The position numbers and the translations under genes were made by a program. Under the pieces are notes generated by a model, which searched no databases, was not told the DNA's origin, and saw nothing but the letters and a program-made list of their open reading frames with translations. A stretch of DNA of 64,000 nucleotides from an uncultured Bacilli bacterium (GTDB taxonomy: Bacteria > Bacillota_I > Bacilli_A > RF39 > UBA660): positions 4,771-68,770 of the forward strand of contig CAKPRO010000006.1 of assembly GCA_934182615.1 (NCBI GenBank). Direction: 5' to 3'. Below are positions 1 through 64,000 of this stretch, in pieces; the stretch's first letter is position 1, and each line of letters opens with the position of its first letter.

Positions 1-283
1 AATCTATTGGAAGACTTCTATCAGTATTATCAAATACTAAAGTAACTGAAGCACTATTAAGAGCTCTTCTACTATCACTACCAGAGAATATTACATCTAA
101 TGAATTATCTCCTCTAAGACTCTTCATAGATTGTTCTCCTAGTACCCATCTTACAGCATCTACTATATTAGATTTCCCTGATCCATTAGGTCCTACTATA
201 CCATTAATATTTTTACCAAATTCAATCGAAGTTTTATCTGCAAAAGACTTAAATCCATATGCTTTTATTTCTTTTAAATACAT
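1..283 (-). CDS. smc: SMC chromosome segregation ATPase, N-terminal fragment (gene continues past window start)
   Basis: Minus-strand ATG at 281-283. Hand translation MYLKEIKAYGFKSFADKTSIEFGKNINGIVGPNGSGKSNIVDAVRWVLGEQSMKSLRG matches an SMC head with Walker A GPNGSGKS. Absent from the ORF track because it is truncated. Confidence 0.85.
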   Translation of the reverse strand, partial: MYLKEIKAYGFKSFADKTSIEFGKNINGIVGPNGSGKSNIVDAVRWVLGEQSMKSLRGDNSLDVIFSGSDSRRALNSASVTLVFDNTDRSLPID

Positions 284-363
284 ATACTTCACATCCTACT
301 TCTTTATTTTATCAAATTTTATAATAAAAATCTAGTTAATTTATTATATTTATATATTTATTA

Positions 364-433
364 CCCTTTCAGCCTTATATAAAATAAGTCTTCTAGGGTA
401 TGAGTAAGCCTCTTAAAGAGAGTCTTCCTCATA
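364..433 (-). repeat. Twin-hairpin intergenic repeat (AGACU/AGGCU family), copy 1
   Basis: Minus strand reads UAUGAGGAAGACU-loop-AGGCUUACUCAUACC-CUAGAAGACU-loop-AGGCUGAAAGGG, matching the consensus of the copies at 2785, 8357, 10386, 16003 and 20686. Confidence 0.7.
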
Positions 434-594
434 ACAATTCACAGTAGAGTATAAGAAAAAGTACTCTATATGTTAGAGTACAAATTTTGTATTAAATTAA
501 AATTATGATTTTTATAATTTAAATTATATATTTTTTTAACTAATGTTTTTGGCTTATCTACTAATTTTTCTTTTAATATTTTTTATTCTAAATA

Positions 595-719
595 CTATTT
601 TTCATCTTTTCCTAACTTAATAATTAAATTTCATTTGATAATTTTTCAATTAAAGTATCTTTATTATAAACTTCTACTGTTCTTCTTAATATTAAATCAA
701 TTTGTTCTTTTTTATTCAT
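595..719 (-). pseudogene. tyrS: Decayed 5' remnant of a tyrosyl-tRNA synthetase gene
   Basis: ATG at 717-719 directly after the T-box leader gives MNKKEQIDLILRRTVEVYNKDTLIEKLSNEI-stop (624-626). A shifted frame continues NLIIKLGKDEK-stop. This resembles a Thermus-type TyrRS N-terminus (LLKRGAEEIVPEEEL..KL...L.VKLGADPT). No catalytic domain follows. Confidence 0.5.
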
Positions 720-721
720 TT

Positions 722-950
722 TCTTTTCCTCCTCTAATAATAAAACCGCAATAACTCTATACATAAGGACGAATTATCGCGGTACCACCTTAATTTATGA
801 TTAATAATCATACACTCAAAAGTTATAAAGTAACTAACTAATAAATTCATAATGTGTAATTCAGTTATATTATATGTTTAATTTTACCATCCTTAAACTC
901 TCTAAAATATAAATAATACAACCTACTTCTTCATTAATCATCGTTTATTT
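722..950 (-). promoter_or_regulatory. T-box riboswitch leader (probable tyrosine specifier)
   Basis: Minus strand carries the T-box sequence AAUUAAGGUGGUACCGCG (rc of 776-800). A terminator CCGCGAUAA-18nt-UUAUUGCGG plus UUUUAUUAUU lies at 736-782. An AGAGAG box and GGAUGGUAAA lie upstream. Candidate specifier is GAAU-UAC-A (UAC = rc of 856-858). Confidence 0.75.
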
Positions 951-993
951 ATCATATAACCATCATTTTTATATTTTTTAATCTTGTTAACTT

Positions 994-1581
994 TTATTTA
1001 CTACCCAAATTCAAATATTCTTCTTTCGTTATCTCGTAGCAGTAACAATCTACTTCTTCAGTTAAAATAGTATACTTAACTTTTTTAATTTTATTAGTTC
1101 TATGAAAGCCTAACTTTTCAATCACTTTCCAAGATGCTATGTTATCAGTAGCAACACAAGTTTCTATTTTATCAATTTGTACTTCTTTAAACATATAATC
1201 AAGTACTGCCTTAGCAACCTCACTACCATATCCCATACCATGATAATTAGAATCTAAAAACCAACCAACATCTCTTATATTATCACTATTTTCATTACCA
1301 AATTCATCATGACTTTTTTGGCAACTAGCCTGACCAATACATTTATTTTCTGATTTTAATATTATTGACCATTGAAATACATCTTCATTATTTGCTTTTT
1401 CTAATTTTTTATATTGCCATACCTTTTCTTTTTCCCAATCATAATTAAATTTTCCTACAAGATAATTTTTTGCTACTTTCTTATCACATAAAATACCCCA
1501 AATAACTTTTAAATCTTCTTCTTTAGTAGGTCTTAAAAGTAACCTATCTGTTTCTAACACTTTAGATCCTAAATATTTCAT
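994..1581 (-). CDS. GNAT N-acetyltransferase, RimJ/RimL-like
   Basis: 195 aa ORF. Has LETDRLLLRPTKEEDL at the N-terminus and the acetyl-CoA motif HGMGYGSEVAKAVLDYMF...ASWKVIEKLGF. Confidence 0.8.
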   Translation of the reverse strand: MKYLGSKVLETDRLLLRPTKEEDLKVIWGILCDKKVAKNYLVGKFNYDWEKEKVWQYKKLEKANNEDVFQWSIILKSENKCIGQASCQKSHDEFGNENSDNIRDVGWFLDSNYHGMGYGSEVAKAVLDYMFKEVQIDKIETCVATDNIASWKVIEKLGFHRTNKIKKVKYTILTEEVDCYCYEITKEEYLNLGSK

Positions 1582-1628
1582 TTTTCTTACCTCTTTTCTT
1601 TATTTATTAATTTTTTATTTTGATAGCA

Positions 1629-1990
1629 TTATCTATTATTTTCGGTTACTGTTATCACTTGCATATTACCATTATTAAATACTATATATTCTTTATCTCC
1701 TATTAATTCTATATCATTACTATCTATAAAGATAGTATCTTCTTCAGGTAAATAAATTACTTTTTTTCTATAGAATATTCTTTTAAATAATTTATATTAT
1801 TTTTTGTTTTAATAATATTATCATTATAATGACAAAGTAATGAATATCCAGATAAAACATCAAAACCACTTGTATCTTTTAAACCAATAATACTATTATC
1901 ATCTTCATATTTACAAATATCTATATCTTTACCAAATATAATTGCACCAGCACTTCCACCAAATACAACACCATCATTTATTATCTAATC
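1629..1990 (-). pseudogene. Peptidase S51 (PepE-like) remnant, N-terminally truncated and frameshifted
   Basis: Hand translation gives IINDGVVFGGSAGAIIFGKDIDICKYEDDNSIIGLKDTSGFDVLSGYSLLCHYNDN.., with the GGSAGA nucleophile motif. The frame breaks at an A7 run near 1762-1768. There is no start codon, and the 5' end is overlapped by the stop of the 1985-2770 gene. Confidence 0.6.
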
Positions 1991-2770
1991 ACCAATATAA
2001 AACCTATTCTTATCATTATTTAAAGTAATCTTATCTAAATAGTCAATTCTATCTTTAACAGAAACTCCTCTTAAATTATTCTCAACATCCTCAAATTCAG
2101 TAGTAGTACTATCTCTATTATAAATATATTTATCGGTATCATTATACTCATATTTTTCAATATCTTCATCTAAGAATCTATGACAATCATCATGAATAAA
2201 GAATATACCTTCTTTTATCTTTTTCGCAGGACTTCCACCATATATAGTATTTGAATTATATCTCTTATTAGTTATTAAACTTTTAGCTCCAATAACTGCT
2301 CCCGATCCTACCATAGCATTCTTTAATACCATTATTCCTTGACCAATCCAAACATGATCACCAATAAAAATACTTTTACTTTGATTTATTCTTTTCTTAG
2401 TATTAATATCATATATTATATGTGGATCTGCACTTCTAAAACAACATTCAGGAGCTATCATACAATTTTTACCAATAAACAAATTAGTTTGTTCAGATAT
2501 AACTATCTTAACTCCTTTATTTATCCAAATATTCTTTCCAAAGTAAATAGTGGAATTATTATATAGTTTTATATCTACAGTTATTTTTTCTGATGTTTTA
2601 CATAAATATACTAGTGAATTATCCCCTCTAAATTCTATACTAGAATTAACTAAAGTTATTTCATCATTAATATATAAAACATTATTACTACCTATAAACT
2701 TTACTTTAGAATTATCTAAATTAACATTACCTATTATTTTATTATTATTTTCATCTACTATTTCTTTCAT
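1985..2770 (-). CDS. Hexapeptide-repeat (left-handed beta-helix) acetyltransferase
   Basis: Hexapeptide region FIGDHVWIGQGIMVLKNAMVGSGAVIGAKSLIT. The likely true start is MKEIVDE at 2770, preceded by AAGGAGG. The track ORF start at 2842 reads through the repeat element. Confidence 0.65.
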   Translation of the reverse strand: MKEIVDENNNKIIGNVNLDNSKVKFIGSNNVLYINDEITLVNSSIEFRGDNSLVYLCKTSEKITVDIKLYNNSTIYFGKNIWINKGVKIVISEQTNLFIGKNCMIAPECCFRSADPHIIYDINTKKRINQSKSIFIGDHVWIGQGIMVLKNAMVGSGAVIGAKSLITNKRYNSNTIYGGSPAKKIKEGIFFIHDDCHRFLDEDIEKYEYNDTDKYIYNRDSTTTEFEDVENNLRGVSVKDRIDYLDKITLNNDKNRFYIGD

Positions 2771-2784
2771 GATTTCCTCCTTTT

Positions 2785-2843
2785 CCACTTCAGTCTGTAG
2801 TCTTCCGTGGTATGATAGAGCCTCTATAATAGTCTCTATCATA
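2785..2843 (-). repeat. Twin-hairpin intergenic repeat, copy 2
   Basis: Minus strand reads UAUGAUAGAGACU-auuauag-AGGCUCUAUCAUACC-ACGGAAGACU-aca-GACUGAAGUGG. It begins 5 nt after the upstream stop (2849) and is followed by AAAAGGAGG and the ATG at 2770. Confidence 0.8.
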
Positions 2844-2848
2844 ATATT

Positions 2849-3490
2849 TTATTCCATTACACCATTCTCTATAAAATAATGTTTACCTACAAAATCTATA
2901 TCATTATCTTTTACCCTAATAAAAGATTCATTAGGTAATCCTATTATTCTAGTATATTTACTAACTTCAAATACTTCATCCATATATTCTTTATTATCAA
3001 TATCAAAGTGAGGATATATATTTAAATCAATAAAACCAAGTCCTTGATAATCTACTAATTCATAATTCTTAAAATCATCTTTATATATTACTCTATCTGT
3101 TTGATTCATAGCACCAGCACTAGTGCCAATTGTAATACCATTTCTATCCCTTAATATATTAAATAAATTATATTCTATAATAGATTTCATTTCTAATTCA
3201 GGACTACCACCCATTAAATAAACTATATCTGTTTTTTCTATATATTTATAAACATCTTCTTTAGATACTCTATTATCTATTAAATGTACTTCTTTAAAAT
3301 TAATATCTATATTTTTAAATACATTAATAATTTCTTTAACCTGAGTATCATTTCTTTCATATTCATCAAATAAACTAGCTATAAAAGTAATAGACATATT
3401 ATTCTTTATATCCTCTTTTATATATTTCTTTTGATTATCATTAAACCCTTTATCCCTATCTATTCTACTAAACATATAATTAATTTTCAT
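2849..3490 (-). CDS. Peptidase S51 family (dipeptidase E-like)
   Basis: Motifs YLMGGSPE, GTSAGAM and YPHFD. Likely start is MKINYMF at 3490, after GGAGGT. Confidence 0.7.
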   Translation of the reverse strand: MKINYMFSRIDRDKGFNDNQKKYIKEDIKNNMSITFIASLFDEYERNDTQVKEIINVFKNIDINFKEVHLIDNRVSKEDVYKYIEKTDIVYLMGGSPELEMKSIIEYNLFNILRDRNGITIGTSAGAMNQTDRVIYKDDFKNYELVDYQGLGFIDLNIYPHFDIDNKEYMDEVFEVSKYTRIIGLPNESFIRVKDNDIDFVGKHYFIENGVME

Positions 3491-3552
3491 ACTTACCTCC
3501 ATTTATAATATAATTTTATCATGATATGTCATATAAGTAAATGTTTTATAAT

Positions 3553-4113
3553 TTATTTAAAATAATCATCACGAGTAATAGAATAACTAATTAAATCTAC
3601 TTGTTTTTTAGTAACTTTATCATATACTCTTTTTCTAAGAATACCATCATACTTCATTCCTACTTTTTCTAATACTTTTCCGCTAGCAGAGTTTCCTTCT
3701 ACATAATAAGCATATATAGTTTCCACCCCTACTTCTTCGAAAAAGAACTTTATTATTCTAGTTAAAGCCTCAGTACCATATCCTTTATTCCAAAAGTTTC
3801 TTCCGTAGCAGTGTCCTATTTCTACAGTATTATTATTAACATCAATATCTACTGCTCCAATTGTTCCAATAGGAACCCTTTCTTCTTTTGGTATTACCAT
3901 CCAGTTATAAAAATTATCTTCTTTATAACTATTCTCTAAATAATTAAGAAATTTTATCGTATCTTCTTCTTTTTCATAAGCATCCCATCTTAAATACTTA
4001 GTTACCTCTTTATCATTAGCCCAATTATTAAACATAGCATTAGAATCACTAATACTTGCTTTTCTAAATAGAAGCCTATTTGATTTTAACTCTACTGTTC
4101 CTATATTCTTCAT
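3553..4113 (-). CDS. GNAT N-acetyltransferase, RimJ/RimL-like
   Basis: 186 aa. Has LKSNRLLFRKASISD and NKGYGTEALTRIIKFFFEEVG...ASGKVLEKVGMKYDG. Confidence 0.8.
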   Translation of the reverse strand: MKNIGTVELKSNRLLFRKASISDSNAMFNNWANDKEVTKYLRWDAYEKEEDTIKFLNYLENSYKEDNFYNWMVIPKEERVPIGTIGAVDIDVNNNTVEIGHCYGRNFWNKGYGTEALTRIIKFFFEEVGVETIYAYYVEGNSASGKVLEKVGMKYDGILRKRVYDKVTKKQVDLISYSITRDDYFK

Positions 4114-4114
4114 A

Positions 4115-4765
4115 TTAATCTTCTACTTTTCTTTCTTCAATTTTACCATTTTTTACTACAAAATAATTGTTAATATAATAAGTACCACTATCTTTTATTA
4201 CTATACAAGAATCATTAGGTAAACCTATTATTTTATATTTATAAGAACTATCAATTATTTCATTTACTTGCTTTCTATTATTAATATCAAAATGAGGATC
4301 AATAGTTATATCAGTAAAACCTAATCCTTCATAAAAGAATGTCTTATCATAATCATCATCTTTAGAATAATACCCTATCTTACCTAAGTTCATACTACCC
4401 GCAGATATTCCAAGTAATATTTTATCTTTAAATAATTCTTTATAATCTATTCTTTTAATTATATCTAATTGTATTAAAGGATTACCTCCAAATAAATATA
4501 TAATATCTACTTTCTTTATTATATTTATCATATCGTCAACAGAAGCCCTTCCATCTATTAAATAAAATTCTTTAATACTATTAAACATACTTCTTATACC
4601 AATTTTATCACTAGTACCATCTATTAAAGTATCATTCTTACTATAATCATCACTAGCACATATAACAGCCATCCTATTATATCTATCCAATTCTTTATTT
4701 ATAACTTCCTTTATTCTAATATTAAACCCTTTTACTTTATCATAGCCACTAAATAATATTATCAT
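4115..4765 (-). CDS. Peptidase S51 family (dipeptidase E-like)
   Basis: Motifs YLFGGNPL, GISAGSMNLG and IDPHFD. Paralog of 2849-3490. Confidence 0.7.
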   Translation of the reverse strand: MIILFSGYDKVKGFNIRIKEVINKELDRYNRMAVICASDDYSKNDTLIDGTSDKIGIRSMFNSIKEFYLIDGRASVDDMINIIKKVDIIYLFGGNPLIQLDIIKRIDYKELFKDKILLGISAGSMNLGKIGYYSKDDDYDKTFFYEGLGFTDITIDPHFDINNRKQVNEIIDSSYKYKIIGLPNDSCIVIKDSGTYYINNYFVVKNGKIEERKVED

Positions 4766-4773
4766 AACATCAC

Positions 4774-5895
4774 CTACTTTTTCTTACATTTATTTAAAAC
4801 TATTAATGGTATCTTCATCTCATCTTCAGTTAAACCAGCATGAGTTGACTTATGAATATGACCAACATTCCTATATTTAAAATATTTATTACTATAGGCT
4901 AAAGCAAAATAATCTCCTAGTGAATCTCTAAAATATTTATGTTCAGTACCATTACCTAATAACTTACTATTAATAAGTTCTTCTTTAGTCATTAATACAA
5001 AATAATTACTAAAGTATTTATTAAATAGATAAACAAATTCTTCCTCTCTACCATCTTTTATTTTAAAACTACATAGTCTTCCTTCAAAAGACGTATCTCC
5101 AGCAAGAGTATCAAATATATCTTTATAATCTTCTAATATAATAGTATCACAATTAATATGACCATGATCCGCTACTACAATAAGTAATGTATCATCAGAT
5201 ATAGTATTATATAATTCTTCTACTTTTTTATTAATCAACTCAAAATAATCTCTAGTCTCTTTACTATCAGTACCAGTAATATGCATAGTAGTATCTGGTT
5301 CAGGATTATATACATAAATATAATTTTTATCTTTAACATTTAAACTACTTTTAATTTTATTTATCATATCATCAATATCTTCATATTTATTTTCATTAAA
5401 TGAAGCAATTAATTTAGCATAATGTTTTCCATCTTCATTTATTAATTCACAAATATCTTTATATGGAAAATATTTTCTAGCTAGTGATACACTATCAGCA
5501 TCTATATCAGTATCTTTAATTTTATTAGTAAACATTGTTACTATTTTATCCTCTTTTTTAAAATATAAATCCCAAGCAAGCCATCCATGTTCCACTGGTG
5601 TAAGACCAGTAAGCATTGATGTAGTTGAAGCAGTTGTAGTCGCTGGTACTACTGAAGATATTTCTTTTAACATATTTCTATAAAGAAAACTATTTTCTCC
5701 TAATAATTTTTTTATTAATCTTGATCCCATTCCATCAAATAATATAACTACTACATTTTTTGGTTTATATTCTTCTAATATTTTGTCAATATCACTTAAA
5801 GTATTATGATAGACATCAAGTTCAAAATATCTCCTAATACTAGATGCTAAACTAACAATACTATTATCATATTCTGGTAATATAAACTTATCCAT
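4774..5895 (-). CDS. Alkaline phosphatase superfamily protein (type I phosphodiesterase / nucleotide pyrophosphatase-like)
   Basis: Motifs VVILFDGMGSRL, TTASTTSMLTGLTPVEHGW and VVADHGH. Likely start is MDKFILPEY at 5895, after AAGGAAGTGG. The track start at 5949 is a TTG inside the terminator hairpin. Confidence 0.7.
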   Translation of the reverse strand: MDKFILPEYDNSIVSLASSIRRYFELDVYHNTLSDIDKILEEYKPKNVVVILFDGMGSRLIKKLLGENSFLYRNMLKEISSVVPATTTASTTSMLTGLTPVEHGWLAWDLYFKKEDKIVTMFTNKIKDTDIDADSVSLARKYFPYKDICELINEDGKHYAKLIASFNENKYEDIDDMINKIKSSLNVKDKNYIYVYNPEPDTTMHITGTDSKETRDYFELINKKVEELYNTISDDTLLIVVADHGHINCDTIILEDYKDIFDTLAGDTSFEGRLCSFKIKDGREEEFVYLFNKYFSNYFVLMTKEELINSKLLGNGTEHKYFRDSLGDYFALAYSNKYFKYRNVGHIHKSTHAGLTEDEMKIPLIVLNKCKKK

Positions 5896-5932
5896 TTTAT
5901 CCACTTCCTTTATTTTATTAATATCATATATA

Positions 5933-5977
5933 GAAAAAACCGAAGACAACTATTCCATATAAGAATAGTGACTCCGG
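5933..5977 (-). terminator. Intrinsic terminator inside the 5' leader of the phosphatase-family gene (attenuator candidate)
   Basis: Minus strand has CCGGAGUCACUAUUC-uuauaug-GAAUAGUUGUCUUCGG followed by UUUUUU. It lies between the promoter (6048-6076) and the ATG at 5895. Confidence 0.6.
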
Positions 5978-6047
5978 ATTTTATTAATTATAAAATACGT
6001 GTAGGCTTTACCCCGAGATAGCTCTATATATCTCCTCACTTGTTATA

Positions 6048-6076
6048 AATATATAATTTATTTTATATTTTGTCAA
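6048..6076 (-). promoter_or_regulatory. Sigma-A type promoter
   Basis: Minus strand has TTGACA, a 17 nt spacer, then TATATT. Confidence 0.55.
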
Positions 6077-6145
6077 TCATTTATTAAACTTTTGTAAATT
6101 ATTTAATAATTTCTTTAGTGTATTATAATATTCTCATATAAGTCC

Positions 6146-6253
6146 TAACATTTACAACCGAGATCATTTATTGCTCGCACCACCCGGAAGCGATTAACAT
6201 TTCACAACTAGGATCATTTATTGCTCGCACCACCTAGAAGCGATTAACATTTA
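6146..6253 (-). repeat. Tandem direct repeat, two units of about 50 nt plus a partial unit
   Basis: Units run 6146-6194 and 6195-6244, with a partial third. Each unit has a 5 bp stem whose two copies differ by compensatory changes (minus strand CUAGG/CCUAG versus CCGGG/CUCGG). The stem encloses an identical 20 nt loop UGGUGCGAGCAAUAAAUGAU. Confidence 0.7.
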
Positions 6254-6293
6254 TATTAAAGTATTCTTCTAAATACTTCTTAAAATATATTTT

Positions 6294-6358
6294 ATCATAG
6301 AGACTACAGGCTCTATGATACCTAATGAAGACTTAAGATTAACTTAAGGCTTCATAGG
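6294..6358 (+). repeat. Twin-hairpin repeat, inverted-orientation variant (copy 3)
   Basis: Plus strand reads AUCAUAGAGACU-aca-GGCUCUAUGAUACC-UAAUGAAGACU-uaagauuaacuuaa-GGCUUCAUAGG. It ends 4 nt from the ABC exporter stop (6362). Confidence 0.7.
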
Positions 6359-6361
6359 CAA

Positions 6362-8092
6362 TTATGAATTTAAAGATTCAGTCTCATAAAGATTTCTATA
6401 TATCTTACAACTATTTAATAATTCCTTATGTGTGCCCGTTGCTATTACCTTACCACCATCAACAACATGAATAATATCAGCATCCATAATCGTAGATAAT
6501 CTATGAGCCACTATTACAATAGTATGATCATTAACTAAATTATCAATAGTCTTCTTAATATAATCTTGAGAATTATTATCTAAAGCTGAAGTAGCTTCAT
6601 CAAATAAAATCACTTCACTACCCTTAGATAAAGTTCTAGCAATAGATAGTCTTTGTTTTTGACCACCAGATAAATTAATACCAGACTCTCCTAATACAGT
6701 ATCATACCCTTTAGGTAAAGACATAATATAATCATCTAAATAAGCCATCTTAGAATATTCTCTTATCTTCTTAAGAGATATATTCTTATTAATTAATTTA
6801 AAATTTTCTTTAATAGTTCTATTAAAAACAAAAGGTTCCTGTCTAATTATTGATATATGTTTTCTTAATTCATCTTCACTTAAGTCTTTAATATTAATAC
6901 CATCTAACAATATCTCCCCACTAGTAGTATCAAATATTCTAGTAATTAAGTTAAATAAAGTACTCTTACCCTGACCAGAAGCTCCTACTACAGCAATCTT
7001 CTTATTAGGTTCAATCTTTAAACTAAAATTATTTAATATATTACCCTCATCAGGATAATTAAAATTAACATCTTTAAATTCAATTACCCCTTTAACATTA
7101 ACTAACTTCTTATTGCCAAACTCTTCATCTTTATATAATCTATTCTCTAATATATCATTTACTCTTGATATAGATACACTAACCTTCTGATATGTCTGAG
7201 TTAAGTCATTAATATTCTCTATTAACCAAGTAAACCTATATACATAATAAGTCATAGCAATAAAAAAAGTTAAACTAATCATCTTATAATATAATAATAT
7301 AACACAAGTAGCAAATACTCCGCATTCTAATATAGATTTTAATAATCTAGTCTTTATATTAAAACTCTTCTGAATATCAATCTCTTTACTAGATTTATTA
7401 TATATATCCTTAATAATACTAGTCATATCACTAATTAAATTATTTTTAATACCTAATGTTTTAATTTCTCTTATACCTCTAATAGACTCCGTAGTTAAAG
7501 AAGTAAACTTATCTTGCTCTTTTCTTCTCTCTTTATGTATATCTTTAAGTAATGGATTATATTTCTTTAATATTAAGAATAATATTGAAACTATAAGTAG
7601 TATTTCTACTCCTACTATCCAAGAATTGATAAAAATATAGATTATGACAATTATTGATGCCACTAGTGATGATATCATATTAAGTAATCTACCAAAAGCA
7701 AAACTTAAAGTATCAGCATCACTTGTTATTCTGTTTATTATTTCTCCTGATGACATCTTTTCATAAGCAACTGAGGGTAAACATAATGCTTTCTTATAAG
7801 TATAAAATCCTAACTTTCTAGTTAACTTACTCTCTTCTTTATATAATATAGAATTAGCATAATGTAGTACTATTCCATCCATTGTTATTTCTAATACAAA
7901 ATATATTCCTAGGAATATTAAGGCATTCTTTATATCAAGTATAGTAATAAACTCTACTACTTTACCATTTAGGTAACCAGTAAAGACCTCACATATTCCA
8001 GATATAAATATTATGATACTTGCAAATATAAGTTTACTTAAATCTTCTTTAACTAATTTTAATAGAGGTTTAAATTCTTTTATACTCTTCAT
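6362..8092 (-). CDS. ABC exporter, fused permease-ATPase (MsbA/multidrug type)
   Basis: 576 aa with an N-terminal 6-TM region. Walker A GASGQGKST, signature LSGGQKQRLSIAR, Walker B ILFDEATSALD. Confidence 0.9.
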   Translation of the reverse strand: MKSIKEFKPLLKLVKEDLSKLIFASIIIFISGICEVFTGYLNGKVVEFITILDIKNALIFLGIYFVLEITMDGIVLHYANSILYKEESKLTRKLGFYTYKKALCLPSVAYEKMSSGEIINRITSDADTLSFAFGRLLNMISSLVASIIVIIYIFINSWIVGVEILLIVSILFLILKKYNPLLKDIHKERRKEQDKFTSLTTESIRGIREIKTLGIKNNLISDMTSIIKDIYNKSSKEIDIQKSFNIKTRLLKSILECGVFATCVILLYYKMISLTFFIAMTYYVYRFTWLIENINDLTQTYQKVSVSISRVNDILENRLYKDEEFGNKKLVNVKGVIEFKDVNFNYPDEGNILNNFSLKIEPNKKIAVVGASGQGKSTLFNLITRIFDTTSGEILLDGINIKDLSEDELRKHISIIRQEPFVFNRTIKENFKLINKNISLKKIREYSKMAYLDDYIMSLPKGYDTVLGESGINLSGGQKQRLSIARTLSKGSEVILFDEATSALDNNSQDYIKKTIDNLVNDHTIVIVAHRLSTIMDADIIHVVDGGKVIATGTHKELLNSCKIYRNLYETESLNS

Positions 8093-8104
8093 ATTTACAC
8101 CTCC

Positions 8105-8138
8105 AAATAAAAGAACTACTTATTTATAAAGTAGTTCC
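8105..8138 (-). terminator. Intrinsic terminator between the leader ORF and the ABC exporter (attenuator candidate)
   Basis: Minus strand has GGAACUACUU-uauaaau-AAGUAGUUC followed by UUUUAUUU, then GGAGGUG and the ATG at 8092. Confidence 0.6.
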
Positions 8139-8167
8139 AATTTAATATAATTAATTATTTTTACTTA

Positions 8168-8263
8168 TTACAAAGTATGTGAAAAACATAGAAGAATCTC
8201 ACTTTTCTTTAAAACTACTCTATCACTATTAAAATCTTTTAAACTTAAAGTCATCATCTTCAT
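8168..8263 (-). CDS. 31-aa leader ORF upstream of the ABC exporter
   Basis: SD GAGAGGAGTG then ATG at 8263. Translation is MKMMTLSLKDFNSDRVVLKKSEILLCFSHTL-stop. It lies between the promoter (8297-8325) and the terminator (8105-8138). Confidence 0.45.
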   Translation of the reverse strand: MKMMTLSLKDFNSDRVVLKKSEILLCFSHTL

Positions 8264-8296
8264 GATTTTCACTCCTCTCTCTTTAAATTCAAATTA

Positions 8297-8325
8297 AATA
8301 TACCATATTATTTTATGTATGTCAA
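8297..8325 (-). promoter_or_regulatory. Sigma-A type promoter with extended -10
   Basis: Minus strand has TTGACA, a 17 nt spacer ending in TGg, then TATATT. Confidence 0.55.
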
Positions 8326-8356
8326 CCTTTTCTTGTTACATTTATTTTTTTATATG

Positions 8357-8413
8357 CCACTTCAGCCTATGGTCTTCCGTGGTATGATGAAGCCTACTTT
8401 AATCTTCATCATA
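8357..8413 (-). repeat. Twin-hairpin intergenic repeat, copy 4
   Basis: Minus strand reads UAUGAUGAAGAUU-aaagu-AGGCUUCAUCAUACC-ACGGAAGACC-aua-GGCUGAAGUGG. It overlaps the last codons and stop of the 8362-9270 ORF. Confidence 0.8.
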
Positions 8414-9270
8414 ACATTTTTTAGTTTATCTAATAATTCTTCTAATATATTATTATCTACTATCTTAGTAATAGCAAAACACTTTTTACCTAAATCTTTA
8501 AATGAAGCACCAGAATGATATAACACTTTATTATCTATTATAACAAACCTATCATGAAATATATTAGTATTTATTATTTCTATATTACTATATTGTTTTT
8601 CATACTTATCTTTAGAAATATTATCTATATTTTCTGTATATATTTTTACTTTAACATTAATATTTCTAATAATATCAAATAATTTTTTACCAGCATAATT
8701 ATCTATTATAATTATTTCTTTCTTTGCTTTAGATAATATATCTATAAGTAATGAATATGCATCATATATCTGTCCTTCATAAAAAATATGATTATTACTT
8801 TCTTTTGAAGTTAATTTATCTAGTATTAAATTAATTTTACTATCGTGTTCTAATACTAATTTGTTAATATATTTTTGTTCTATCAGTGAAGTATTTATTA
8901 TCTTTTTCATTACTACGAATGCATCCATTATTGCAATTGTTATCTTCGTTGCTTCTTTACTTTTTAAGATTGTAGCAAGCATATATACACCTTGCTCGGT
9001 AAAAACTCTGGGATTTTTATACTTACCTCCATGTTTTTCTATTTTTTGGTCGAAAATTTCGACCAAAAGATTATCACTTTCGTTATCGGAAAGTTTAAAG
9101 CAATATCTTTCGGGAAACTTTTCTATATTATTTTTAACTGCTTCATTTATTCTTTTTGTTTCTACATTATAGAGTTTAGCCAAATCAGAATCTAACATTA
9201 CTTTTTTACCTCTAATTTCATATATCATATTTTCTATCTTTATATTATTGCTTACCATTATATTGTTCAT
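8362..9270 (-). CDS. ORF6N (KilA-N-like) domain protein
   Basis: N-terminus IENMIYEIRGKKVMLDSDLAKLYNVETKRINEAVKNNIEKFPERYCFKL is typical of the ORF6N domain. Likely start is MNNIMVSNN at 9270. The C-terminal ~17 aa are encoded by the repeat element. Confidence 0.7.
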   Translation of the reverse strand: MNNIMVSNNIKIENMIYEIRGKKVMLDSDLAKLYNVETKRINEAVKNNIEKFPERYCFKLSDNESDNLLVEIFDQKIEKHGGKYKNPRVFTEQGVYMLATILKSKEATKITIAIMDAFVVMKKIINTSLIEQKYINKLVLEHDSKINLILDKLTSKESNNHIFYEGQIYDAYSLLIDILSKAKKEIIIIDNYAGKKLFDIIRNINVKVKIYTENIDNISKDKYEKQYSNIEIINTNIFHDRFVIIDNKVLYHSGASFKDLGKKCFAITKIVDNNILEELLDKLKNVMMKIKVGFIIPRKTIG

Positions 9271-9370
9271 TATATCATCCTTTCTTTGATCTCTAAAAAG
9301 ATATATCTCTTTTATCATTGTCTTATCGTTTATGATAATATAAATACATAATGATGTCAATATAAAAATA

Positions 9371-9877
9371 CTATTTGTTAATTAACTTCTTTACATAAAT
9401 ATTCCTTGGACCCCTTTTAAAACTTCTACTACCAGTTAAAATAAAACCATCTTTAATTAAATTATTAATAGAATATATATTATCTGGATGAATAGTCCCA
9501 ATAGCAATCTTATAACCTTTACTTTTAACATATTCATCTAGATATTTTAACATTTGATACTGAAGATTATTACCAACATACTTAGGATTAACAAACATTG
9601 GTCCATAATCAATAACTTCTTTATAATCTAAATCTAAATCAAATTTTATCATATCTTCTTCATTAGAAGGAATACTCATCATAGAACATACAAAGTCATT
9701 ATTTAAATAATATAACCATATTTTGGTTCCATTATCAAGTAATTCTTTTAAATCTTCCTTAGTAAAGTCTCCTAACCACTCAGGATACTGCATATTACTT
9801 TTAGTATATTCACGATATTCTATATATTTATCTAAATTAATATTATTATCTACACACTTTAAATCTTCTAACTTCAT
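9371..9877 (-). CDS. GNAT-fold acetyltransferase (divergent)
   Basis: 168 aa. C-terminal half has VGNNLQYQMLKYLDEYVKSKGYKIAIGTIHPDNIYSINNLIKDGF. Confidence 0.55.
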   Translation of the reverse strand: MKLEDLKCVDNNINLDKYIEYREYTKSNMQYPEWLGDFTKEDLKELLDNGTKIWLYYLNNDFVCSMMSIPSNEEDMIKFDLDLDYKEVIDYGPMFVNPKYVGNNLQYQMLKYLDEYVKSKGYKIAIGTIHPDNIYSINNLIKDGFILTGSRSFKRGPRNIYVKKLINK

Positions 9878-9886
9878 AACATTACC

Positions 9887-10372
9887 TCAATTTATTTTCT
9901 TAATATCAATTAAACCTCTAGTATGATAACCATGTTTTTCGTAGAAGTTAATTCCCATTTTATTGTAGGCAAATACTTCAATAGAAATATATTCACATCC
10001 TATACTTTTAAAATACTTTTCTATCCTATTTATAAGTAAAGTACCAATACCACTACTTCTTACTTTCTTAGATACTACTAACTCTGTTACTTCACCACAT
10101 TTAGGACATTTATAATCTAAATAATCATATTCATCATAACACCTTAAACATCCCATTATTAAACCTACTACTTCATCATTATCTATTGCTAGATAACATT
10201 TGCCATTATTATTTTTTATTTCTTCTAAATCTAACATAGCCATCTTATCACGATATTCAGGATGTAACTGATCTAGATTATCTTCATCAATACTAAGAAT
10301 ATATTCTTCTAGTTCTACTAGTAAATCTTTTACATCTTCTAAATATCTATCTTCATATTCAATTATTTTCAT
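9887..10372 (-). CDS. GNAT N-acetyltransferase with an inserted Cys4-like segment
   Basis: Motif VRSSGIGTLLINRIEKYFKSIGCEYISIEVFAYNKMGINFYEKHGY. Insert is CLRCYDEYDYLDYKCPKCG. Confidence 0.75.
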   Translation of the reverse strand: MKIIEYEDRYLEDVKDLLVELEEYILSIDEDNLDQLHPEYRDKMAMLDLEEIKNNNGKCYLAIDNDEVVGLIMGCLRCYDEYDYLDYKCPKCGEVTELVVSKKVRSSGIGTLLINRIEKYFKSIGCEYISIEVFAYNKMGINFYEKHGYHTRGLIDIKKIN

Positions 10373-10385
10373 TATACCTCCTTTT

Positions 10386-10442
10386 CCACTTCAGCCAGTA
10401 GTCTTCCGTGGTATGATAAAGCCTATTCTAGTCTCTATCATA
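10386..10442 (-). repeat. Twin-hairpin intergenic repeat, copy 5
   Basis: Minus strand reads UAUGAUAGAGACU-agaau-AGGCUUUAUCAUACC-ACGGAAGACU-acu-GGCUGAAGUGG. The upstream stop TGA (10438-10440) lies inside the conserved UAUGA. It is followed by AAAAGGAGG and the ATG at 10372. Confidence 0.85.
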
Positions 10443-10932
10443 AAATCTTATTTATTATTTTTATACTTATCTTTTTATCATTAACATAATAATGAATATC
10501 ATTATCATTAATATTCTTCAAATATATACTTCTTCCTATTGGACTATTTAAAGATACCTCTTTAATTTTAACATTATTATCTATCATATATTTACCAGTT
10601 AATTTAATAGTATATTCTTCGATATCATCTATATCATATATAACTTTTATTTTAAGAATATCTCCTACATCTATTATATCATCAAAATTACTTTTTTTAT
10701 CTACTATTTTTAAATATTTTTCATCCTCTAACATTTTATTTATTCTTGAAGCAATCTTTCTACTTTCCCTCATTGTATCTTCAAAAGCAAAATTATCATG
10801 CCATCCATCTCCTACTGCATCAGCATAGGATTCACTTCCTATGCTGGCAATAGATAAACTTATATCTTTTAATCTATTTAATTCTTCATAATACTGATTA
10901 AATCCATCAGTATCTACTAATACATCTTTCAT
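10438..10932 (-). CDS. GreA/GreB-family-like protein
   Basis: The C-terminal segment EVSLNSPIGRSIYLKNINDND resembles the GreA C-terminal domain (IS..SPLG.ALLGK). The N-terminal DGWHDNFAFEDTMRE is coiled-coil-like. Confidence 0.5.
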   Translation of the reverse strand: MKDVLVDTDGFNQYYEELNRLKDISLSIASIGSESYADAVGDGWHDNFAFEDTMRESRKIASRINKMLEDEKYLKIVDKKSNFDDIIDVGDILKIKVIYDIDDIEEYTIKLTGKYMIDNNVKIKEVSLNSPIGRSIYLKNINDNDIHYYVNDKKISIKIINKIL

Positions 10933-10941
10933 AAACACCTC

Positions 10942-11721
10942 CTATGAACCTGTACTACTATAATGTTTTAAACCTATTTTAAAAGATAGAAAACATGGTA
11001 TTAAATATACTACTATTAATAATGGTGATAATAAATATAATGTATTATTAGATTTTCCTAATAAATAAAGTAAAGGATAATAATTAACTGAAGCATATGG
11101 AATAATAAAAGTAAATATAAATATAAAACCTTTTCTAAATATTCCTATTGGATACTGAGCCATTTGTTTACCACCATCAGTTAATAAATTTCTTACTTCT
11201 AAGCCATGAATAGTAATAAAACAGTATGAAGCCATTAACAAGAATATTCCAAAGAATAATATTATTGAAGATAGAAACATTGCTATTATTAATAATATAT
11301 TTATAATATTCCATTCTATATTTAAATGAATTATAGCAATAAAGAATATTATTAACGATTGAATAATTCTAGCTACTTTTACAAAATCCATTTCACTACA
11401 TATTACTTGATATAATACCCCTCTAGGTCTTACTAATAGTCTATCTAAAGAACCATCAATAATAAACTTTTCAAACTTATCTACTCCTCTAAAGAATGTT
11501 TCATTAAAAGCAAAGCCAAAATGAATAATAGAAAAACATAATAGTACTTCATATAAAGTAAAACCTTTAATATTATCAAATCTTTGAAATAAAGCTACTG
11601 TCATAAAATAATAAGTAAAAAATACTCCTATTTGGCTAATAAAAGTCAAGATAAATGATAGACGATATTCTAACTGTGATTTTAATTTAAGTTTCATTGA
11701 TTCTATATATAACTTAACCAC
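10942..11721 (-). CDS. ABC-2 type transporter permease
   Basis: 259 aa polytopic membrane protein. It overlaps the next permease gene and sits in an operon with the ATPase. Confidence 0.65.
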   Translation of the reverse strand: MVKLYIESMKLKLKSQLEYRLSFILTFISQIGVFFTYYFMTVALFQRFDNIKGFTLYEVLLCFSIIHFGFAFNETFFRGVDKFEKFIIDGSLDRLLVRPRGVLYQVICSEMDFVKVARIIQSLIIFFIAIIHLNIEWNIINILLIIAMFLSSIILFFGIFLLMASYCFITIHGLEVRNLLTDGGKQMAQYPIGIFRKGFIFIFTFIIPYASVNYYPLLYLLGKSNNTLYLLSPLLIVVYLIPCFLSFKIGLKHYSSTGS

Positions 11722-12514
11722 CTTGTATCACAGCCTTTCTAAGTGATACTCTTGATATTAAGTATCCTAATGATATTGTAATAATTATCCAAATAATAGA
11801 ACCAATAATAAGGATATATCCTTCTTCTAATGGTATACTATTAGAATATATTCTAAAGGGAAAGTCTCCAATAAACCTAAAAGGAAGAAATTCCGCTATA
11901 TGTTTTAACCATGTTGGAAAAAATGGTATCGGAACCGTTCCACCCATAAATATATCTGCAATTACACTATAAGCAGTCATAGACCCCTTTTCATCTAAAG
12001 TAAACATTGTTAAAATATGCATAAATAAATTTAAAGCTGTAACTAAGAATAATCCTAATACTAATGCTACTATAAATATTATAAAATTATTTATCGAATA
12101 AGGACCAGATAAATGAAATGGTTCTGGTAATGATATAGCAAGAATTATTAAAGGAACAAATCTAAGTAAAACTGCTACTAACCTTTTAGCTAGCATCTTA
12201 ACATACCATTTAAAATAAAAATCTTGAGGTCTTACTAATTCATAAGCTAAATTACCATTTTTAATCATATCAAGTAATTCGTTTTCTCTATCAAAGGGAT
12301 ATATTAGGGCAAAAAATGATTGCTGAAGCCATAAGTAATTAACAAGTTCTTGCCAGTTCATTGGTACATTACCACCACTTTCGTAGAAGGCTAAATATAC
12401 CATAATAAATATTAAAGCAAAGAATATTTGAGTACATATACCCGCTATTGCTTCCATTCGATATTGAAGATTAGTTATAAATCTTAATCTAAAATAACTT
12501 AAATATGATTTCAT
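11714..12514 (-). CDS. ABC-2 type transporter permease
   Basis: 266 aa polytopic membrane protein. It overlaps the stop of the ATPase gene. Confidence 0.65.
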   Translation of the reverse strand: MKSYLSYFRLRFITNLQYRMEAIAGICTQIFFALIFIMVYLAFYESGGNVPMNWQELVNYLWLQQSFFALIYPFDRENELLDMIKNGNLAYELVRPQDFYFKWYVKMLAKRLVAVLLRFVPLIILAISLPEPFHLSGPYSINNFIIFIVALVLGLFLVTALNLFMHILTMFTLDEKGSMTAYSVIADIFMGGTVPIPFFPTWLKHIAEFLPFRFIGDFPFRIYSNSIPLEEGYILIIGSIIWIIITISLGYLISRVSLRKAVIQGG

Positions 12515-13494
12515 AATTCATAGTCCTCATATAATTTAAGTATTACATCATCAATACTTTCATTATCTATTTCAATATCTTCAATATTATATTTAGTAGT
12601 AAGTTTACTTAAGAAATTAGATATACTTATTATATTAGAATCAATTATAAAATTATAACTATCTTCCTTCTTACATTTCTTTATAACACCTTTTACTTTA
12701 ATATTATCAATTTTATCCTTAGTAAATATCTTAATATTTTTATAACTACCATATTTAACTTTTAATGTTTTAATATTTCCATCATATAGTATCTTTCCAT
12801 TACCAATTAAGATAATTCTCTTAGCCAGTGCTTCAATATCATTCATATCATGAGTAGTAAGAATTACTGTTACTTTATTTTCTTTATTTATCTTTTTAAT
12901 AAAGTCTCTTACTATCTTTTTGGATATAGCATCTAATCCTATTGTAGGTTCATCTAAGAATAATATTTCTGGTTTATGTAGAAGAGATGATGCTATTTCA
13001 CACCTCATTCTCTCTCCTAAAGAAAGCGTTCTAACCGGTTTTTTTATTATTTCTTCAATACCTAAAAGTTCTACTAAATATTTCTTTGTCTTTTGATATT
13101 CATTATTATCTATTTTATAGATATCTCTTAACAAGTCAAAAGTGTCTTCCGCTGGGATATCAAAAGCAAGCTGACTTCTTTGACCAAAGACTACTCCTAT
13201 CTTAGATACATATTTTTTTCTATCTTTAATAGGATCTAAATTATTTATTTTAATGCTTCCACTAGTAGGAAGAAGTATTCCTGAAAGCATCTTAATTGTG
13301 GTACTCTTTCCGGCACCATTTGGACCAATATAACCAATTACTTCTCCTTTCTTTATTTCAAAAGATACATTTTTTACTGCTTCTACTATTTTGTATTCTC
13401 TTTTGAAAAATGATTTTAAAGCAGCTTTTAGTCCACTATTTCTTTTGGCTACTTTAAAAGTTTTTGTTATGTTATCAACTTTGATGAATGACAT
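12511..13494 (-). CDS. ABC transporter ATP-binding protein
   Basis: Walker A GPNGAGKSTT, signature LSLGERMRCEIASS, Walker B ILFLDEPTIGLD. Likely start is MSFIKVDNITK at 13494. Confidence 0.9.
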   Translation of the reverse strand: MSFIKVDNITKTFKVAKRNSGLKAALKSFFKREYKIVEAVKNVSFEIKKGEVIGYIGPNGAGKSTTIKMLSGILLPTSGSIKINNLDPIKDRKKYVSKIGVVFGQRSQLAFDIPAEDTFDLLRDIYKIDNNEYQKTKKYLVELLGIEEIIKKPVRTLSLGERMRCEIASSLLHKPEILFLDEPTIGLDAISKKIVRDFIKKINKENKVTVILTTHDMNDIEALAKRIILIGNGKILYDGNIKTLKVKYGSYKNIKIFTKDKIDNIKVKGVIKKCKKEDSYNFIIDSNIISISNFLSKLTTKYNIEDIEIDNESIDDVILKLYEDYEL

Positions 13495-13521
13495 TTTAAT
13501 ATCACATCCTTTCTGACAACG

Positions 13522-13550
13522 CAAAAAAGCCACATATTTCAAATATGTAG
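13522..13550 (-). terminator. Terminator-like hairpin in the leader of the ABC-2 operon (attenuator candidate)
   Basis: Minus strand has CUACAUAUUU-g-AAAUAUGUGG followed by CUUUUUUG. It lies between the promoter at 13601-13629 and the ATG at 13494. Confidence 0.5.
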
Positions 13551-13600
13551 TTTCATCGTGCAATTAAATATATGTTTTTTTCTTCGCAAATGTCATAATA

Positions 13601-13629
13601 AATATATAATATTTAAAATACTTTGTCAA
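13601..13629 (-). promoter_or_regulatory. Sigma-A type promoter
   Basis: Minus strand has TTGACA, a 17 nt spacer, then TATATT. Confidence 0.55.
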
Positions 13630-13639
13630 TGGTTTTATA

Positions 13640-14887
13640 TTAATTTTTACTTAATAGTTTTTCTAATGGTTTAAACTCAGTAGATTCTTCTAATTTTTCT
13701 TCATAATATTTACCATCTTGGTAGAAGCCTCTCAAAGCATATGCTTCTTTAATATTATGAGCCTTTACTTCACTAGTAATTATTCTATATTCATTATCTA
13801 CTATCTCAATACAAGAACAATTACTTAACATTATACCTACTTTATCTTTATTTTTTAATTCTTCTTTAGTAGATTCATATCTTCCATTTTCATCAGTATG
13901 AGGGGTAATGTAAGCATCAATAAAATTTAGACAATCTACACTACTAAAAGTTACATCATTATCACTAGTTACCGAGTCTGAATTACAAGAATTAAACCAG
14001 CACACTGCTCCAGCAGATACTCCACATAATACTTTACCATCATTATATGCATCAAGTAATAATTTATCAAATCCTGTTTTCTTCCATAAATTAATCATCT
14101 CTAAAGTATCACCGCCACCTTCATAAATAATATCAGCCCATGCTATTTTTTCCTTTACTACTTCCATATCATCTAGTTCAGTACTTTTTAAATTTCTACA
14201 CCTACAGCCAAACATATCACCATATATTTTTTTCATCGTTTCAAAATAACCCTCTTCGATAGCATTATTAAATGGTTGTGCATGAACCACAAATAAATAA
14301 TTAGGGTTTTCTTTACCTGTTAATCTTATTATTTCCTTATCCATAGGTTCAGTTTCATATTCACGATATTTACCATTACCTAAATATCTACCATTTTCTT
14401 TCCAAACATCAGTTAATTGTTTTCTATTTTGAATAGCTTTCATTCTCTTTGCTATCCAGTTTTCATCATAGCCTTTTGACCTATATAAATCTATAGATCT
14501 TTGCATAGCAATTGATGGATCAAATACCTCATCAATTCTCTCACTACCTAACTTAGCTAACCATTGCTTTATAGGCTCAGCATTCTTACTAGGAATAGAT
14601 TCTATTATTCTAAACATTCCTTCAATATCAGTAACATCCGTCATACGATATTTACCATCAGTAGCCTTAAGTTTCAACTGTCCGATTTTTTCGGACACTT
14701 CACTTCCTTCCGAAGTTAATTGTTTCTTTAAGTCACTCCAGTATTTTCTGGGTCTAGCACTTCCAGTTAATACTTCAATAATATCAATAATACTAACATA
14801 ATATTTCTCACTTTCTTTATTCCAAACAGTTCTAACTTTCTTATCATTAAATATTTTGTTAATCAAATATAATTTGTCTTTTTCCAT
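13640..14887 (-). CDS. Fusion protein: Bro-N/DinD-like N-terminal domain plus peptidase S51 C-terminal domain
   Basis: N-terminus KKVRTVWNKESEKYYVSIIDIIEVLTGSARPRKYWSDLKKQL...AEPIKQWLAKLGSERIDE is DinD/Bro-N-like. C-terminus has GGGDTLEM, GVSAGAVCW and ITPHTD (S51 motifs). Likely start is MEKDKLY at 14887. Confidence 0.7.
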   Translation of the reverse strand: MEKDKLYLINKIFNDKKVRTVWNKESEKYYVSIIDIIEVLTGSARPRKYWSDLKKQLTSEGSEVSEKIGQLKLKATDGKYRMTDVTDIEGMFRIIESIPSKNAEPIKQWLAKLGSERIDEVFDPSIAMQRSIDLYRSKGYDENWIAKRMKAIQNRKQLTDVWKENGRYLGNGKYREYETEPMDKEIIRLTGKENPNYLFVVHAQPFNNAIEEGYFETMKKIYGDMFGCRCRNLKSTELDDMEVVKEKIAWADIIYEGGGDTLEMINLWKKTGFDKLLLDAYNDGKVLCGVSAGAVCWFNSCNSDSVTSDNDVTFSSVDCLNFIDAYITPHTDENGRYESTKEELKNKDKVGIMLSNCSCIEIVDNEYRIITSEVKAHNIKEAYALRGFYQDGKYYEEKLEESTEFKPLEKLLSKN

Positions 14888-14995
14888 ATAACCCTCCTCT
14901 TTTCTTACATTCCCAATATAACACATATAAAATATCTAAGTCAATGAATTTTAATACATTTCTTGGTAATATTTTTACCAAAAAGAAAAAGTACT

Positions 14996-15508
14996 CTATG
15001 AGTACTTATTTCCTAAAATAAATTCATATACACATTCAGTTATATCAATACCATGTATATTAGAATGCTCTAACTCTACTACTTTACCACCTATCTTTTG
15101 ATAAAATTCATTAGCAGTATTCTCTTTTAGACATCTAATAATAACCCTTTTATATCCATCTTTTTTAAATATGTCAAAACAATATTTAATAAGTTTAGTT
15201 CCATAACCCTTTTTCTGATTATTATCTTCTATATAGATAGAATATATTTCTTTATAGTCCTTATACTTATCTCCTCTTGCGTCTCCGTAGCAGATAAATG
15301 CCTTAACCATATTATCTTCTTCTAGAAGAGCATAATTAGAACTACCTTTCCTTATAGCATTCTTAATATTTTCTACTCTAGTATTATATTCACTTTCTTG
15401 TTTATCAAATACTTCTTTTGGGAAAACATTACTATAAGTACTTCGCCAAGAATTTAAATGTATTCTAACTATTCTTGCAGCATCACTTGTATTAGCTTCT
15501 CTAATCAT
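14996..15508 (-). CDS. GNAT N-acetyltransferase
   Basis: 170 aa. Motif NQKKGYGTKLIKYCFDIFKKDGYKRVIIRCLKENTANEFYQKIGG. Confidence 0.8.
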   Translation of the reverse strand: MIREANTSDAARIVRIHLNSWRSTYSNVFPKEVFDKQESEYNTRVENIKNAIRKGSSNYALLEEDNMVKAFICYGDARGDKYKDYKEIYSIYIEDNNQKKGYGTKLIKYCFDIFKKDGYKRVIIRCLKENTANEFYQKIGGKVVELEHSNIHGIDITECVYEFILGNKYS

Positions 15509-15998
15509 CTAAATTACCATTACTAAAATATATTTCTAATCTATTATATTTACCAGTATACTTTTCTATATAATTTTTATTAGTATAATCATTTACTACC
15601 ATCTTCCAAAAAGACTCTGCCACTTTAGAATTAGGTACAGCTTTAATAGTCCAATTACCTTTATACATATCAAATACTTTAATTGCTACTTCTTTACCTA
15701 TTTTATTTCTTTTATAATTATTTAAAACAAATATTTCACTTATTTCATAATTATTATTTCCATTATCATCTATAAGTACAAAGCCTAATATATCTTTATC
15801 ACTCTTAATAAAATAAGCATAATTATCTATAAAATATTTATCTAAATCATATTCATACTGACATATATCAGAATTAAAAGTAATAGGAAAATATAAACTT
15901 AAATCATGTAAATATAATTGTAGTAATCTTTCTAATTTATTTCTATCTTCTAATCTAACTTTTTCTAATTTAATATTATTATTCACTATATCCTCCAT
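15501..15998 (-). CDS. GNAT-fold acetyltransferase (divergent)
   Basis: 165 aa. Motif YKRNKIGKEVAIKVFDMYKGNWTIKAVPNSKVAESFWKMV. Confidence 0.55.
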   Translation of the reverse strand: MEDIVNNNIKLEKVRLEDRNKLERLLQLYLHDLSLYFPITFNSDICQYEYDLDKYFIDNYAYFIKSDKDILGFVLIDDNGNNNYEISEIFVLNNYKRNKIGKEVAIKVFDMYKGNWTIKAVPNSKVAESFWKMVVNDYTNKNYIEKYTGKYNRLEIYFSNGNLDD

Positions 15999-16002
15999 AA
16001 TA

Positions 16003-16059
16003 TTTTCTTTAACCTCTTCAACCTGTAGTCTTCCGAGGTATGATGAAGCCTATTCTAGT
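16003..16059 (-). repeat. Twin-hairpin intergenic repeat, copy 6
   Basis: Minus strand reads UAUGAGGAAGACU-agaau-AGGCUUCAUCAUACC-UCGGAAGACU-aca-GGUUGAAGAGG. It ends 4 nt before the ATG region of the 15998 gene. Confidence 0.8.
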
Positions 16060-16148
16060 CTTCCTCATAATATTTTTTTGGTTAATGTCAATATATCATA
16101 TAAAATAGCCAAAGGCAATAATATATTGTTTTTTAAAGAAAATAAGTA

Positions 16149-17951
16149 CTATTTCAAGTACTTATCAATTATTTCAAATAATTTATCTTTGCTAATAGGT
16201 TTAAGTAAATAGCCACTAAAACCATATTTTAAATATTCTTCATTATATTCATATTCATTATTTCTAGTAAGTAAGATAACATTAGTTTTAAAGTTTCTAA
16301 TATCTTTAAATTTCTTCATAACAGTTACTCCATCTAATGGATCCATAACTTCATCTAGTAATATTAAATCATATTTCTCTTTACCTCTAATTTTATCTAG
16401 TGCTTCTTTACCTAAACTAACATAATCAAGTTTAATATTAGTATCACGAATTAACTTACTAATAATCTTCTCAGTAGAAATATTATCATCTACTAAAAGT
16501 ATTTTCTTTTCATCATAAAAACTTTCGTACTTATTATATTTTTCATTAGCTTCTTCTACTATCTTTTGATCAAGTACTATCTTCATAGTAGTACCATTAC
16601 CATAATTACTACTAGGAATAATAGTACCACCCATTAAAGTAATTAGTTTTCTAGCAGTAAATAAATTACTCTTCATATTACTTCCATCTATTTCTTCTTT
16701 TCTTTTATAGAAGATACTATCCATCTCATCAGGAGATATTCCTACTCCCGAATCTTCAATAGTAATAATAAGTCTTGCTATATTATTCTTAATAATCGTA
16801 TTAACATTAAGTTCAATATAACCTTCTTTAGTATACTTAATACTATTATCTAAAATACTAGTTAAAACATTTTTAAGTCCTAAATTATCTCCATATAAAT
16901 ATTCAGGTAAATCACTAGCAATATCACTTCTAAAAGTAAGACCTTTCTTACTACATTCATCACTATATAAAGTAACTATCTTTTTTAATAATAATTTAAT
17001 ATTATATTTATCATCATATACTTTAATACTAGCACTATCAATACTATCTACATCAAGTATCTCATTAGTCATCGTAGTAAATCTAGCAGTATTTTCTTTA
17101 ATAGCCCTCAAATAATCATTAACTAAATCTTTATCTACTTTCTTATTACTCATTTCATTAATCGCAGCATCAGTATTATAATTAATATCCTTAGTAATAA
17201 GTCTAATATCATTAGTCATATTATATAAAAACATAGTCTTATCTTCATTAGCATTATCACTAATCTCTTTAGCCTTATGATATTCTTCAATCATCTTAAC
17301 ATCAGGATTCTCTATTGTAAAATACATAAGGAAAGTAATAAAAGCATGAATAGGAGTAGCAAGTAATAATCCCGGATTCATATATTGAATATAAGATGCA
17401 ATACCACCAACAATTAAAAATATAAGTATTGGAAAAAATCTCTTATCTTTAATATTTTTAATATTTCTAATTAATGCAATAATACCTATAAAAGAATATA
17501 AGAAAGCTGAAAGATATATAATATTAACACTAGGGCCATAAGTATAAGCAATATATCCATCATATTTAAAGTTAAGTGGTAAGATAAAATTCAAAGTAGT
17601 AAAGATAATCATTAATACAATAGCTATATTTCTAACTACTGGTATATATCTTTCTTTCTTTTTAATACTAAGACATACAAATAGTACGTAGCAGAGTAAT
17701 ATAGTAATCCAAAGTTCTACTCCAAAAGAAAATAATCTTGCTACAAAATAACTAACATTAGGTATTTCTTTATACATAGGTCCAACAAAATCCAAAATAA
17801 GTTCTATAATAAGTTCAAAGAATGATACTACTACTAATATAGAATATACTTTATTTTCTTTACTTTTAAATACTTTCTTTCTAAAGTATACAGTCATAAG
17901 TAACATAGAATATACTATTGCTTCAATTAAAAAATAAATACCAGTATACAT
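16149..17951 (-). CDS. Membrane histidine-kinase-like / receiver hybrid protein lacking the canonical H-box histidine
   Basis: Multi-TM N-terminus. The H-box position reads FLYNMTNDIRLITK (canonical FLANMSHEIRTP). The HATPase N box is NSIKYT and the G1 box is EDSGVGI. The C-terminal receiver has LLVDDN, LILLDE and LLKP. Confidence 0.75.
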   Translation of the reverse strand: MYTGIYFLIEAIVYSMLLMTVYFRKKVFKSKENKVYSILVVVSFFELIIELILDFVGPMYKEIPNVSYFVARLFSFGVELWITILLCYVLFVCLSIKKKERYIPVVRNIAIVLMIIFTTLNFILPLNFKYDGYIAYTYGPSVNIIYLSAFLYSFIGIIALIRNIKNIKDKRFFPILIFLIVGGIASYIQYMNPGLLLATPIHAFITFLMYFTIENPDVKMIEEYHKAKEISDNANEDKTMFLYNMTNDIRLITKDINYNTDAAINEMSNKKVDKDLVNDYLRAIKENTARFTTMTNEILDVDSIDSASIKVYDDKYNIKLLLKKIVTLYSDECSKKGLTFRSDIASDLPEYLYGDNLGLKNVLTSILDNSIKYTKEGYIELNVNTIIKNNIARLIITIEDSGVGISPDEMDSIFYKRKEEIDGSNMKSNLFTARKLITLMGGTIIPSSNYGNGTTMKIVLDQKIVEEANEKYNKYESFYDEKKILLVDDNISTEKIISKLIRDTNIKLDYVSLGKEALDKIRGKEKYDLILLDEVMDPLDGVTVMKKFKDIRNFKTNVILLTRNNEYEYNEEYLKYGFSGYLLKPISKDKLFEIIDKYLK

Positions 17952-17981
17952 ATAAACAACTCCTATCTATTATCTATATTA

Positions 17982-18010
17982 AGTATACAATTTTTTTACT
18001 TTTTTTACAA
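17982..18010 (-). promoter_or_regulatory. Sigma-A type promoter (duplicated sequence, copy A)
   Basis: Minus strand has TTGTAA, a 17 nt spacer, then TATACT. It is nearly identical to 18796-18824. Confidence 0.45.
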
Positions 18011-18113
18011 GAAAAAAAAGACAATTTTCATAAATTATCCTTTTAAGTTTTATACTAACTATTGCAATTGATAACTATAGTTTATTTTTTTACAATTTAC
18101 AGTTCATAATTTC

Positions 18114-18752
18114 TTAAAATTTTCTTGTTTTAACATTTTCTCCAACCAACATTCTTTGATCATATTTTCTCATTTCATTTTCTGTTGTATAGCCAACATA
18201 TGCATATGTTCCATTAAGTTTACTTGGATTAAAGCCATATATAGTCATTCTCGAATGACCTTCAATTATTAAGAATTTTTCATTGTTACAAGTAATTAAA
18301 ATAATAGGTGGAAATTTATTTGCTTTGTTATACTCAAAACCATCAAAAAATGGTTGATTAGATACATTATATATTTCTCTTCCACTATTTATGACTTTTG
18401 CAGCTTCTACTGGTTTAGATGTTCCATTAGATAATTCATTCCAATAGTCATAATCAATATAATAGATATTATCAATATCTTTTTCATCTAATTCTAAATA
18501 TTTCCATTCGCTAATTTTGGGAAAATTTTCAAATAATCCATTATCTGGATAACCTCTAAATTTTTTCATAATGTTTAATCTATCAAGATTTTCTTTTTTA
18601 TTTTTAATATTTCCATTAAAAATTATACTTGAATCTAATCCTAAATCATTAATAATATTATCTAAACTCCCATTAAATCTTTTTGAATTTAATTCTCCTT
18701 TTAAAAATTCAAGAATCATTTCATCCTCATTTGCTTTTCTTATTAGTTTCAT
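18114..18752 (-). CDS. Hypothetical protein
   Basis: Long ORF with no motif I can assign. Likely start is MKLIRKANE. Confidence 0.5.
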   Translation of the reverse strand: MKLIRKANEDEMILEFLKGELNSKRFNGSLDNIINDLGLDSSIIFNGNIKNKKENLDRLNIMKKFRGYPDNGLFENFPKISEWKYLELDEKDIDNIYYIDYDYWNELSNGTSKPVEAAKVINSGREIYNVSNQPFFDGFEYNKANKFPPIILITCNNEKFLIIEGHSRMTIYGFNPSKLNGTYAYVGYTTENEMRKYDQRMLVGENVKTRKF

Positions 18753-18795
18753 TATAGTCACCAACTTTCATAATTAATCGTTTCCATCTATTTCA

Positions 18796-18824
18796 AGTAT
18801 ACAATTTTTTCATTTTTTTCACAA
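18796..18824 (-). promoter_or_regulatory. Sigma-A type promoter (duplicated sequence, copy B)
   Basis: Minus strand has TTGTGA, a 17 nt spacer, then TATACT. Confidence 0.45.
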
Positions 18825-18842
18825 TAGAAAAAGAAGAAAAAA

Positions 18843-20600
18843 CTATTTAAGTTCTCTCTTCTTAGTTTTATGTTCAGCTTCTTCTTTAGCAAGTTCTTCT
18901 AATAATTTATAATCAGCTTTATCAGCTTTAGTTCTAGGAATAGTATCTAAGAATGTAATAGATTCTGGTACTTCATATGGTTTTAATTGAATAGTCTCTC
19001 CTGTAATATTATTAATAATTGGTTTATAACACATATCTAGTATATAATCACTTATTTCTTTCGTAGGCATAACACCATCTTTTAATACTACATATGCCTT
19101 ATTAGTAAATAATAAATCTTTATCAGGTTTAGGAACTACTACTACACTATCTACTACATCAATTAAAGCTATAACATTTTGAATATGTTCTAAATATACT
19201 TTATTTAAGTCTGATCTAATATAATATCTACTACTTCTTCCAGTTAAAGTAAAGTATCCTTCATTATCTAAAGTACCCATATTACCAGTCTTATAATACT
19301 CTACTCCTTTATACATAAATTTAGTATTTTTAGTCATTTCTTCATTCTTATAATATCCTTTATAAATATGTTTACCTGCTATACAAAGCATTCCTTCTTC
19401 GCCATATTTAAGTTCTTCTAAAGTATCAGGATCAACAATAATAGCCTTAGTACCAACAAGCACTCTACCTACTGTTTCAGGTCTATTGAGTGAGCCAACT
19501 GCCATTGTATTAGTACCAACTGTTTCAGCATTACCAGAACCATTACATATAACAGTATTAGCTCCATGTTTTCTAAAAAATTCTACTCCATCAACATTTT
19601 GCATTGGTGATAAGAAATCCCCTCCTGATACAAAGGTATGAATACTAGATAAATCATCACTATCTTTAACATTTCTTTTAATAAGTTCAAGAAGAGCAGG
19701 ACTACCAAATACATAGTTAGGATTTTTACTTAGATAATATCTAATATTATCTTTACTTAAAGTAGGAGCAAGTACCGCTACTCTACCACATATTAAACTC
19801 ATAATAGTAGAAGTAGCAAAACCATAAGGATAAGAAAATGGTACACATACTAAACATCTTTCTCCTACTTTTGCTTTAATCTTACCAGTATTTTTCATAT
19901 AAATACCAGAAGCAAGTAAATTCTCATTAGTTAATACTACACTCTTAGGATTACCAGTAGAACCACTAGTAAATAAAATTAAAGAGTCTTCCTTACCACC
20001 ATATAAAGTATATATAGGTTTTTTATAATATTTAGCAATACTACCAATATCACTAAAAGATAAATCATCATTATATCCATTAGCACCTGTTTCTATACTA
20101 CTATAATTCTTAGTACTAATTTCATTACTATGTAAAGTAATAATATTTCTTACCTTACTACCATCTTTAATCTTTTTATTATATTCTTTATCTTTATCAA
20201 AATTAATAAATAAACTAGATTCAAATTCATTCAAATATCCTAATACTTCTTCAATTGAAGACATTGAATTAATAAAAGTAGTAATAGCCCCTATTCTGTT
20301 GCAGGCTAAATAAATAATAACTCCTTGATAATAATTAGGCATAGCAGCAGATACTATACTTCCCTTCTTTATTCCTAATTCTTTCAATGTCTTAGATAAA
20401 GTAATTGCATCTTTTAACATTTCATCATAATTTACTTTTAAATCTAAACAATCAATAGCTTCTTCTTTTCTATAGAAATTACTAATTAAATTAATAGTAT
20501 TATAAATACTCATATTAGGTATTATAGGATTTCTACTAAAAAAACTATAATCACTATTATGTATATTATCTATAGATGGATAACCTGTTAATTTTTTCAT
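18843..20600 (-). CDS. AMP-binding (adenylate-forming) enzyme, acyl-CoA synthetase-like
   Basis: 585 aa with the AMP-binding motif FTSGSTGNPKSVVLTNENL and a later GNMGTLDNEGYFTLTGR segment. Confidence 0.85.
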   Translation of the reverse strand: MKKLTGYPSIDNIHNSDYSFFSRNPIIPNMSIYNTINLISNFYRKEEAIDCLDLKVNYDEMLKDAITLSKTLKELGIKKGSIVSAAMPNYYQGVIIYLACNRIGAITTFINSMSSIEEVLGYLNEFESSLFINFDKDKEYNKKIKDGSKVRNIITLHSNEISTKNYSSIETGANGYNDDLSFSDIGSIAKYYKKPIYTLYGGKEDSLILFTSGSTGNPKSVVLTNENLLASGIYMKNTGKIKAKVGERCLVCVPFSYPYGFATSTIMSLICGRVAVLAPTLSKDNIRYYLSKNPNYVFGSPALLELIKRNVKDSDDLSSIHTFVSGGDFLSPMQNVDGVEFFRKHGANTVICNGSGNAETVGTNTMAVGSLNRPETVGRVLVGTKAIIVDPDTLEELKYGEEGMLCIAGKHIYKGYYKNEEMTKNTKFMYKGVEYYKTGNMGTLDNEGYFTLTGRSSRYYIRSDLNKVYLEHIQNVIALIDVVDSVVVVPKPDKDLLFTNKAYVVLKDGVMPTKEISDYILDMCYKPIINNITGETIQLKPYEVPESITFLDTIPRTKADKADYKLLEELAKEEAEHKTKKRELK

Positions 20601-20630
20601 ATAAAACCACTCCCTTTTTCATATGTAAGT

Positions 20631-20659
20631 ATTATATAACATTTTTATCAAAAAAGCAA
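20631..20659 (-). promoter_or_regulatory. Sigma-A type promoter
   Basis: Minus strand has TTGCTT, a 17 nt spacer, then TATAAT. It lies between repeat copy 7 and the ATG at 20600. Confidence 0.5.
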
Positions 20660-20685
20660 ACATTTATATATATTTTAGTATATTT

Positions 20686-20739
20686 CCCCTTCAGCCTGTA
20701 GTCTTCCGGGGTATGAGCAAGCCTAAAGTCTTGCTCATA
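20686..20739 (-). repeat. Twin-hairpin intergenic repeat, copy 7
   Basis: Minus strand reads UAUGAGCAAGACU-uu-AGGCUUGCUCAUACC-CCGGAAGACU-aca-GGCUGAAGGGG. Confidence 0.8.
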
Positions 20740-20776
20740 TATTTTAGCATATTAAAAGTGAATCATTAAAATTCAC

Positions 20777-21676
20777 TTATTTTCTTAATTTATCATTAGA
20801 ATCTAAATCCTTAAGTATTTTATCAACTTTATCTTTTACCAAATTCAAAAAATCTATCTCACTAGAAGGATCAACAGTAGGTAAATAATCTATTTTTCTT
20901 AAATAATCAAGTGAAGGCCATACTGAATCAGGAGCCAAATTTTTAATCCAATTTCCCAGAATAGCGGGATGGTGACAAGTTATTAACATAAACTTTTTAA
21001 ATTTATATAAACCATATTTCCCATTGGCATTAGAAAGAAGACATTCTTTATTTTCACCATAATATTTATATATTTTATCAACTATCGTATTCTTACCACT
21101 AATTGCCCATTCTCCTTGAAATATTATTAGTGTTGGTTCTAGTATTTCTATTTCTTTAATTAAATGTCTTAAACAATTTTCCTTCATAATACTAGTACTA
21201 TTAACATTAGAAACATTTTTTAATTTATCCTCATTCTGAAATGAACATCGCATCAGATTCGTTAATGCATAACTTGCATAAGCATAATCACTTTTTACAC
21301 CTAAAATATTTTCAAGAATCATTAAAGTACCTTTTATATGATTATTTTTATTTTCCCAATTAATACAGTTTAATATGTTTAAACAATTCTCTTTAAAGTT
21401 TGGAGAAGTACCATATTCCATATTTTTCATATAAGCATTCTCTTTACCAACTATTAAAATTCTAATAGGTTTTCCATTATAACTCAAATCATAAAAAGGT
21501 GTAACTCCTACTGTTCCTCCTGAATATTGTTTTACAACATTGCATTTTGTTTGAGAATTCAAACACTCTTCATAATGACTACAATGGAAATCATCTGCAT
21601 TTAATCCTTCTCTTTTATAATACTCCAATAATTTTTTACACCTATCTCTTGTTTTATCTACATCAGCACTCCACAT
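20777..21676 (-). CDS. Hypothetical protein (weak uracil-DNA-glycosylase-superfamily resemblance)
   Basis: 299 aa. ILIVGKENAY and CHHPAILG loosely resemble UDG family motifs A and B. This is not decisive. Confidence 0.4.
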   Translation of the reverse strand: MWSADVDKTRDRCKKLLEYYKREGLNADDFHCSHYEECLNSQTKCNVVKQYSGGTVGVTPFYDLSYNGKPIRILIVGKENAYMKNMEYGTSPNFKENCLNILNCINWENKNNHIKGTLMILENILGVKSDYAYASYALTNLMRCSFQNEDKLKNVSNVNSTSIMKENCLRHLIKEIEILEPTLIIFQGEWAISGKNTIVDKIYKYYGENKECLLSNANGKYGLYKFKKFMLITCHHPAILGNWIKNLAPDSVWPSLDYLRKIDYLPTVDPSSEIDFLNLVKDKVDKILKDLDSNDKLRK

Positions 21677-21794
21677 ACTATTCTCCTTTGTTATTATTAT
21701 ACTACATCATTTTAATAATAACAATTTTGTAAAGTATATTTTACAAAAAATAAATTAATTTCAAGACTACTTATGTAGGCTCGAACTAAAAAGA

Positions 21795-21816
21795 AAAAGA
21801 AGAATACTTCTTCTTT
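21795..21816 (-). terminator. Intrinsic terminator at the end of the mraZ-pbp transcription unit
   Basis: Minus strand has AAAGAAGAA-gua-UUCUUCUUU followed by UUCUUUUU. Confidence 0.6.
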
Positions 21817-21919
21817 AACTAATAATCATCTTACCAAGATATACACCAAGTACAATACATATAAGAATAATAAGTATTGTATATAAAATCTTAGATATCT
21901 CATTAGTATCTTCATCCAT
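21815..21919 (-). CDS. 34-aa small membrane protein
   Basis: SD AGGTGGTG then ATG at 21919. Translation is MDEDTNEISKILYTILIILICIVLGVYLGKMIIS-stop, with a single TM helix. Confidence 0.4.
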   Translation of the reverse strand: MDEDTNEISKILYTILIILICIVLGVYLGKMIIS

Positions 21920-21932
21920 ATAATAACACCAC

Positions 21933-24092
21933 CTAATATTTATCTTTTAATTTAATAGTAACAGTATCAGTAACATCTTCTCCTACAGGAACACTCTGTT
22001 CATATACATAACCATTACCCTCCAGTATAAAACTAACATCCATCATCTTAAGAATATTATTAGCTTCTTTATAAGAATAACCAGTTAAATCAATCATCTT
22101 CTTAGTATTACCATTAGTCTTTAATATAACCAAATCATCTTCATATATAGTACTATTAGTACTAGGATACTGACTAGTAACCTTATTACCATCTCCTAGT
22201 ACAAGAACTCTAATATTCTTACCTTCTAAATATCCTTTAGAAGTACCAATATCCATATTATAGAAAGATTCCATAACATACTTATCTTTATCCTTATTAG
22301 ACTTTTCAATATTAAGATACTTAGTAATATTCTTCTCTACCTCTTTAATCATCGGAGCAACATAATTAGTAGTATCCTTAGGTCTCTTAATCGCAGCATA
22401 TAAAATAACCTCAGGATTATCTCCAGGAAACATACCAGAGAAAGAATAAATATAATCAGATTCTCCACTCATATACCTACCCTTAGTATAATCATATATC
22501 TGTGCAGTACCAGTCTTACCAATCAAACTATAACCATCCATATGATATAAATAACCAGTAGAATTAGTATTATCACCATTAATAACACTAGTCATTAATT
22601 CTTTCATCTTCGTAACAGTAGTACTACTTACAACAGTACCAACTTTCTTACTCTTACCCTTATATATAGTCTTACCAGTATCCGTATCCACTATCTTATC
22701 AACAATATAAGGCTTTAACATCGTACCATTATTACTAATAATAGTAAGTGCCTGCAAGTGCTGTATAGGAGTAGTCGTAATACCCTGACCATAACCTGCA
22801 GTAGCAGCCTCTATCTGATAAGTATAATCTATACTACCAGCTTCTTCTCTATTCATCGTAAAACCAGTCTTACTACCAAAACCATACTTTAAGTAGCAGG
22901 CTTTCAAATCATCCTTATTAATAGTAGACTCAACAATATTAGCAACCGCTATATTAGAGGATAAAGCAAAACCTTGATCATAAGTTAATTCTCCCCATCC
23001 TTCTTTTTTCCAGTCATTAATCGTAGTCTCTTTACCATCTTCTCCTGTATAAGTCTTACTACCAGACATATACTTCGTATTACCATCATAATTACCCGAA
23101 TCAACTGCACACATATAACTAAATATCTTCATCGTCGATCCTGGTTCATAAGTTAAAGTAGCAATAGGATCAATATAAGAAGTCATATTTCTAAGATTAG
23201 GATCAAAACTAGGAGTACTAGAATATCCAAGTATCTTACCCGTCTTAGCATCCATCGCCGCCATCACAACCCATTCAGCCTCCGAATCATTTTGAGCAGT
23301 CTTAACAGCGGACTCAATAAATAACTGAATATTATTATCAATAGTAAGATAAACATCATCCCCATTATCCGCAGGTTCTGTATATTCCCTACCATTAGCT
23401 ATCTTATAACCATATTTATCTCTCTCATAAGTAATATACCCACTCTTACCTTTAAGTTCATCATTATAATATTCCTCTAATCCTAACTCACCAGTAATCC
23501 ATTTATTCTTATCATCATCTTCTTTAAGAACAGTATATCCAAGTATATAACTAGCAAAATCTCCATTAGGATAATATCTCTTAATATCTTTAAGAAAATC
23601 AATTCCCTGTAATTTTAACTTATCAATTTCTTCTTTAGTAAGTTCACTAAGACCTTTACCAATAGTACCAAATTCTACTTGATATTTATTACTCTCTTTA
23701 CCCTTAACTAATACATCTTTAATCTCTTCACTAGTAACACCTAATACGCCAGCTAATTTAGTACTAGTATCATCAATATCTTCAACATAATTCTTATTAC
23801 CCTTAGCATCTACCCTTTCATTAGATAAATAAGCAATAAGCGTATAACTAACAACATCATTAGCTAGTACATTACCATTAATATCATATATAGTACCTCT
23901 CTTAGGCATAATAATATCTTCTTTAGTATTCCTATTCTTAATAAAAGCCGCTATTGTAGAATTACCTACTTTATAGTCAACTAAACATAAATAACATAAT
24001 CTACCAATAAGTATTAAAAACAAAAAAAAGGTACCAATAATAACTAATTTACTAACTTTAAATTTGTCATTATTAACATTACCTTTTTTCAT
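21933..24092 (-). CDS. Class B penicillin-binding protein (PBP2B/FtsI/SpoVD type) with C-terminal PASTA domains
   Basis: Transpeptidase motifs STMK, SSN and KTGT are present. Position after ftsL in the dcw cluster. Likely start is MKKGNVNN. Confidence 0.9.
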   Translation of the reverse strand: MKKGNVNNDKFKVSKLVIIGTFFLFLILIGRLCYLCLVDYKVGNSTIAAFIKNRNTKEDIIMPKRGTIYDINGNVLANDVVSYTLIAYLSNERVDAKGNKNYVEDIDDTSTKLAGVLGVTSEEIKDVLVKGKESNKYQVEFGTIGKGLSELTKEEIDKLKLQGIDFLKDIKRYYPNGDFASYILGYTVLKEDDDKNKWITGELGLEEYYNDELKGKSGYITYERDKYGYKIANGREYTEPADNGDDVYLTIDNNIQLFIESAVKTAQNDSEAEWVVMAAMDAKTGKILGYSSTPSFDPNLRNMTSYIDPIATLTYEPGSTMKIFSYMCAVDSGNYDGNTKYMSGSKTYTGEDGKETTINDWKKEGWGELTYDQGFALSSNIAVANIVESTINKDDLKACYLKYGFGSKTGFTMNREEAGSIDYTYQIEAATAGYGQGITTTPIQHLQALTIISNNGTMLKPYIVDKIVDTDTGKTIYKGKSKKVGTVVSSTTVTKMKELMTSVINGDNTNSTGYLYHMDGYSLIGKTGTAQIYDYTKGRYMSGESDYIYSFSGMFPGDNPEVILYAAIKRPKDTTNYVAPMIKEVEKNITKYLNIEKSNKDKDKYVMESFYNMDIGTSKGYLEGKNIRVLVLGDGNKVTSQYPSTNSTIYEDDLVILKTNGNTKKMIDLTGYSYKEANNILKMMDVSFILEGNGYVYEQSVPVGEDVTDTVTIKLKDKY

Positions 24093-24102
24093 TATAATCA
24101 CC

Positions 24103-24390
24103 TTATTCTATAGTCTTAATATTTTCATTATTATAAGCAAGACCAAGATTTCTACTAATACTCTGAATATTATCAAGTGAAGCCATCTCATTAATCTTCA
24201 TAGCTAAACTCTCATTAGTATCCAAAGCCTTTTCTACTTTTTTATTCATATCTTGTAATTCAATATTCATCTTACTAACAGCAGTACTAGTAAATACAAT
24301 ACCTACTACTAAGAATACTATAATTACAAGAGAACTCTTATATAGAAATCTCTCTACCTTAGTAAACCCTTTCTTTTTCTTCTTTTTCAT
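24103..24390 (-). CDS. ftsL: Cell division protein FtsL
   Basis: 95 aa with a basic N-terminus, one TM and a coiled coil. It sits between rsmH and the PBP gene. Confidence 0.8.
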   Translation of the reverse strand: MKKKKKKGFTKVERFLYKSSLVIIVFLVVGIVFTSTAVSKMNIELQDMNKKVEKALDTNESLAMKINEMASLDNIQSISRNLGLAYNNENIKTIE

Positions 24391-24394
24391 AAAA

Positions 24395-25315
24395 TCAATC
24401 CTCTATTCTTTCAATAACTCTAAGTCTAGATGACCTTGCTCTATTATTTTCCTCTAACTCCTCTTTACTAGGAGTAATATTTGCTATTAATTTAAACTTA
24501 GGTAAATATTCTTTAGGTATAAATGGTAGCTTAGATAGACTACTATCAACCTTAGAATATTTATTAAATATCTCTTTAACAATCTTATCTTCTAAAGAAT
24601 GAAAAGTAATTACAGATATTCTTCCTCCAACATTTAACATCTCTATTGCTTCTTCTAAAGCATCCCTTAGAACACCAAGTTCATTATTTACTTCTATTCT
24701 AATAGCTTGAAAAGTCTTTCTCGCTGGATGACTATCTTTCATAGCCTTATATGGCATACTCTTTTTAATTACTTCAACTAACTCTAGTGTCGTTTCAATC
24801 TTTTTATTTTCTCTAGTCTTAATAATATTATTTGCAATACTACTAGCATATTTTTCTTCACCATATTCTCTTAATATTCTAACTAAATCATTATAAGAAT
24901 AAGTATTAACCACATCGTATGCTGAAAACTCTTTATCTCTATCCATTCTCATATCAAGAGGAGCATCATTATGATAACTAAAACCTCGCTCAGGAATATC
25001 AAGTTGTGGTGAAGAAACACCTAAGTCAAAGACAATTCCATCTATTTTATTAATACCCCTTTTATTTAATTCTTCTTTAAGATTAACAAAATTAGATTTA
25101 ATTATCTCATAGTTATTACCAATTTCTGATAATTTCTTATTACTATATTCTATCGCCATTTCATCTTGATCAAAGGCGAAAAGAAAGCCCCTTTTAACTC
25201 TCTTTAAAATTAAACCACTATGTCCCCCAAAGCCAAGTGTAGCATCTACATAAATTCCATCTTCTTTTACATTAAGATTATCAATGGCTTCATTTAAAAG
25301 TACTGTCTTATGCAT
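24395..25315 (-). CDS. rsmH: 16S rRNA (cytosine1402-N4)-methyltransferase RsmH
   Basis: Motifs HKTVLLNEAIDNL, DATLGFGGHS and DLGVSSPQLD. Likely start is at 25315, just after the mraZ stop. Confidence 0.95.
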   Translation of the reverse strand: MHKTVLLNEAIDNLNVKEDGIYVDATLGFGGHSGLILKRVKRGFLFAFDQDEMAIEYSNKKLSEIGNNYEIIKSNFVNLKEELNKRGINKIDGIVFDLGVSSPQLDIPERGFSYHNDAPLDMRMDRDKEFSAYDVVNTYSYNDLVRILREYGEEKYASSIANNIIKTRENKKIETTLELVEVIKKSMPYKAMKDSHPARKTFQAIRIEVNNELGVLRDALEEAIEMLNVGGRISVITFHSLEDKIVKEIFNKYSKVDSSLSKLPFIPKEYLPKFKLIANITPSKEELEENNRARSSRLRVIERIED

Positions 25316-25748
25316 CAATATCAAATCCTTCAAATAAATTCTCTGCTACTTCAGATATCTTATCCATATTACTATCAATAAGATTATCAAACTTATCCGT
25401 AGCCCATATTTCTAGGCGATCATTAACCCCAATTATTGTACATTCCTTTTTAATACCCGCATAACAAATTAATGAAGATGGCAAGTTTATTCTACCTTGC
25501 TTATCAAATTCACATACAGTAGCACCAGATAAGAAAAATCTGTTAAATGTTCTGGCATCTTGCTTAGTAAATGGAAGTGTTTTTAATTTAGATACAATAT
25601 TATCCCATTCTATCTTACTATAGACAAATAGACATCCATCTAATCCTCTAGTAACAATAAACTCATTACCAATATCTTCTCTAAATTTAGAAGGTATAAT
25701 TAATCTTCCCTTTTCATCAAGATTATGATGATATTCTCCAATTAACAT
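25308..25748 (-). CDS. mraZ: Transcriptional regulator MraZ
   Basis: MLIGEYHHNLDEKGRLIIPSKFRE, with two SpoVT/AbrB-like repeats. Confidence 0.95.
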   Translation of the reverse strand: MLIGEYHHNLDEKGRLIIPSKFREDIGNEFIVTRGLDGCLFVYSKIEWDNIVSKLKTLPFTKQDARTFNRFFLSGATVCEFDKQGRINLPSSLICYAGIKKECTIIGVNDRLEIWATDKFDNLIDSNMDKISEVAENLFEGFDIDA

Positions 25749-25971
25749 AATATCCCCCACTTTCTTCCACTTCGTGCCACTCTATGATTATATTCTACTA
25801 TAAAGTATTATCTTTGTAAATATCTTTCTTCTAATTTGACAAAAAAAGATGTAAACTTATCTAATATTTTCACCTTCCATGAAAATCCAAGGTATTTTCA
25901 TGTCTGACATAGCCTAATTCTTAGTCTATATCAGTGTCTCATTAGACCTATCATATATAAGTTAAAACCAA

Positions 25972-25999
25972 AAGAAAAAAGCTAGTCATAATAACTAGC
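25972..25999 (-). terminator. Intrinsic terminator
   Basis: Minus strand has GCUAGUUAUUAUGACUAGC followed by UUUUUUCUUUU. It overlaps the stop of the 25995-26543 gene. Confidence 0.65.
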
Positions 26000-26543
26000 C
26001 ATTTAATGTAGCATTCTTACCAGTAGCATATAAATCAAATGATAATGTTTTATTTTGCATAGTATTTGGATTAGTATAATCTTTACCATTAAACCATAAA
26101 TATAAAGTATATTTATCTGTAGTAGTATTAACTACTCTATCAGTAAATAATGTTAAAGTAGTAGTGCCACTACTAGCATAAGTTATATCTTTAAAATTAC
26201 CTTTAGTAACTAAAGTACTATCATTATAATATAATTCATATATAAATGATTCTTCTTTTAATTCACTTGGCATAGTAGTTAAATCCATATATAAACTCAT
26301 AGTACTACCTTCTTCACTTGCTATAACTGTTATATCTTTCTTAATACCTTCTTCTTTACTGTCTACTGGTATTAAAGTACCAGTAACATTACTTCCTCCA
26401 TTAAAAGTAACAGTACTGCCTTCAATACCTACACTAACATTAATATTAGAAGCACTATTCCATCTATAATAAGCATAAGTACCACCAATCATTAATATAA
26501 TTAACCCTATTATTCCTATTATTAATCCTTTATTATTTTTCAT
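25995..26543 (-). CDS. Secreted protein with SipW-type (TasA/camelysin-class) signal peptide
   Basis: N-terminus MKNNKGLIIGIIGLIILMIGGTYAYYRW. It shares a beta-rich domain with the N-terminal regions of 26557-27903 and 42498-44009 (YTLYLWF). Confidence 0.6.
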   Translation of the reverse strand: MKNNKGLIIGIIGLIILMIGGTYAYYRWNSASNINVSVGIEGSTVTFNGGSNVTGTLIPVDSKEEGIKKDITVIASEEGSTMSLYMDLTTMPSELKEESFIYELYYNDSTLVTKGNFKDITYASSGTTTLTLFTDRVVNTTTDKYTLYLWFNGKDYTNPNTMQNKTLSFDLYATGKNATLNG

Positions 26544-26556
26544 ATCTATCCTCTCA

Positions 26557-27903
26557 CTAACTTGGTTGTCCTGTAGTTACTGTTACTGCATTGTATGTAG
26601 TACTTCCTATTGTTTTAGCATTAGTAGTACCTGTTACAAATGTTGTACCTGAACTTCCATTTACTGCTTTATTCCAGTCAAACGCCTTACCAGAATTATT
26701 ATATATGATTTTTAAATTGGGATTATTTATATATTCTACACCAGCAAAAGAAGATCCAGTGTCATTCGAAGTTTCAAAAGCACTACCGGATATACTTGAT
26801 AAATTAGAACCATAATCTATTAATACATAATCCAAATTGTTATTCATAAATGCACCATAGCCTATATCAATTACTGGAGCCGGTATAATAACATCTGTTA
26901 ATTTGTTATAAGCAAATGCGTAACTATCTATTGTGGTCAATGAATTTGATAGTGTAACACTCACCAAATTATTTGACGTAAAAGATTGTTCTCCAATAGA
27001 TAATATTGTGTTAGGCATTATAACACTTGAAATATTAGTGGATTGACTGCAACTATTACCTCCAATCATAGAACTATAACTATATTCAGCACATGCAAAT
27101 CCTTCTTTTATTTTTGTTATTTTATACCCAGCAATAGTATCAGGAATAACTATATCATTAACTACTTTATATCCATTACTATTTCCTTCATAACAATTAT
27201 AACCAACTGAAGATAGTGATGCCGTTTTATTTGTTTCATCTTTATCAGTGATATTGAAACAATATTCAGGTGTAGGTTCTACATATTTACCTTGTTCTGC
27301 ATCAGCACTTATATTACCAATAAATGTTGCTGATGTTATACTATTACCTGCTAGGGCATTATCTACATAGATTACTACTAAATATTTATATATTTCTGTA
27401 TTAGATAATTGTTTGGTAAGTAGTGTTATAGTATCACTACTTGTAATACTACCAGTAGATACTATATCAAATGATTGATTAAGTAAAGAATCTACTGTTA
27501 CCGAAGATGGCGTTGTTATTGTACTAGTATTATCTAACACTACATACTTAAGTGCTCCTTTACTATCTCCAGTAGTAAATGCATCTGATATATTAGTTAC
27601 ATTTAAATATATAGAACCATATCCTTCAATAGTACAAGTAGACTTAATACCTATATTAACCGCTGATATACCTATTCCATTCTTAATAGTAAATTTATTA
27701 CTACTAATTAGATCTGATTCATTAAGTAATTTTAAATTACCACTTATATCTTGTCCTTTAGTATAATCTATAGTAAAACATCCACTTGTTAATCCTATAT
27801 TTATTTTACTACTCGTCCATGTTAGTATAGCGTATGTTAATCCCGATATAGCTAGTATTAATATTATTACTCCTAGTATTATTAATTTCTTTTTCTTTTC
27901 CAT
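26557..27903 (-). CDS. Surface protein with SipW-type signal and C-terminal BspA-like leucine-rich repeats
   Basis: Signal LAISGLTYAILTW. C-terminal LRR units include IPDTIAGYKITKI and SVTLSNSLTTIDSYAFAYNKLTDVIIP. Confidence 0.7.
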   Translation of the reverse strand: MEKKKKLIILGVIILILAISGLTYAILTWTSSKINIGLTSGCFTIDYTKGQDISGNLKLLNESDLISSNKFTIKNGIGISAVNIGIKSTCTIEGYGSIYLNVTNISDAFTTGDSKGALKYVVLDNTSTITTPSSVTVDSLLNQSFDIVSTGSITSSDTITLLTKQLSNTEIYKYLVVIYVDNALAGNSITSATFIGNISADAEQGKYVEPTPEYCFNITDKDETNKTASLSSVGYNCYEGNSNGYKVVNDIVIPDTIAGYKITKIKEGFACAEYSYSSMIGGNSCSQSTNISSVIMPNTILSIGEQSFTSNNLVSVTLSNSLTTIDSYAFAYNKLTDVIIPAPVIDIGYGAFMNNNLDYVLIDYGSNLSSISGSAFETSNDTGSSFAGVEYINNPNLKIIYNNSGKAFDWNKAVNGSSGTTFVTGTTNAKTIGSTTYNAVTVTTGQPS

Positions 27904-27922
27904 GATATCTTCCTTTCTGACA

Positions 27923-27975
27923 TAGTAAAAAGACTATGAAAGACTAGTATTACTACTAGTTACTTCATAGTCTTT
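27923..27975 (-). terminator. Conserved leader terminator, copy 1
   Basis: Minus strand has AAAGACUAUGAAG-(nested hairpin)-CUUUCAUAGUCUUU followed by UUACU, about 20 nt before the ATG at 27903. Confidence 0.7.
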
Positions 27976-28003
27976 ATCTATATTATTATTTAATTTATTT
28001 AAG

Positions 28004-28066
28004 TTAGTTTTGTGCCCCCCCCCTAATTAACTTCTGGTTAACGTTTTTGCATAGTTCTTTATTCAT
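28004..28066 (-). CDS. Leader ORF 1 (20 aa as sequenced) containing the G9 tract
   Basis: SD AAAGGAGG, 9 nt, then the ATG at 28066. Translation is MNKELCKNVNQKLIRGGAQN-stop. With 8 or 11 G the frame continues to the TAG inside the 3' arm of the terminator. Confidence 0.5.
   Translation of the reverse strand: MNKELCKNVNQKLIRGGAQN
28015..28023 (-). repeat. Homopolymeric G9 tract (C9 on plus strand)
   Basis: Counted directly. The equivalent tracts are G6 (44119-44124) and G10 (46190-46199) in the paralogous leaders. Confidence 0.9.
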
Positions 28067-28088
28067 GGTGGGAGGCCTCCTTTCACTG

Positions 28089-28152
28089 TTGATTTGCGAA
28101 TTAATTGGGATCGAAAACTATCGAATTATTTGGGATCTCAATTGCAAATCAA
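28089..28152 (-). promoter_or_regulatory. Conserved imperfect palindrome / 5'-UTR stem-loop, copy 1
   Basis: TTGATTTGCGAATTAATTGGGATC ... GGATCTCAATTGCAAATCAA. The same arms are found at 44203-44240 and 46259-46330. Confidence 0.6.
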
Positions 28153-28171
28153 TTCTCTTACTTATGAATAA

Positions 28172-28200
28172 ATAATACCATAAGTTTAAATAAATTACAA
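28172..28200 (-). promoter_or_regulatory. Sigma-A type promoter with extended -10 (leader 1)
   Basis: Minus strand has TTGTAA, a 17 nt spacer ending in TGg, then TATTAT. Confidence 0.55.
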
Positions 28201-28215
28201 TATAAAAATTTAAAT

Positions 28216-29277
28216 TTAACTAGAAAATATTTGAACCCAATAATATTGATTATTAATTTTTTGAACTCCTATTCCTATTTTTTTAAATTTAGAAGAAATT
28301 ATATTTTGGTAGTGGCCACTTGAAGAACGCCAACCTTCCATAACACTTGAAGCACTTTTATAACCATAAGCTATATTTTCTCCCGCAGCACCATAAGATA
28401 TTCCTAAATCAGATAAAACAGTAAAACAACTTGTTCCATTAGGTCGATCATGAGAAAACTTACCACTACCTGCAATTTCTATTGCTCGTACCATCGCAGC
28501 AGTTTCTAATTGTGAATCTAATGTCAAAGAAGATTCATTTACCATAGAACGATATCTATTTGTTGTTTCATATACTTCGTTTACTAATGAAGAATATCTA
28601 TCTTTATTTTGTATTGCTTCTTCTACCATATCATTCGTAGACATATTACTATTATATTTTATACCAGTTACTGTAATATCAGTATTATCTGTATAAGTAT
28701 TTATATCTTCAGTAGAAGATACTATTGTAAGCTTCGTAGTCATTTCTGTTTGATTATCACTTTCGTCTTTAGCAATAATAGTTATATTATAAGTACCTAC
28801 TTCTTTATATGTATATTTATCTTGAAATGAAAGAATACAATCCTCTTCACTATTATCACTACAACTAGTAATAAAATCTTTAATATTATATTCTTCTCCC
28901 TCATTAATAACTAATTCTTTTAATACTAAATCAGGACTCTTAGTATCAGTAACATTTAAAATACTTTTATATTCTTTGTCTCTATATTTAATAACTATAT
29001 CATACTTACCTAATTTATTATACTTAGTATCAAATTTAATTTCTTTTCCATTATCATAATATTTAATTAAAGTATTACCAAGAGGATACCCCAATATATC
29101 ACTAATATCTAAAACATTACTCATAAGTTCAACATCTATATTACTTTTAATATTAATATCATTACTAAAAGTACCACTACCAGTAGTTATACTCTTATAA
29201 CTAATAACTATTATTATTATAAATAAAATAATAATAGTTAAAAGACTACCCCCTTCAATTAATGTTTTCTTATTCAT
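28216..29277 (-). CDS. Membrane-anchored CAP/SCP (YkwD-like) domain protein
   Basis: N-terminal TM. The C-terminus has the CAP-domain signature LTLDSQLETAAMVRAIEIAGSGKFSHDRPNG...GENIAYGY...EGWRSSSGHYQNI. Confidence 0.75.
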   Translation of the reverse strand: MNKKTLIEGGSLLTIIILFIIIIVISYKSITTGSGTFSNDINIKSNIDVELMSNVLDISDILGYPLGNTLIKYYDNGKEIKFDTKYNKLGKYDIVIKYRDKEYKSILNVTDTKSPDLVLKELVINEGEEYNIKDFITSCSDNSEEDCILSFQDKYTYKEVGTYNITIIAKDESDNQTEMTTKLTIVSSTEDINTYTDNTDITVTGIKYNSNMSTNDMVEEAIQNKDRYSSLVNEVYETTNRYRSMVNESSLTLDSQLETAAMVRAIEIAGSGKFSHDRPNGTSCFTVLSDLGISYGAAGENIAYGYKSASSVMEGWRSSSGHYQNIISSKFKKIGIGVQKINNQYYWVQIFSS

Positions 29278-29318
29278 AAATTATTCACTCCCATGAAAAA
29301 AGAGTATTATTACTCTTC

Positions 29319-30599
29319 TTATATATATCTTCTTTTCTTTATCTTTCTTTTTTCTTCTTCATTTAAAGGAACAAAACTATTAAATAATTTAGTACTAATT
29401 CTATTTCTCATATAAAAACCATTTTTCTTAATCATATTAATTAATTTTTCATCTTTAGTTAAATTATAATATGCTTCTATATATAATTTTTTTATTATAT
29501 TAAAATAATAAGTTACAATATCTTTTTGATTAGTTCCTTCTAATTTATATTCTTCATCATTATAACTAAGTATTTCTTTAACAAAGAAATAAGATATTGA
29601 AGCCATCAACTCATAATTCCCATTTATATTAATAGCTTCTTCTTCCTGATCATAATTCATTAAATCATATGTAGAATCAAGTGCATACATAAATCTATAT
29701 TTACTAAAAATAAGTTCATCTCTTAATTCTTCATTTCTAACATTATCTATTTCTTTATCTAATAATCTTAATAATTCTAAACAAAAATTAATTTTTGATA
29801 TATCATTAATACTAAATACTTTTTTCTTTTTCTTTAAATTATTTTTCATTCTATCTTTTAATGCATATTTTGAAACTGATTCATTTAAAAATAGTGCTCT
29901 ATTCATTGGATCATCTAGTAGAAAGCTATAATCAAATTCTGGAGAATAGAATAATTTTATTTGTCCCATTTCTCCTTGCATACTTTTAGCGTTATCCGTA
30001 GCATATAATATTAAATTTCTTTGTTCTGTTTCATTAAGATTATTATCAATATTTATATACATAGTATTAATAAGTGTTTTTAATATCTTTACTCTTTTAC
30101 TTGAAATAAAACTTCTCATTTCAGAAAAAGCATCTCTATAACTAAGTTCTAAATATTCACTTTCTAATTCTTCTTCTATTCTTAATATAGTATCATAAAT
30201 ATCTGTATTTATTTTTATATCTAAAATATTTAAAAAACAAGAATTACTATTAATTATATCATGTATATCATAAATGAATTCCATATCATAAAAATTCTTA
30301 GCCCCTGCTTTTTTTATTAAGTCTTTTAATTCTTCAAGTGAAGCATTTTCGTCAAAAATAATATTCCCATTATCGTCCATTTCAAAATAGTCTTCATTGT
30401 CTTCTAAAAAGAAAGCTAGTTCACTTACAAAATCAAATTCAAATATCATATCTTCTAATGCTTCTGGTTCAAATTCAAGTAAATTTATTAATCTTTTTAA
30501 ATACATAACTAGTTTATCTTTACTAATTTTCGTTTCTTTTTTATTTTCTTTTAATGTAAGCATAATATCTAATATTATGTAATCTAGTGGCATACTCAT
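29319..30599 (-). CDS. Hypothetical protein
   Basis: 426 aa ORF with no recognisable motif. Confidence 0.5.
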   Translation of the reverse strand: MSMPLDYIILDIMLTLKENKKETKISKDKLVMYLKRLINLLEFEPEALEDMIFEFDFVSELAFFLEDNEDYFEMDDNGNIIFDENASLEELKDLIKKAGAKNFYDMEFIYDIHDIINSNSCFLNILDIKINTDIYDTILRIEEELESEYLELSYRDAFSEMRSFISSKRVKILKTLINTMYINIDNNLNETEQRNLILYATDNAKSMQGEMGQIKLFYSPEFDYSFLLDDPMNRALFLNESVSKYALKDRMKNNLKKKKKVFSINDISKINFCLELLRLLDKEIDNVRNEELRDELIFSKYRFMYALDSTYDLMNYDQEEEAININGNYELMASISYFFVKEILSYNDEEYKLEGTNQKDIVTYYFNIIKKLYIEAYYNLTKDEKLINMIKKNGFYMRNRISTKLFNSFVPLNEEEKRKIKKRRYI

Positions 30600-30879
30600 A
30601 AAACCCTCCCTTTTTTCATATAAAATATACTATCACATATCCAAAGAAAAATCAATAAATTTAAATGATATTCACTACTTTGTAATATTGACAGTACCAA
30701 GGTACTTCCCGAGGAGAATACAAGCGTGGATTACCTGCTAATCATGGAACTTCTTTTGATATTAAGTAAAGCATCTACCTAAACTATATAATAAAATAAG
30801 TAGTAATGACTAAAATCATTATCCACTTTTTTCAGGCAAAAAGAAAAGACTTACAAAGTGTAAGGCTTTCAAAGTCAAA

Positions 30880-30956
30880 TGGTCGGGAAGACAGGATTTG
30901 AACCTGCGACCTCTACGTCCCAAGCGTAGCGCTCTACCAAGCTAAGCTACTTCCCG
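30880..30956 (-). tRNA. tRNA-Pro (anticodon UGG)
   Basis: rc reads CGGGAAGTAGCTTAGCTTGGTAGAGCGCTACGCTTGGGACGTAGAGGTCGCAGGTTCAAATCCTGTCTTCCCGACCA. It folds as a cloverleaf with anticodon loop CUUGGGA and an encoded CCA. Confidence 0.95.
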
Positions 30957-30963
30957 AAAAAAA

Positions 30964-31040
30964 TGGTGGAGAATGAGGGACTCGAACCCTTGACCCTCTG
31001 CGTGCAAGGCAGATGCTCTAGCCAACTGAGCTAATTCCCC
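30964..31040 (-). tRNA. tRNA-Ala (anticodon UGC)
   Basis: rc reads GGGGAATTAGCTCAGTTGGCTAGAGCATCTGCCTTGCACGCAGAGGGTCAAGGGTTCGAGTCCCTCATTCTCCACCA. It has the G3:U70 identity pair and anticodon loop CUUGCAC. Confidence 0.95.
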
Positions 31041-31102
31041 ACGGACAATATAAATTATATCAGTAATTTATATTGTTGTCAATACTTTTTTATAAGTTTT
31101 AA

Positions 31103-31393
31103 TTATTTAGTCTCATATACACTAACTTGTTTTCTATCTCTACCAAGTCTAGAGTATTTAACATATCCAGAAATCTTAGCAAATAAAGTATCATCTGTGC
31201 CTCTACCTACATTAGTTCCAGGATGAATTTTAGTTCCTCTTTGACGATATATAATAGAACCTGCAGTTACATATTCACCATCAGAAGCTTTTGCTCCAAG
31301 TCTTCTACCAGCAGAATCTCTTCCATTACTAGTAGATGATTGACCTTTTTTGTGGGCAAATAATTGTATATTAAATTCCATTAATCTATTCAT
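31103..31393 (-). CDS. rpmA: 50S ribosomal protein L27 with N-terminal propeptide
   Basis: The sequence ..[21 protein letters not shown].. contains the Prp cleavage context F/AHKKG. Confidence 0.95.
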
Positions 31394-31700
31394 TATTTTC
31401 CTCCTTAATTTTTATATTCTTAGGATATGCTTTTTCTAATTCATATAAATTAGTTACCATAACATTAATAATTTTAGTAGTCACTTCATCATCTTTTAAA
31501 ACTTTAATATCAAGTCCGTTCTTATCTTCATAACTAATCGATTCATTATCAATAGCTAAACAAGAATTAACTGAAGTAATTACTGTACTACTAACCGCAG
31601 CACATACAATATCTTTACCAAAATCATCATAATTAGCATGTCCCGTAATAATAATTCTTTTATAATAATTATTATTCTTAGTAAGTTTTACTTTAATCAT
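31386..31700 (-). CDS. prp: Ribosomal-processing cysteine protease Prp
   Basis: 104 aa between rplU and rpmA. Motifs GHANY and DIVCAAVSS. Confidence 0.85.
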
Positions 31701-31709
31701 AAAACCACC

Positions 31710-32006
31710 TTATTTGATCTTTTTAATCTCTACTTTAGTATATGGTTGTCTGTGTCCTTTTTTAACTCTAGTAGATCTCTTATTAGGTTTGTATCTAAAT
31801 ATAGTTAATTTCTTTTGTTTACCTTGTTTTAAGATAACACCTTCTATTTTAGAAGAAACATAAGGATTACCTACTACACCATTTGCCATAAGAACCTTGT
31901 CAAAAACAACTTTATCTCCTTCGTTACCATCTAGTTTTTCAACATAGATAACTGTTCCTTCAGATACATAATATTGTTTTCCACCAGTTTCAATAATTGC
32001 TTTCAT
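31710..32006 (-). CDS. rplU: 50S ribosomal protein L21
   Basis: [42 protein letters not shown]. Confidence 0.95.
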
Positions 32007-32112
32007 CTCATTCCCTCCTTTATATATTTGTAAGACTCACTCTTAAGGTGTCATAATGATCTTATAACCTTTTCAATGTGGTTGAGATATTCAACTTGGC
32101 GTCTTTCAAAAC
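32007..32112 (-). promoter_or_regulatory. Structured 5' leader of rplU (possible L21 leader)
   Basis: About 105 nt UTR with hairpins (GUUGAAUAUCUCAAC and others). It occupies the position of the known Firmicute L21 leader. I did not verify the consensus. Confidence 0.3.
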
Positions 32113-32118
32113 AATTTA

Positions 32119-32147
32119 ATTCTACCATAAATAAATACTAAAGTCAA
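32119..32147 (-). promoter_or_regulatory. Sigma-A type promoter of rplU-prp-rpmA
   Basis: Minus strand has TTGACT, a 17 nt spacer ending in TGg, then TAGAAT. Confidence 0.55.
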
Positions 32148-32152
32148 ATAAA

Positions 32153-32923
32153 TTAAGGCTTTTTCTCAAAAAAAGTACTAATATATTCTTTTTCATTTAT
32201 TAATTTACCCTTGTCATTAAATGAATGTTCTTTATTTTTATACATTTTATTTATATTTTTAATAACTTTTTTATCTTTATAATTAAATTTAAATAAATAT
32301 CTTTCTAATATAAATCTATTATATATATAAGAAATATCTTTATAAAACTTATATATATTTTGCATAAGAACTCCTACTACTAAGATAATACTATAATTAT
32401 TTTCATATATATCACTATATAAAAATACCACTATCATAATAAGTGAAATAACTACACTAATATAATTAGAAGTATTAAAGCTAAAATATTTCGATAATAT
32501 TAAATTAACTATCTTAGCACCATCTAATGGATATATAGGAAGTAAATTAAAAATAAGCATACTCTTATGATATAAAAAAAATAAATCATAGATATATTCT
32601 CTTACAATACCATTTCTATATAAAAAAAAGATAATACCAAAATAAATACTTTGTATAACCACTCCTGAAATAGCTACTAATAAATCATTTTCTATCTTAG
32701 TATTAATCTTTGTATCAATATTAGTAATTCCCCCATATGGATAAATAATAATTTTATTCACTTTATACTTCATTATAATAGCCATTATTACATGACCTAA
32801 TTCATGAATAATAATAAGTGATGTAAAAATAATCAAGTTAATAAAATGCCCCGTAATAACAAGACCAAATGCTATAATTATATAAGTATAATGAAATTCT
32901 ATTTTATTTAAGATATTCTTCAT
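32153..32923 (-). CDS. spoIVFB: Site-2 (M50) metalloprotease, SpoIVFB-like
   Basis: Motifs HELGHVIMA and NLLPIYPLDGAKI. Polytopic. Synteny with spoIVFA-spoIVFB-rplU as in Bacillus. Confidence 0.75.
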   Translation of the reverse strand: MKNILNKIEFHYTYIIIAFGLVITGHFINLIIFTSLIIIHELGHVIMAIIMKYKVNKIIIYPYGGITNIDTKINTKIENDLLVAISGVVIQSIYFGIIFFLYRNGIVREYIYDLFFLYHKSMLIFNLLPIYPLDGAKIVNLILSKYFSFNTSNYISVVISLIMIVVFLYSDIYENNYSIILVVGVLMQNIYKFYKDISYIYNRFILERYLFKFNYKDKKVIKNINKMYKNKEHSFNDKGKLINEKEYISTFFEKKP

Positions 32924-33515
32924 AATCTAAATATTTATCACCTTTACTAAATACTAAATATAATTTATCATTTACTTCTCCAACTAGTGTACCTTTATTA
33001 ACATAATCATATAATTTTAAAGAAGTATTATCAATATTACCATACCAATTATATACTCCATCCAAATCTTCAATAATAACAGTATTACCATATCCTTCTT
33101 TATTACCAACAAAAACAACCATACCTTCTTTTAATGCTGGTACTAAGTAATTAGAAGTTACTTCTAACTTAACACCATCTAAATATACACTAGAAGAACT
33201 ATATTTAAGTTTCTCATTAAATACTTTCTCTGTATTTACTTCTTTCTTAACTGGAAGAATTCCTCCTAAATATTTATCATAAATATTTTTTATCTTAGTA
33301 AAAGATATATCATCACTATATAAATAATTAGTAATCTTCTCTTTTAAGAAATCACTTCTTTTACAAGTAATTGCTAAAGAAGTAAATAACACTAAAACAA
33401 TAAAAGTTTTAAGAAAAAACTTCTTTACATATTTACCAAATTCAAATTCTTTATCTATATTATTATTCTTTTTATTAATAATATCCATATACTTCTTCTT
33501 ATCTATTTCATTCAT
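32904..33515 (-). CDS. SpoIVFA-like protein with degenerate LytM/M23 domain
   Basis: One TM. The C-terminus GMVVFVGNKEGYGNTVIIEDLDGVYNWYGNI lacks the catalytic His motifs. It overlaps the spoIVFB start. Confidence 0.6.
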   Translation of the reverse strand: MNEIDKKKYMDIINKKNNNIDKEFEFGKYVKKFFLKTFIVLVLFTSLAITCKRSDFLKEKITNYLYSDDISFTKIKNIYDKYLGGILPVKKEVNTEKVFNEKLKYSSSSVYLDGVKLEVTSNYLVPALKEGMVVFVGNKEGYGNTVIIEDLDGVYNWYGNIDNTSLKLYDYVNKGTLVGEVNDKLYLVFSKGDKYLDYEEYLK

Positions 33516-33559
33516 AAATATCACCACTAAAATATATGAATAAAAAAAGAAAAAAGAAT

Positions 33560-33910
33560 TTATTTTTCCTTTTTTCTAACTTTATTAGTATATAATTTAA
33601 TAACAGAATCAACAGTAACTGGTATTGTAATAGTCCTTGAAGCAAATATTTCTCTTTCTTCATCAGTTAATTCATCAAATAAATAGAATAAAGACCACCT
33701 CATTTTTGTACCATGATAGTTAATTGGAAGTTCTGTAAAATAAACATTATCTTCTCTTCTCTCTAACATTCTAGGCATACAAGACATATTCTTAATCTCT
33801 TCTCTTGATAAATTATCTACTACTACACTTTTGCATTTATTATTTTCTACTATTGTTTTTCTTTTTACTAAAGGAACTACCTTCATATTATATACTTCAA
33901 TATTTTCCAT
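33560..33910 (-). CDS. Hypothetical protein
   Basis: 116 aa ORF with no motif. Confidence 0.45.
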   Translation of the reverse strand: MENIEVYNMKVVPLVKRKTIVENNKCKSVVVDNLSREEIKNMSCMPRMLERREDNVYFTELPINYHGTKMRWSLFYLFDELTDEEREIFASRTITIPVTVDSVIKLYTNKVRKKEK

Positions 33911-33924
33911 TATACCACCCTCCT

Positions 33925-34752
33925 TTATTTTAAATATCTAGTAATAATTTCTGAATTGAAATCATTATCAAAAAATAAATTTCTTAAATTTTTCTTATTA
34001 TAAACAAGTACTAAAGATTTATTCTCTATATACATACTAATTATATGATCAAAATCCTCTACTATTCCATTTATATATTCACTTTCTCTTCTTTCTATAT
34101 CTTCTTTAGTAAGAGAAATATTCGTATTTTTATCAATAACAACTTGCCCATTACCAATAATAAGATCTTCGTCAAATATCTTTTCTGCTATATATTCTTT
34201 AGTATAATTATATTTTTTAAGCATATCTTCATCACTAAGAACTTTACCAGTACCTAAATCTATATTAGTAGTAATTACATATTTTTTAATATTATCATCA
34301 AATATACTATTATCTAAATTAAAATCCAATTCATAATATATAGATAAAATAGTATTATTAATTTGCATTTTAATTGAACTAATAACCTCACTATTAGGAG
34401 TATACTCACTATTATCAGTATTAATTTCATCGTAATAAGAAGTAATATATTCTATAAGTTTATTCTCTTGATCCATAAAGCTTTTAATACTATCATTATT
34501 TAAATTTTTCAAAACAACCTTTGATACATTTACCTTACTATATACATTACTATAATCATTAAATACTACCGGTGTTGTTTCTACATAATCCTTAATATCA
34601 TAATTAACTATTTTTTTACTAGTAGTATCTTTATTTATACCCTGATATTCAAATAATTTATATAATCCAAAACCTGTGAGTAAAAGAAATACTGCACTAA
34701 CTACCACTAATGTTTTAGCAGTCTTCTCACTCATTACTTTATCTTTCATCAT
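33925..34752 (-). CDS. Membrane-anchored hypothetical protein
   Basis: 275 aa with an N-terminal TM (LVVVSAVFLLLTGFGLY) and an extracytoplasmic domain of unknown family. Confidence 0.5.
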   Translation of the reverse strand: MMKDKVMSEKTAKTLVVVSAVFLLLTGFGLYKLFEYQGINKDTTSKKIVNYDIKDYVETTPVVFNDYSNVYSKVNVSKVVLKNLNNDSIKSFMDQENKLIEYITSYYDEINTDNSEYTPNSEVISSIKMQINNTILSIYYELDFNLDNSIFDDNIKKYVITTNIDLGTGKVLSDEDMLKKYNYTKEYIAEKIFDEDLIIGNGQVVIDKNTNISLTKEDIERRESEYINGIVEDFDHIISMYIENKSLVLVYNKKNLRNLFFDNDFNSEIITRYLK

Positions 34753-34814
34753 ATTACCTTCTTCCTACCTATAATTATAATATAATTAAAAGGAAAAGTA
34801 AATAAAAAAAGAAT

Positions 34815-34946
34815 CTATCTTTCGAGATAGACATAATCATTTTCTATACTAAGATTATTCTTAGTATTATTAACTACCACTAAACTAATAATAATTAGTA
34901 GAAGATAAAATATAATTACCCCTTTATTATTTTTAACAAATTCCAT
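34815..34946 (-). CDS. 43-aa small membrane protein divergent from lexA (SOS-box controlled)
   Basis: SD AAGGAGAAGTG then ATG at 34946. Translation is MEFVKNNKGVIIFYLLLIIISLVVVNNTKNNLSIENDYVYLER-stop. The promoter carries a LexA box. Confidence 0.55.
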   Translation of the reverse strand: MEFVKNNKGVIIFYLLLIIISLVVVNNTKNNLSIENDYVYLER

Positions 34947-34971
34947 ATCTATCACTTCTCCTTACGCTTTT

Positions 34972-35000
34972 ATACTATCACATACTTATGTTCGTGTCAA
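34972..35000 (-). promoter_or_regulatory. Promoter of the small divergent ORF
   Basis: Minus strand has TTGACA, a 17 nt spacer, then TAGTAT. The LexA box occupies the spacer. Confidence 0.6.
34981..34994. promoter_or_regulatory. LexA (Cheo) box 1
   Basis: rc reads CGAACATAAGTATG, against the Firmicute consensus CGAAC-N4-GTTCG. Confidence 0.6.
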
Positions 35001-35019
35001 TACAAAAATGATGTTTTAA

Positions 35020-35033
35020 CGAATAATTGTTTG
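35020..35033. promoter_or_regulatory. LexA (Cheo) box 2, overlapping the lexA -35
   Basis: CGAATAATTGTTTG, against the consensus CGAAC-N4-GTTCG. Confidence 0.55.
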
Positions 35034-35059
35034 ACATTTTACACTTTATGTGTTAATAT
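35031..35059 (+). promoter_or_regulatory. lexA promoter
   Basis: TTGACA, a 17 nt spacer, then TAATAT. Confidence 0.6.
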
Positions 35060-35080
35060 TATAAATGAAAGGAGAGTATT

Positions 35081-35707
35081 ATGGCTAAAGAAGGAAGATT
35101 AACAAAAAGACAGAAGGAAATACTAGAATATATTAAGAAATATTCTGCACAAAAAAAATATCCTCCATCAATTAGAGAGATATCTGCTAACTTCAACTTA
35201 AGTTCGCCTGCTACTGCTCATGTTCATGTAAAAAAGCTAATTGAAAAAGGATACTTAAAGAGAGGTAAAACAAGTAATCACTTACTTGAACTTCAAGTAC
35301 CTAATGAATTTGAAACCAAAAGTGATGATGTTGTTACTGTTCCATTATTAGGAAAAGTAACTGCAGGTAATCCTATTGAAGCAATTGAAGTACCTAACGA
35401 AGTTATTACTCTGCCAGCATATTTACTTCCTAAAAGAAAAGAAGTATTTACAATCAAAGTAGAAGGAGATTCTATGATTAATGCTGGTATCTTAGATAAA
35501 GATATTGTTATCGTAGAAAGATGTAAAACAGCTAAAAATGGTGATATAGTAGTAGCCATGGATGAAGAAAATCAAGTTACTATTAAAAGATTCTTTAGAG
35601 AAAATGATTATATAAGATTACAACCCGAAAACGATTACATGCTACCTATAATATTAAAAGATATTTCTATCTTAGGTAAAGCAATTGGTTTATATAGAAA
35701 ATTCTAA
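35081..35707 (+). CDS. lexA: LexA repressor
   Basis: Winged-helix N-terminus LTKRQKEILEYIKKY..GYPPSIREI. Autocleavage region GKVTAGNP, Ser in VEGDSMINAGI, Lys in VTIKRF. Confidence 0.95.
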   Translation: MAKEGRLTKRQKEILEYIKKYSAQKKYPPSIREISANFNLSSPATAHVHVKKLIEKGYLKRGKTSNHLLELQVPNEFETKSDDVVTVPLLGKVTAGNPIEAIEVPNEVITLPAYLLPKRKEVFTIKVEGDSMINAGILDKDIVIVERCKTAKNGDIVVAMDEENQVTIKRFFRENDYIRLQPENDYMLPIILKDISILGKAIGLYRKF

Positions 35708-35737
35708 AAAAATGTCAGTTAATTCTGACATTTTTTT
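35705..35737. terminator. Bidirectional terminator between convergent lexA and the 35736 gene
   Basis: AAAAAATGTCAG-ttaatt-CTGACATTTTTTT. Confidence 0.75.
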
Positions 35738-37403
35738 AATCTTCTTTTTTATATAAAGTAACTATTTCTACTCTACTACTATTAATAGTACTAGGCTCAA
35801 ATCCAGTTTGAGGAGGCATTATATCACCAGTACCAGTATTCTTATCATAGTAGTAAGTAACATATATTGTACCATCAATATATTCTCCACTAGTAGGTCC
35901 TTCTACCATAATAAATGTATATCCATCAAATTCTTTCTTAACAGTAGTATATTCATTACCTACTTTATCAGTAATAGTTATTTCATCAGTTAGTTTATTA
36001 CCATCACTATCTACATAATTAATAACTACAGTACCTTCCTTAATAGAATACGTAAATTGCATATTAACCATAAAGTCAAAACCAATATAAGAGTTTGGGG
36101 TATATCTACCAATATTCTTTAGTACACCTGATATAGTAGAAGTACTACTACTCTTAAGAATACCAGCACGTTCTGATATTTCACTATTACCTTTAGATTC
36201 ATCTCTCATATATGAACCTATAGAATAATCAGTACCAGTAACATTACTATTACTTAAATCTTTATTTTCTTTATATTCACCAGTATTCTCATCCTTTTCG
36301 TCAAAGTAGAAAGATAATCCTTCATTATAGAAATAATTGTATGCAAGTGCTAATACAGTACTATTTGTTTCAGTAGCAAAATCATAACCACCATCTTCAG
36401 TTCCACCAAAGCCAAATAAATCGTTAACAGCTGTTTCATTTAATTCAGATAAATTATTTGCTATACATTCACCATTACAATTAAATTTGTCATTATTATT
36501 ATAGAAATATAATAAATATTGTACTGGACTAGTAAATTCAGTATTTTTAATAGCAGTATCAATCGCCTTTTTAGCAGTATTATATCTTCTCAAATCTATC
36601 ATATCTAATCCAAGCGCAGCATATGCTGAATTATATGCATAAATAGGATCAGTATCAGATAGTATCTCTCTAATTATACCTTTTGAAAAAGAATCTAATC
36701 TACTATAATTAGTATTATATTTTTTATTATAAAAATCTAATAAATATTTAGCATAATCTTCTATTCCATTATAACCATTTTCTTTTAAAGCCTCATCAAT
36801 ATTTTCATCAGTCATATTTCTACCTGAAGAATTAGGCACAAGTTCTTTAAGAGCTGTATTATAATTTCTTCTAAAAGTAAAACCATTAGGTATATCTATT
36901 TGATTAAAGAATTTATCTCCAGTATTTCCTTCTACTTTATCATATACTACAGGTTCAGTCGGAAATATTTCAAAAGAAGTATCATCAAAGTAATAATCAT
37001 TTTTAGAATAATTATTTATAACAATATTAACTCTAATTTTATCCCCTGATTGAAATGGATTTGAATATTGAATATTATCTTCATCAATACGTTCATATCC
37101 TATTTTTTTATTGTAATCATATACTGCTTTTGCTATTTTTTGAAATACTTCAGGAGCAATAACGATACTTTTTTCATTATAATTTTCTGTAAGTGTTATA
37201 TTAACAGTAACAGCACCACCTATATACCAACCAAATTTTATCTTTGATAAATCATATTCTACTATAAAATTATCATTAGATTCAGAAACTAATTTTTCTG
37301 GATTAATTGTATCCCACTTAGATTCTGCTAAAACAGTAGAATTAAACATTAACCCTATTACTAAAACTAGTAATAATCTGCTTATTTTTTTCATTCTATT
37401 CAC
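35736..37403 (-). CDS. Secreted surface protein with C-terminal MucBP-like domain and PPQTG tail
   Basis: Signal peptide ..NSTVLAESK. The C-terminus reads VVINYVDSDGNKLTDEITITDKVGNEYTTVKKEFDGYTF..NTGTGDIMPPQTGFEPSTINSSRVEIVTLYKKED. Confidence 0.7.
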   Translation of the reverse strand: MNRMKKISRLLLVLVIGLMFNSTVLAESKWDTINPEKLVSESNDNFIVEYDLSKIKFGWYIGGAVTVNITLTENYNEKSIVIAPEVFQKIAKAVYDYNKKIGYERIDEDNIQYSNPFQSGDKIRVNIVINNYSKNDYYFDDTSFEIFPTEPVVYDKVEGNTGDKFFNQIDIPNGFTFRRNYNTALKELVPNSSGRNMTDENIDEALKENGYNGIEDYAKYLLDFYNKKYNTNYSRLDSFSKGIIREILSDTDPIYAYNSAYAALGLDMIDLRRYNTAKKAIDTAIKNTEFTSPVQYLLYFYNNNDKFNCNGECIANNLSELNETAVNDLFGFGGTEDGGYDFATETNSTVLALAYNYFYNEGLSFYFDEKDENTGEYKENKDLSNSNVTGTDYSIGSYMRDESKGNSEISERAGILKSSSTSTISGVLKNIGRYTPNSYIGFDFMVNMQFTYSIKEGTVVINYVDSDGNKLTDEITITDKVGNEYTTVKKEFDGYTFIMVEGPTSGEYIDGTIYVTYYYDKNTGTGDIMPPQTGFEPSTINSSRVEIVTLYKKED

Positions 37404-37456
37404 CTTTCTTTAACTAGTTATAAATAGAATGCCTATTTATAACCAAAACCCATAAA

Positions 37457-39166
37457 TTAATCTTCTTTTTTATATACAGTAATAACTTCTACTCTACTAC
37501 TATTAATAGTACTAGGCTCAAATCCAGTTTGAGGAGGCATTATATCACCAGTACCAGTATTCTTATCATAATAGTAAGTAACATATATTGTATCAAAATC
37601 ATATTCTCCACTAGTAGGTCCTTCTACCATAATGAATGTATAATCATCAAATTCTTTCTTAATAGTAGTATATTCACTACCTACTTCACCAGTAATAGTA
37701 ACTTCTTCAGTTAATTTATTACTATCACTATCTAAATAGTTAATAACTACTTTACCAATATTATCATGAGCAGCCTTAATAGCTAAAGCACCAGCTATTT
37801 CTCCATCTTCAGTAACTGAAGTATATTCTCCACCTTCAATTAAATCAATATGAAGATTCTCTTTATCATGTGCTTCCCATCTACTATTTTCAGCATCATC
37901 GTACCAACCATTTATTTTATGTTCACAATCATCAAGAATCCAATCTTCTCCTACATTACTAAAAGTAACAGTACCAATATTATAGATATCATCACCAGCT
38001 AATCTAGCATGATTGTTATATAATTTAACATTCTTACTAATTGTCATAATACCAGTATTATAAATACCACCACCATATTGAGGAATCATTTTTCCATCAA
38101 TAGTAACTAAACCATTATTCATAATCTCAGTCATACTACCAACATAAACTTCACCTCTATTAGTAATGCCTCTTGTATAATTATTATTAATTTTTACAGT
38201 AGCATTATCTTCAAAAACTACTTTAGCATTTCCATAGTAATTAGCAATGTTAATAGTAGCTCCATTATATTTACCAACAGAATCAAGTCCTCTACCAAAA
38301 CCATTACCAGTCATATTTAAAGTACCATTATCTTTAATTCTAACTTCACCACCATATTGCCAAATACCAACACTACTATTATTATTAATATTTAATGTTG
38401 TACCTTCATTAACAATAACATAATCTAATTCATATAAAGTAAAACCAATTTCATTACTACTATAGTCAGCAGTACTACCATTCTTAAGTTCTAATCTTCC
38501 ACCAACAAGTCCTTGTCTAGCACAATCAGTAACTGAAATATGTGAGTTATCTGCAGTTATATCAAACCAATTTGTACCATTACCAGCACTTGAATTACTA
38601 ATATCACTTATCTTAAGTAATGAATTATTAAATAAATTAATATAAGCATATTTATCTTCAACATCACCTTGCATAAATGCAGTATAAGTCATATCTTTAG
38701 CTATTAATTTAGAATTATTTAAGTTAATAGTAGCTTCTGGAGAAGCATATAAGCCATGTATTCTTAGTGTATATGTTGAATCATTTAAATTAAGTACACC
38801 AGTTGAAGACATATAAACACTCCAAGCATTTTGATTATCATTATCATTAGCATGATCTACAGTAACATTATTTAAAGTAACATTACTTGAAATACTAAGT
38901 CTGCCATCATCACTAGGTAACTTAGAAATAGTAATAGTTTTATTATTACCATTAATTGTAATACTATTATTTATTGCAATAGTAGTTTCAATAGAAGCAT
39001 CATTGATAAGTTCAATAACATCACCATCTTTAGCCTCTTCAATAGCGGCATCTAATGTATTATATTCATTATCCCCTATTTTAGCAGTTACTTCTTCTGC
39101 TTTAACACCAGTAATACAAAAACATAGAGATATTAAAGCAAGTAAAAATAATTTTGTTTTTTTCAT
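37457..39166 (-). CDS. Secreted surface protein (beta-helix-like repeats) with C-terminal MucBP-like domain and PPQTG tail
   Basis: Signal peptide ..CITGVKAEEV. The central region is Asn/Gly-rich and repetitive. The last ~95 aa are nearly identical to 35736-37403. Confidence 0.7.
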   Translation of the reverse strand: MKKTKLFLLALISLCFCITGVKAEEVTAKIGDNEYNTLDAAIEEAKDGDVIELINDASIETTIAINNSITINGNNKTITISKLPSDDGRLSISSNVTLNNVTVDHANDNDNQNAWSVYMSSTGVLNLNDSTYTLRIHGLYASPEATINLNNSKLIAKDMTYTAFMQGDVEDKYAYINLFNNSLLKISDISNSSAGNGTNWFDITADNSHISVTDCARQGLVGGRLELKNGSTADYSSNEIGFTLYELDYVIVNEGTTLNINNNSSVGIWQYGGEVRIKDNGTLNMTGNGFGRGLDSVGKYNGATINIANYYGNAKVVFEDNATVKINNNYTRGITNRGEVYVGSMTEIMNNGLVTIDGKMIPQYGGGIYNTGIMTISKNVKLYNNHARLAGDDIYNIGTVTFSNVGEDWILDDCEHKINGWYDDAENSRWEAHDKENLHIDLIEGGEYTSVTEDGEIAGALAIKAAHDNIGKVVINYLDSDSNKLTEEVTITGEVGSEYTTIKKEFDDYTFIMVEGPTSGEYDFDTIYVTYYYDKNTGTGDIMPPQTGFEPSTINSSRVEVITVYKKED

Positions 39167-39355
39167 TCCAAAACATCCTCCATCAAATATTTCAAAAGAC
39201 TAATTATTAAATATAATTAACTTCTTTCATTATTATCTCTGACTAAAAAATGATCTAGAATTATTTTAACCAAAAACCCATAACAAAAGAGTATATCATA
39301 TTCGTCCCTTGTTAGTCGTATATAATATACTCATTTTCTTATTTTGTCAAGCCTT

Positions 39356-40483
39356 TTATCTTCTAAAATAACCATTTAATACACCTGGATAAGTATTAAA
39401 ATATCTAGGATTTAATGTATAACTGCTAAAATCATTAACATGAAAGCCCTCTACTACTACATAATGAAGATGTGCCCCTTTTGTTCCTTTGTCATAACCA
39501 CCATTAATATAAGCTGTCGATTCTCCTCCTACTAAACCTATTACTGTATCAGTATCAACTACATCACCAACATTTACTTTAACCTCAAGTAAGTGTCCAT
39601 AGATAGTAGTATACTGTTTGCCCCCAATAATATGATAAATGTAAACTATATTTCCTCCATAAGTAGCTTTATAAGTAATAGAACTAACTACTCCTTTAGC
39701 GGAACTATATACATTAGTCCCCTCCCCGTTACAGGCTAAATCTATACCTTTATGATTAGATAAATAATCTTGGCTTACGCATCCCTTATCCAAAGGAAAT
39801 ATAAAATTACCTCCATCTCTAATATTTAAACATGCTGATATATCCATGTATCTAGAACAACCTATACTTTCATATAAAGCAATTTCCTTTTTAATACTAG
39901 TAATATCATCATCAATGCTACTATTAATACTATCACTGTCTAAGTAACTAACACTCTTAAGAATAACTTCCAATTCCCGGTACTTACTTCTCTCCTTACC
40001 AAGTTTATTAATCTTTTCATTTAATTCTTCTTTTTTCTTATTTAATTCTTCTATCCCTTTATTCATCTCTTCTATCATAGTATTATTATAATTACTAATT
40101 TGTTCTGCTATCATATATCTATATACCATATCTGAATATGTTTCAGCAGCAAATATATATTCTAAATATATATTCTCTCCTTGACTAACTTGATTATAAA
40201 CCATAACATTATCAATTTCTTCTTTTAAAGAATTAATAAATTCTTCCTTACTAGTAATTTCTTTATCAAGTTCATTAATCTCATCATTTAAAGAATCAAT
40301 AATCATTTGTATATCTAATCCATTATTAGATAAAGATTTAATATCATCACTATTTAGATAAGAATATAAATTCTTTTGACTTTCTAAAGCATTTAACTCA
40401 CTATATAAGTCATTAATACTCTTACCATTAACTATTGGTATAAATAAAATAAATGTTAAAATAAATACTGTTACTTTCTTCAT
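39356..40483 (-). CDS. M23 family metallopeptidase with N-terminal coiled coil
   Basis: Signal peptide and coiled coil. M23 motifs HKGIDLA and GAHLHY. Confidence 0.8.
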   Translation of the reverse strand: MKKVTVFILTFILFIPIVNGKSINDLYSELNALESQKNLYSYLNSDDIKSLSNNGLDIQMIIDSLNDEINELDKEITSKEEFINSLKEEIDNVMVYNQVSQGENIYLEYIFAAETYSDMVYRYMIAEQISNYNNTMIEEMNKGIEELNKKKEELNEKINKLGKERSKYRELEVILKSVSYLDSDSINSSIDDDITSIKKEIALYESIGCSRYMDISACLNIRDGGNFIFPLDKGCVSQDYLSNHKGIDLACNGEGTNVYSSAKGVVSSITYKATYGGNIVYIYHIIGGKQYTTIYGHLLEVKVNVGDVVDTDTVIGLVGGESTAYINGGYDKGTKGAHLHYVVVEGFHVNDFSSYTLNPRYFNTYPGVLNGYFRR

Positions 40484-40622
40484 AATACTCCTTAATAATC
40501 AATATCTATTTTAACCTAGAATACTATAGTTGTCAATTTACATTTGTAATATTTTTAGTATTTTATAGTGTAAACACTTTACACTTTTACTACAATTAAC
40601 AAAGTGTAAACTAAAAAAGAAG

Positions 40623-41183
40623 CTATTTAAGTAATAACTTAAGTGCTTCTTTAATTTGATTCTCTAAGTCAAGAGTAGGATCAACCTTACTAACAATCTT
40701 TTTAACATCAGCTTGCTTATATCCAAGTCCTACTAATGCATCAAATAACTCACCAGAATGATCTTCTCTCTTAAATAATCCTGTGTTAATAACATTTAAT
40801 TTACCCTTCAAATCAAGTACTAATTGTCTAGCAACCTTATCACCAATTTTAGGGAATTTCTTTAAGTAATTAATATTTTCTGTTTCAATAGCCTCTTCAA
40901 TCATACTAATAGATCCAGTAGCAAGCATTGGAAGTGCCATTTTAGGCCCAAGTCCTTTAACAGAAATAAGTTTTAAAAATAATTCTTTTTCTTCTTTAGT
41001 TTTAAATCCATATAGAGCATATTCATCTTCAGCTACTTTAGTATAAGTATATATCGTATATTCCCTCTCCATCATAAAACCATATGGATTAGGAACATAG
41101 ATTAAATAACCAATACCATTATTTTCAAGTATAACATAACTAGGTTCAATATCCGTTATCTTACCTTTAATATAACCATACAT
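40623..41183 (-). CDS. ruvA: Holliday junction helicase subunit RuvA
   Basis: MYGYIKGKITDIEPSYVILENNGIGY..LISVKGLGPKMAL. Confidence 0.95.
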   Translation of the reverse strand: MYGYIKGKITDIEPSYVILENNGIGYLIYVPNPYGFMMEREYTIYTYTKVAEDEYALYGFKTKEEKELFLKLISVKGLGPKMALPMLATGSISMIEEAIETENINYLKKFPKIGDKVARQLVLDLKGKLNVINTGLFKREDHSGELFDALVGLGYKQADVKKIVSKVDPTLDLENQIKEALKLLLK

Positions 41184-42331
41184 TATTTCATATTCCTTAC
41201 ATCTTTACTAGTAACTTTTTTAAATAACTGATCATCATTAGAATGAATCATTTTAGCCTCTTTATGAATTTTATCTATTGCTTCTTTAATCATAATACCA
41301 AGTAATTCTCTATAATCAATATTTTTATCTTCAAACAAATGATGTGAAAAGAAATTAGGAATAGTATTAATTTCATTAATATATAATTTTTTATTCTTAG
41401 TATCATAAATATAATCAATTCTCGCAACACCACCAAGTGATAAAGAACTGTATGCCTTTTTAGCGGTCTTACATATTTCTTCAGTTAAAGCTTTTGATAT
41501 ATCTGCAGGATATGTTCTCTTAAAAGTATCATCATTATCATCATCTTTATGATATTTATCATAATAACTACAGAATCCATCTTTTTCAATTTCTTCTACT
41601 AAAGAATCAATAAGCTTACCTTTACTTCTAAGAATAGCCACATTAAATTCTCTTCTATCTTTAATATATTCCTCTACTAAAACATGAGTATCACATTCCA
41701 TAACTTTCTCAATAGAAGACTCCAATTCTTCTTTTCTATTAACTATCTCAATACCAATACCACTTCCACCTCTAGCAGGTTTTATAATTAGCGGATATGT
41801 TAATTTATCAATTTGTTTAAAAATATCTTCCTTATCTAAATTATAATCATCATCAGTAAAATGAACATAATCAGTAACTGCAATACCATTAGCCATTAAT
41901 AATTCTTTAGTAAATACTTTCTCTTGACATACACTAGAAGCATAAATATCACTACCCACAAATGGTATACCAAGTGTTTCTAGATAACCAATTATACCTC
42001 CATCTTCAGTATTCTTACCATGTACCATTGGAAAAGCAAGATGTATTTCTTTATAATCTCTCTTTAATCCTTTAGCTCTTTGTAATATAAACTTACCATT
42101 TCTATTTATTAAATTAACTTTAACAGCATATCTTTCTATTAATCTAAAATCTTTATAACTATCTATATATCTAAGCATACCACCACTATAAATAGTTAAA
42201 TCTTTAGTAATATATATAGGAACAACTTCATATCTTTCTTTATCAATATTATCCATAGCTTGAACAGCAGTTAATATAGATAATTCATGTTCTAGACTAT
42301 TACCACCAAATATTACACCAATACTTAATTT
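41183..42331 (-). CDS. ddl: D-alanine--D-alanine ligase
   Basis: IGVIFGGNSLEHELSILTA..ATP-grasp region IIKPARGGSGIGI..INEINTIPNF. Likely start is MKLSIGV. Confidence 0.9.
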   Translation of the reverse strand, partial: KLSIGVIFGGNSLEHELSILTAVQAMDNIDKERYEVVPIYITKDLTIYSGGMLRYIDSYKDFRLIERYAVKVNLINRNGKFILQRAKGLKRDYKEIHLAFPMVHGKNTEDGGIIGYLETLGIPFVGSDIYASSVCQEKVFTKELLMANGIAVTDYVHFTDDDYNLDKEDIFKQIDKLTYPLIIKPARGGSGIGIEIVNRKEELESSIEKVMECDTHVLVEEYIKDRREFNVAILRSKGKLIDSLVEEIEKDGFCSYYDKYHKDDDNDDTFKRTYPADISKALTEEICKTAKKAYSSLSLGGVARIDYIYDTKNKKLYINEINTIPNFFSHHLFEDKNIDYRELLGIMIKEAIDKIHKEAKMIHSNDDQLFKKVTSKDVRNMK

Positions 42332-42385
42332 CATTTCTACCACCTCTACATATATTATAATATATATTTCTTTATTTTAAAAGAA

Positions 42386-42425
42386 AAAACTACCTAACTT
42401 TACACAAGTTATGTAGTTTTTATAT
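42386..42425 (-). terminator. Intrinsic terminator after the 42498-44009 gene
   Basis: Minus strand has AAAAACUACAUAAC-loop-GUUAGGUAGUUUUUU followed by CUUUU. Confidence 0.6.
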
Positions 42426-42497
42426 TATTTATAGCCTCTTATGAGTCTATAAATAAATAGTTATAAGATATCATAGTCGGGGTTAAGTACTTTCTAA

Positions 42498-44009
42498 CTA
42501 GGATATATGTAAATTATATGGACTACCACTAGTACCATCACCACTACTTATAGATACATCTTTATCTAAATATACTGTTGGATATACATAAGTTCCGTTT
42601 GAATATGCATAAGCAGATCTTAATTGTCCATCTGAAGCCAAGCGAAAAAGAGAAGTTTTATCATAAGCAAGTATAGCTAATAACCACTTATAATCACCAG
42701 TATAAAGCCAATTATTACTCCTACACTCATAATTATTATTACTACTATTATAATTATAAATAGTAAGACCATTACATTTACTAAGATCTGCTGCATAACC
42801 ATAATCACTTGGAGATGCTAAAGCAACGTAACCATTCCATTCAGTATCATTTCCTGCATAAACGTTACCAGATACTCTCTCAGTATTATAATAAACATTA
42901 GGAAACATATCAATAGAAGTTGTGCCTCTTAAGTACCAAGTACTTTCACTTATCATATTTCTAGTAGTGTCATTTTTTAAACCAATGTTACCCATATTAC
43001 ACGTACTAATATTATCAACTGAAGTCGCACCAGAATAGCAACTACCATCTTGCCTATTCCAATATAAACTGCCACCATATTCACTTTCATAATTTGGATT
43101 TAATAATTTCATAAGTCTAGAAGATGGCCAATTACTATTTCCAGTAGTAGCAACATTACCACTATTATCCCAAGAATAAATTCCAATATTATCTTTTCTT
43201 ACAATTTTTACTTTACCATCAACAATACCAATAATTCTCCATAATTCACAAGTACTTGAAGATTGATTACCATAATTATCACAATTAAAATAAACATAAT
43301 TATTAGGATTAGCACCATAATACCTAATATTACCACTTGCATCTGTCATTAGACCATTAGATTCAGTATATTGATAATTAATATTATTATTAATAACAAT
43401 TTTTTTAGAATCATTCTTATTTAATCTTTTAATCTTATAAATAATAGAATTAGAATATATTTCATCATCTATAACTTTCATTGAAGCCTCACACCTAACA
43501 GTAGCACTAATAGTAGCATCCTCTGCTGAAGAAGCATTTTCAACAGTTTCATCAAACCACAAGTATACAGTATACATAGTAGTAGTAGCTTTCAAAGGAA
43601 TATTAACTGCTAATAAATAAGATTCATTTGAAGAAACACCACCTAAAGTACCTTCCGATATTTTACTAGTCCCCTCTACTACAACATACTTTAAAGCATT
43701 ACTACCACTAAGAGCAGAACTAATTTTTGTAATATCTAAATATATATGGCCATATATATCATAAGTATTATCTTTTTTATACAAAGATATATCTATACTA
43801 TTTCCACCAGTATATTCAGTACTTGGATTTAAAATACTCGATGTAATATCAGTTCCTTTTGTATAATTAATATAATAATCCAAACCCTTAGTAATAGTAT
43901 TAACATTAACCGAAGCAAGTACATATTTATAATAAGCATAAGTACTTCCAACTATCGAAATAATTAATACAGTAATTCCAAATATCATATATATTTTATA
44001 TTTATTCAT
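42498..44009 (-). CDS. Secreted protein with SipW-type signal peptide
   Basis: Signal IISIVGSTYAYYKY. The N-terminal domain is shared with the 25995 and 26557 proteins (ALKYVVVEG, YTVYLWF). Likely start is the ATG at 44009. The track GTG at 44021 is the SD. Confidence 0.65.
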   Translation of the reverse strand: MNKYKIYMIFGITVLIISIVGSTYAYYKYVLASVNVNTITKGLDYYINYTKGTDITSSILNPSTEYTGGNSIDISLYKKDNTYDIYGHIYLDITKISSALSGSNALKYVVVEGTSKISEGTLGGVSSNESYLLAVNIPLKATTTMYTVYLWFDETVENASSAEDATISATVRCEASMKVIDDEIYSNSIIYKIKRLNKNDSKKIVINNNINYQYTESNGLMTDASGNIRYYGANPNNYVYFNCDNYGNQSSSTCELWRIIGIVDGKVKIVRKDNIGIYSWDNSGNVATTGNSNWPSSRLMKLLNPNYESEYGGSLYWNRQDGSCYSGATSVDNISTCNMGNIGLKNDTTRNMISESTWYLRGTTSIDMFPNVYYNTERVSGNVYAGNDTEWNGYVALASPSDYGYAADLSKCNGLTIYNYNSSNNNYECRSNNWLYTGDYKWLLAILAYDKTSLFRLASDGQLRSAYAYSNGTYVYPTVYLDKDVSISSGDGTSGSPYNLHIS

Positions 44010-44026
44010 TCTTTTCTCCACACAAA

Positions 44027-44076
44027 AAAGACTATGAAAAAATACTAATACTTCTATTAGTTATTTCATAGTCTTT
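44027..44076 (-). terminator. Conserved leader terminator, copy 2
   Basis: Minus strand has AAAGACUAUGAAA-loop-UUUCAUAGUCUUU followed by UUUGUG. Confidence 0.7.
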
Positions 44077-44184
44077 ATTTATATTATTATTTATTATACT
44101 TAGATTAGATTTTTGAATCCCCCCAACACGTACAAAGGTACTAGTTAACAAGTGGCTAACTTTCGTTATTTTTCTCTCGTTCAT
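44032..44184 (-). CDS. Leader ORF 2 (50 aa, open frame through the terminator)
   Basis: SD GAGGAGGTG then ATG at 44184. Translation is MNERKITKVSHLLTSTFVRVGGIQKSNLSIINNNINKDYEITNRSISIFS-stop. The stop TAG lies in the 3' arm of the terminator. Confidence 0.5.
   Translation of the reverse strand: MNERKITKVSHLLTSTFVRVGGIQKSNLSIINNNINKDYEITNRSISIFS
44119..44124 (-). repeat. Homopolymeric G6 tract
   Basis: Counted directly (C6 on the plus strand). Confidence 0.9.
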
Positions 44185-44202
44185 AGGGGCACCTCCTCTC
44201 TG

Positions 44203-44240
44203 TTGATTTGCGAATTAATTGATATATTTTCGTAAATCAA
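44203..44240 (-). promoter_or_regulatory. Conserved imperfect palindrome / 5'-UTR stem-loop, copy 2
   Basis: TTGATTTGCGAA-ttaattgatatatt-TTCGTAAATCAA. Confidence 0.6.
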
Positions 44241-44262
44241 ACTCATCTTACCCTACATATCA

Positions 44263-44291
44263 ATAGTATCACAAAATTAAACATTTATCAA
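44263..44291 (-). promoter_or_regulatory. Sigma-A type promoter with extended -10 (leader 2)
   Basis: Minus strand has TTGATA, a 17 nt spacer ending in TGa, then TACTAT. Confidence 0.55.
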
Positions 44292-44328
44292 TATCAAATA
44301 AACACTTTAATCAGAAATAATCATATTA

Positions 44329-46083
44329 TTAACTAACAACTATAACATTAGTCAAATTACTAAAATTAGTATTAATCCATTGTTTCTCAGTATTACTTTT
44401 TACATATATTGCAGCATTATTTGGTATCATATAAAACATCATACTAACATTAGTCAGAGCACTTCCAAAAGTCATATTTCGCATATCGATAAGCATTAGT
44501 TTACTATCATAACTAAACATTGAACTCATATTAGTTACATTTGATGTATCAAAGCCACTTATATTCAGTTTAGTAAGTGATGTACAATACTGAAACATAT
44601 TAAGCATTGTCGTAACTTTAGAAGTATTAAAGTTACTTAAGTCTAACTCTTTAAGTGCATTACATTTTACAAATACTGCATTCATATTAGTCACATTTGA
44701 TGTATCAAAATTAGATAAGTCTATACTTTCTAACGAATTACAATTATAAAACATTTGATACATACTTGTGATTTTGGATGTATTAAAGCTAGATAAATTT
44801 ATACTTGTTAATTTATAACAATGAGCAAACATAACAGTCATATTAGCTACATTTGATGTATTGAAATTGCTTAAATTCAAATTCGTTAATGATTCACAAT
44901 GTGAAAACATACCTTCCATATTAATTACACTTAATGTATTAAAACTACTTATATTTAAGTCTGTAAGTGAAGTACAATATTTGAAAAGGTATTGCATATT
45001 CGTTACATTTGATGTATCAAAATTAGATAAATTCAAACTTTTTATTGAAATACAATTTGCAAACATATACTTCATATCTATTACACTTGATGTATCAAAA
45101 CTAGATAAATCTATGTTTCCCAAACTAACACAATCATTAAACATATAATATATATTTTTAACTTTAGAAGTATTAAAACTACTTACATTTACAGAGGTTA
45201 ATTTTGCACAACCATTAAATAATTCTTCCATACTGGTTACTTTACTTGTATCAAACATACTTAGATCCAAACTAACTACTGATTCACTTTTTTTAAACAT
45301 TTTTACCATATATGTAGTATTTGATGTATCAAAGCCAGTAAAATCCATAGAAATAGTATTAGTTAAATAACTAAAAAGTGAATAACAATTACTAGGAGCA
45401 TATACCTTTCCACTCTCGCCGCCTATATATACATTATATAAATTATCACTGCTTCCCTTTGTGTACCATAACATGACACTACCATCGCCATTTTGTGATA
45501 CATCAAAATTTCCTATAGCATCAGCTGGTACAATATTATCATTAGCTATTGTAAGTGTTTCTATAGTATTTCTAACTAAAGTTGTGCCAAGAAAGTTAGA
45601 AGTTGCACTAACACCACTTTCAGCATTTCTTAATGTATTTATTTGTTTAACTTTATTTTTTACTAAAGTAACACCACTTGGCACTATTAAGTCTCCACCA
45701 TTTTCATAACCCAATATCGTACTTAAAGTAACAGTACTACTTGTAGTTCCATTATTTATTAATTTTAATTTAACAAATTTATTTTCCCCATAATTTATTA
45801 ATCCAGTTTCTGCATCTTTAGTATCTTCATATACTTTGACATCTATATTAGTTCCAGAGTATCCAACTCCATATTTTACAATCCCTTTATTAGCATTATT
45901 CACTTTATAATATACTTTTTTTGATGTTCTAGCAGGTAATTCTATACTAGTACTATCATTAACATCTATTATATAAGTATCATTTTCACCACTAGCAACA
46001 CTGGAAATTGCAAAAGTTTGATATAAAAATCCTATTAGAACTAATATAACAATTGTCAATATAATAATTACTCTCTTTTTCAT
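44329..46083 (-). CDS. BspA-family leucine-rich repeat surface protein (DUF285-type 26-residue repeats)
   Basis: More than 10 repeats of the type F..C.SL.SLDLSNFDTSNVTNM..MF. N-terminal signal/anchor. Likely start is the ATG at 46083. The track GTG at 46095 is the SD. Confidence 0.85.
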   Translation of the reverse strand: MKKRVIIILTIVILVLIGFLYQTFAISSVASGENDTYIIDVNDSTSIELPARTSKKVYYKVNNANKGIVKYGVGYSGTNIDVKVYEDTKDAETGLINYGENKFVKLKLINNGTTSSTVTLSTILGYENGGDLIVPSGVTLVKNKVKQINTLRNAESGVSATSNFLGTTLVRNTIETLTIANDNIVPADAIGNFDVSQNGDGSVMLWYTKGSSDNLYNVYIGGESGKVYAPSNCYSLFSYLTNTISMDFTGFDTSNTTYMVKMFKKSESVVSLDLSMFDTSKVTSMEELFNGCAKLTSVNVSSFNTSKVKNIYYMFNDCVSLGNIDLSSFDTSSVIDMKYMFANCISIKSLNLSNFDTSNVTNMQYLFKYCTSLTDLNISSFNTLSVINMEGMFSHCESLTNLNLSNFNTSNVANMTVMFAHCYKLTSINLSSFNTSKITSMYQMFYNCNSLESIDLSNFDTSNVTNMNAVFVKCNALKELDLSNFNTSKVTTMLNMFQYCTSLTKLNISGFDTSNVTNMSSMFSYDSKLMLIDMRNMTFGSALTNVSMMFYMIPNNAAIYVKSNTEKQWINTNFSNLTNVIVVS

Positions 46084-46099
46084 TTTTGCCTCCACAAAA

Positions 46100-46149
46100 A
46101 AAGACTATGAAAAAGCACTAATACTTCTATTAGTTATTTCATAGTCTTT
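46100..46149 (-). terminator. Conserved leader terminator, copy 3
   Basis: Minus strand has AAAGACUAUGAAA-loop-UUUCAUAGUCUUU followed by UUUUGUG. Confidence 0.7.
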
Positions 46150-46172
46150 ATTTATATTATTATTTATTATAC

Positions 46173-46241
46173 TTAGATTAGATTTTTGACCCCCCCCCCA
46201 ATTAACTTGTGGTTAACTTTTATAAATAATACTTTTTCCAT
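46173..46241 (-). CDS. Leader ORF 3 (22 aa as sequenced) containing the G10 tract
   Basis: SD AAAGGAGG then ATG at 46241. Translation is MEKVLFIKVNHKLIGGGVKNLI-stop. With 8 or 11 G the frame continues to the TAG in the terminator 3' arm. Confidence 0.5.
   Translation of the reverse strand: MEKVLFIKVNHKLIGGGVKNLI
46190..46199 (-). repeat. Homopolymeric G10 tract
   Basis: Counted directly (C10 on the plus strand). Confidence 0.9.
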
Positions 46242-46258
46242 AAGAGGGGCCTCCTTTC

Positions 46259-46330
46259 TGATTTGCGAATTAATTGAGATCAAAACTCTCGAATTATTTA
46301 GAATCTTTTTGGTAAAATTTTGCAAATCAA
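46259..46330 (-). promoter_or_regulatory. Conserved imperfect palindrome / 5'-UTR stem-loop, copy 3
   Basis: TGATTTGCGAATTAATTGAGATC ... TTTTGCAAATCA. Confidence 0.55.
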
Positions 46331-46360
46331 TTATCAATATCTTTTCTATCTTACATATCA

Positions 46361-46389
46361 ATAATATCATAATTAATTTTAAAATGCAA
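46361..46389 (-). promoter_or_regulatory. Sigma-A type promoter with extended -10 (leader 3)
   Basis: Minus strand has TTGCAT, a 17 nt spacer ending in TGa, then TATTAT. Confidence 0.55.
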
Positions 46390-46465
46390 TATTAATTTTT
46401 AAATTATTTATTTACAATAAATATCATTTTTGTTATACTATATATAGAGAATAAGGAGGAACATT

Positions 46466-47173
46466 ATGAGTAATTATATAGAATTTCTAATGCAAATAAT
46501 AGTCTGTTTCTTACTTAGTGCTTGTATCGGTATTGAAAGACAATACCGAAGAAGATCAGTAGGATTAAGAACAATAATATTAGTAAGCCTAGGAGCCTTT
46601 CTTTTTACTAGATACTCCTATTCATTTCCTAATTCAGATATGAATAGAATAGCATCTCAAGTAGTCGCAGGTATCGGTTTTCTAGGAGCAGGAGTAATAA
46701 TAAAAGATGGTAAAGCTGTTAAAGGATTAACCACCGCAGCCACTTTGTGGTGTTCTGCTGCTATCGGAATATTATGTTCTGCCAACCTTCTAGTAGAAGC
46801 CATAACTGGTACCCTATTCATATTATTTACTAATATAATACTAAGAACAGTAAATAGTAAAATAAATCATTTAAGTGGCAATATCAATTATAACTTATAT
46901 AATTTCAGTGTAATTGCAGAAGAACATAAAGAAAAAGAAATAACTAGAATAATCAAAGATATCGTTAAAGAAAATAATAGTACTATTACTAATTTAGAAA
47001 TAAATGATACCGAAAATGGTAATATTAAAATAGACTTATGCGTTACTGTTGATTCTGATAATGATAATCTATCTAATGAAATGATGCAAAGATTATTAAA
47101 TAAAAAAGAAGTAATATCCATAAGTTTAAATAAAAAAGATAAAAGATTTTTATTTGAAGAAGAAGAATTATAG
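46466..47173 (+). CDS. MgtC/SapB family membrane protein
   Basis: 235 aa. N-terminal membrane domain with GIERQYRRRSVGLRT and GAGVIIKDG. Soluble C-terminal domain. Confidence 0.8.
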   Translation: MSNYIEFLMQIIVCFLLSACIGIERQYRRRSVGLRTIILVSLGAFLFTRYSYSFPNSDMNRIASQVVAGIGFLGAGVIIKDGKAVKGLTTAATLWCSAAIGILCSANLLVEAITGTLFILFTNIILRTVNSKINHLSGNINYNLYNFSVIAEEHKEKEITRIIKDIVKENNSTITNLEINDTENGNIKIDLCVTVDSDNDNLSNEMMQRLLNKKEVISISLNKKDKRFLFEEEEL

Positions 47174-47194
47174 AGATTACAAAAGTAATCTCTA
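47171..47194. terminator. Bidirectional hairpin between convergent mgtC-like gene and sigE
   Basis: TAGAGATTAC-aaaa-GTAATCTCTA. Confidence 0.55.
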
Positions 47195-47881
47195 TAATTT
47201 TATTATATTAGATAATTTTTTAATAACTTTCTTTTCAATTCTAGATATATAAGACTGTGATATTCCAAGTAAATTAGCTACTTCCTTCTGTGTCATTTCC
47301 TTTTTACCATTAAGTCCATATCTAAGTTCAATAATTTCTTTATCCCTTTTACCTAACTTATCTACTTCTTTATACATCAAATATTTATCAAGTTCATCTT
47401 CAATAGGCTTAGTAACAATATCTTCTTTAGTACCAAGAACATCTTCTAAATGAAGTTCATTACCTTCTGAATCAAAAGATAAAGAATCCTCAAATGATAC
47501 TTCAGTTCTTTTTTTCTTTGTTTTCCTAAGATACATAAGTATCTCATTATCTATACATCTAGAAGCATAAGTAGCAAGTTTAATATTCTTATCATTCTGA
47601 TAAGTATTAACTCCCTTAATTAATCCTATTGTCCCAATAGATACTAAATCTTCTAAATCTATCTTAGTATTTTCATATTTCTTAGCTAAAAATACTACTA
47701 ATCTAAGATTATGTTCTATAAGTTTATCCCTCGCATTCATATCACCATTTAAAAACATATTAACATATTTTTCTTCTTCTTCTTTACTAAAAGGTTCTGG
47801 TAATATATCTGTACTTCCTACAAAAAACAAATAATTAAGTTTACTAAATATTCTTCTAAGTAATTTAAGCATTCTCTTCAC
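47192..47881 (-). CDS. sigE: Sporulation sigma factor SigE (pro-sigma-E)
   Basis: Pro-sequence followed by YFVGSTDILPEPFSKEEE..HNLRLVVFLAKKYENT..ISIGTIGLIKGVNTY..KLATYASRCIDNEILMYLRK. Immediately downstream of spoIIGA. Confidence 0.85.
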   Translation of the reverse strand: MKRMLKLLRRIFSKLNYLFFVGSTDILPEPFSKEEEEKYVNMFLNGDMNARDKLIEHNLRLVVFLAKKYENTKIDLEDLVSIGTIGLIKGVNTYQNDKNIKLATYASRCIDNEILMYLRKTKKKRTEVSFEDSLSFDSEGNELHLEDVLGTKEDIVTKPIEDELDKYLMYKEVDKLGKRDKEIIELRYGLNGKKEMTQKEVANLLGISQSYISRIEKKVIKKLSNIIKL

Positions 47882-48618
47882 CCTTTCATAATATCTTTAT
47901 GTAATATAACATCTACTCCATCAATAAGTTTAGGACTATCAGAAAAACCTATTAAAATATTTCCCTTATACCCTATTCCATCAATAAATATAATATCTGG
48001 TTTAATACATTTAAGTAATCCTTCTCCACTCATAGTATAATAAGGAACTAATATATAATTATCTTCTCTAATATATTTATTAGATAATAATATAATAGGT
48101 CTCTTTTTATAAGGATCATATAAATTATTCCCCGTATCTACAAAACCTACTACTGATATCTTACTTTTATCTTTAAAATATATGTCTACCTTATAATAAT
48201 TATTATAAATATTTTTAATCTTTCTACTTTCTTTAATATATAATATTAAAACTAAACTACTAATAACAATTATAATAAAATAATTAATAAATATATTATT
48301 AGATACCTTAACATTAAATAAATATATAATACCCCCTATCAAAGTACTAAGTAAATACATATAAAATATATTTCTAAGTACATATTTAACTCCCTTATAT
48401 CCAAAAGATATAAGTACCATAATAATAATACTTATAACTTCAATTAATATCTTATTAATATTATTAAATAATAATACTGAAGAAATACCTCCTATCAAAG
48501 ATGAAATTATAATTCTAATAAGATTACTATTTCTCTTTAATATAATTGAAGTACCAAGTATAATCATAAAATCCATAATAGTATTAAACAAAAAAAATAA
48601 ATCAATATATATTCTCAT
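47878..48618 (-). CDS. spoIIGA: Sigma-E processing aspartic peptidase SpoIIGA
   Basis: MRIYIDLFFLFNTIMDFMIILGTSIILKR matches the SpoIIGA N-terminus. Has the VDTGN aspartic protease motif. The start is uncertain (48618 ATG or the 48669 GTG of the track). Confidence 0.8.
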   Translation of the reverse strand: MRIYIDLFFLFNTIMDFMIILGTSIILKRNSNLIRIIISSLIGGISSVLLFNNINKILIEVISIIIMVLISFGYKGVKYVLRNIFYMYLLSTLIGGIIYLFNVKVSNNIFINYFIIIVISSLVLILYIKESRKIKNIYNNYYKVDIYFKDKSKISVVGFVDTGNNLYDPYKKRPIILLSNKYIREDNYILVPYYTMSGEGLLKCIKPDIIFIDGIGYKGNILIGFSDSPKLIDGVDVILHKDIMKG

Positions 48619-48668
48619 ATATTGATTATAAAAAAAAGAATATAAATATCTTGTCGATTTATATTCCA

Positions 48669-48884
48669 CTATTCAAATAATTTATTCTCATCTCCAGAGC
48701 AATAGCCACCGCCTACTTTAGCACCTTCAACATATTCCTTACCAGAAATATTACATCCCATCTTAGTAACAGCATCTTGTAAATATCCTCCAAAGATTTT
48801 TACTAATCCTATTGCTACTACTGTAATTAAAGATATAATAAGTACATATTCTACTAATGTTTGACCTTTTCTATTCAACTTCAT
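48669..48884 (-). CDS. Flp-family (type IVb) prepilin-like protein
   Basis: MKLNRKGQTLVEYVLIISLITVVAIGLV matches the class III signal G/(Q)TLVEY motif plus a hydrophobic helix. Likely start is at 48884. Confidence 0.6.
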   Translation of the reverse strand: MKLNRKGQTLVEYVLIISLITVVAIGLVKIFGGYLQDAVTKMGCNISGKEYVEGAKVGGGYCSGDENKLFE

Positions 48885-49050
48885 ACTATCGTCCTTTCGT
48901 ATTCTTAACATAATTGTACTATATTTTTCAAAATAAAGCAACATTTATTTATCTTCTTTTTCAATTTCTAAATCAAAACAAATAATTATTCCATCAATAT
49001 ATTAATATCTATCTATTTCTTAAATATATCCAACACTTAAAATAATTTAT

Positions 49051-49116
49051 AATAGAGACTATTATATAGGCTCTATTATACAACATAAAACTTAAGTTTA
49101 CTTAAGGTTGAAGTGG
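49051..49116 (+). repeat. Twin-hairpin repeat, inverted-orientation variant (copy 8)
   Basis: Plus strand reads AAUAGAGACU-auuaua-UAGGCUCUAUU-AUACAAC-..CUUAAGuuuaCUUAAG-GUUGAAGUGG. It ends 16 nt from the pnp stop. Confidence 0.6.
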
Positions 49117-49131
49117 ATAAAGAAAAAGAAC

Positions 49132-51267
49132 TTATTTAAGTAAGTCCTTTCTTGATAAATTAAGTTTACCCTTCTTATCATATCCAGTAGCAATAGCAAT
49201 AACTTCATCTCCTACTTTAAATAAATCACTAGGTTTATCAACTCTCTTAGTATCTAATTGCGATACATGAATAAGTCCTTCACATCCAGGCCATAACTCA
49301 ACAAAGATACCAAAATCTTGAATAGATACAACCTTACAAGTATAAGTCTTACCAATCTCTACTTCTCTAGCAATATTCTTAATTCTATCGGCAGTTCTAT
49401 TAATAACATCCCTATCAGTATGATAAATAATAACTCTACCATCATCTTCAAGATCAACTTTAACAGCATTAATATCATTAACAGTATTAACATTACTACA
49501 TTCCAAGATAATCTTCGTAATCATTTCTCCACCACGACCAATAACATCTTTAATCTTATCTGGATTAATCATAAATACTTCAGTCTTAGGAGCATACTTA
49601 GATACATCTTCTCTAGGTTTAGATATTTGTTTCTCAATAACATCTAATATCTCAAATCTAGCTTTCTTAGCTTGTGCTAAAGCCTCTTTTAATATTTCTC
49701 TATTAATACCATCAATCTTAATATCCATTTGAAGAGCAGTAATACCATCACGAGTTCCCGCTACCTTAAAGTCCATATCACCAAGATGATCTTCCATACC
49801 TTGAATATCAGTAAGAATAGTATAATCATTCTCATGAGTAATAAGTCCCATAGCAATACCCGCTACTGGCTTCTTAATAGGAACACCCGCTGCCATAAGA
49901 GCCATCGTACCCGCACAAATAGTAGCCTGACTACTAGAACCATTACTCTCTAGTATCTCACTAACAACTCTTATCGTATAAGGAAATTCTTCTTCACTAG
50001 GAATAACATAAGAAAGTGCTCTCTCTCCTAATGCACCATGACCAATTTCTCTTCTACCAGGAGCCCCATATCTACCAGTTTCACCTACTGAGAATGGTGG
50101 GAAGTTATAATGTAACATAAATCTCTTAGCATCTTCAATTCCAAGTCCATCAAGGATTTGATGTTCTCCAAGTGCTCCAAGAGTTACTGTTGCTAAACTT
50201 TGAGTTTGTCCTCTAGTAAATAAAGCACTACCATGACATCTAGGTAATAAATCAATATCTGTAGATAATGGTCTAATCTCATCCATTCTTCTACCATCTG
50301 CTCTAGTCTTCTCTTTAACAACAATATTTCTAAATAGTTCATACTCAATACCATGGAATATTAAAGCCACCTTAGTAAGTAATTCCTTTAATTCTTCAGG
50401 TTTCATCGTATCTTCATTTTCACTCTTATACTTTTCTATTACTTCTTCTTCTAAGTCATCAATAGCACCATATTTCTCTAACTTATCTTTAATTCTAAGA
50501 GCCTTATCAAGTCTCTCTCTAACAATACTATCTACTTCACTTCTAAGTTCTGAAGATATTTCTAACTTCTCATATTCCATCTTCTCTACGCCAATAGCAC
50601 TAATAACTTCTTCCTCAAAAGCAATTAACTTCTTAATAGCCTCATGTCCAAACATTAATGCTTCAAGCATATCATCTTCTAAGGCCTCTCTAGCTCCAGC
50701 CTCAACCATATTAATAGCGTCTTTTGTTCCCGCTACTGTAAGGTCAATATCAGACTTCTCACTTTGTTCTACAGTAGGATTAATAACAAACTCCCCATCA
50801 ACTCTACCAACTTTAACCGCTGCTACTGGACCATTAAAAGGTATCTTACTAATACAAGTAGCAAGTGAAGATCCAAATAATGCTGTAAGTTCAGGTGAAT
50901 TGTCTTGGTCTACTGATAACACTGTATTAACAATTTGTACTTCATTCTTAAAATCCTCTGGAAATAATGGTCTAAGAGGTCTATCAATCATACGAGCCGC
51001 AAGTGTTGCCGCATCAGTAGGTCTACCCTCTCTCTTAATAAATCCTCCAGGTATCTTACCTACAGAATATAACTTTTCTTGGTATAAAACCATAAGTGGA
51101 AAGAAATCAGATAATAGATTAGCACTCTTACTAACAACAGCAGTTGATAGTACTACAGTATCTCCATATCTAACAAGTACTGCTCCATCTGCTTGTTTAG
51201 CAACTTGTCCATGTTCTACTACTATCTTTCTTCCATAAAAATCTAACTCAAATACTTTCTTATCCAT
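49132..51267 (-). CDS. pnp: Polyribonucleotide nucleotidyltransferase (PNPase)
   Basis: 711 aa with two RNase PH domains, a KH domain and an S1 domain ([20 protein letters not shown]). Confidence 0.97.
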
Positions 51268-51271
51268 ATCT

Positions 51272-51604
51272 CTACTCCTTTTCTTTTACTTGATTCTTAT
51301 AATCATTAAATTTTTTAAGTATTCTTCTTTTACTCATATTTTGTTTTTCAACAGATATAATATCACTAAAAGGTATAAATGGGCCATTAATAAATAGACA
51401 TCCTATTTCATTTTCACAACTTGTTAAAGCACCAAAAACTTTATATTTTTTCCCAGTTAATAAATCAATATACCTATTACTTTTTGTGGGTTTAACTATC
51501 GTTTGTCTAATAGCCTCATGATAGTAAGCAGTTTCTCCATTTCTTCTATACTCTTTTTTAGTTATCATACTTATATTAGCAAAATACAAATCATTTATAT
51601 TCAT
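51272..51604 (-). CDS. Hypothetical protein between rpsO and pnp
   Basis: 110 aa ORF with no motif. Confidence 0.45.
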
Positions 51605-51658
51605 AAAAACCTCCCAATAAATATAAAGACACTCAAAAAAGAGTGCCTACTTTATTAA

Positions 51659-51928
51659 TTATTTTCTTAATCCTAATTTTGCAACTACATCTCTGTATCT
51701 CTTAACATCAGTCTTAACAAGATAGTTTAATAAACTTCTTCTTTTACCAACTTTAATTAAAAGTCCTCTCTTAGAAGCTTTATCTTGTTTATTATTCTTA
51801 AGATGTTCAGTTAAAGCATTAATCTCATTGGTAAGAATAGCTATTTGTACTTCAGGAGATCCTGTATCTTTACTATCTCTAGCAAACTCTTTAATGATTT
51901 GTGCTTTCTTATCTTTATTTAAAGCCAT
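51659..51928 (-). CDS. rpsO: 30S ribosomal protein S15
   Basis: [46 protein letters not shown]. Confidence 0.95.
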
Positions 51929-52057
51929 TATATTTTCCTCCTTATCTTATTTTCACCTTTAACCTAGTTATGGTAAGAGGTACCAATAACAAAGTTCAAG
52001 GAACATATTAATAATACACTATATTTTACGATTTGTAAATAGTTTTTATGAATTTTC

Positions 52058-53836
52058 TCATCTTTCCAAGTATTTATTAATCTTATTAATAAAAATATCT
52101 TCATCAATAGGTTCTGATATAACATCACTAAAACCATATTTATCATAACTATCAATATACTCATTATTACTACTAAGTAATATAACCTTAGTATTAAAAG
52201 ACTTAATCATTAATAGCTTCTTCATAATAATTATCCCACTAAGTGGCTTAATATTATCTTCAATTAATATTAAATCATATTTCTTTTTACCCCTAATCTT
52301 ATCTAAAGCCTCTTTACCAAGTTCTATTATTTCTAAATTAATATTCTTATCTTTAACAATATCTTTAATTATCTTACTATTTAAATTACCAATTAATAAT
52401 ACATCTTTCTTATCAATTACCTTTTCATATTCATTTAACTTATTATCACTAACTACCAATCTCTGATCTAATATAATCTTCATCTTAGTACCAATTCCAT
52501 ATATACTACTAGGAACAATAGTACCATTCATTAAAGTAATAATCTTCTTAACATTATATAAAGTATCATTTAAATCATAATTCTCTTCTTTATAATCCTT
52601 CTCATTAACAAATAAACTACCTAACTTATCACTTTCAATACCAATACCAGAATCCTCTACAGTTATAATAAGTCTAACTATATCATTCTTAATAATAGTA
52701 TTAACATCTAACTCTATATAACCATTATTAGTATACTTAACACTATTATCTAACAAAATATCAATAACTTTCTTCAAATTAATACCATCACCATATAAAA
52801 ATTCTGGCATATCACTATTAATATTACTTCTAAAAACAATATTCTTATCATTACATCTCTTCTTATAAGTATTAATCAAACTCTTAAGTATCAACTTAAT
52901 ATTATATTTTTCATCATACACTCTAATACTAGCCCCATCCATATTAGAAACATCTAATATTTCATTAGTTATAGTAGTAAACTTAGCAGTACTACCCTTT
53001 ATCTCTCTAGCAGAATCTTCAATAACTTCTACATTAACTTTCTTATTATCAGTCTCATCCAAGATATTATCAGCTTCTTTATTAATATCTTTAGTAATAC
53101 CCCTTATCTCATTAGTCATATTATATAAGAATAAAGTCTTCTCTTCATTAGCATTATCACTAATTTCCTTAGCCCTATGTATCTCTTCAATTGTCTTCAT
53201 ATCAGGATTCTCTATTGTAAAATACATAACAACAGTAACTAATACTTCTAAAGGACTAACTAAAAATAATTCTGGATATTTTATCTGAAGAAGCAAAGCA
53301 ACTCCTCCAAATAAAAGGAATATAAACATAGGTATATACTTCTTATTACCAAGTTTTTTAATATTAATAACTGAATTAATAACAATTACTAAAATAGCAA
53401 TTATAGCAATTAAATAAGTAAAATTAACTGCTAAACCACTAGTATACATAATATTATTTTTATAATAATAATTAATTGGTAATATTGATATCAAAAATGC
53501 AATCAAAACATATACTACCCAAAATATTTTATATAATTTTTTAGACTTAAAATCTGAAGATATTGAAATAACATATAACATAAAGAATAATATCCAACTA
53601 TCTAAAGATATTAAATATAATACATTAATTATTCTTGTAATATAAGCCATACTATCTATATTAATAATAAATATATAACTAACCATTCCTAATAATAACT
53701 CTACAAATGTAGATATAAGAAGTAAACTATATATCTTATTTTCTTTAGATTTAATTCTTTTTCTCTTAAAATATATAATAATTATAAGTAATATATAAAC
53801 CATCCCTGAAAATGTTAAACCTAAATTAAAATTCAT
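52058..53836 (-). CDS. Membrane histidine-kinase-like / degenerate receiver hybrid (paralog of 16149-17951)
   Basis: The H-box position reads FLYNMTNEIRGITK (His replaced by Asn). HATPase motifs NSVKYT and EDSGIGI. The receiver is degenerate (LLIGNLN, LILIED, ISEP). Confidence 0.75.
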   Translation of the reverse strand: MNFNLGLTFSGMVYILLIIIIYFKRKRIKSKENKIYSLLLISTFVELLLGMVSYIFIINIDSMAYITRIINVLYLISLDSWILFFMLYVISISSDFKSKKLYKIFWVVYVLIAFLISILPINYYYKNNIMYTSGLAVNFTYLIAIIAILVIVINSVINIKKLGNKKYIPMFIFLLFGGVALLLQIKYPELFLVSPLEVLVTVVMYFTIENPDMKTIEEIHRAKEISDNANEEKTLFLYNMTNEIRGITKDINKEADNILDETDNKKVNVEVIEDSAREIKGSTAKFTTITNEILDVSNMDGASIRVYDEKYNIKLILKSLINTYKKRCNDKNIVFRSNINSDMPEFLYGDGINLKKVIDILLDNSVKYTNNGYIELDVNTIIKNDIVRLIITVEDSGIGIESDKLGSLFVNEKDYKEENYDLNDTLYNVKKIITLMNGTIVPSSIYGIGTKMKIILDQRLVVSDNKLNEYEKVIDKKDVLLIGNLNSKIIKDIVKDKNINLEIIELGKEALDKIRGKKKYDLILIEDNIKPLSGIIIMKKLLMIKSFNTKVILLSSNNEYIDSYDKYGFSDVISEPIDEDIFINKINKYLER

Positions 53837-53851
53837 ACTACTACCACCTTT

Positions 53852-55708
53852 TTATTTCTTTATCAATTTTTTACCCTTACTAGGCATAACTATATCATAA
53901 TAACCAAGTCCCATATTAGTCTCATGACAAACAATACTAATCTCACTTCCATCAATACCATCTTCTTTTATCTTCTTATAGTCTTTCTTTAAAGCCGTTG
54001 TATATGGTAACTCGTCCACTACTTTCCATTTAGCAGGTATATCACGAAACGACATATTATTATTACTTAAAATATAATTATCAATAATACTCTTTATAAT
54101 ATCTTTTATATCAATACCTTTACTCTCTTTAGATAAAACAACATATATAAGAGGCATAGCACCAAAGTTATTTTCATCATAATATTCAGATATCATAACA
54201 TCTTCTACATAAGAAGAACTAGTAACAGCATTTTCTAAAGCATTAGGATATATCTTATAACCATCATATCTAGATATCATACCACTTGCTCTTCCTTCAA
54301 AAAAGTATTCCCCTCTAGCATTTTTTTTCATTATATCTCCAGTATCAATATACTCTCTTCCATCAATATTAATTGTTTTATGTAATACTTCTCCATCAAA
54401 TTCGCATACTGGATTACTACCCTTACTATAATATAAATGACCAAGTTCTCCACGACTCAATTCTTTCATAGTGTCAGGATCAATAATAATACCATTTCCA
54501 CCAGGTAAATCAATTCCACAACTACCAGGAGTAGACATAAAAGGATCTTCTAGTATACAAGTACCATTAAATTCACTCATACCATAACCAGTTCTAAGTA
54601 AACACTTAGCATTATGTGATATTAAAAATCTATTAATATTAGCTAGTTGCATAATAGTAAGTGTACCACCGCCATATACCGCTTCTTCAAGAAAAGATAA
54701 ATCAGCATTATTATATTTATCACTACCTATAAGTCTAAGCCAAAAAGAAGGTGTACCAAATAAACAATTAGCCTTAGTCTTAAGTAAAATATCAATAATA
54801 TTTTCCTGTGAAAATATTGGTATTTCTATCATTTCTAATCCTAAACTATGACCCAAATGCATCGAATCAGAAAAACCAAACTGAGCAAAACCAGGAAGTA
54901 CATGTAAAAATGTTTTAACTCTACTATAATCTATATTTGATATTTGATGTTGAAAAGCAATAAAATTAACATTTTCATTAGTTGAAGGAATAGTCTTAGG
55001 TACTCCTGTTGTACCAGAAGAATGGCATATTGTAGCTACTTCATTTTCTACATATGGGTTAGTATAACATACTTGATATCTTGAATCCTTAAGAAATCTA
55101 TCTACTCCAAATATATTAATATTACCATACGAAGTACTTACTCTCTTAACAATATCTTCATCCCTAAATTTCATTCTATACATAACACTTTCAATCATAG
55201 GTAAAGAATCAGTAATCTTAGTAATTAATACTTTATCAATATTTAATTCATTATAAATATAATCCTCAATAGGTTTAATTGAAGTTTCATATACCTTATC
55301 AAAGCATACAATAGCATTTACTTTTTCTTTCTCTAAAAAATATTTCATTCTATCTTCCTTACTAGTAGGATCAATATTATCTGAAATAGCCCCAATCTTA
55401 TTTAAAGCATATATAATAATAGTAGACTCTGGTAAATTAGGAAGTAAAAGTGCTACTCTATCACCTTTTCTAATCCCCATAGCGGCAAATCCCTTAGCAT
55501 ACCTATCTATTAAATCAATAAATTCCCCATAAGTATACCTTTTTCTTCCAAATCTAAGTGCATATCTATCTAAATTATTCTTATTACACTCCCTAATATA
55601 TCCATACATAGTATATTTAGGAATATTATTAAGAATAATATCAAAACTATCACTAGGATTATTCTGTATTTCCCTTTTTAATTCTTCTATTCTTTTTAGT
55701 AATTCCAT
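53852..55708 (-). CDS. AMP-binding (adenylate-forming) enzyme, acyl-CoA synthetase-like
   Basis: 618 aa. AMP-binding motif HSSGTTGVPKTIPSTNENV. It ends 15 nt before the kinase-like gene. Confidence 0.85.
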   Translation of the reverse strand: MELLKRIEELKREIQNNPSDSFDIILNNIPKYTMYGYIRECNKNNLDRYALRFGRKRYTYGEFIDLIDRYAKGFAAMGIRKGDRVALLLPNLPESTIIIYALNKIGAISDNIDPTSKEDRMKYFLEKEKVNAIVCFDKVYETSIKPIEDYIYNELNIDKVLITKITDSLPMIESVMYRMKFRDEDIVKRVSTSYGNINIFGVDRFLKDSRYQVCYTNPYVENEVATICHSSGTTGVPKTIPSTNENVNFIAFQHQISNIDYSRVKTFLHVLPGFAQFGFSDSMHLGHSLGLEMIEIPIFSQENIIDILLKTKANCLFGTPSFWLRLIGSDKYNNADLSFLEEAVYGGGTLTIMQLANINRFLISHNAKCLLRTGYGMSEFNGTCILEDPFMSTPGSCGIDLPGGNGIIIDPDTMKELSRGELGHLYYSKGSNPVCEFDGEVLHKTINIDGREYIDTGDIMKKNARGEYFFEGRASGMISRYDGYKIYPNALENAVTSSSYVEDVMISEYYDENNFGAMPLIYVVLSKESKGIDIKDIIKSIIDNYILSNNNMSFRDIPAKWKVVDELPYTTALKKDYKKIKEDGIDGSEISIVCHETNMGLGYYDIVMPSKGKKLIKK

Positions 55709-55770
55709 CTAAACCACCCTTTACAAAATTTCCCCTCTAAAACACTAATATTATACCATAATCAAAAGCT

Positions 55771-55802
55771 AAAAAAAATGTACCATTTGTGTACATTTTT
55801 TC
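55771..55802 (-). terminator. Intrinsic terminator
   Basis: Minus strand has AAAAAAUGUAC-acaaaug-GUACAUUUUUUUU. Confidence 0.65.
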
Positions 55803-55841
55803 AGTTCGTAAAATGACATAAGTTTACTATAAGTTAACCAT

Positions 55842-57014
55842 TTATTTGCCCTTTCCACTTGCAATATCTGGTAAATATAAAGAAAACTTTTTATTAATTA
55901 CTTTCATAACATTACTATCATATTTCATAGGTAATACTACTTCATAATAATATTCTCTAAGTATATCATCTGAAACATTATATCTAGAAATAACTTCATC
56001 TAAACTATCTAAATTAATAAGAAATTTATTATATTCTTCTTCATTATATGGAGGAATATTATTTTTTTGTCTATATAACCCCTTATTAATACATTTAAAT
56101 CTTATTCCCATTCGTTTAAGACTAATATACTCTCCTAGTAACATATCACATCCATTACTAAGAAGTAAAGCTCCTACAGCTCTTGTTTTAGTTCTATCTA
56201 ATACTACTTCATTAGTTTGACTATTATATCTATATAACTCTCCACTATCTTTTAATTCCCTTTGAATACTTAATTCTTCTATCATTTTAGGACTACTAAT
56301 TGAAGTAACAGAACTTTCCATATCATTAGTATAACCAACCTTAATATAATGTTTATTTCCATTAACATCAATTTCTTTTAAAGTATTAAAATCAGCCTCA
56401 GTAGTTTCTCTAGTAACAGAATCAACAAAAGAAGAAGCAATATAACTATCACCATTAACATCCATAACAAATAATGCTTTAACATCTCTAAAAGTATTAA
56501 GTTCTCTACCTGATATTAAAGAGCAAGATAAGTATTGTTTACTATACTCATTATCATGATAATTTAATTCTCCCTTTACACCAGGTTCTAAATAACTAGC
56601 ATGAATTACTGTCATAAAGTCTTCTCCATTAGTAATATTATCATAATTAGTAATATCTCTTTCCCATAACTTAACAGAATAGTCTCTGCATTTCTCTTCT
56701 AAATCAAATATCTCTTTTAAATCCTTTTCAAATTCTAATCCTACTAGTGAAGCATCATCTTTATATTTACCATACTTAAAACAATACTCTACATTATCAC
56801 TACTAGTTAAATCATTTAGTATTCTATTATAAATACCATATAAATCAGAATATTTACTTTTAAATTCTTTTAATTTCCTATAAGTATCTATATAAATATC
56901 ATTGTTAACTTCCATATCAATAAGCATAGCAAGTTTTTTCTCTAACTCTGTAATATAACCTCTTACACTAGAATTAATTAAAGCGTAATCAGTAATATAA
57001 CTAAATTTTCTCAT
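55842..57014 (-). CDS. Hypothetical protein
   Basis: 390 aa ORF with no motif. Confidence 0.5.
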   Translation of the reverse strand: MRKFSYITDYALINSSVRGYITELEKKLAMLIDMEVNNDIYIDTYRKLKEFKSKYSDLYGIYNRILNDLTSSDNVEYCFKYGKYKDDASLVGLEFEKDLKEIFDLEEKCRDYSVKLWERDITNYDNITNGEDFMTVIHASYLEPGVKGELNYHDNEYSKQYLSCSLISGRELNTFRDVKALFVMDVNGDSYIASSFVDSVTRETTEADFNTLKEIDVNGNKHYIKVGYTNDMESSVTSISSPKMIEELSIQRELKDSGELYRYNSQTNEVVLDRTKTRAVGALLLSNGCDMLLGEYISLKRMGIRFKCINKGLYRQKNNIPPYNEEEYNKFLINLDSLDEVISRYNVSDDILREYYYEVVLPMKYDSNVMKVINKKFSLYLPDIASGKGK

Positions 57015-57230
57015 AACACACTCCTATCTAAATAAACATATCATTATTTTAACTCTTCAATTTATCAGTATTTCTGACAAGTTAAAATTCTATCAAATTT
57101 TCCATCATTCAAATTATAATAACATATTCAATTAACCATCTCTTTCAGTTGTTGCATTTTTTACAATAACTGAAATTAATTTCTTTACTCAGTGGTTATC
57201 CCAAAATTTGCATATACCACCAAAAGCTTT

Positions 57231-57285
57231 ATTTCAAAGACTTAATGGCTTTGAAATACCCTACAAGACCTTAGACTTGTAGGGC
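57231..57285 (+). repeat. Twin-hairpin repeat, inverted-orientation variant (copy 9)
   Basis: Plus strand reads AUUUCAAAGACU-uaa-UGGCUUUGAAAUACC-CUACAAGACC-uu-AGACUUGUAGGG. It ends 9 nt from the ruvB stop. Confidence 0.6.
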
Positions 57286-57293
57286 ATAATATA

Positions 57294-58283
57294 TTAATCT
57301 TTCTTAATACCTAAATATTCATAAGTCTTATCAGTAACAACTCTACCTCTAGCAGTTCTCTTTAAATAACCCTGTTGTAATAAATAAGGTTCATATACAT
57401 CTTCAATAGTAGAAGCTTCTTCTCCAATTGAAGAAGCAAGAGCCTCAAGTCCTACTGGTCCCCCATTAAATCTTTCTACAATAGCTAAAAGTAAATTATA
57501 ATCAGTATCATCAAGTCCAGTCTTATCTACTTTTAATCTATCCAAAGAATTATCAAGAATCTCTTTATTAATAATACCATCACCATATACCAAAGCAAAA
57601 TCCCTAACTCTCTTAAATAACCTATTAGCAATTCTCGGAGTACCCCTACTTCTCTTAGCTAGTTCTCTAGCAGCATCATCAGTAATAGGAGTATCAAGTA
57701 CCCTAGAAGTTCTCTTAATAATCTGATATAATTCATCCTCAGTATAAAAATTAAGTTTAGAAATAATACCAAATCTATCTCTTAAAGGACTAGATAAATC
57801 ACCTGCTCTAGTAGTAGCTCCTACTAAAGTAAAATGTGGTAAATTAATCTTAATATTTCTTGAAGAACCCTCACTACCTACTATTATATCTAAGTAAAAA
57901 TCCTCCATCGCTGGATATAAAATCTCTTCAATATATCTAGGAATTCTATGAATCTCATCAATAAATAGAACATCCCCTTCTTCTAAAGTAGATAGTATTG
58001 CAGCTAAGTCCCCACTCTTCTCAATCGAAGGCCCACTAGCAGTCTTAATATTAGTACCAAGTTCATTAGCAATAATATAAGCAAGAGTAGTCTTACCAAG
58101 CCCAGGAGGACCATATAATAAAATATGATCTAAAGTCTCTCCTCTCATAACTGAAGACTTAATAAATACCCCTAAATTCTCTTTAATCTCACTTTGACCA
58201 ACATACTCATTTAAAGATACTGGTCTAATAGTCATATCCTTATCCTCTTTAAATTCTTCACTACTCATTATTCTATCATTCAT
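57294..58283 (-). CDS. ruvB: Holliday junction helicase RuvB
   Basis: Motifs [16 protein letters not shown] and the sensor/arginine regions. 329 aa. Confidence 0.97.
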
Positions 58284-58838
58284 CTATTCCCCCTCCTTGT
58301 ATATAGTATTATATAAATCTTTAGTCCCCTTTTCTTCCATATCTAATTCAATTTTAGGTAAATCATCCTTACTACCAAGCCCAAAATAATCCAAAAACTC
58401 ATCAGTAGTCTTATATAAAGTAGGTCTACCAATAGTATCAGCCTTACCACACTCTTTAATAAGCCCTTTAGCCAGTAACCTTCTCATAACATAAGCCGAA
58501 TCTACTCCTCTTAAAGAATCAACATTACCCCTAGTAATAGGTTCATTGTAGGCAATAATAGCAAGTGTCTCTAAAGCCGACTGTGACAAACTATTCGAAG
58601 TAGGCTCTTCAAGTAACTTCTGATAATATTCCTTATGTTCTTCTCTAGTCGTAAGTTTAATCGTATTACCTAAAAAATTAATTCTAAGACCCCTCTTATT
58701 ATCATCATAATAATTCTTTAAACTAAGAACAATCCTCTTAGCCTCTTCCTCATCAATTTCTAATATTCTCTCAATATCATTCAAAGTAATACCCATATCA
58801 CCTTGAACATATAAAAGTCCTTCTACTACACTTTCCAT
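58284..58838 (-). CDS. scpB: Segregation and condensation protein B
   Basis: VEGLLYVQGDMGITL..SQSALETLAIIAYNEPITRGNVDSLRGV. Confidence 0.9.
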   Translation of the reverse strand: MESVVEGLLYVQGDMGITLNDIERILEIDEEEAKRIVLSLKNYYDDNKRGLRINFLGNTIKLTTREEHKEYYQKLLEEPTSNSLSQSALETLAIIAYNEPITRGNVDSLRGVDSAYVMRRLLAKGLIKECGKADTIGRPTLYKTTDEFLDYFGLGSKDDLPKIELDMEEKGTKDLYNTIYKEGE

Positions 58839-58839
58839 C

Positions 58840-59556
58840 TTAATTCCTCAATTCTATTAATATCTTATCAAAATTCTTATCTTGATTAATAACAACATCT
58901 TTCTCTTTAACCATTTCTAATATTGATAAAAAAGTAACAACCACTATCGGTCTATTATACTCTTCAAATAAATCATCTAAATAAGCCTTCTTCTTAGTTA
59001 TAAGAATCTTCTTAATATTATTCTTTCTCTCCCTAACCGAATACTCTCTTTTAGTAACAGTAGTTTCTAAAGGTTTATCAAGTTCTTTTCTCTCTAAAAA
59101 CTTCTTAAAAGCCTCAAGTAAATTATCAATCGTATCTTCGCCACTAAGAGTACTCTCAGTATAATTACTAACCTTCTCCGGAGCCTTAATATATATCTTC
59201 TTTCTTTCTTCCTCTAACTCTTTAAATACCGGTGTCATCTCTTTATATTTCTTATATTCAAGTAATTTATTAATAAGATTCTCTCTCGTAATCTCTTCAT
59301 CTTCTTCACTATTATCTTCTTCTTTCTTATTACTAGGAAGTAATAGTTTAGACTTCAAATACATAAGTTCCGCCGCCATAACTAAATACGAAGAAGAAAT
59401 ATTAATATTAAGATTCTCTTCATGATTAATATAATCCAAATATTTATCCGTAATCTCTTCTACTTTAATATCAAAAATATCTATATTAGACTCTTTTACT
59501 AAATGTAAAAGTAAATCTAAAGGTCCTTCAAAATTATCTATTGATATATAATCCAT
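58840..59556 (-). CDS. scpA: Segregation and condensation protein A
   Basis: NFEGPLDLLLHLVKESNIDIFDIKVEEITDKYL. Confidence 0.9.
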   Translation of the reverse strand: MDYISIDNFEGPLDLLLHLVKESNIDIFDIKVEEITDKYLDYINHEENLNINISSSYLVMAAELMYLKSKLLLPSNKKEEDNSEEDEEITRENLINKLLEYKKYKEMTPVFKELEEERKKIYIKAPEKVSNYTESTLSGEDTIDNLLEAFKKFLERKELDKPLETTVTKREYSVRERKNNIKKILITKKKAYLDDLFEEYNRPIVVVTFLSILEMVKEKDVVINQDKNFDKILIELRN

Positions 59557-59753
59557 ATATCCACCATCCTACCTAATTATATCATGTATTTAACCATTAG
59601 TAAATAAAGAATTACTCCCAAAACTATTGCTTTTATATAAAATATATAGTATCATATATAATGCAGTAAATGATACACTGCCGTATTTGTAACCAAATAA
59701 GTTACATATTTTATCAAAAAGAAGTAGTATAATAATCTTACAGGAGGAAAATT

Positions 59754-60005
59754 ATGATTGAACCAAAGTCGCGTATTATACCAGACGATATTTTTGAAGA
59801 AGTAAATGCAGTAACTCATGAACTAATCAAATATGAAAATCCAAATAATTTAAATTGGATGCCAGCATATGAAGATGTTCTAACTAAAATGGATAAAAAA
59901 GAACAATATCATAACCCAAGGTTACTTACCTTCATCGTAAGAAGAATAAGTGAATTAGGCTATGATATCAATGATCATCCATTTAAACTAACTAGATATA
60001 GATAA
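59754..60005 (+). CDS. Hypothetical protein
   Basis: 83 aa with SD CAGGAGG upstream and its own terminator. Confidence 0.5.
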   Translation: MIEPKSRIIPDDIFEEVNAVTHELIKYENPNNLNWMPAYEDVLTKMDKKEQYHNPRLLTFIVRRISELGYDINDHPFKLTRYR

Positions 60006-60027
60006 AAAGACCCCAGTGGTCTTTTTT
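60004..60027 (+). terminator. Intrinsic terminator
   Basis: AAAAAGACC-ccagt-GGTCTTTTTTT. Confidence 0.75.
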
Positions 60028-60264
60028 TCGTTTCAAAAATTATAAATATATCAAAAAAGAGAATACCTTTATAATTGTACACCTTACACCATTAATAATT
60101 CTACTTTCAAAAAAATTTTCATTAAAAATTAAGTTTTCCTCTTTAAAATTTAGTAAATTTGTTATACAATTAGATAAAGACATTAATTACACACCCGTAC
60201 TTTCTATTTTGACTATATATATTGTACCAGAAATGTGTGTTAATGTCTTTATTTTTTTGTAACA

Positions 60265-60304
60265 AAAAACTAGTTCACATCACATCATTTTGAACTAGTT
60301 TTTA
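60265..60304 (-). terminator. Intrinsic (bidirectional) terminator after the 60380 gene
   Basis: AAAAAACTAGTTCA-12nt-TGAACTAGTTTTT. Confidence 0.7.
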
Positions 60305-60379
60305 TCTAGGTCCCCTTAATTTCAAAGAACCCCAAATATAGTATCCTCAAATCCCCTCATTATAGAAAAACCCTTTTTA

Positions 60380-60625
60380 TTATAAATGATTCTCAAACAA
60401 AGGTAATATCTTTTTCAAAGCATCTACCCCAGTAACTTCTTTAATAATTCTTCTATTATTATCTAAATCAATAATATAAATAAGTTTATAATTATTTTCA
60501 ATATCTGTTCTAGTATCATTAAGTTTAGCAATATAATAATATTCCTTATCCTCATAATAAACTTTATCTAAAACTAAATACTCTTCTTCATTTTCTAATA
60601 CTATAACTTTATCAATATCTATCAT
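60380..60625 (-). CDS. Hypothetical small protein
   Basis: Likely start is MIDIDKVIV at 60625, after AGGAGTG. Confidence 0.45.
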   Translation of the reverse strand: MIDIDKVIVLENEEEYLVLDKVYYEDKEYYYIAKLNDTRTDIENNYKLIYIIDLDNNRRIIKEVTGVDALKKILPLFENHL

Positions 60626-60635
60626 ATCGTCACTC

Positions 60636-62456
60636 CTAACTATTAATATCTGGAAAACCAAAATTATCTTTCATATCTGAAAAATTACCACTATTAAGAG
60701 GAATATTAATATTAGGAAAATCCTTAGTATCTAGTTTAGAATCAGATACAGGTATCCAAAAAGCATTATTATCCAGAGTAGGTTCAATATCAATCTTATT
60801 AATATCCTTATCTTCCTTATCAGTAGGTCCTCTAATAGAATTACTATCGTTATCCATATTAACAACTACACCACTATTAATATTATCCGTAACTCCCCAT
60901 ACAGGTACATTATCCTCTACTACTTTAATATCAGTATCAGAAGTAGGAACTTCCCATATTGGTTCTACCGCTTCCTCTATCTTACTTTCTTCTACCCTAT
61001 TTTCTTCTACCTTAGGAGTATCCTCTTTAACATTATCTTCCTTAACAGTATCCACTTTAGTAGCAATCTCTTTATCCTCTGCATCAGAAGCCACTTCTAT
61101 ATTCTTAGGTTCTAAAGATACATTCTTAGTAAAATCATCAAAAATATTCATTCTAGGCTTAGGATTCAATTTCTTATTAACATTCTCCCTAACACTCTCA
61201 CCCTTAAGTTTAGCAAGTCCTAAATTAAGTGTTCTTGGATAATCAATAACCTCTTTAATACAATAAGGATCAACCGTATCATTAACAATATCCTCAAGTA
61301 CTGCTTCTTCCTCTTTAGGAGGTTCCTCTTCCTCTTGTACTTCTTCTTTTACTTCTTCTGGTATATCTTCTTCTAAATTATCATAAGACTCTATAATACC
61401 ATACTCTCTTAATATAGTAAGAATATCATAAGAATTAATAACCTCTTCAAGTTCTTCAAGTCTCTCTTCTTTAAACTTAATTCTACTATTATAATTAATA
61501 ATATTATCAAGTACTTCTTTCTCTTTATTCAAAGTACTCTTTTGTTCTTCTACTAAACTTTCAAAACTTAATAACTCATCACTATCTTCAATATGAAGTT
61601 TATTCTTAATATGATTCCTATCCTCAAGTAAATCTCTTATCTTATCTCTCTTACAACACATCTGTTCAAAATCTTCTTCAAAAGAAATAACAAGTTCATA
61701 TATTTCTAAAATAATCTCCCTATTCTTCCATATATAATAACTCTTCTCAGCATCTTCAACATAAGAAGAATAATCATCATCAGCACCATTACTAACAAGA
61801 CTCTTAACACTATCTAAAGTAACCTCTAAAGTTTCTTCATTCTCTTTAACCCTCTCACTAGCAGCCTTAAGTTCTTCATTATAATTATCTTCATTAATCT
61901 TATTAAAGTATTCATCATTCTTTATACATTTAACAAGTTCAGAATATAGAATATCTTCCATAATCTTATTCTTTTTAACATATTCATCTTTTTCATTCTC
62001 AAGTTCTATCAAAGAATCCTTAAGTTTACCATTACTAGAAGTAATCTCATCAATTTCATTCTTCGTAGTTAAATATCTCTCAATAAGATCAAGTCTATTT
62101 TTCTTTTCTTCTAATTCTTCATCAGATACAACAAGTTGAAATCCATCAATATATCTACCAGTAGATTCATAAAACTTATCTTCTAACTCTCTTCTTTTAT
62201 CAAGTCTATCTTCAAGTAATTTAATAAGCTTCTTTAATCTACCTTCTTCTTTCTCTAAAGTAACCTCTGGTGAAATCAAACTTCTAATTTCCTTCTCAAA
62301 CTCTTTATTATATACAGCATCAATCTTCTTAGAATATTTTTCATAATTATCAATAACATCACTAGGAGTCTTAACACCCTTCTCTTTATCAAGTTTAATT
62401 CTCATTTCAAAAATTTTACACAAATTTTCAAAAGAACTTATAGAGTTTCCTTCCAT
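60636..62456 (-). CDS. Acidic coiled-coil protein of unknown function
   Basis: 606 aa, Glu/Lys/Asp-rich, with long heptad-like segments. It overlaps the upstream ORF by 19 nt. Confidence 0.55.
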   Translation of the reverse strand: MEGNSISSFENLCKIFEMRIKLDKEKGVKTPSDVIDNYEKYSKKIDAVYNKEFEKEIRSLISPEVTLEKEEGRLKKLIKLLEDRLDKRRELEDKFYESTGRYIDGFQLVVSDEELEEKKNRLDLIERYLTTKNEIDEITSSNGKLKDSLIELENEKDEYVKKNKIMEDILYSELVKCIKNDEYFNKINEDNYNEELKAASERVKENEETLEVTLDSVKSLVSNGADDDYSSYVEDAEKSYYIWKNREIILEIYELVISFEEDFEQMCCKRDKIRDLLEDRNHIKNKLHIEDSDELLSFESLVEEQKSTLNKEKEVLDNIINYNSRIKFKEERLEELEEVINSYDILTILREYGIIESYDNLEEDIPEEVKEEVQEEEEPPKEEEAVLEDIVNDTVDPYCIKEVIDYPRTLNLGLAKLKGESVRENVNKKLNPKPRMNIFDDFTKNVSLEPKNIEVASDAEDKEIATKVDTVKEDNVKEDTPKVEENRVEESKIEEAVEPIWEVPTSDTDIKVVEDNVPVWGVTDNINSGVVVNMDNDSNSIRGPTDKEDKDINKIDIEPTLDNNAFWIPVSDSKLDTKDFPNINIPLNSGNFSDMKDNFGFPDINS

Positions 62457-64000
62457 AACACTTCACCATCCTTCTTATTCAAATCTGGAAATGACATATT
62501 ATCACTACTAATAATCTCCGGTTTCAACTTATTATTCTCAATAACAGGTATACCTTTCTTATTATTACTACTATCAGTAGTCTTCCAGATAATATTACTA
62601 TTATTCTCTAACAAATCATAAATACTAGATTCTTTTTTAGAAGGTGTATTATCTTTCTTATTATCAGAAACTTCCATCTTCTTAGTAGTATCTTCTTCTT
62701 TAAACAAAGTCTCTTCCTTCTTAGGAGAAATCTCTTTCTTAATAGGAATTTCTTTTTCTATCTTAGGAGGATCTATCTTTTTCTCTTCTACTTTAGTCTC
62801 TTCCCATAAAGGAAATTCCGTATCCTCTGCTATACTACTCTCTGCTTCCTTAAGTAAACTATTCTCTAATGGCTTATTAGGAGTTATCCTAGTATTCTCA
62901 AATAATTCATCAGTATCAAAATCACTACTAAAAGACATAACCTCATCTAATGTCTTATTCTTAAGAGGATTCTTAATATCAACTCTATCTTCCTTAACAT
63001 CACTCTCTTTAGGTAAAATATTATCATATTCACTAGAAGTATTTATCTTTTTATCATTATTCTTCTTAATAACAGTCTCATCTTGTAATTTCTTCATTTT
63101 CTCTGCTACTTCTAACTGCTCTTTAAGTTTAGCCTCTTCAATAAGTTTTTGTCTTCTTACTCTAGCAGCTTCAATCTTTTGCTCTTCTGCTATCTTCTTT
63201 TGTCTTTCAACTTGTTCTTCATGTCTAGCCTTCTTAATCTGTTCTTCTTTTTGTCTATTTTCATTCTTAATAAGTTCTTCTAATACATTTTTAAATTCCT
63301 TAGAATTATTCTCTTCATCTATCTCATATAAAAGTTTATTTCTCTTTTCCCTTTCTTCTTTTAAGTATTCATAATTCTTAATATCATTACTCTCTAACTT
63401 AATAGTATTATATTGTTTAAACAATTCACTACTTATATTTTTATATAACTCAGTACCAGTAATATTCTTTAATATATTATCAATAGTATTTCTCTTATCT
63501 AATAATTCATCATAATTAGCAGTCTTCTTATCATATATATTAATTAAATTAATAATATTAACATCTTCATTATATCTAGTATATAACATATTAACATCAT
63601 TAAGAATATTATTACACTCTAAAATATATTCTGAATCAGATAATTCATTAGCGGTCTTCAAATTCTCTTTAGCTAAAGAAACAGCATATTTAAATTCAGC
63701 ATGTTTTCTTAAAATATCCTCTTTCTTATCCATAAGTCTATATAGACCTTGTTTTTCTAAAGAAGAACCCACTAATGTAATCATTTTCTTCTCTAAACTC
63801 TCATTAAGTCTAGTATTAGCCTTAACATTTCTAGAAGCTTCACTAATCTTAACATCAAGAATTTTCATTTCTCTAATAATTTTTTCTTGTTTAGCCTTAT
63901 TCTCCTCATATTTTTCTATAATAGATAATCTCTTTTCATAAGTATCTAATTTATCTTCACCCAAAAAAGAAGTAAGTTCAACTAGTGAACCAGTTATCTT
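62438..64000 (-). CDS. Acidic coiled-coil protein of unknown function (5' end may lie beyond the window)
   Basis: The frame stays open to position 64000 (..KITGSLVELTSFLGEDKL..). The track start at 63964 is a TTG. Confidence 0.5.
   Translation of the reverse strand, partial: KITGSLVELTSFLGEDKLDTYEKRLSIIEKYEENKAKQEKIIREMKILDVKISEASRNVKANTRLNESLEKKMITLVGSSLEKQGLYRLMDKKEDILRKHAEFKYAVSLAKENLKTANELSDSEYILECNNILNDVNMLYTRYNEDVNIINLINIYDKKTANYDELLDKRNTIDNILKNITGTELYKNISSELFKQYNTIKLESNDIKNYEYLKEEREKRNKLLYEIDEENNSKEFKNVLEELIKNENRQKEEQIKKARHEEQVERQKKIAEEQKIEAARVRRQKLIEEAKLKEQLEVAEKMKKLQDETVIKKNNDKKINTSSEYDNILPKESDVKEDRVDIKNPLKNKTLDEVMSFSSDFDTDELFENTRITPNKPLENSLLKEAESSIAEDTEFPLWEETKVEEKKIDPPKIEKEIPIKKEISPKKEETLFKEEDTTKKMEVSDNKKDNTPSKKESSIYDLLENNSNIIWKTTDSSNNKKGIPVIENNKLKPEIISSDNMSFPDLNKKDGEVLWKETL

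What the first reader, a model, noticed from the sequence alone, without database searches (positions are those of the whole stretch)
44010..44291. Copy 2 of the leader is in the open configuration: a 50-codon leader ORF ends inside the terminator stem
With G6, and a 21 nt longer segment between the ATG and the tract, the leader ORF (44184 to 44032) stays open through the whole 5' arm and loop. It stops at the UAG within the 3' arm UUUCAUAGUCUUU. The downstream part, ..IQKSNLSIINNNINKDYEITNRSISIFS, is the same frame that copies 1 and 3 would enter after a -1 or +2 change in G number. As sequenced, one locus is predicted ON and two OFF. That is the pattern expected for independently switching contingency loci encoding alternative surface proteins.
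Basis: partly seen in the sequence, partly recalled or inferred. Interest (0 to 1): 0.85.

Follow-up and report, generated by a model that had tools for sequence, protein, structure and literature searches.

The report
Poly-G leader-peptide terminator switch
A short upstream reading frame containing a run of G's sets, by its frame, whether a ribosome runs into and disables a transcription terminator ahead of a surface-protein gene; this is one of three such switches here and of a large family in uncultured gut bacteria, and it works like the single known case in Streptococcus gallolyticus.

Summary
On the minus strand, a 50-codon ORF (44184-44032) starts 8 nt after a GGAGG. It crosses a G6 tract (44124-44119) and ends at a TAG inside the 3' arm of a strong hairpin followed by U6 (44076-44024), 23 nt before the start of gene 42498-44009. 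Copies 1 (G9) and 3 (G10) are homologous, but their ORFs stop 28 and 23 nt before the hairpin.

Comparative data support the frame-switch reading:
- In 81 of 81 distinct homologous leaders, exactly one frame after the tract stays open into the terminator.
- Tract length differs between contigs whose flanks are otherwise identical (10 of 15 haplotypes).
- Indels come in multiples of three.
- One variant replaces the tract with GGTGGTGGTGGT, in the long frame.
- The terminator shows compensatory changes.

The logic matches the Streptococcus gallolyticus pil1/pil3 system (Danne 2014). Here the repeat is a homopolymer, only one frame in three is ON, and there are several copies per genome. I found no prior description of this form.

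Caveats:
- There are no expression data.
- This window's own tracts are invariant in seven assemblies, so copy 2 is probably a stable ON copy.
Copy 3 needs +1/-2, not -1/+2. The extra segment is 17-18 nt, not 21.
- A conserved C/U tract complementary to the G tract is unexplained.

The parts
44263..44291 (-). Copy 2 promoter-like site: -35 TTGATA (44291-44286), 17-nt spacer, TG-extended -10 TACTAT (44268-44263)
   Evidence: Consensus scan. The same layout aligns in copies 1 and 3: TTGTAA 28200-28195 with TATTAT 28177-28172, and TTGCAT 46389-46384 with TATTAT 46366-46361. These are consensus matches only; no transcription start site data exist.
44203..44240 (-). 5'-UTR hairpin UUGAUUUACGAA...UUCGCAAAUCAA, containing the conserved 15-mer TTAATTCGCAAATCA (44218-44204)
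   Evidence: The 15-mer is found only in the three leaders. The arms pair in the centroid fold. The same promoter/5'-UTR module sits directly in front of surface genes, without the switch module, in L026 and L013. It is therefore a separable module whose function is unknown.
44192..44198 (-). Shine-Dalgarno sequence GAGGAGG of the leader ORF, 7-8 nt before the ATG
   Evidence: Read from the sequence. A Shine-Dalgarno sequence plus ATG at fixed spacing is conserved in the 36-sequence alignment and in 81 leaders.
44185..44189 (-). C/U-rich tract (CCCCU) between the Shine-Dalgarno sequence and the ATG, complementary to the G tract (copy 3: CCCCUCUU 46249-46242; copy 1: CCUCCCACC 28075-28067)
   Evidence: The 9 nt before the leader ATG are 78% pyrimidine and 48% C in 28 distinct leaders. 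The C content is 0% in 34 housekeeping genes of the window and 4% in the downstream surface genes. The minimum-energy fold of copy 3 pairs GGCCCCUCUU with the G10 tract, and the centroid fold of copy 2 pairs CCCCU with the G tract. Its role is unexplained.
44032..44184 (-). Leader ORF of copy 2, 50 codons plus TAG, in the long (predicted ON) frame
44144..44160 (-). Small hairpin GUUAGC-CACUU-GUUAAC inside the leader ORF (reads V-S-H-L-L-T). In copies 1 and 3 it is GTTAAC-N5-GTTAAT (28042-28026, 46217-46201) and abuts the tract
   Evidence: Alignment and consensus fold. It is present in 25 of 45 candidates from a search that did not require it. Most of the sample was collected with a pattern that did require it, so its conservation is overstated. 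Function unknown.
44119..44124 (-). G6 homopolymer, the frame-setting tract of copy 2
   Evidence: It is G6 in 7 of 7 assemblies. Strain L029 has GGGTGGGGGG with no following A, 3 nt longer and still in the long frame. Homologue L344 has G8 and is in frame.
44077..44118 (-). A+T-rich spacer, open only in the long frame. The other two frames stop 23 and 28 nt before the hairpin
44024..44076 (-). Intrinsic-terminator-like hairpin (44076-44027; outer stem AAAGACUAUGAAA/UUUCAUAGUCUUU, inner stem ACUAAUA/UAUUAGU) plus U6 (44029-44024). The leader stop codon lies in its 3' arm
   Evidence: -19.7 kcal/mol, z = -5.4. It has 19 consensus pairs, 10 of them with compensatory changes across 36 leaders. 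The tool's own terminator scan missed it, because that scan requires at least 3 G-C pairs and a loop of 3-8 nt.
42498..44009 (-). Regulated gene of copy 2: 503-aa protein with an N-terminal hydrophobic segment and no Pfam or PDB match. Its own Shine-Dalgarno sequence GGAG is at 44019-44016
   Evidence: N-termini of the same type occur on all genes behind such leaders.
46084..46389 (-). Copy 3 leader. ATG at 46241; G10 at 46199-46190; ORF as sequenced is 22 aa (stop 46175-46173, 23 nt before the hairpin); hairpin 46149-46100 plus U7. Predicted OFF, ON at G8 or G11. Controls DUF285/PARCEL gene 44329-46083
27904..28200 (-). Copy 1 leader. ATG at 28066; G9 at 28023-28015; ORF as sequenced is 20 aa (stop 28006-28004, 28 nt before the hairpin); hairpin 27975-27929 plus U5. 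Predicted OFF, ON at G8 or G11. Controls LRR_5 gene 26557-27903 and, 13 nt further on, the 182-aa ORF 25995-26543

Best explanation
Each leader is a frame-gated transcription attenuator. Transcription starts at a sigma-A-type promoter. A well-placed Shine-Dalgarno sequence and ATG load a ribosome onto a short leader ORF that contains a homopolymeric G tract. After the tract, only one of the three frames is open. In that frame the ribosome translates through the A+T-rich spacer, the 5' arm and the loop of an intrinsic terminator, and stops at a UAG inside the 3' arm. It therefore physically prevents the hairpin from forming, and RNA polymerase reads on into the surface-protein gene (ON). In the other two frames the ribosome stops 23-28 nt before the hairpin, the hairpin forms, and transcription ends (OFF). 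The frame is set by the tract length, which changes by slipped-strand mispairing. Each of the several copies per genome can thus switch heritably and independently. As sequenced, copy 2 (G6) is ON and copies 1 (G9) and 3 (G10) are OFF. Copy 2's tract is short and fixed, so it is probably a slow-switching, effectively constitutive ON copy. What is shown: the anatomy, frame conservation, tract polymorphism and terminator covariation. What is inferred: translation of the ORF, termination at the hairpin, ribosome-mediated read-through and switching rates.
For: 1. One open frame, every time. In 81 of 81 distinct homologous leaders from genomes and metagenomes, exactly one frame after the tract is open at least to the 5' arm, and the modal stop is 5 nt before the end of the 3' arm. 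The second-longest frame never reaches the arm. With the spacer shuffled, the chance of openness in that specific frame is about 0.15 per leader, or 10^-13.8 jointly over 17 divergent groups.

2. Stop positions. Short-frame stops lie at least 13 nt (median 26) before the hairpin. Peptides have a median length of 44 aa in the long frame and 19 aa in the short frames.

3. Hypervariable tract. Of 15 flank haplotypes that are identical over 80 nt upstream and 100 nt downstream and seen in more than one contig, 10 carry different tract lengths. One near-identical-flank cluster has G8 x6, G9 x9, G10 x1 and G11 x1.

4. Both states occur. The sample holds 31 ON and 50 OFF leaders (13 need +1, 37 need -1), close to one third ON for long tracts.

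5. The frame is preserved by selection. L029 has a +3 nt tract region and L048 a +9 nt spacer. L342 replaces the tract with GGTGGTGGTGGT, keeping Gly codons and the long frame. L369 (G5), L310 and L374 (interrupted tracts) are also in the long frame.

6. The terminator is real. It folds at -19.7 to -22.1 kcal/mol, z = -4.5 to -5.4, and is followed by U5-U7. Ten of its 19 pairs show compensatory changes.

7. The Shine-Dalgarno sequence and ATG sit at fixed spacing in all leaders.

8. Experimental precedent. In S. gallolyticus pil1/pil3, repeats in a leader-peptide ORF set whether its stop lies at least 28-39 nt before a terminator (low expression) or within or beyond it (high expression). This was confirmed with ATG, stop-codon and terminator mutants, and the system also works in Lactococcus lactis (PMC3894217).
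Against: There is no transcript, ribosome or protein evidence for this organism. The window's own tracts do not vary: copy 3 is G10 in 7 of 7 assemblies and copy 2 is G6 in 7 of 7, across two flank haplotypes. L064 keeps the same short frame with A+G9. In a sample collected without requiring the small hairpin, short tracts (G6-G7) are mostly OFF (1 ON, 7 OFF). Most of these come from one MAG chromosome, CP091726.1, whose homopolymers may be unreliable, and some start codons were probably mis-called. The rule 'short tract means locked ON' is therefore not general. Tract differences between low-coverage contigs could be assembly errors. A shuffle test on the spacer alone is weak, at about 0.45 per leader for any frame being open. 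Ribosome-mediated antitermination needs the ribosome to stay close behind the polymerase, and that is not assured in Bacillota. The conserved C/U tract and the small hairpin are not needed by this model and remain unexplained.
Confidence: 0.8

Rival explanations
1. The frame is changed at the RNA level, not heritably in DNA. Either RNA polymerase slips on the G9-G10 run, possibly helped by the hairpin that abuts it, or the ribosome frameshifts on GGG codons that are rare in a 26% G+C genome. This would send a fixed fraction of ribosomes into the long frame. The tract would then set a constant, graded expression level rather than an ON/OFF state.
For: Copy 3 is G10 in 7 of 7 independent assemblies, and L064 keeps the same out-of-frame register with A+G9, as if that register were maintained. 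A small hairpin sits 0-2 nt upstream of most tracts. From memory, stem-loop-stimulated transcriptional slippage is known in IS elements (Penno et al. 2015). Long tracts are OFF in about two thirds of cases, yet the genes remain intact.
Against: All three registers occur (31 in frame, 13 needing +1, 37 needing -1). Programmed recoding sites normally keep one fixed offset. Tract length differs on identical flanks in 10 of 15 haplotypes, which is DNA-level variation. Variants with no tract at all are fixed in the long frame (L342, L369, L310, L374). Slippage may add leakiness, but it is not needed to explain the data.
Confidence: 0.1
2. The leader is a structured RNA attenuator (riboswitch-like, protein-bound or sRNA-bound). 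The G tract pairs with the C/U tract next to the Shine-Dalgarno sequence, and tract length tunes that helix. The ORF is incidental.
For: The C/U tract after the Shine-Dalgarno sequence is strongly and specifically conserved: 48% C against 0-4% in other genes. It pairs with the G tract in predicted folds. A length-variable G repeat in an mRNA leader is the target of the C/U-rich sRNA RepG in Helicobacter pylori, giving graded control (PMC8295292 abstract).
Against: No Rfam family matches. A purely RNA-structural model does not predict any of the following: a stop-free frame into the terminator in 81 of 81 leaders, indels in multiples of three, replacement of the tract by GGT Gly codons, or a Shine-Dalgarno sequence and ATG at fixed spacing. 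The helix may be an added layer rather than an alternative.
Confidence: 0.05
3. The hairpin does not terminate transcription. The long ORF matters only for translation of the downstream gene, either through re-initiation after the UAG (which lies 23 nt before the ATG) or by unfolding local structure.
For: The leader stop lies 12 nt before the gene's Shine-Dalgarno sequence. The stem is A-U rich, with only 2-3 G-C pairs, and failed the generic terminator scan.
Against: The gene's Shine-Dalgarno sequence and ATG lie outside the hairpin. The hairpin is always followed by U5-U7. Its inner stem followed by a T run also occurs at the 3' ends of ordinary genes in low-G+C MAGs (mostly labelled Bacilli or Bacillota), the position of a plain terminator.
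Confidence: 0.04
4. The tract-length differences are homopolymer sequencing or assembly errors, and the three leaders are in fact in the same state.
For: G9-G10 runs are error-prone, and several polymorphic contigs have low coverage (one search names include coverage of 2-5x).
Against: Six independent short-read assemblies from at least four projects reproduce exactly G10 and G6, so the window's lengths are reproducible. Copy 2 differs from the others by its whole ORF layout, not only by tract length.
Confidence: 0.02

Closest known systems
Streptococcus gallolyticus pil1 and pil3 pilus phase variation by leader-peptide attenuation (Danne et al. 2014, PMC3894217)
   Same: The layout is the same: a simple sequence repeat inside a short leader ORF, a premature stem-loop terminator between the leader and the structural genes, and a repeat-number change that shifts the frame. 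A stop far upstream of the terminator gives low expression (at least 28-39 nt there, 23-28 nt here). A stop within or beyond it gives high expression through ribosome-induced destabilisation. The targets are surface structures of a gut-associated Gram-positive bacterium.
   Different: There is no sequence homology. The repeat here is a G homopolymer, not 13-22 copies of GCAGA. Here one frame in three is long (ON); there, the out-of-frame repeat numbers give long peptides and the in-frame one is short. Here there are several copies per genome in front of unrelated LRR, DUF285 and unknown proteins, rather than pilus operons (3 copies in this 64-kb window, at least 6-8 in related MAGs). There is an extra conserved C/U tract complementary to the repeat, and a small hairpin next to it. 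Nothing has been tested experimentally.
Classical contingency loci with poly-G/C tracts in coding regions (Campylobacter jejuni, Neisseria, Haemophilus)
   Same: A G8-G11 homopolymer changes length by slippage and switches a surface-related gene ON or OFF through the reading frame. G-tract ON/OFF states in C. jejuni are documented in PMC11955535.
   Different: The tract is not in the regulated gene. It lies in a separate upstream ORF, and the output is transcription termination, so the structural protein is never truncated and a whole operon can be switched.
Ribosome-mediated attenuation of the pyrBI / trp type (established knowledge; trp is summarised in PMC3894217)
   Same: Leader-peptide translation that is coupled to transcription decides whether an intrinsic terminator hairpin forms. 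In pyrBI the leader ORF itself runs through the terminator.
   Different: Those systems sense a metabolite through ribosome or polymerase kinetics. Here the input is a heritable frameshift. No alternative antiterminator helix was found.
Helicobacter pylori tlpB/hp0102 leader G-repeat targeted by the sRNA RepG (PMC8295292)
   Same: A length-variable G repeat in an mRNA leader is paired by a C/U-rich RNA segment.
   Different: There the partner is a trans-acting sRNA and the output is graded control of translation. Here the C/U partner is in cis beside the leader Shine-Dalgarno sequence, the tract is translated, and a terminator follows.
Clostridioides difficile cwpV and flgB switches (from memory for cwpV; flgB is listed in PMC12360218)
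   Same: Phase variation acts through premature transcription termination in a leader region upstream of a surface-protein or flagellar operon.
   Different: Those use site-specific DNA inversion, not a repeat tract or a leader peptide.

Membership tests
SSR-in-leader-peptide attenuation (S. gallolyticus pil1/pil3 type) | A short translatable ORF, with its own ribosome-binding site, upstream of and separate from the regulated gene | tested here: met
   GGAGG sits 7-8 nt before the ATG at 44184. This is conserved in all 81 leaders.
SSR-in-leader-peptide attenuation (S. gallolyticus pil1/pil3 type) | A mutable simple sequence repeat inside that ORF | tested here: met
   G6, G9 and G10 tracts lie inside the ORFs. 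Homologues carry G5-G14.
SSR-in-leader-peptide attenuation (S. gallolyticus pil1/pil3 type) | An intrinsic terminator between the leader ORF and the structural gene | tested here: met
   The hairpin folds at -19.7 to -22.1 kcal/mol, z about -5, and is followed by U5-U7. Ten of 19 pairs covary. Actual termination was not measured.
SSR-in-leader-peptide attenuation (S. gallolyticus pil1/pil3 type) | Repeat number decides whether the leader stop lies well upstream of the terminator or within/beyond it | tested here: met
   Simulating G5-G12 for all three copies puts the stop either in the 3' arm or 23-28 nt before the 5' arm. The same holds in 81 of 81 homologues.
SSR-in-leader-peptide attenuation (S. 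gallolyticus pil1/pil3 type) | Repeat number varies between and within populations | tested here: inconclusive
   This is met for homologous loci: 10 of 15 identical-flank haplotypes differ only in tract length. It is not met for the window's own copies 2 and 3 (7 of 7 identical). Within-sample heterogeneity needs reads, which were not available.
SSR-in-leader-peptide attenuation (S. gallolyticus pil1/pil3 type) | Expression of the downstream genes follows the leader frame and depends on leader translation | not testable with these tools
   This needs RNA or protein measurements, or reporter constructs.
SSR-in-leader-peptide attenuation (S. gallolyticus pil1/pil3 type) | Sequence homology to the pil1 leader (GCAGA repeats) | tested here: not met
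   The repeat unit and the leader sequence are different (against PMC3894217). The relationship is one of mechanism, not descent.
Classical coding-region contingency locus | The repeat tract lies within the regulated structural gene, or in its promoter spacer | tested here: not met
   The tract is 110 nt upstream of the gene's ATG and downstream of the promoter, inside a separate ORF.
Known Rfam cis-regulatory RNA (riboswitch, T-box, leader) | A match to a curated covariance model | tested here: not met
   Only two tRNAs reach the gathering threshold in the window. With relaxed thresholds only chance microRNA-like hits to the hairpin appear.

The most novel reading that the evidence does not exclude
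The module may be more than a binary frame switch. The conserved C/U tract beside the leader Shine-Dalgarno sequence pairs with the G tract, and a hairpin abuts the tract. One mutable tract would then set two things at once: the reading frame, and the strength of a helix enclosing the leader start codon. That helix could pace RNA polymerase until a ribosome arrives, limit leader translation, or promote RNA-level slippage. The result would be several heritable expression levels per locus, multiplied over about 6-10 loci per 1.5-Mb genome. That would be a combinatorial surface-variation system in an uncultured gut lineage, with a cis-acting analogue of the RepG/G-repeat pairing.
Probability: 0.2. 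Interest if true: 0.75.

Novelty: new variant of a known kind. Interest (0 to 1): 0.6.

Why it matters
In the literature I could search, only one system combining a repeat tract in a leader peptide with transcription attenuation has been described, in S. gallolyticus. This finding shows the same logic built independently from a G homopolymer. It has spread as a multi-copy family through uncultured, small-genome, low-G+C gut bacteria whose MAGs are labelled Bacilli, Tenericutes, Clostridium sp. CAG:302 or CAG:321. There it controls LRR, DUF285/PARCEL and unknown secreted proteins. It gives a simple sequence rule (tract length modulo 3) for predicting which surface proteins a strain expresses. 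That rule can be applied directly to metagenomic reads and metatranscriptomes, so stochastic surface variation in uncultured commensals becomes testable. It also warns annotators that the small ORFs and tracts in front of these genes are regulatory.

Tried and rejected
- Rfam, at gathering and at relaxed thresholds, gave nothing relevant.
- The generic terminator scan did not report the leader hairpins, because its rules need at least 3 G-C pairs and a short loop. I replaced it with folding against shuffles and with covariation.
- My first null (any frame open through a shuffled spacer) was too weak, at P about 0.45. I replaced it with a frame-specific null.
- I first concluded that short tracts (G6-G7) are always in the ON frame (6 of 6). 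A second sample that did not require the small hairpin contradicted this (1 ON, 7 OFF), so I report it only as a tendency of interrupted or replaced tracts.
- I looked for tract polymorphism at the window's own loci through contigs encoding the identical MgtC neighbour and found none.
- I considered a glycine-sensing attenuator (stalling on GGG codons) and dropped it: there is no alternative antiterminator helix, and the regulated genes are not metabolic.
- I considered that the small hairpin is only a peptide motif (V-N-x-x-L-I). This is unresolved. L374 keeps N..LI with a broken stem.
- NCBIfam on the N-terminal 50 residues did not confirm any signal-peptide class. The copy-2 protein has no Pfam or PDB sequence match. 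The three regulated proteins are not homologous to each other.
- Eight literature searches found no description of a homopolymer version of this mechanism.
- One hit labelled Candidatus Scybalousia (Bacteroidales) was a plain terminator, not a leader.
Full report
**Setting**

The window is 24-31% G+C, and almost all genes lie on the minus strand. Housekeeping genes (mraZ, rsmH, a PBP, ddl, ruvA, an M23 peptidase, spoIIGA and sigE, mgtC) surround three genes for proteins with an N-terminal hydrophobic segment:
- an LRR_5 (BspA-type) protein, 26557-27903;
- a 503-aa protein with no Pfam or PDB match, 42498-44009;
- a DUF285/PARCEL protein, 44329-46083.

The three proteins are not homologous to each other. 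Contigs carrying the identical MgtC come from human gut metagenomes.

**The observation**

On the minus strand the leader of the middle gene contains, in order:
- a sigma-A-like promoter with an extended -10 (44291-44263);
- a 5'-UTR hairpin that includes the 15-mer TTAATTCGCAAATCA;
- GAGGAGG;
- a CCCCU tract;
- an ATG at 44184;
- a small hairpin (GUUAGC-CACUU-GUUAAC);
- G6 (44124-44119);
- a 42-nt A+T-rich spacer;
- a long hairpin (44076-44027) followed by U6;
- GGAG and the gene's ATG at 44009.

The ORF 44184-44032 is 50 codons long, and its TAG sits in the 3' arm of the hairpin. The hairpin folds at -19.7 kcal/mol with z = -5.4. The three leader tracts are the only runs of six or more G in 64 kb on either strand, and a profile search finds exactly three leader copies. 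A stop-free stretch of this length is seen in 0.44% of shuffles.

Two details are wrong. The segment between the ATG and the tract is 17-18 nt longer than in the other copies, not 21. Copy 3 (G10) would enter the long frame at G11 or G8 (+1/-2), whereas copy 1 (G9) needs G8 or G11 (-1/+2).

**Is the open frame meaningful?**

I collected homologous leaders with four DNA patterns:
- the 5'-UTR 18-mer;
- the small hairpin plus a G run, in genomes;
- the same, in metagenomes;
- the inner terminator stem alone.

Among 81 distinct leaders with a recognisable Shine-Dalgarno sequence, ATG and terminator, exactly one of the three frames after the tract is open at least to the 5' arm in every case. The modal stop is 5 nt before the end of the 3' arm. 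The second-longest frame never reaches the arm. The two short frames stop a median of 11 nt after the tract, at least 13 nt (median 26) before the hairpin. Peptides have a median of 44 aa in the long frame and 19 aa in the short frames.

A shuffle of the spacer alone is a weak test, at about 0.45 per leader for any frame being open. Requiring openness in the one frame that is also open through the hairpin gives about 0.15 per leader, or 10^-13.8 over 17 divergent groups.

Indels keep the frame. L029 has GGGTGGGGGG with no following A where the window has GGGGGG followed by A, which is 3 nt longer. L048 has a 9-nt insertion in the spacer.

Several variants show that the tract region is read as codons:
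- L342 replaces the tract with GGTGGTGGTGGT, keeping four Gly codons in the long frame.
- L369 (G5), L310 (AGGGAGGGGG) and L374 (AGGGAGGGAAAA) are also fixed in the long frame.
- L287 (GGGTGGTTGG) is fixed in a short frame and has a decayed hairpin.

**Is the tract mutable?**

Fifteen flank haplotypes are identical over 80 nt upstream and 100 nt downstream and were seen in more than one contig. Ten of them carry more than one tract length (G8/9, G9/10, G9/12, G8/11). One cluster of near-identical flanks has G8 x6, G9 x9, G10 x1 and G11 x1.

As sequenced, 31 leaders are in the long frame, 13 need +1 and 37 need -1. All three registers occur, and about a third are ON.

Homologues of the copy-2 gene itself sit behind long-tract leaders in both states, with identical flanks (L199 G8 ON, L250 G9 OFF).

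In contrast, the window's own copy 3 is G10 in 7 of 7 assemblies and copy 2 is G6 in 7 of 7. L064 keeps copy 3's short register with A+G9. I cannot explain why G10 is so constant. Possible reasons are selection for OFF, a recent common ancestor, or a function of that exact length.

**The terminator**

All three hairpins fold far better than shuffles and are followed by U5-U7. In a 36-sequence alignment the consensus fold has 19 pairs in this hairpin, 10 of them with compensatory changes. For example, one pair is G-C in 20 sequences and A-U in 13, and another is A-U in 28, G-C in 6 and C-G in 2. The inner stem followed by a T run also occurs at the 3' ends of ordinary genes in low-G+C MAGs, mostly labelled Bacilli or Bacillota, where it has the position of a plain terminator.

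**Mechanism**

In the long frame a ribosome occupies the 5' arm, the loop and part of the 3' arm, so the hairpin cannot form and transcription continues. In the short frames the ribosome leaves 23-28 nt upstream and the terminator forms.

This is exactly the logic demonstrated for S. gallolyticus pil1 and pil3. There, GCAGA repeat number in a leader ORF places the stop either at least 28-39 nt before a premature terminator (low expression) or within or beyond it (high expression). ATG, stop-codon and terminator mutants confirmed the model, and the system works in Lactococcus lactis (PMC3894217). That also answers the worry that ribosome-polymerase coupling may be too loose in Bacillota.

Here the following steps remain inferred: translation of the leader, termination at the hairpin, read-through, and switching rates.

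**Rivals**

- RNA-level recoding (polymerase slippage or ribosomal frameshifting on the G run) could explain the constancy of G10. It does not fit the presence of all three registers, the DNA-level polymorphism, or the tract-free in-frame variants. It may add leakiness.
The 9 nt before the leader ATG are 78% pyrimidine and 48% C, against 0% C in 34 housekeeping genes and 4% in the downstream genes. This tract pairs with the G tract in predicted folds. That model cannot explain the frame statistics, so I treat the helix as an unexplained extra layer. It may act as a pause or synchronisation element, or as a gate on leader translation. It resembles a cis version of the RepG sRNA/G-repeat pairing in H. 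pylori (PMC8295292).
- Translation-only coupling and homopolymer artefacts are unlikely. The reasons are given under the rival explanations.

**Scope and modularity**

Related MAGs carry many copies:
- at least 7 in CAKPIH01;
- at least 6 in CAKOMD01;
- at least 8 in the 1.46-Mb chromosome CP091726.1.

Downstream genes encode DUF285, LRR_5, Listeria-Bacteroides repeat and unknown proteins. All have similar N-termini, such as ...GSTYAYYKY and ...GLTYAILTWTSS.

The promoter/5'-UTR module occurs without the switch module in L026 and L013. The switch occurs without the 5'-UTR hairpin in L027. The parts are therefore separable.

**Copy 2 specifically**

Its tract is short, fixed in all assemblies, and interrupted in one strain. 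It is best seen as a stable ON copy. In strains L029 and L032 its gene is instead disrupted by loss of one unit of an 8-bp tandem duplication (AAGATTAA x2 at 43436-43421).

**Novelty and verdict**

Eight full-text searches found only the S. gallolyticus case for this mechanism, and none with a homopolymer. I class the finding as a new variant of a known kind. It is mechanistically analogous to the S. gallolyticus system but not homologous to it. It has opposite frame arithmetic (one ON frame in three), a multi-copy distribution in an uncultured gut lineage, and additional conserved RNA features. Confidence in the frame-gated attenuator model is 0.8, and interest is 0.6.

Noticed in passing
window 44185-44189, 46242-46249, 28067-28075 (- strand): A C/U-rich tract lies between the leader Shine-Dalgarno sequence and the ATG. 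It is complementary to the G tract: 48% C, against 0% in 34 housekeeping genes of the window. Predicted folds pair it with the tract. It is not required by the frame-switch model.
   Followed up: partly
window 46190-46199 and loci L028-L036: Copy 3's tract is G10, an OFF register, in all 7 assemblies and on two flank haplotypes. L064 keeps the same register with A+G9. This constancy is odd for a hypermutable tract and is unexplained.
   Followed up: partly
window 43421-43436 (- strand); L029, L032: The copy-2 gene contains a tandem 8-bp duplication (AAGATTAA x2). Strains L029 and L032 have one unit, which frameshifts the gene into 194-aa and 319-aa ORFs while the leader stays in the ON frame. 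This may be a second way of silencing.
   Followed up: partly
window 42344-46465 versus L027 and L029: The segment between ddl and mgtC is a variable cassette. Most strains carry two leader-plus-gene units. L029 carries only the copy-2 unit. L027 carries a single, different DUF285 gene (646 aa) behind a G6 ON leader that lacks the 5'-UTR hairpin.
   Followed up: partly
L026 ~6890-7160; L013 (- strand) around 5366-5383: The promoter and 5'-UTR module, with direct repeats of GATCCCAA(A/T)TAATTCGCAAAT, directly precedes surface-protein genes with no leader ORF, G tract or terminator. The repeats could be a regulator-binding site or a stabilising 5' structure.
   Followed up: no
window 25995-26543 (- strand): A 182-aa ORF with the same kind of N-terminus (..GGTYAYYRW..) starts 13 nt after the copy-1 LRR gene, so it is probably co-switched with it. 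Homologous ~184-aa genes have their own poly-G leaders elsewhere (for example L114).
   Followed up: partly
L013, L014 (CP091726.1): In this MAG chromosome the surface genes behind the leaders break frame at an A run just after the start (MKDYTKKQKKY*), and several G6-G7 leaders are out of frame. Either the assembly has homopolymer errors or there is a second, poly-A, switch in the coding region.
   Followed up: no
window 35736-37403 and 37457-39166 (- strand): Two adjacent ~560-aa proteins with a C-terminal MucBP domain. They are further candidate mucus adhesins and have no poly-G leader.
   Followed up: no
window 47192-48669 (- strand): spoIIGA and a sigE-like sigma factor lie next to mgtC. 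The organism appears to retain sporulation genes, although related MAGs are labelled Tenericutes or Anaeroplasma.
   Followed up: no
window 30883-31040 (- strand): Two adjacent tRNA genes (Rfam scores 69.4 and 64.2 bits).
   Followed up: no
L290, L314, L318, L320, L325, L357 and others: The 18-nt inner stem of the leader terminator (ACTAATAGAAATATTAGT), followed by a T run, also occurs right after the stop codons of ordinary genes in MAGs labelled Bacilli or Bacillota, Erysipelotrichaceae, Muribaculaceae and Candidatus Scybalousia. It seems to be a commonly used terminator hairpin.
   Followed up: no

Follow-up and report, generated by a model that had tools for sequence, protein, structure and literature searches.

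E. coli pyrBI is controlled by a ribosome-occlusion attenuator, for which nucleotide-dependent pausing is the input. At the cwpV gene of Clostridioides difficile, a recombinase inverts a DNA segment so that a terminator either forms or does not form in the 5' leader, and the pilC and porA genes of Neisseria undergo phase variation through homopolymers. The pilus genes of Bifidobacterium breve contain intragenic G tracts (PMC9187656).

At the pil1 and pil3 loci of S. gallolyticus, a leader ORF with GCAGA repeats lies upstream of a terminator hairpin (PMC3894217, Danne et al. 2014), the two hairpins having folding energies of -18.7 and -28.2 kcal/mol (PMC3894217). Expression is low when the leader peptide ends at least 28-39 nt before the hairpin, and high when it ends inside the hairpin or beyond it; mutants of the start codon and of the stop codon, and deletion of the terminator, all back ribosome-mediated antitermination (PMC3894217). 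In E. coli, where the principle underlying such occlusion has been measured, a ribosome that stops near a terminator represses that terminator (PMC4824070).

The stretch of DNA analysed here (the window, 64 kb in all, from an uncultured Bacilli bacterium) carries three leaders built on a similar plan. The third of these, copy 3, is probably a phase-variable transcription attenuator, in which slipped-strand phase variation would act through ribosome-mediated antitermination.

Anatomy of the copy 3 leader

The whole element reads on the minus strand from 46389 to 46084, in the order promoter, 5'-UTR box, leader ORF (uORF) with a tract of ten G's (G10), terminator and start of the protein-coding cargo gene. 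The window as a whole has a G+C content of about 25%, and its minus strand carries nearly all of its genes. The parts of copy 3 are as follows.

46361 to 46389, minus strand: predicted sigma-A promoter, with a -35 element TTGCAT (46389-46384), a 17-nt spacer and an extended -10 element TGaTATTAT (46369-46361)
46259 to 46330, minus strand: 5'-UTR module, with UUGAUUUGC (46330-46322), a partial box GATTCTAAATAATTCGAGAG (46305-46286) and the box GATCTCAATTAATTCGCAAATCA (46281-46259)
46173 to 46255, minus strand: ribosome-binding site (RBS) and uORF in the G10 frame, with AGGAGG (46255-46250), AUG at 46241 and UAA at 46175-46173, 22 codons
46190 to 46199, minus strand (C10 on the plus strand): G10 tract in the uORF, 14 codons after the AUG, the mutable element
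46096 to 46149, minus strand: intrinsic terminator, a two-tier hairpin (46149-46100) with seven U's (46102-46096)
44329 to 46093, minus strand: cargo, with GGAGG (46093-46089) and AUG at 46083, encoding a 584-aa PARCEL/DUF285-repeat surface protein

The promoter was read directly from the sequence, a simple promoter scan having chosen an adjacent hexamer pair, and transcription would start at about 46354-46352. Copies 1 and 2, like most related loci, have the motif TGnTAYTAT in the equivalent place. The 5' UTR extends for about 100 nt, with the box at its end. The G tract follows the predicted -10 element by about 160 nt and precedes the cargo AUG by 106 nt.

The leader AUG at 46241 has AGGAGG 8 nt to its 5' side. 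With ten G's, which the original prediction had counted correctly, the uORF product is MEKVLFIKVNHKLIGGGVKNLI and the frame ends at 46173, again as predicted. UAA stops in two different frames, at 46180-46178 and 46175-46173, are followed by an AT-rich spacer. It had also been proposed that tract length opens or closes the frame into the terminator, and the frame positions computed for G8 to G12 agree: with G9 or G12 the uORF stops at 46178, whereas with G8 or G11 it reads through the 5' arm and the loop to a UAG at 46107-46105 in the 3' arm of the hairpin, the stop that had been anticipated for these two lengths. The short-frame stops (G9 and G10) fall 23-28 nt before the hairpin. A gap of 24 nt had been given for the G10 stop; counted to the first arm base, at 46149, it is 23 nt, and the difference of one comes from the choice of that first base. 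A 65-aa ORF at 46173-46370 is present in the same region and was rightly dismissed as an artefact, because its AUG, inside the predicted extended -10 element, is upstream of the likely transcription start and the frame is merely open that far back. An alternative genetic code in which TGA is read as Trp was considered and rejected.

The hairpin has outer arms at 46149-46137 and 46112-46100 that enclose a further 7-bp hairpin, and RNAfold gave it a free energy of -20.7 kcal/mol (z = -6.8). RNAfold was used here instead of a simple terminator scan, which misses this hairpin on account of its loop of more than 8 nt and its AT-rich stem. With the covariance models of Rfam 15 at the gathering score, the only matches in the window were two tRNAs, both away from the leader; at E<=10, all that the region 45900-46500 yielded was chance similarity of the hairpin to miRNAs and snoRNAs. 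A known RNA family, such as a riboswitch or a described leader, was rejected as an identity for the element, nothing relevant being present in Rfam.

The copy 3 cargo protein matches Pfam DUF285 (8.7e-63) and NCBIfam TIGR02167 (1.4e-101), and its N-terminus contains a hydrophobic signal or anchor segment. Surface-protein cargo of this kind is the usual target of phase variation.

Two further copies in the window

The other two leaders, each with its own cargo gene, are also on the minus strand.

44009 to 44271, minus strand: copy 2 leader, with extended -10 element (44271-44263), box (44216-44204) and hairpin (44076-44027)
44184 to 44032, minus strand: copy 2 uORF, from AUG at 44184 to UAG at 44034-44032, 50 codons, in the long frame, with the tract G6+AT at 44124-44119
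42498 to 44009, minus strand: copy 2 cargo, with AUG at 44009, encoding 503 aa of no known family
27903 to 28180, minus strand: copy 1 leader, with extended -10 element (28180-28172), box (28102-28090) and hairpin (27975-27929)
28066 to 28004, minus strand: copy 1 uORF, from AUG at 28066 to UAA at 28006-28004, with G9 at 28023-28015, in the short frame
26557 to 27903, minus strand: copy 1 cargo, with AUG at 27903, encoding a 448-aa BspA-type LRR protein

The order of parts is identical in the three copies: RBS and AUG, tract, two early stops in different frames, hairpin with U-run, and cargo RBS. Each of them has exactly one frame that runs into the hairpin; in copy 1, a tract of G8 or G11 would carry the uORF to a UAG at 27936-27934 in the 3' arm. 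A search of the 64-kb window with nhmmer found exactly three copies and no fourth. Runs of at least eight G's occur at only two sites in the window, both of them in these leaders, giving five overlapping matches where shuffled sequences would lead one to expect 0.16.

Copies 3 and 2 have 96% identity over the 101 nt from the tract to the cargo RBS, which bears out the near-identity originally noticed. The cargo proteins behind these two leaders are unrelated, as had been stated for the parts beyond the signal peptide (no significant similarity; BLASTP E=2.9), and between the cargo proteins of copies 1 and 2 the similarity is confined to the N-terminal ~130 aa.

Proposed switching mechanism

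In the proposed mechanism, a constitutive-looking promoter would give a transcript whose first translated element is the short leader ORF with G10. Slipped-strand mispairing at replication would add or remove one G and so shift the leader frame. With G9 or G10, the ribosome would halt 23-28 nt before the terminator, the hairpin would form, most transcripts would end at the U-run and the cargo gene would be OFF. With G8 or G11, the ribosome would cross the 5' arm and the loop and stop at the UAG in the 3' arm; the hairpin would be blocked, RNA polymerase would read through and the cargo gene would be ON. In this model, translating the long frame would suppress termination, and the long form would be the ON form. 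At the present tract lengths, copy 3 (G10) and copy 1 (G9) are predicted to be OFF, and copy 2, with its tract interrupted as G6+AT, is predicted to be locked ON.

A point against the scheme is that transcription and translation are reported to be uncoupled in B. subtilis, a condition under which ribosome-mediated antitermination would be weaker; experiments in S. gallolyticus and L. lactis show that it does operate in Firmicutes.

Tract length differs between samples

A look-up of the exact copy 3 cargo protein returned ten gut-metagenome contigs (L027-L036), nine of which include the leader. At the copy 3 locus, with identical cargo and identical flanks, the tract was G9 in three contigs, G10 in two and G11 in three, these lengths being consensus values of metagenome assemblies from Illumina data, a data type described as error-prone at long G runs (PMC9187656), and the differences being those between samples. 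A different version of the leader, with G10, is shared by the window and one further contig. Gene callers had annotated the 51-aa uORF in the G11 contigs only, and had annotated the 50-aa ORF of copy 2 in all ten contigs. The G6 tract of copy 2 was unchanged in all 11 of the other contigs that carry it. For copy 1, an exact look-up of the cargo protein gave nothing on record; its leader was found in two other samples (L048 and L120, the latter reached via a neighbouring CAP-domain protein), again with G9, so that no polymorphism was seen with n=3.

More widely, when leaders were grouped by identical flanks, nine of the 15 groups proved polymorphic in tract length (G7-G11), and all 91 runs of at least seven G's in 665 kb of related DNA are inside such leaders. 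Among mutable leaders, the ratio of long to short frames is 16:48, close to the 1:2 of random phase, and shows no sign of selection for either phase. The non-mutable G6 leaders arose twice independently, and all 12 of them have the long frame. Five leaders (L043, L066, L069, L077 and L080) lack an RBS and AUG upstream of the tract, and their tracts are variable nonetheless.

Long homopolymers can cause transcriptional slippage. A graded leak is accordingly conceivable: slippage of RNA polymerase or of the ribosome on the G run would give every cell mixed frames, and the tract would set a level of leakage in place of a heritable ON or OFF state. This explanation is quite improbable: the DNA tract length itself differs between samples, which is sufficient for heritable switching, and slippage is best documented for A/T runs. 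It could add to slipped-strand switching at the DNA level but would not replace it.

Mosaic leaders

In contigs L028-L035, the copy 3 locus matches the window exactly on both sides, upstream as far as and including the box and downstream from the tract onward, whereas the ~80 nt between box and tract, which make up the 5' part of the uORF, are the copy 2 version (MNERKITKVSHLLTSTFVRV...) in place of the window's MEKVLFIKVNHKLI. Such a clean mosaic is found in eight of the nine leader-bearing contigs with identical copy 3 cargo. The original prediction had attributed the similarity of the leaders to recombination or selection and had proposed looking for leader exchange between loci; the copy 2 uORF patch at the copy 3 locus is an exchange of this kind. 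From AUG to tract, the two uORF patches are 60 and 42 nt long, and as both lengths are multiples of three, the exchange preserves the frame logic. Parts of the cassette appear, from these sequence comparisons, to be exchanged between loci by recombination.

Frame layout across related leaders

Among 47 distinct leaders, 43 have one frame that enters the hairpin by 6 nt or more, the other two stopping 10 nt or more before it. The chance of this strict layout is 0.07-0.31 per leader, and with the leaders reduced to five conservative families the probability is P = 0.009. The leaders are related by descent, and their independence is hard to define, single-linkage clustering over-merging AT-rich spacers. 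This significance is modest because shuffled spacers often keep one frame open: in a simple version of the test, exactly one frame was open in 40-55% of them. The layout is nevertheless kept across spacers and hairpins of several unrelated sequence families. The long-frame stop is always within the hairpin, 7-46 nt beyond the point where the 5' arm begins, and the short-frame stops are 10-48 nt (median 27) before the hairpin. An AUG with a Shine-Dalgarno-like motif is present in 45 of the 47 distinct relatives. Thirteen further hairpins, including ones of unrelated sequence at the equivalent position, have free energies of -11 to -26 kcal/mol.

Since short spacers make a single open frame common by chance, it might be supposed that the element has no function, the G runs being recombination scars or assembly noise in an intergenic repeat and the uORF a coincidence. 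This is the least credible of the explanations considered. The RBS, AUG, tract and terminator are kept in leaders that have 45 distinct 5' halves and several hairpins of unrelated sequence; runs of at least seven G's occur in leaders only; G6 is invariant while longer tracts are polymorphic; and patch exchange is frame-preserving.

The position of the stops also bears on whether the frame acts on transcription or on translation alone. If the hairpin terminated poorly, ribosomes in the long frame could unwind it and be coupled to, or reinitiate near, the cargo start. The distance from the end of the long frame to the cargo AUG is 10-22 nt in copies 1-3, as such coupling would have it. Over 38 leaders, however, the long-frame stop is 21-101 nt (median 38) from the cargo start, too far and too variable for reinitiation, and coupling was down-weighted because of these distances. 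What is constant is a stop inside the hairpin, with the cargo RBS outside it, and behind every hairpin stands a run of 5-8 U's of the kind that intrinsic terminators have. An effect on translation alone is therefore unlikely.

A switch of RNA or DNA structure that is independent of translation can also be envisaged, in which the G run pairs with a C-rich stretch, either GGAGGCCCCUCUU by the leader AUG or the GAUCYC of the box, and tract length tunes the fold or the binding of a factor. The minimum free energy fold of the whole leader does pair the G run with the CCCC after the RBS and with the region before the box (z = -4.1), and many leaders have a pyrimidine-rich spacer between RBS and AUG. 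Several leader families (L004, L045, L051, L096, L102 and L115), however, are without the C-rich spacer and GATCCC, and have kept the tract, the frame layout and the terminator; nor does pairing predict a three-fold periodicity, two staggered stops or a strong RBS with an AUG. A structural switch is accordingly somewhat less likely even than the purely translational one, and frame-dependent antitermination is the reading preferred here.

The 5'-UTR box

The box is invariant across the three copies of the window, and the 3' part of it, GCAAAUCA(G), is complementary to UUGAUUUGC. The complementary stretch is 8-10 nt long in about half of 51 distinct relatives, and in that half only does it exceed what is found in shuffled sequences. 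The relatives were collected with search patterns in which the box sequence was fixed; a profile search of all loci with nhmmer found only three divergent boxes. In L013 and L026 the box stands directly before the cargo gene, with neither uORF nor terminator, and in L100 the box is absent although a uORF with G10 is present, from which it follows that the box is a separate module.

The box GATCYCAAWTAATTCGCAAATCA, which is present twice in many leaders and in many could close a stem with UUGAUUUGC, may conceivably be a handle that is shared by the leaders, although this is a tentative proposal with the weight of probability against it. It would serve either a trans-acting factor that gates all of the switches of a genome or, as a homology anchor, gene conversion of uORF patches. 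In the latter case the box, together with the identical segment from tract to terminator, would allow switch states or locked states to be copied between loci, adding a recombinational layer atop slippage.

Inversion of DNA finds no counterpart here. All of about 100 leaders have the same internal order, and the only inverted repeat, UUGAUUUGC / GCAAAUCAA, which encloses 8-74 nt of the 5' UTR, was never seen flipped among them.

Distribution and cargo of the cassette

Species-representative genomes were scanned for an 18-mer of the box. True relatives occur there only in metagenome-assembled genomes of uncultured low-G+C Bacilli and 'Tenericutes' (L004, L010, L013, L014 and L026), and the remaining 18-mer matches are due to chance. 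A scan of metagenomes for the box followed by at least seven G's returned 79 loci, 76 of them real leaders, mostly from human-gut assemblies and with 45 different 5' halves. Further copies of the leader, and its conservation in relatives, were thus both found.

The proteins encoded behind leaders with the same box include PARCEL/DUF285 and BspA-type LRR proteins, one lipoprotein, one protein resembling type IV pilins, and others that belong to no known family. A prepilin-type N-terminus was verified for cargo of the L037 type only. SipW-type signal peptides on the cargo proteins were considered and found unsupported, NCBIfam giving no match of that type on the N-termini. The description of the leader as a portable cassette agrees with this range of cargo: leaders with the same box precede unrelated genes at no fewer than 76 further metagenome loci and in three other genomes. 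A phage-borne element was rejected, all four 17-mer matches in viral contigs being chance occurrences in unrelated DNA.

Comparison with known switches

If the proposed mechanism holds, uncultured low-G+C Bacilli of the human gut use the same switch logic as S. gallolyticus with a plain G homopolymer, in a form that is portable across surface-protein genes and that public metagenomes show at different tract lengths. Any survey of phase variation limited to repeats in genes or promoters will miss such switches, and gene callers keep or drop the uORF depending on tract length. The design (RBS and AUG, homopolymer, two staggered stops, terminator) is simple enough for a general search, and the leaders offer a natural system for asking how closely ribosomes trail RNA polymerase in these bacteria. 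Literature searches found neither a homopolymer version of the mechanism nor the mechanism itself outside the two pilus loci of S. gallolyticus.

Like classical homopolymer phase variation, the copy 3 system has 9-12 G's, changes of one nucleotide in either direction and surface-protein targets, and it belongs to a gut commensal. It differs in that the tract lies in a separate ORF of 22 codons and would act through a terminator. The copy 3 tract is outside both the cargo coding sequence and the spacer between the -35 and -10 elements, where classical tracts are found. The cargo coding sequence therefore needs no repeat, and the switch is portable.

With pyrBI the leader would share an ORF that spans an intrinsic terminator, where a ribosome close behind the polymerase blocks the hairpin; the input is physiological there, whereas here it would be a heritable frameshift. 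With cwpV it would share terminator-based phase variation in the 5' leader of a Firmicute surface-protein gene. In contrast to cwpV, the leaders have no invertible segment and no recombinase gene beside them, and the change is a homopolymer frameshift.

The resemblance to pil1 and pil3 is closest. Judged from sequence alone, copy 3 has these components of that type of switch: a uORF with its own RBS, a repeat of variable length, a terminator and a stop whose position depends on the frame. Promoter, RBS and leader ORF with hypermutable repeat, terminator and surface-structure gene follow in the same order in both systems. Hairpin strength is similar (-18.7 and -28.2 kcal/mol there, -20.7 kcal/mol here), the long peptide ends within the hairpin, the short one stops about 28-39 nt before it there and 23-28 nt before it here, and both are found in gut-associated Firmicutes. 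The two systems differ in the repeat, which consists of about 13-22 GCAGA units in S. gallolyticus and of a G homopolymer here. They also differ in the frames: S. gallolyticus has one short frame, and out-of-frame changes give the long one, whereas two short frames and one long frame are present here. Moreover, the leader described here occurs in three copies within 64 kb, before unrelated cargo, with an additional 5'-UTR box, exchange of patches and a locked derivative. The relation to pil1 and pil3 would be one of mechanism and not of descent, and this G-homopolymer, multi-copy, recombining cassette is probably a variant of the known leader-peptide switch, not a new principle.

Modular organization of the leaders

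The poly-G leader, with its conserved 5'-UTR box, uORF containing the G run (tract) and terminator hairpin upstream of a surface-protein (cargo) gene, is an assembly of separable modules. In two related loci the box lies directly 5' of a cargo gene, and the uORF, tract and terminator are all absent:

5366-5383 of L013, minus strand: box directly 5' of cargo gene
7023-7040 of L026: box directly 5' of cargo gene

In L026 the box is present in three tandem copies. Conversely, the uORF of L100 (position 11656) has a G10 tract and no box, and together these arrangements indicate that the modules can be separated.

In a variant represented by five leaders (L043, L066, L069, L077 and L080), neither the upstream ribosome-binding site nor the upstream AUG survives. 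An AUG that abuts the tract (AACAUGGGGGGGG) is kept, and there are two successive hairpins, each with a U-run. Their tract still varies (G8 versus G9), and this variant may be either decaying or served by an unusual mode of initiation. Leader L105 (G7) stands alone in the main family in that none of its frames extends as far as the hairpin. Its long frame, the one otherwise predicted to be ON, is closed by 2 nt inserted into the spacer, so that L105 resembles a switch that is locked OFF or has decayed.

Most leaders have the motif GTTAAC-N5-GTTAAY immediately 5' of the G run (for example, positions 46219-46203 of the window, and loci L038, L040 and L047). Conservation of the motif extends to its nucleotide sequence, the third position of the AAC codon included, in a genome that is AT-rich, and the palindromic nature of GTTAAC would allow a small hairpin to form. 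Several leader families (L004, L045 and L115) do without this motif, which is therefore not essential.

Possible variability of the cargo genes

The cargo proteins of leader copies 1 and 2 (genes at 26557-27903 and 42498-44009, respectively) share an N-terminal module of approximately 130 amino acids with 37% identity, beyond which they diverge completely. The exact copy 1 cargo protein was absent from the public collection in which it was looked up, and L120, a contig with the copy 1 leader, ends approximately 280 nt into the cargo gene. These observations hint that the cargo may be highly variable between strains.

Other genes of the window

Two further groups of genes are located on the minus strand:

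35736-36035 and 37457-37756, minus strand: 3' ends (approximately 100 codons) of two neighbouring genes encoding 555 and 569 amino acids
47192-48669, minus strand: genes for SigE, a sporulation sigma factor, and SpoIIGA, the protease that processes it

The 3' ends of the two neighbouring paralogues are 91% identical in DNA sequence, which points to a probable recent duplication or conversion. The SigE and SpoIIGA genes adjoin the copy 3 leader; their host appears to be an uncultured gut bacterium with a small genome of 25% G+C, whose relatives have been labelled 'Tenericutes'.

Repeated hairpin elements

Two sets of repeated hairpins are found in the window:

6151-6250: two tandem units of 50 nt each, between the ABC exporter gene mentioned below and the gene that follows it
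~373-445, 2772-2856, 8344-8428, 10373-10457, 16000-16084 and 20686-20760, minus-strand reading: six copies of a ~75-nt element

Both 50-nt units, which are relatively high in G+C for this genome, form a hairpin with a common loop (UGGUGCGAGCAAUAAAUGAU) and stems that differ by compensating changes (CUAGG/CCUAG versus CCGGG/CUCGG). They had no match in Rfam at E<=1.

The ~75-nt element, which had no match in Rfam, consists of two hairpins (UAUGAKGAAGACUA..UAGGCUUCAUCAUA, then CCACGGAAGACUACAGGCUGAAGUGG), with compensatory changes at five base pairs among the six copies. Three of the six lie directly 5' of the following gene's ribosome-binding site and AUG, and the genes downstream encode GNAT acetyltransferases, a hexapeptide transferase, an ABC exporter and an AMP-binding enzyme. 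Possible identities of the element are a cis-regulatory RNA not yet described and a REP/MITE-like repeat. With a lookalike in the opposite orientation (~6290-6358, minus strand; GGTATCATAGAGCCTGTAGTCTCTATGATA...), a strand-specific riboswitch becomes a less likely reading than a mobile palindromic repeat.
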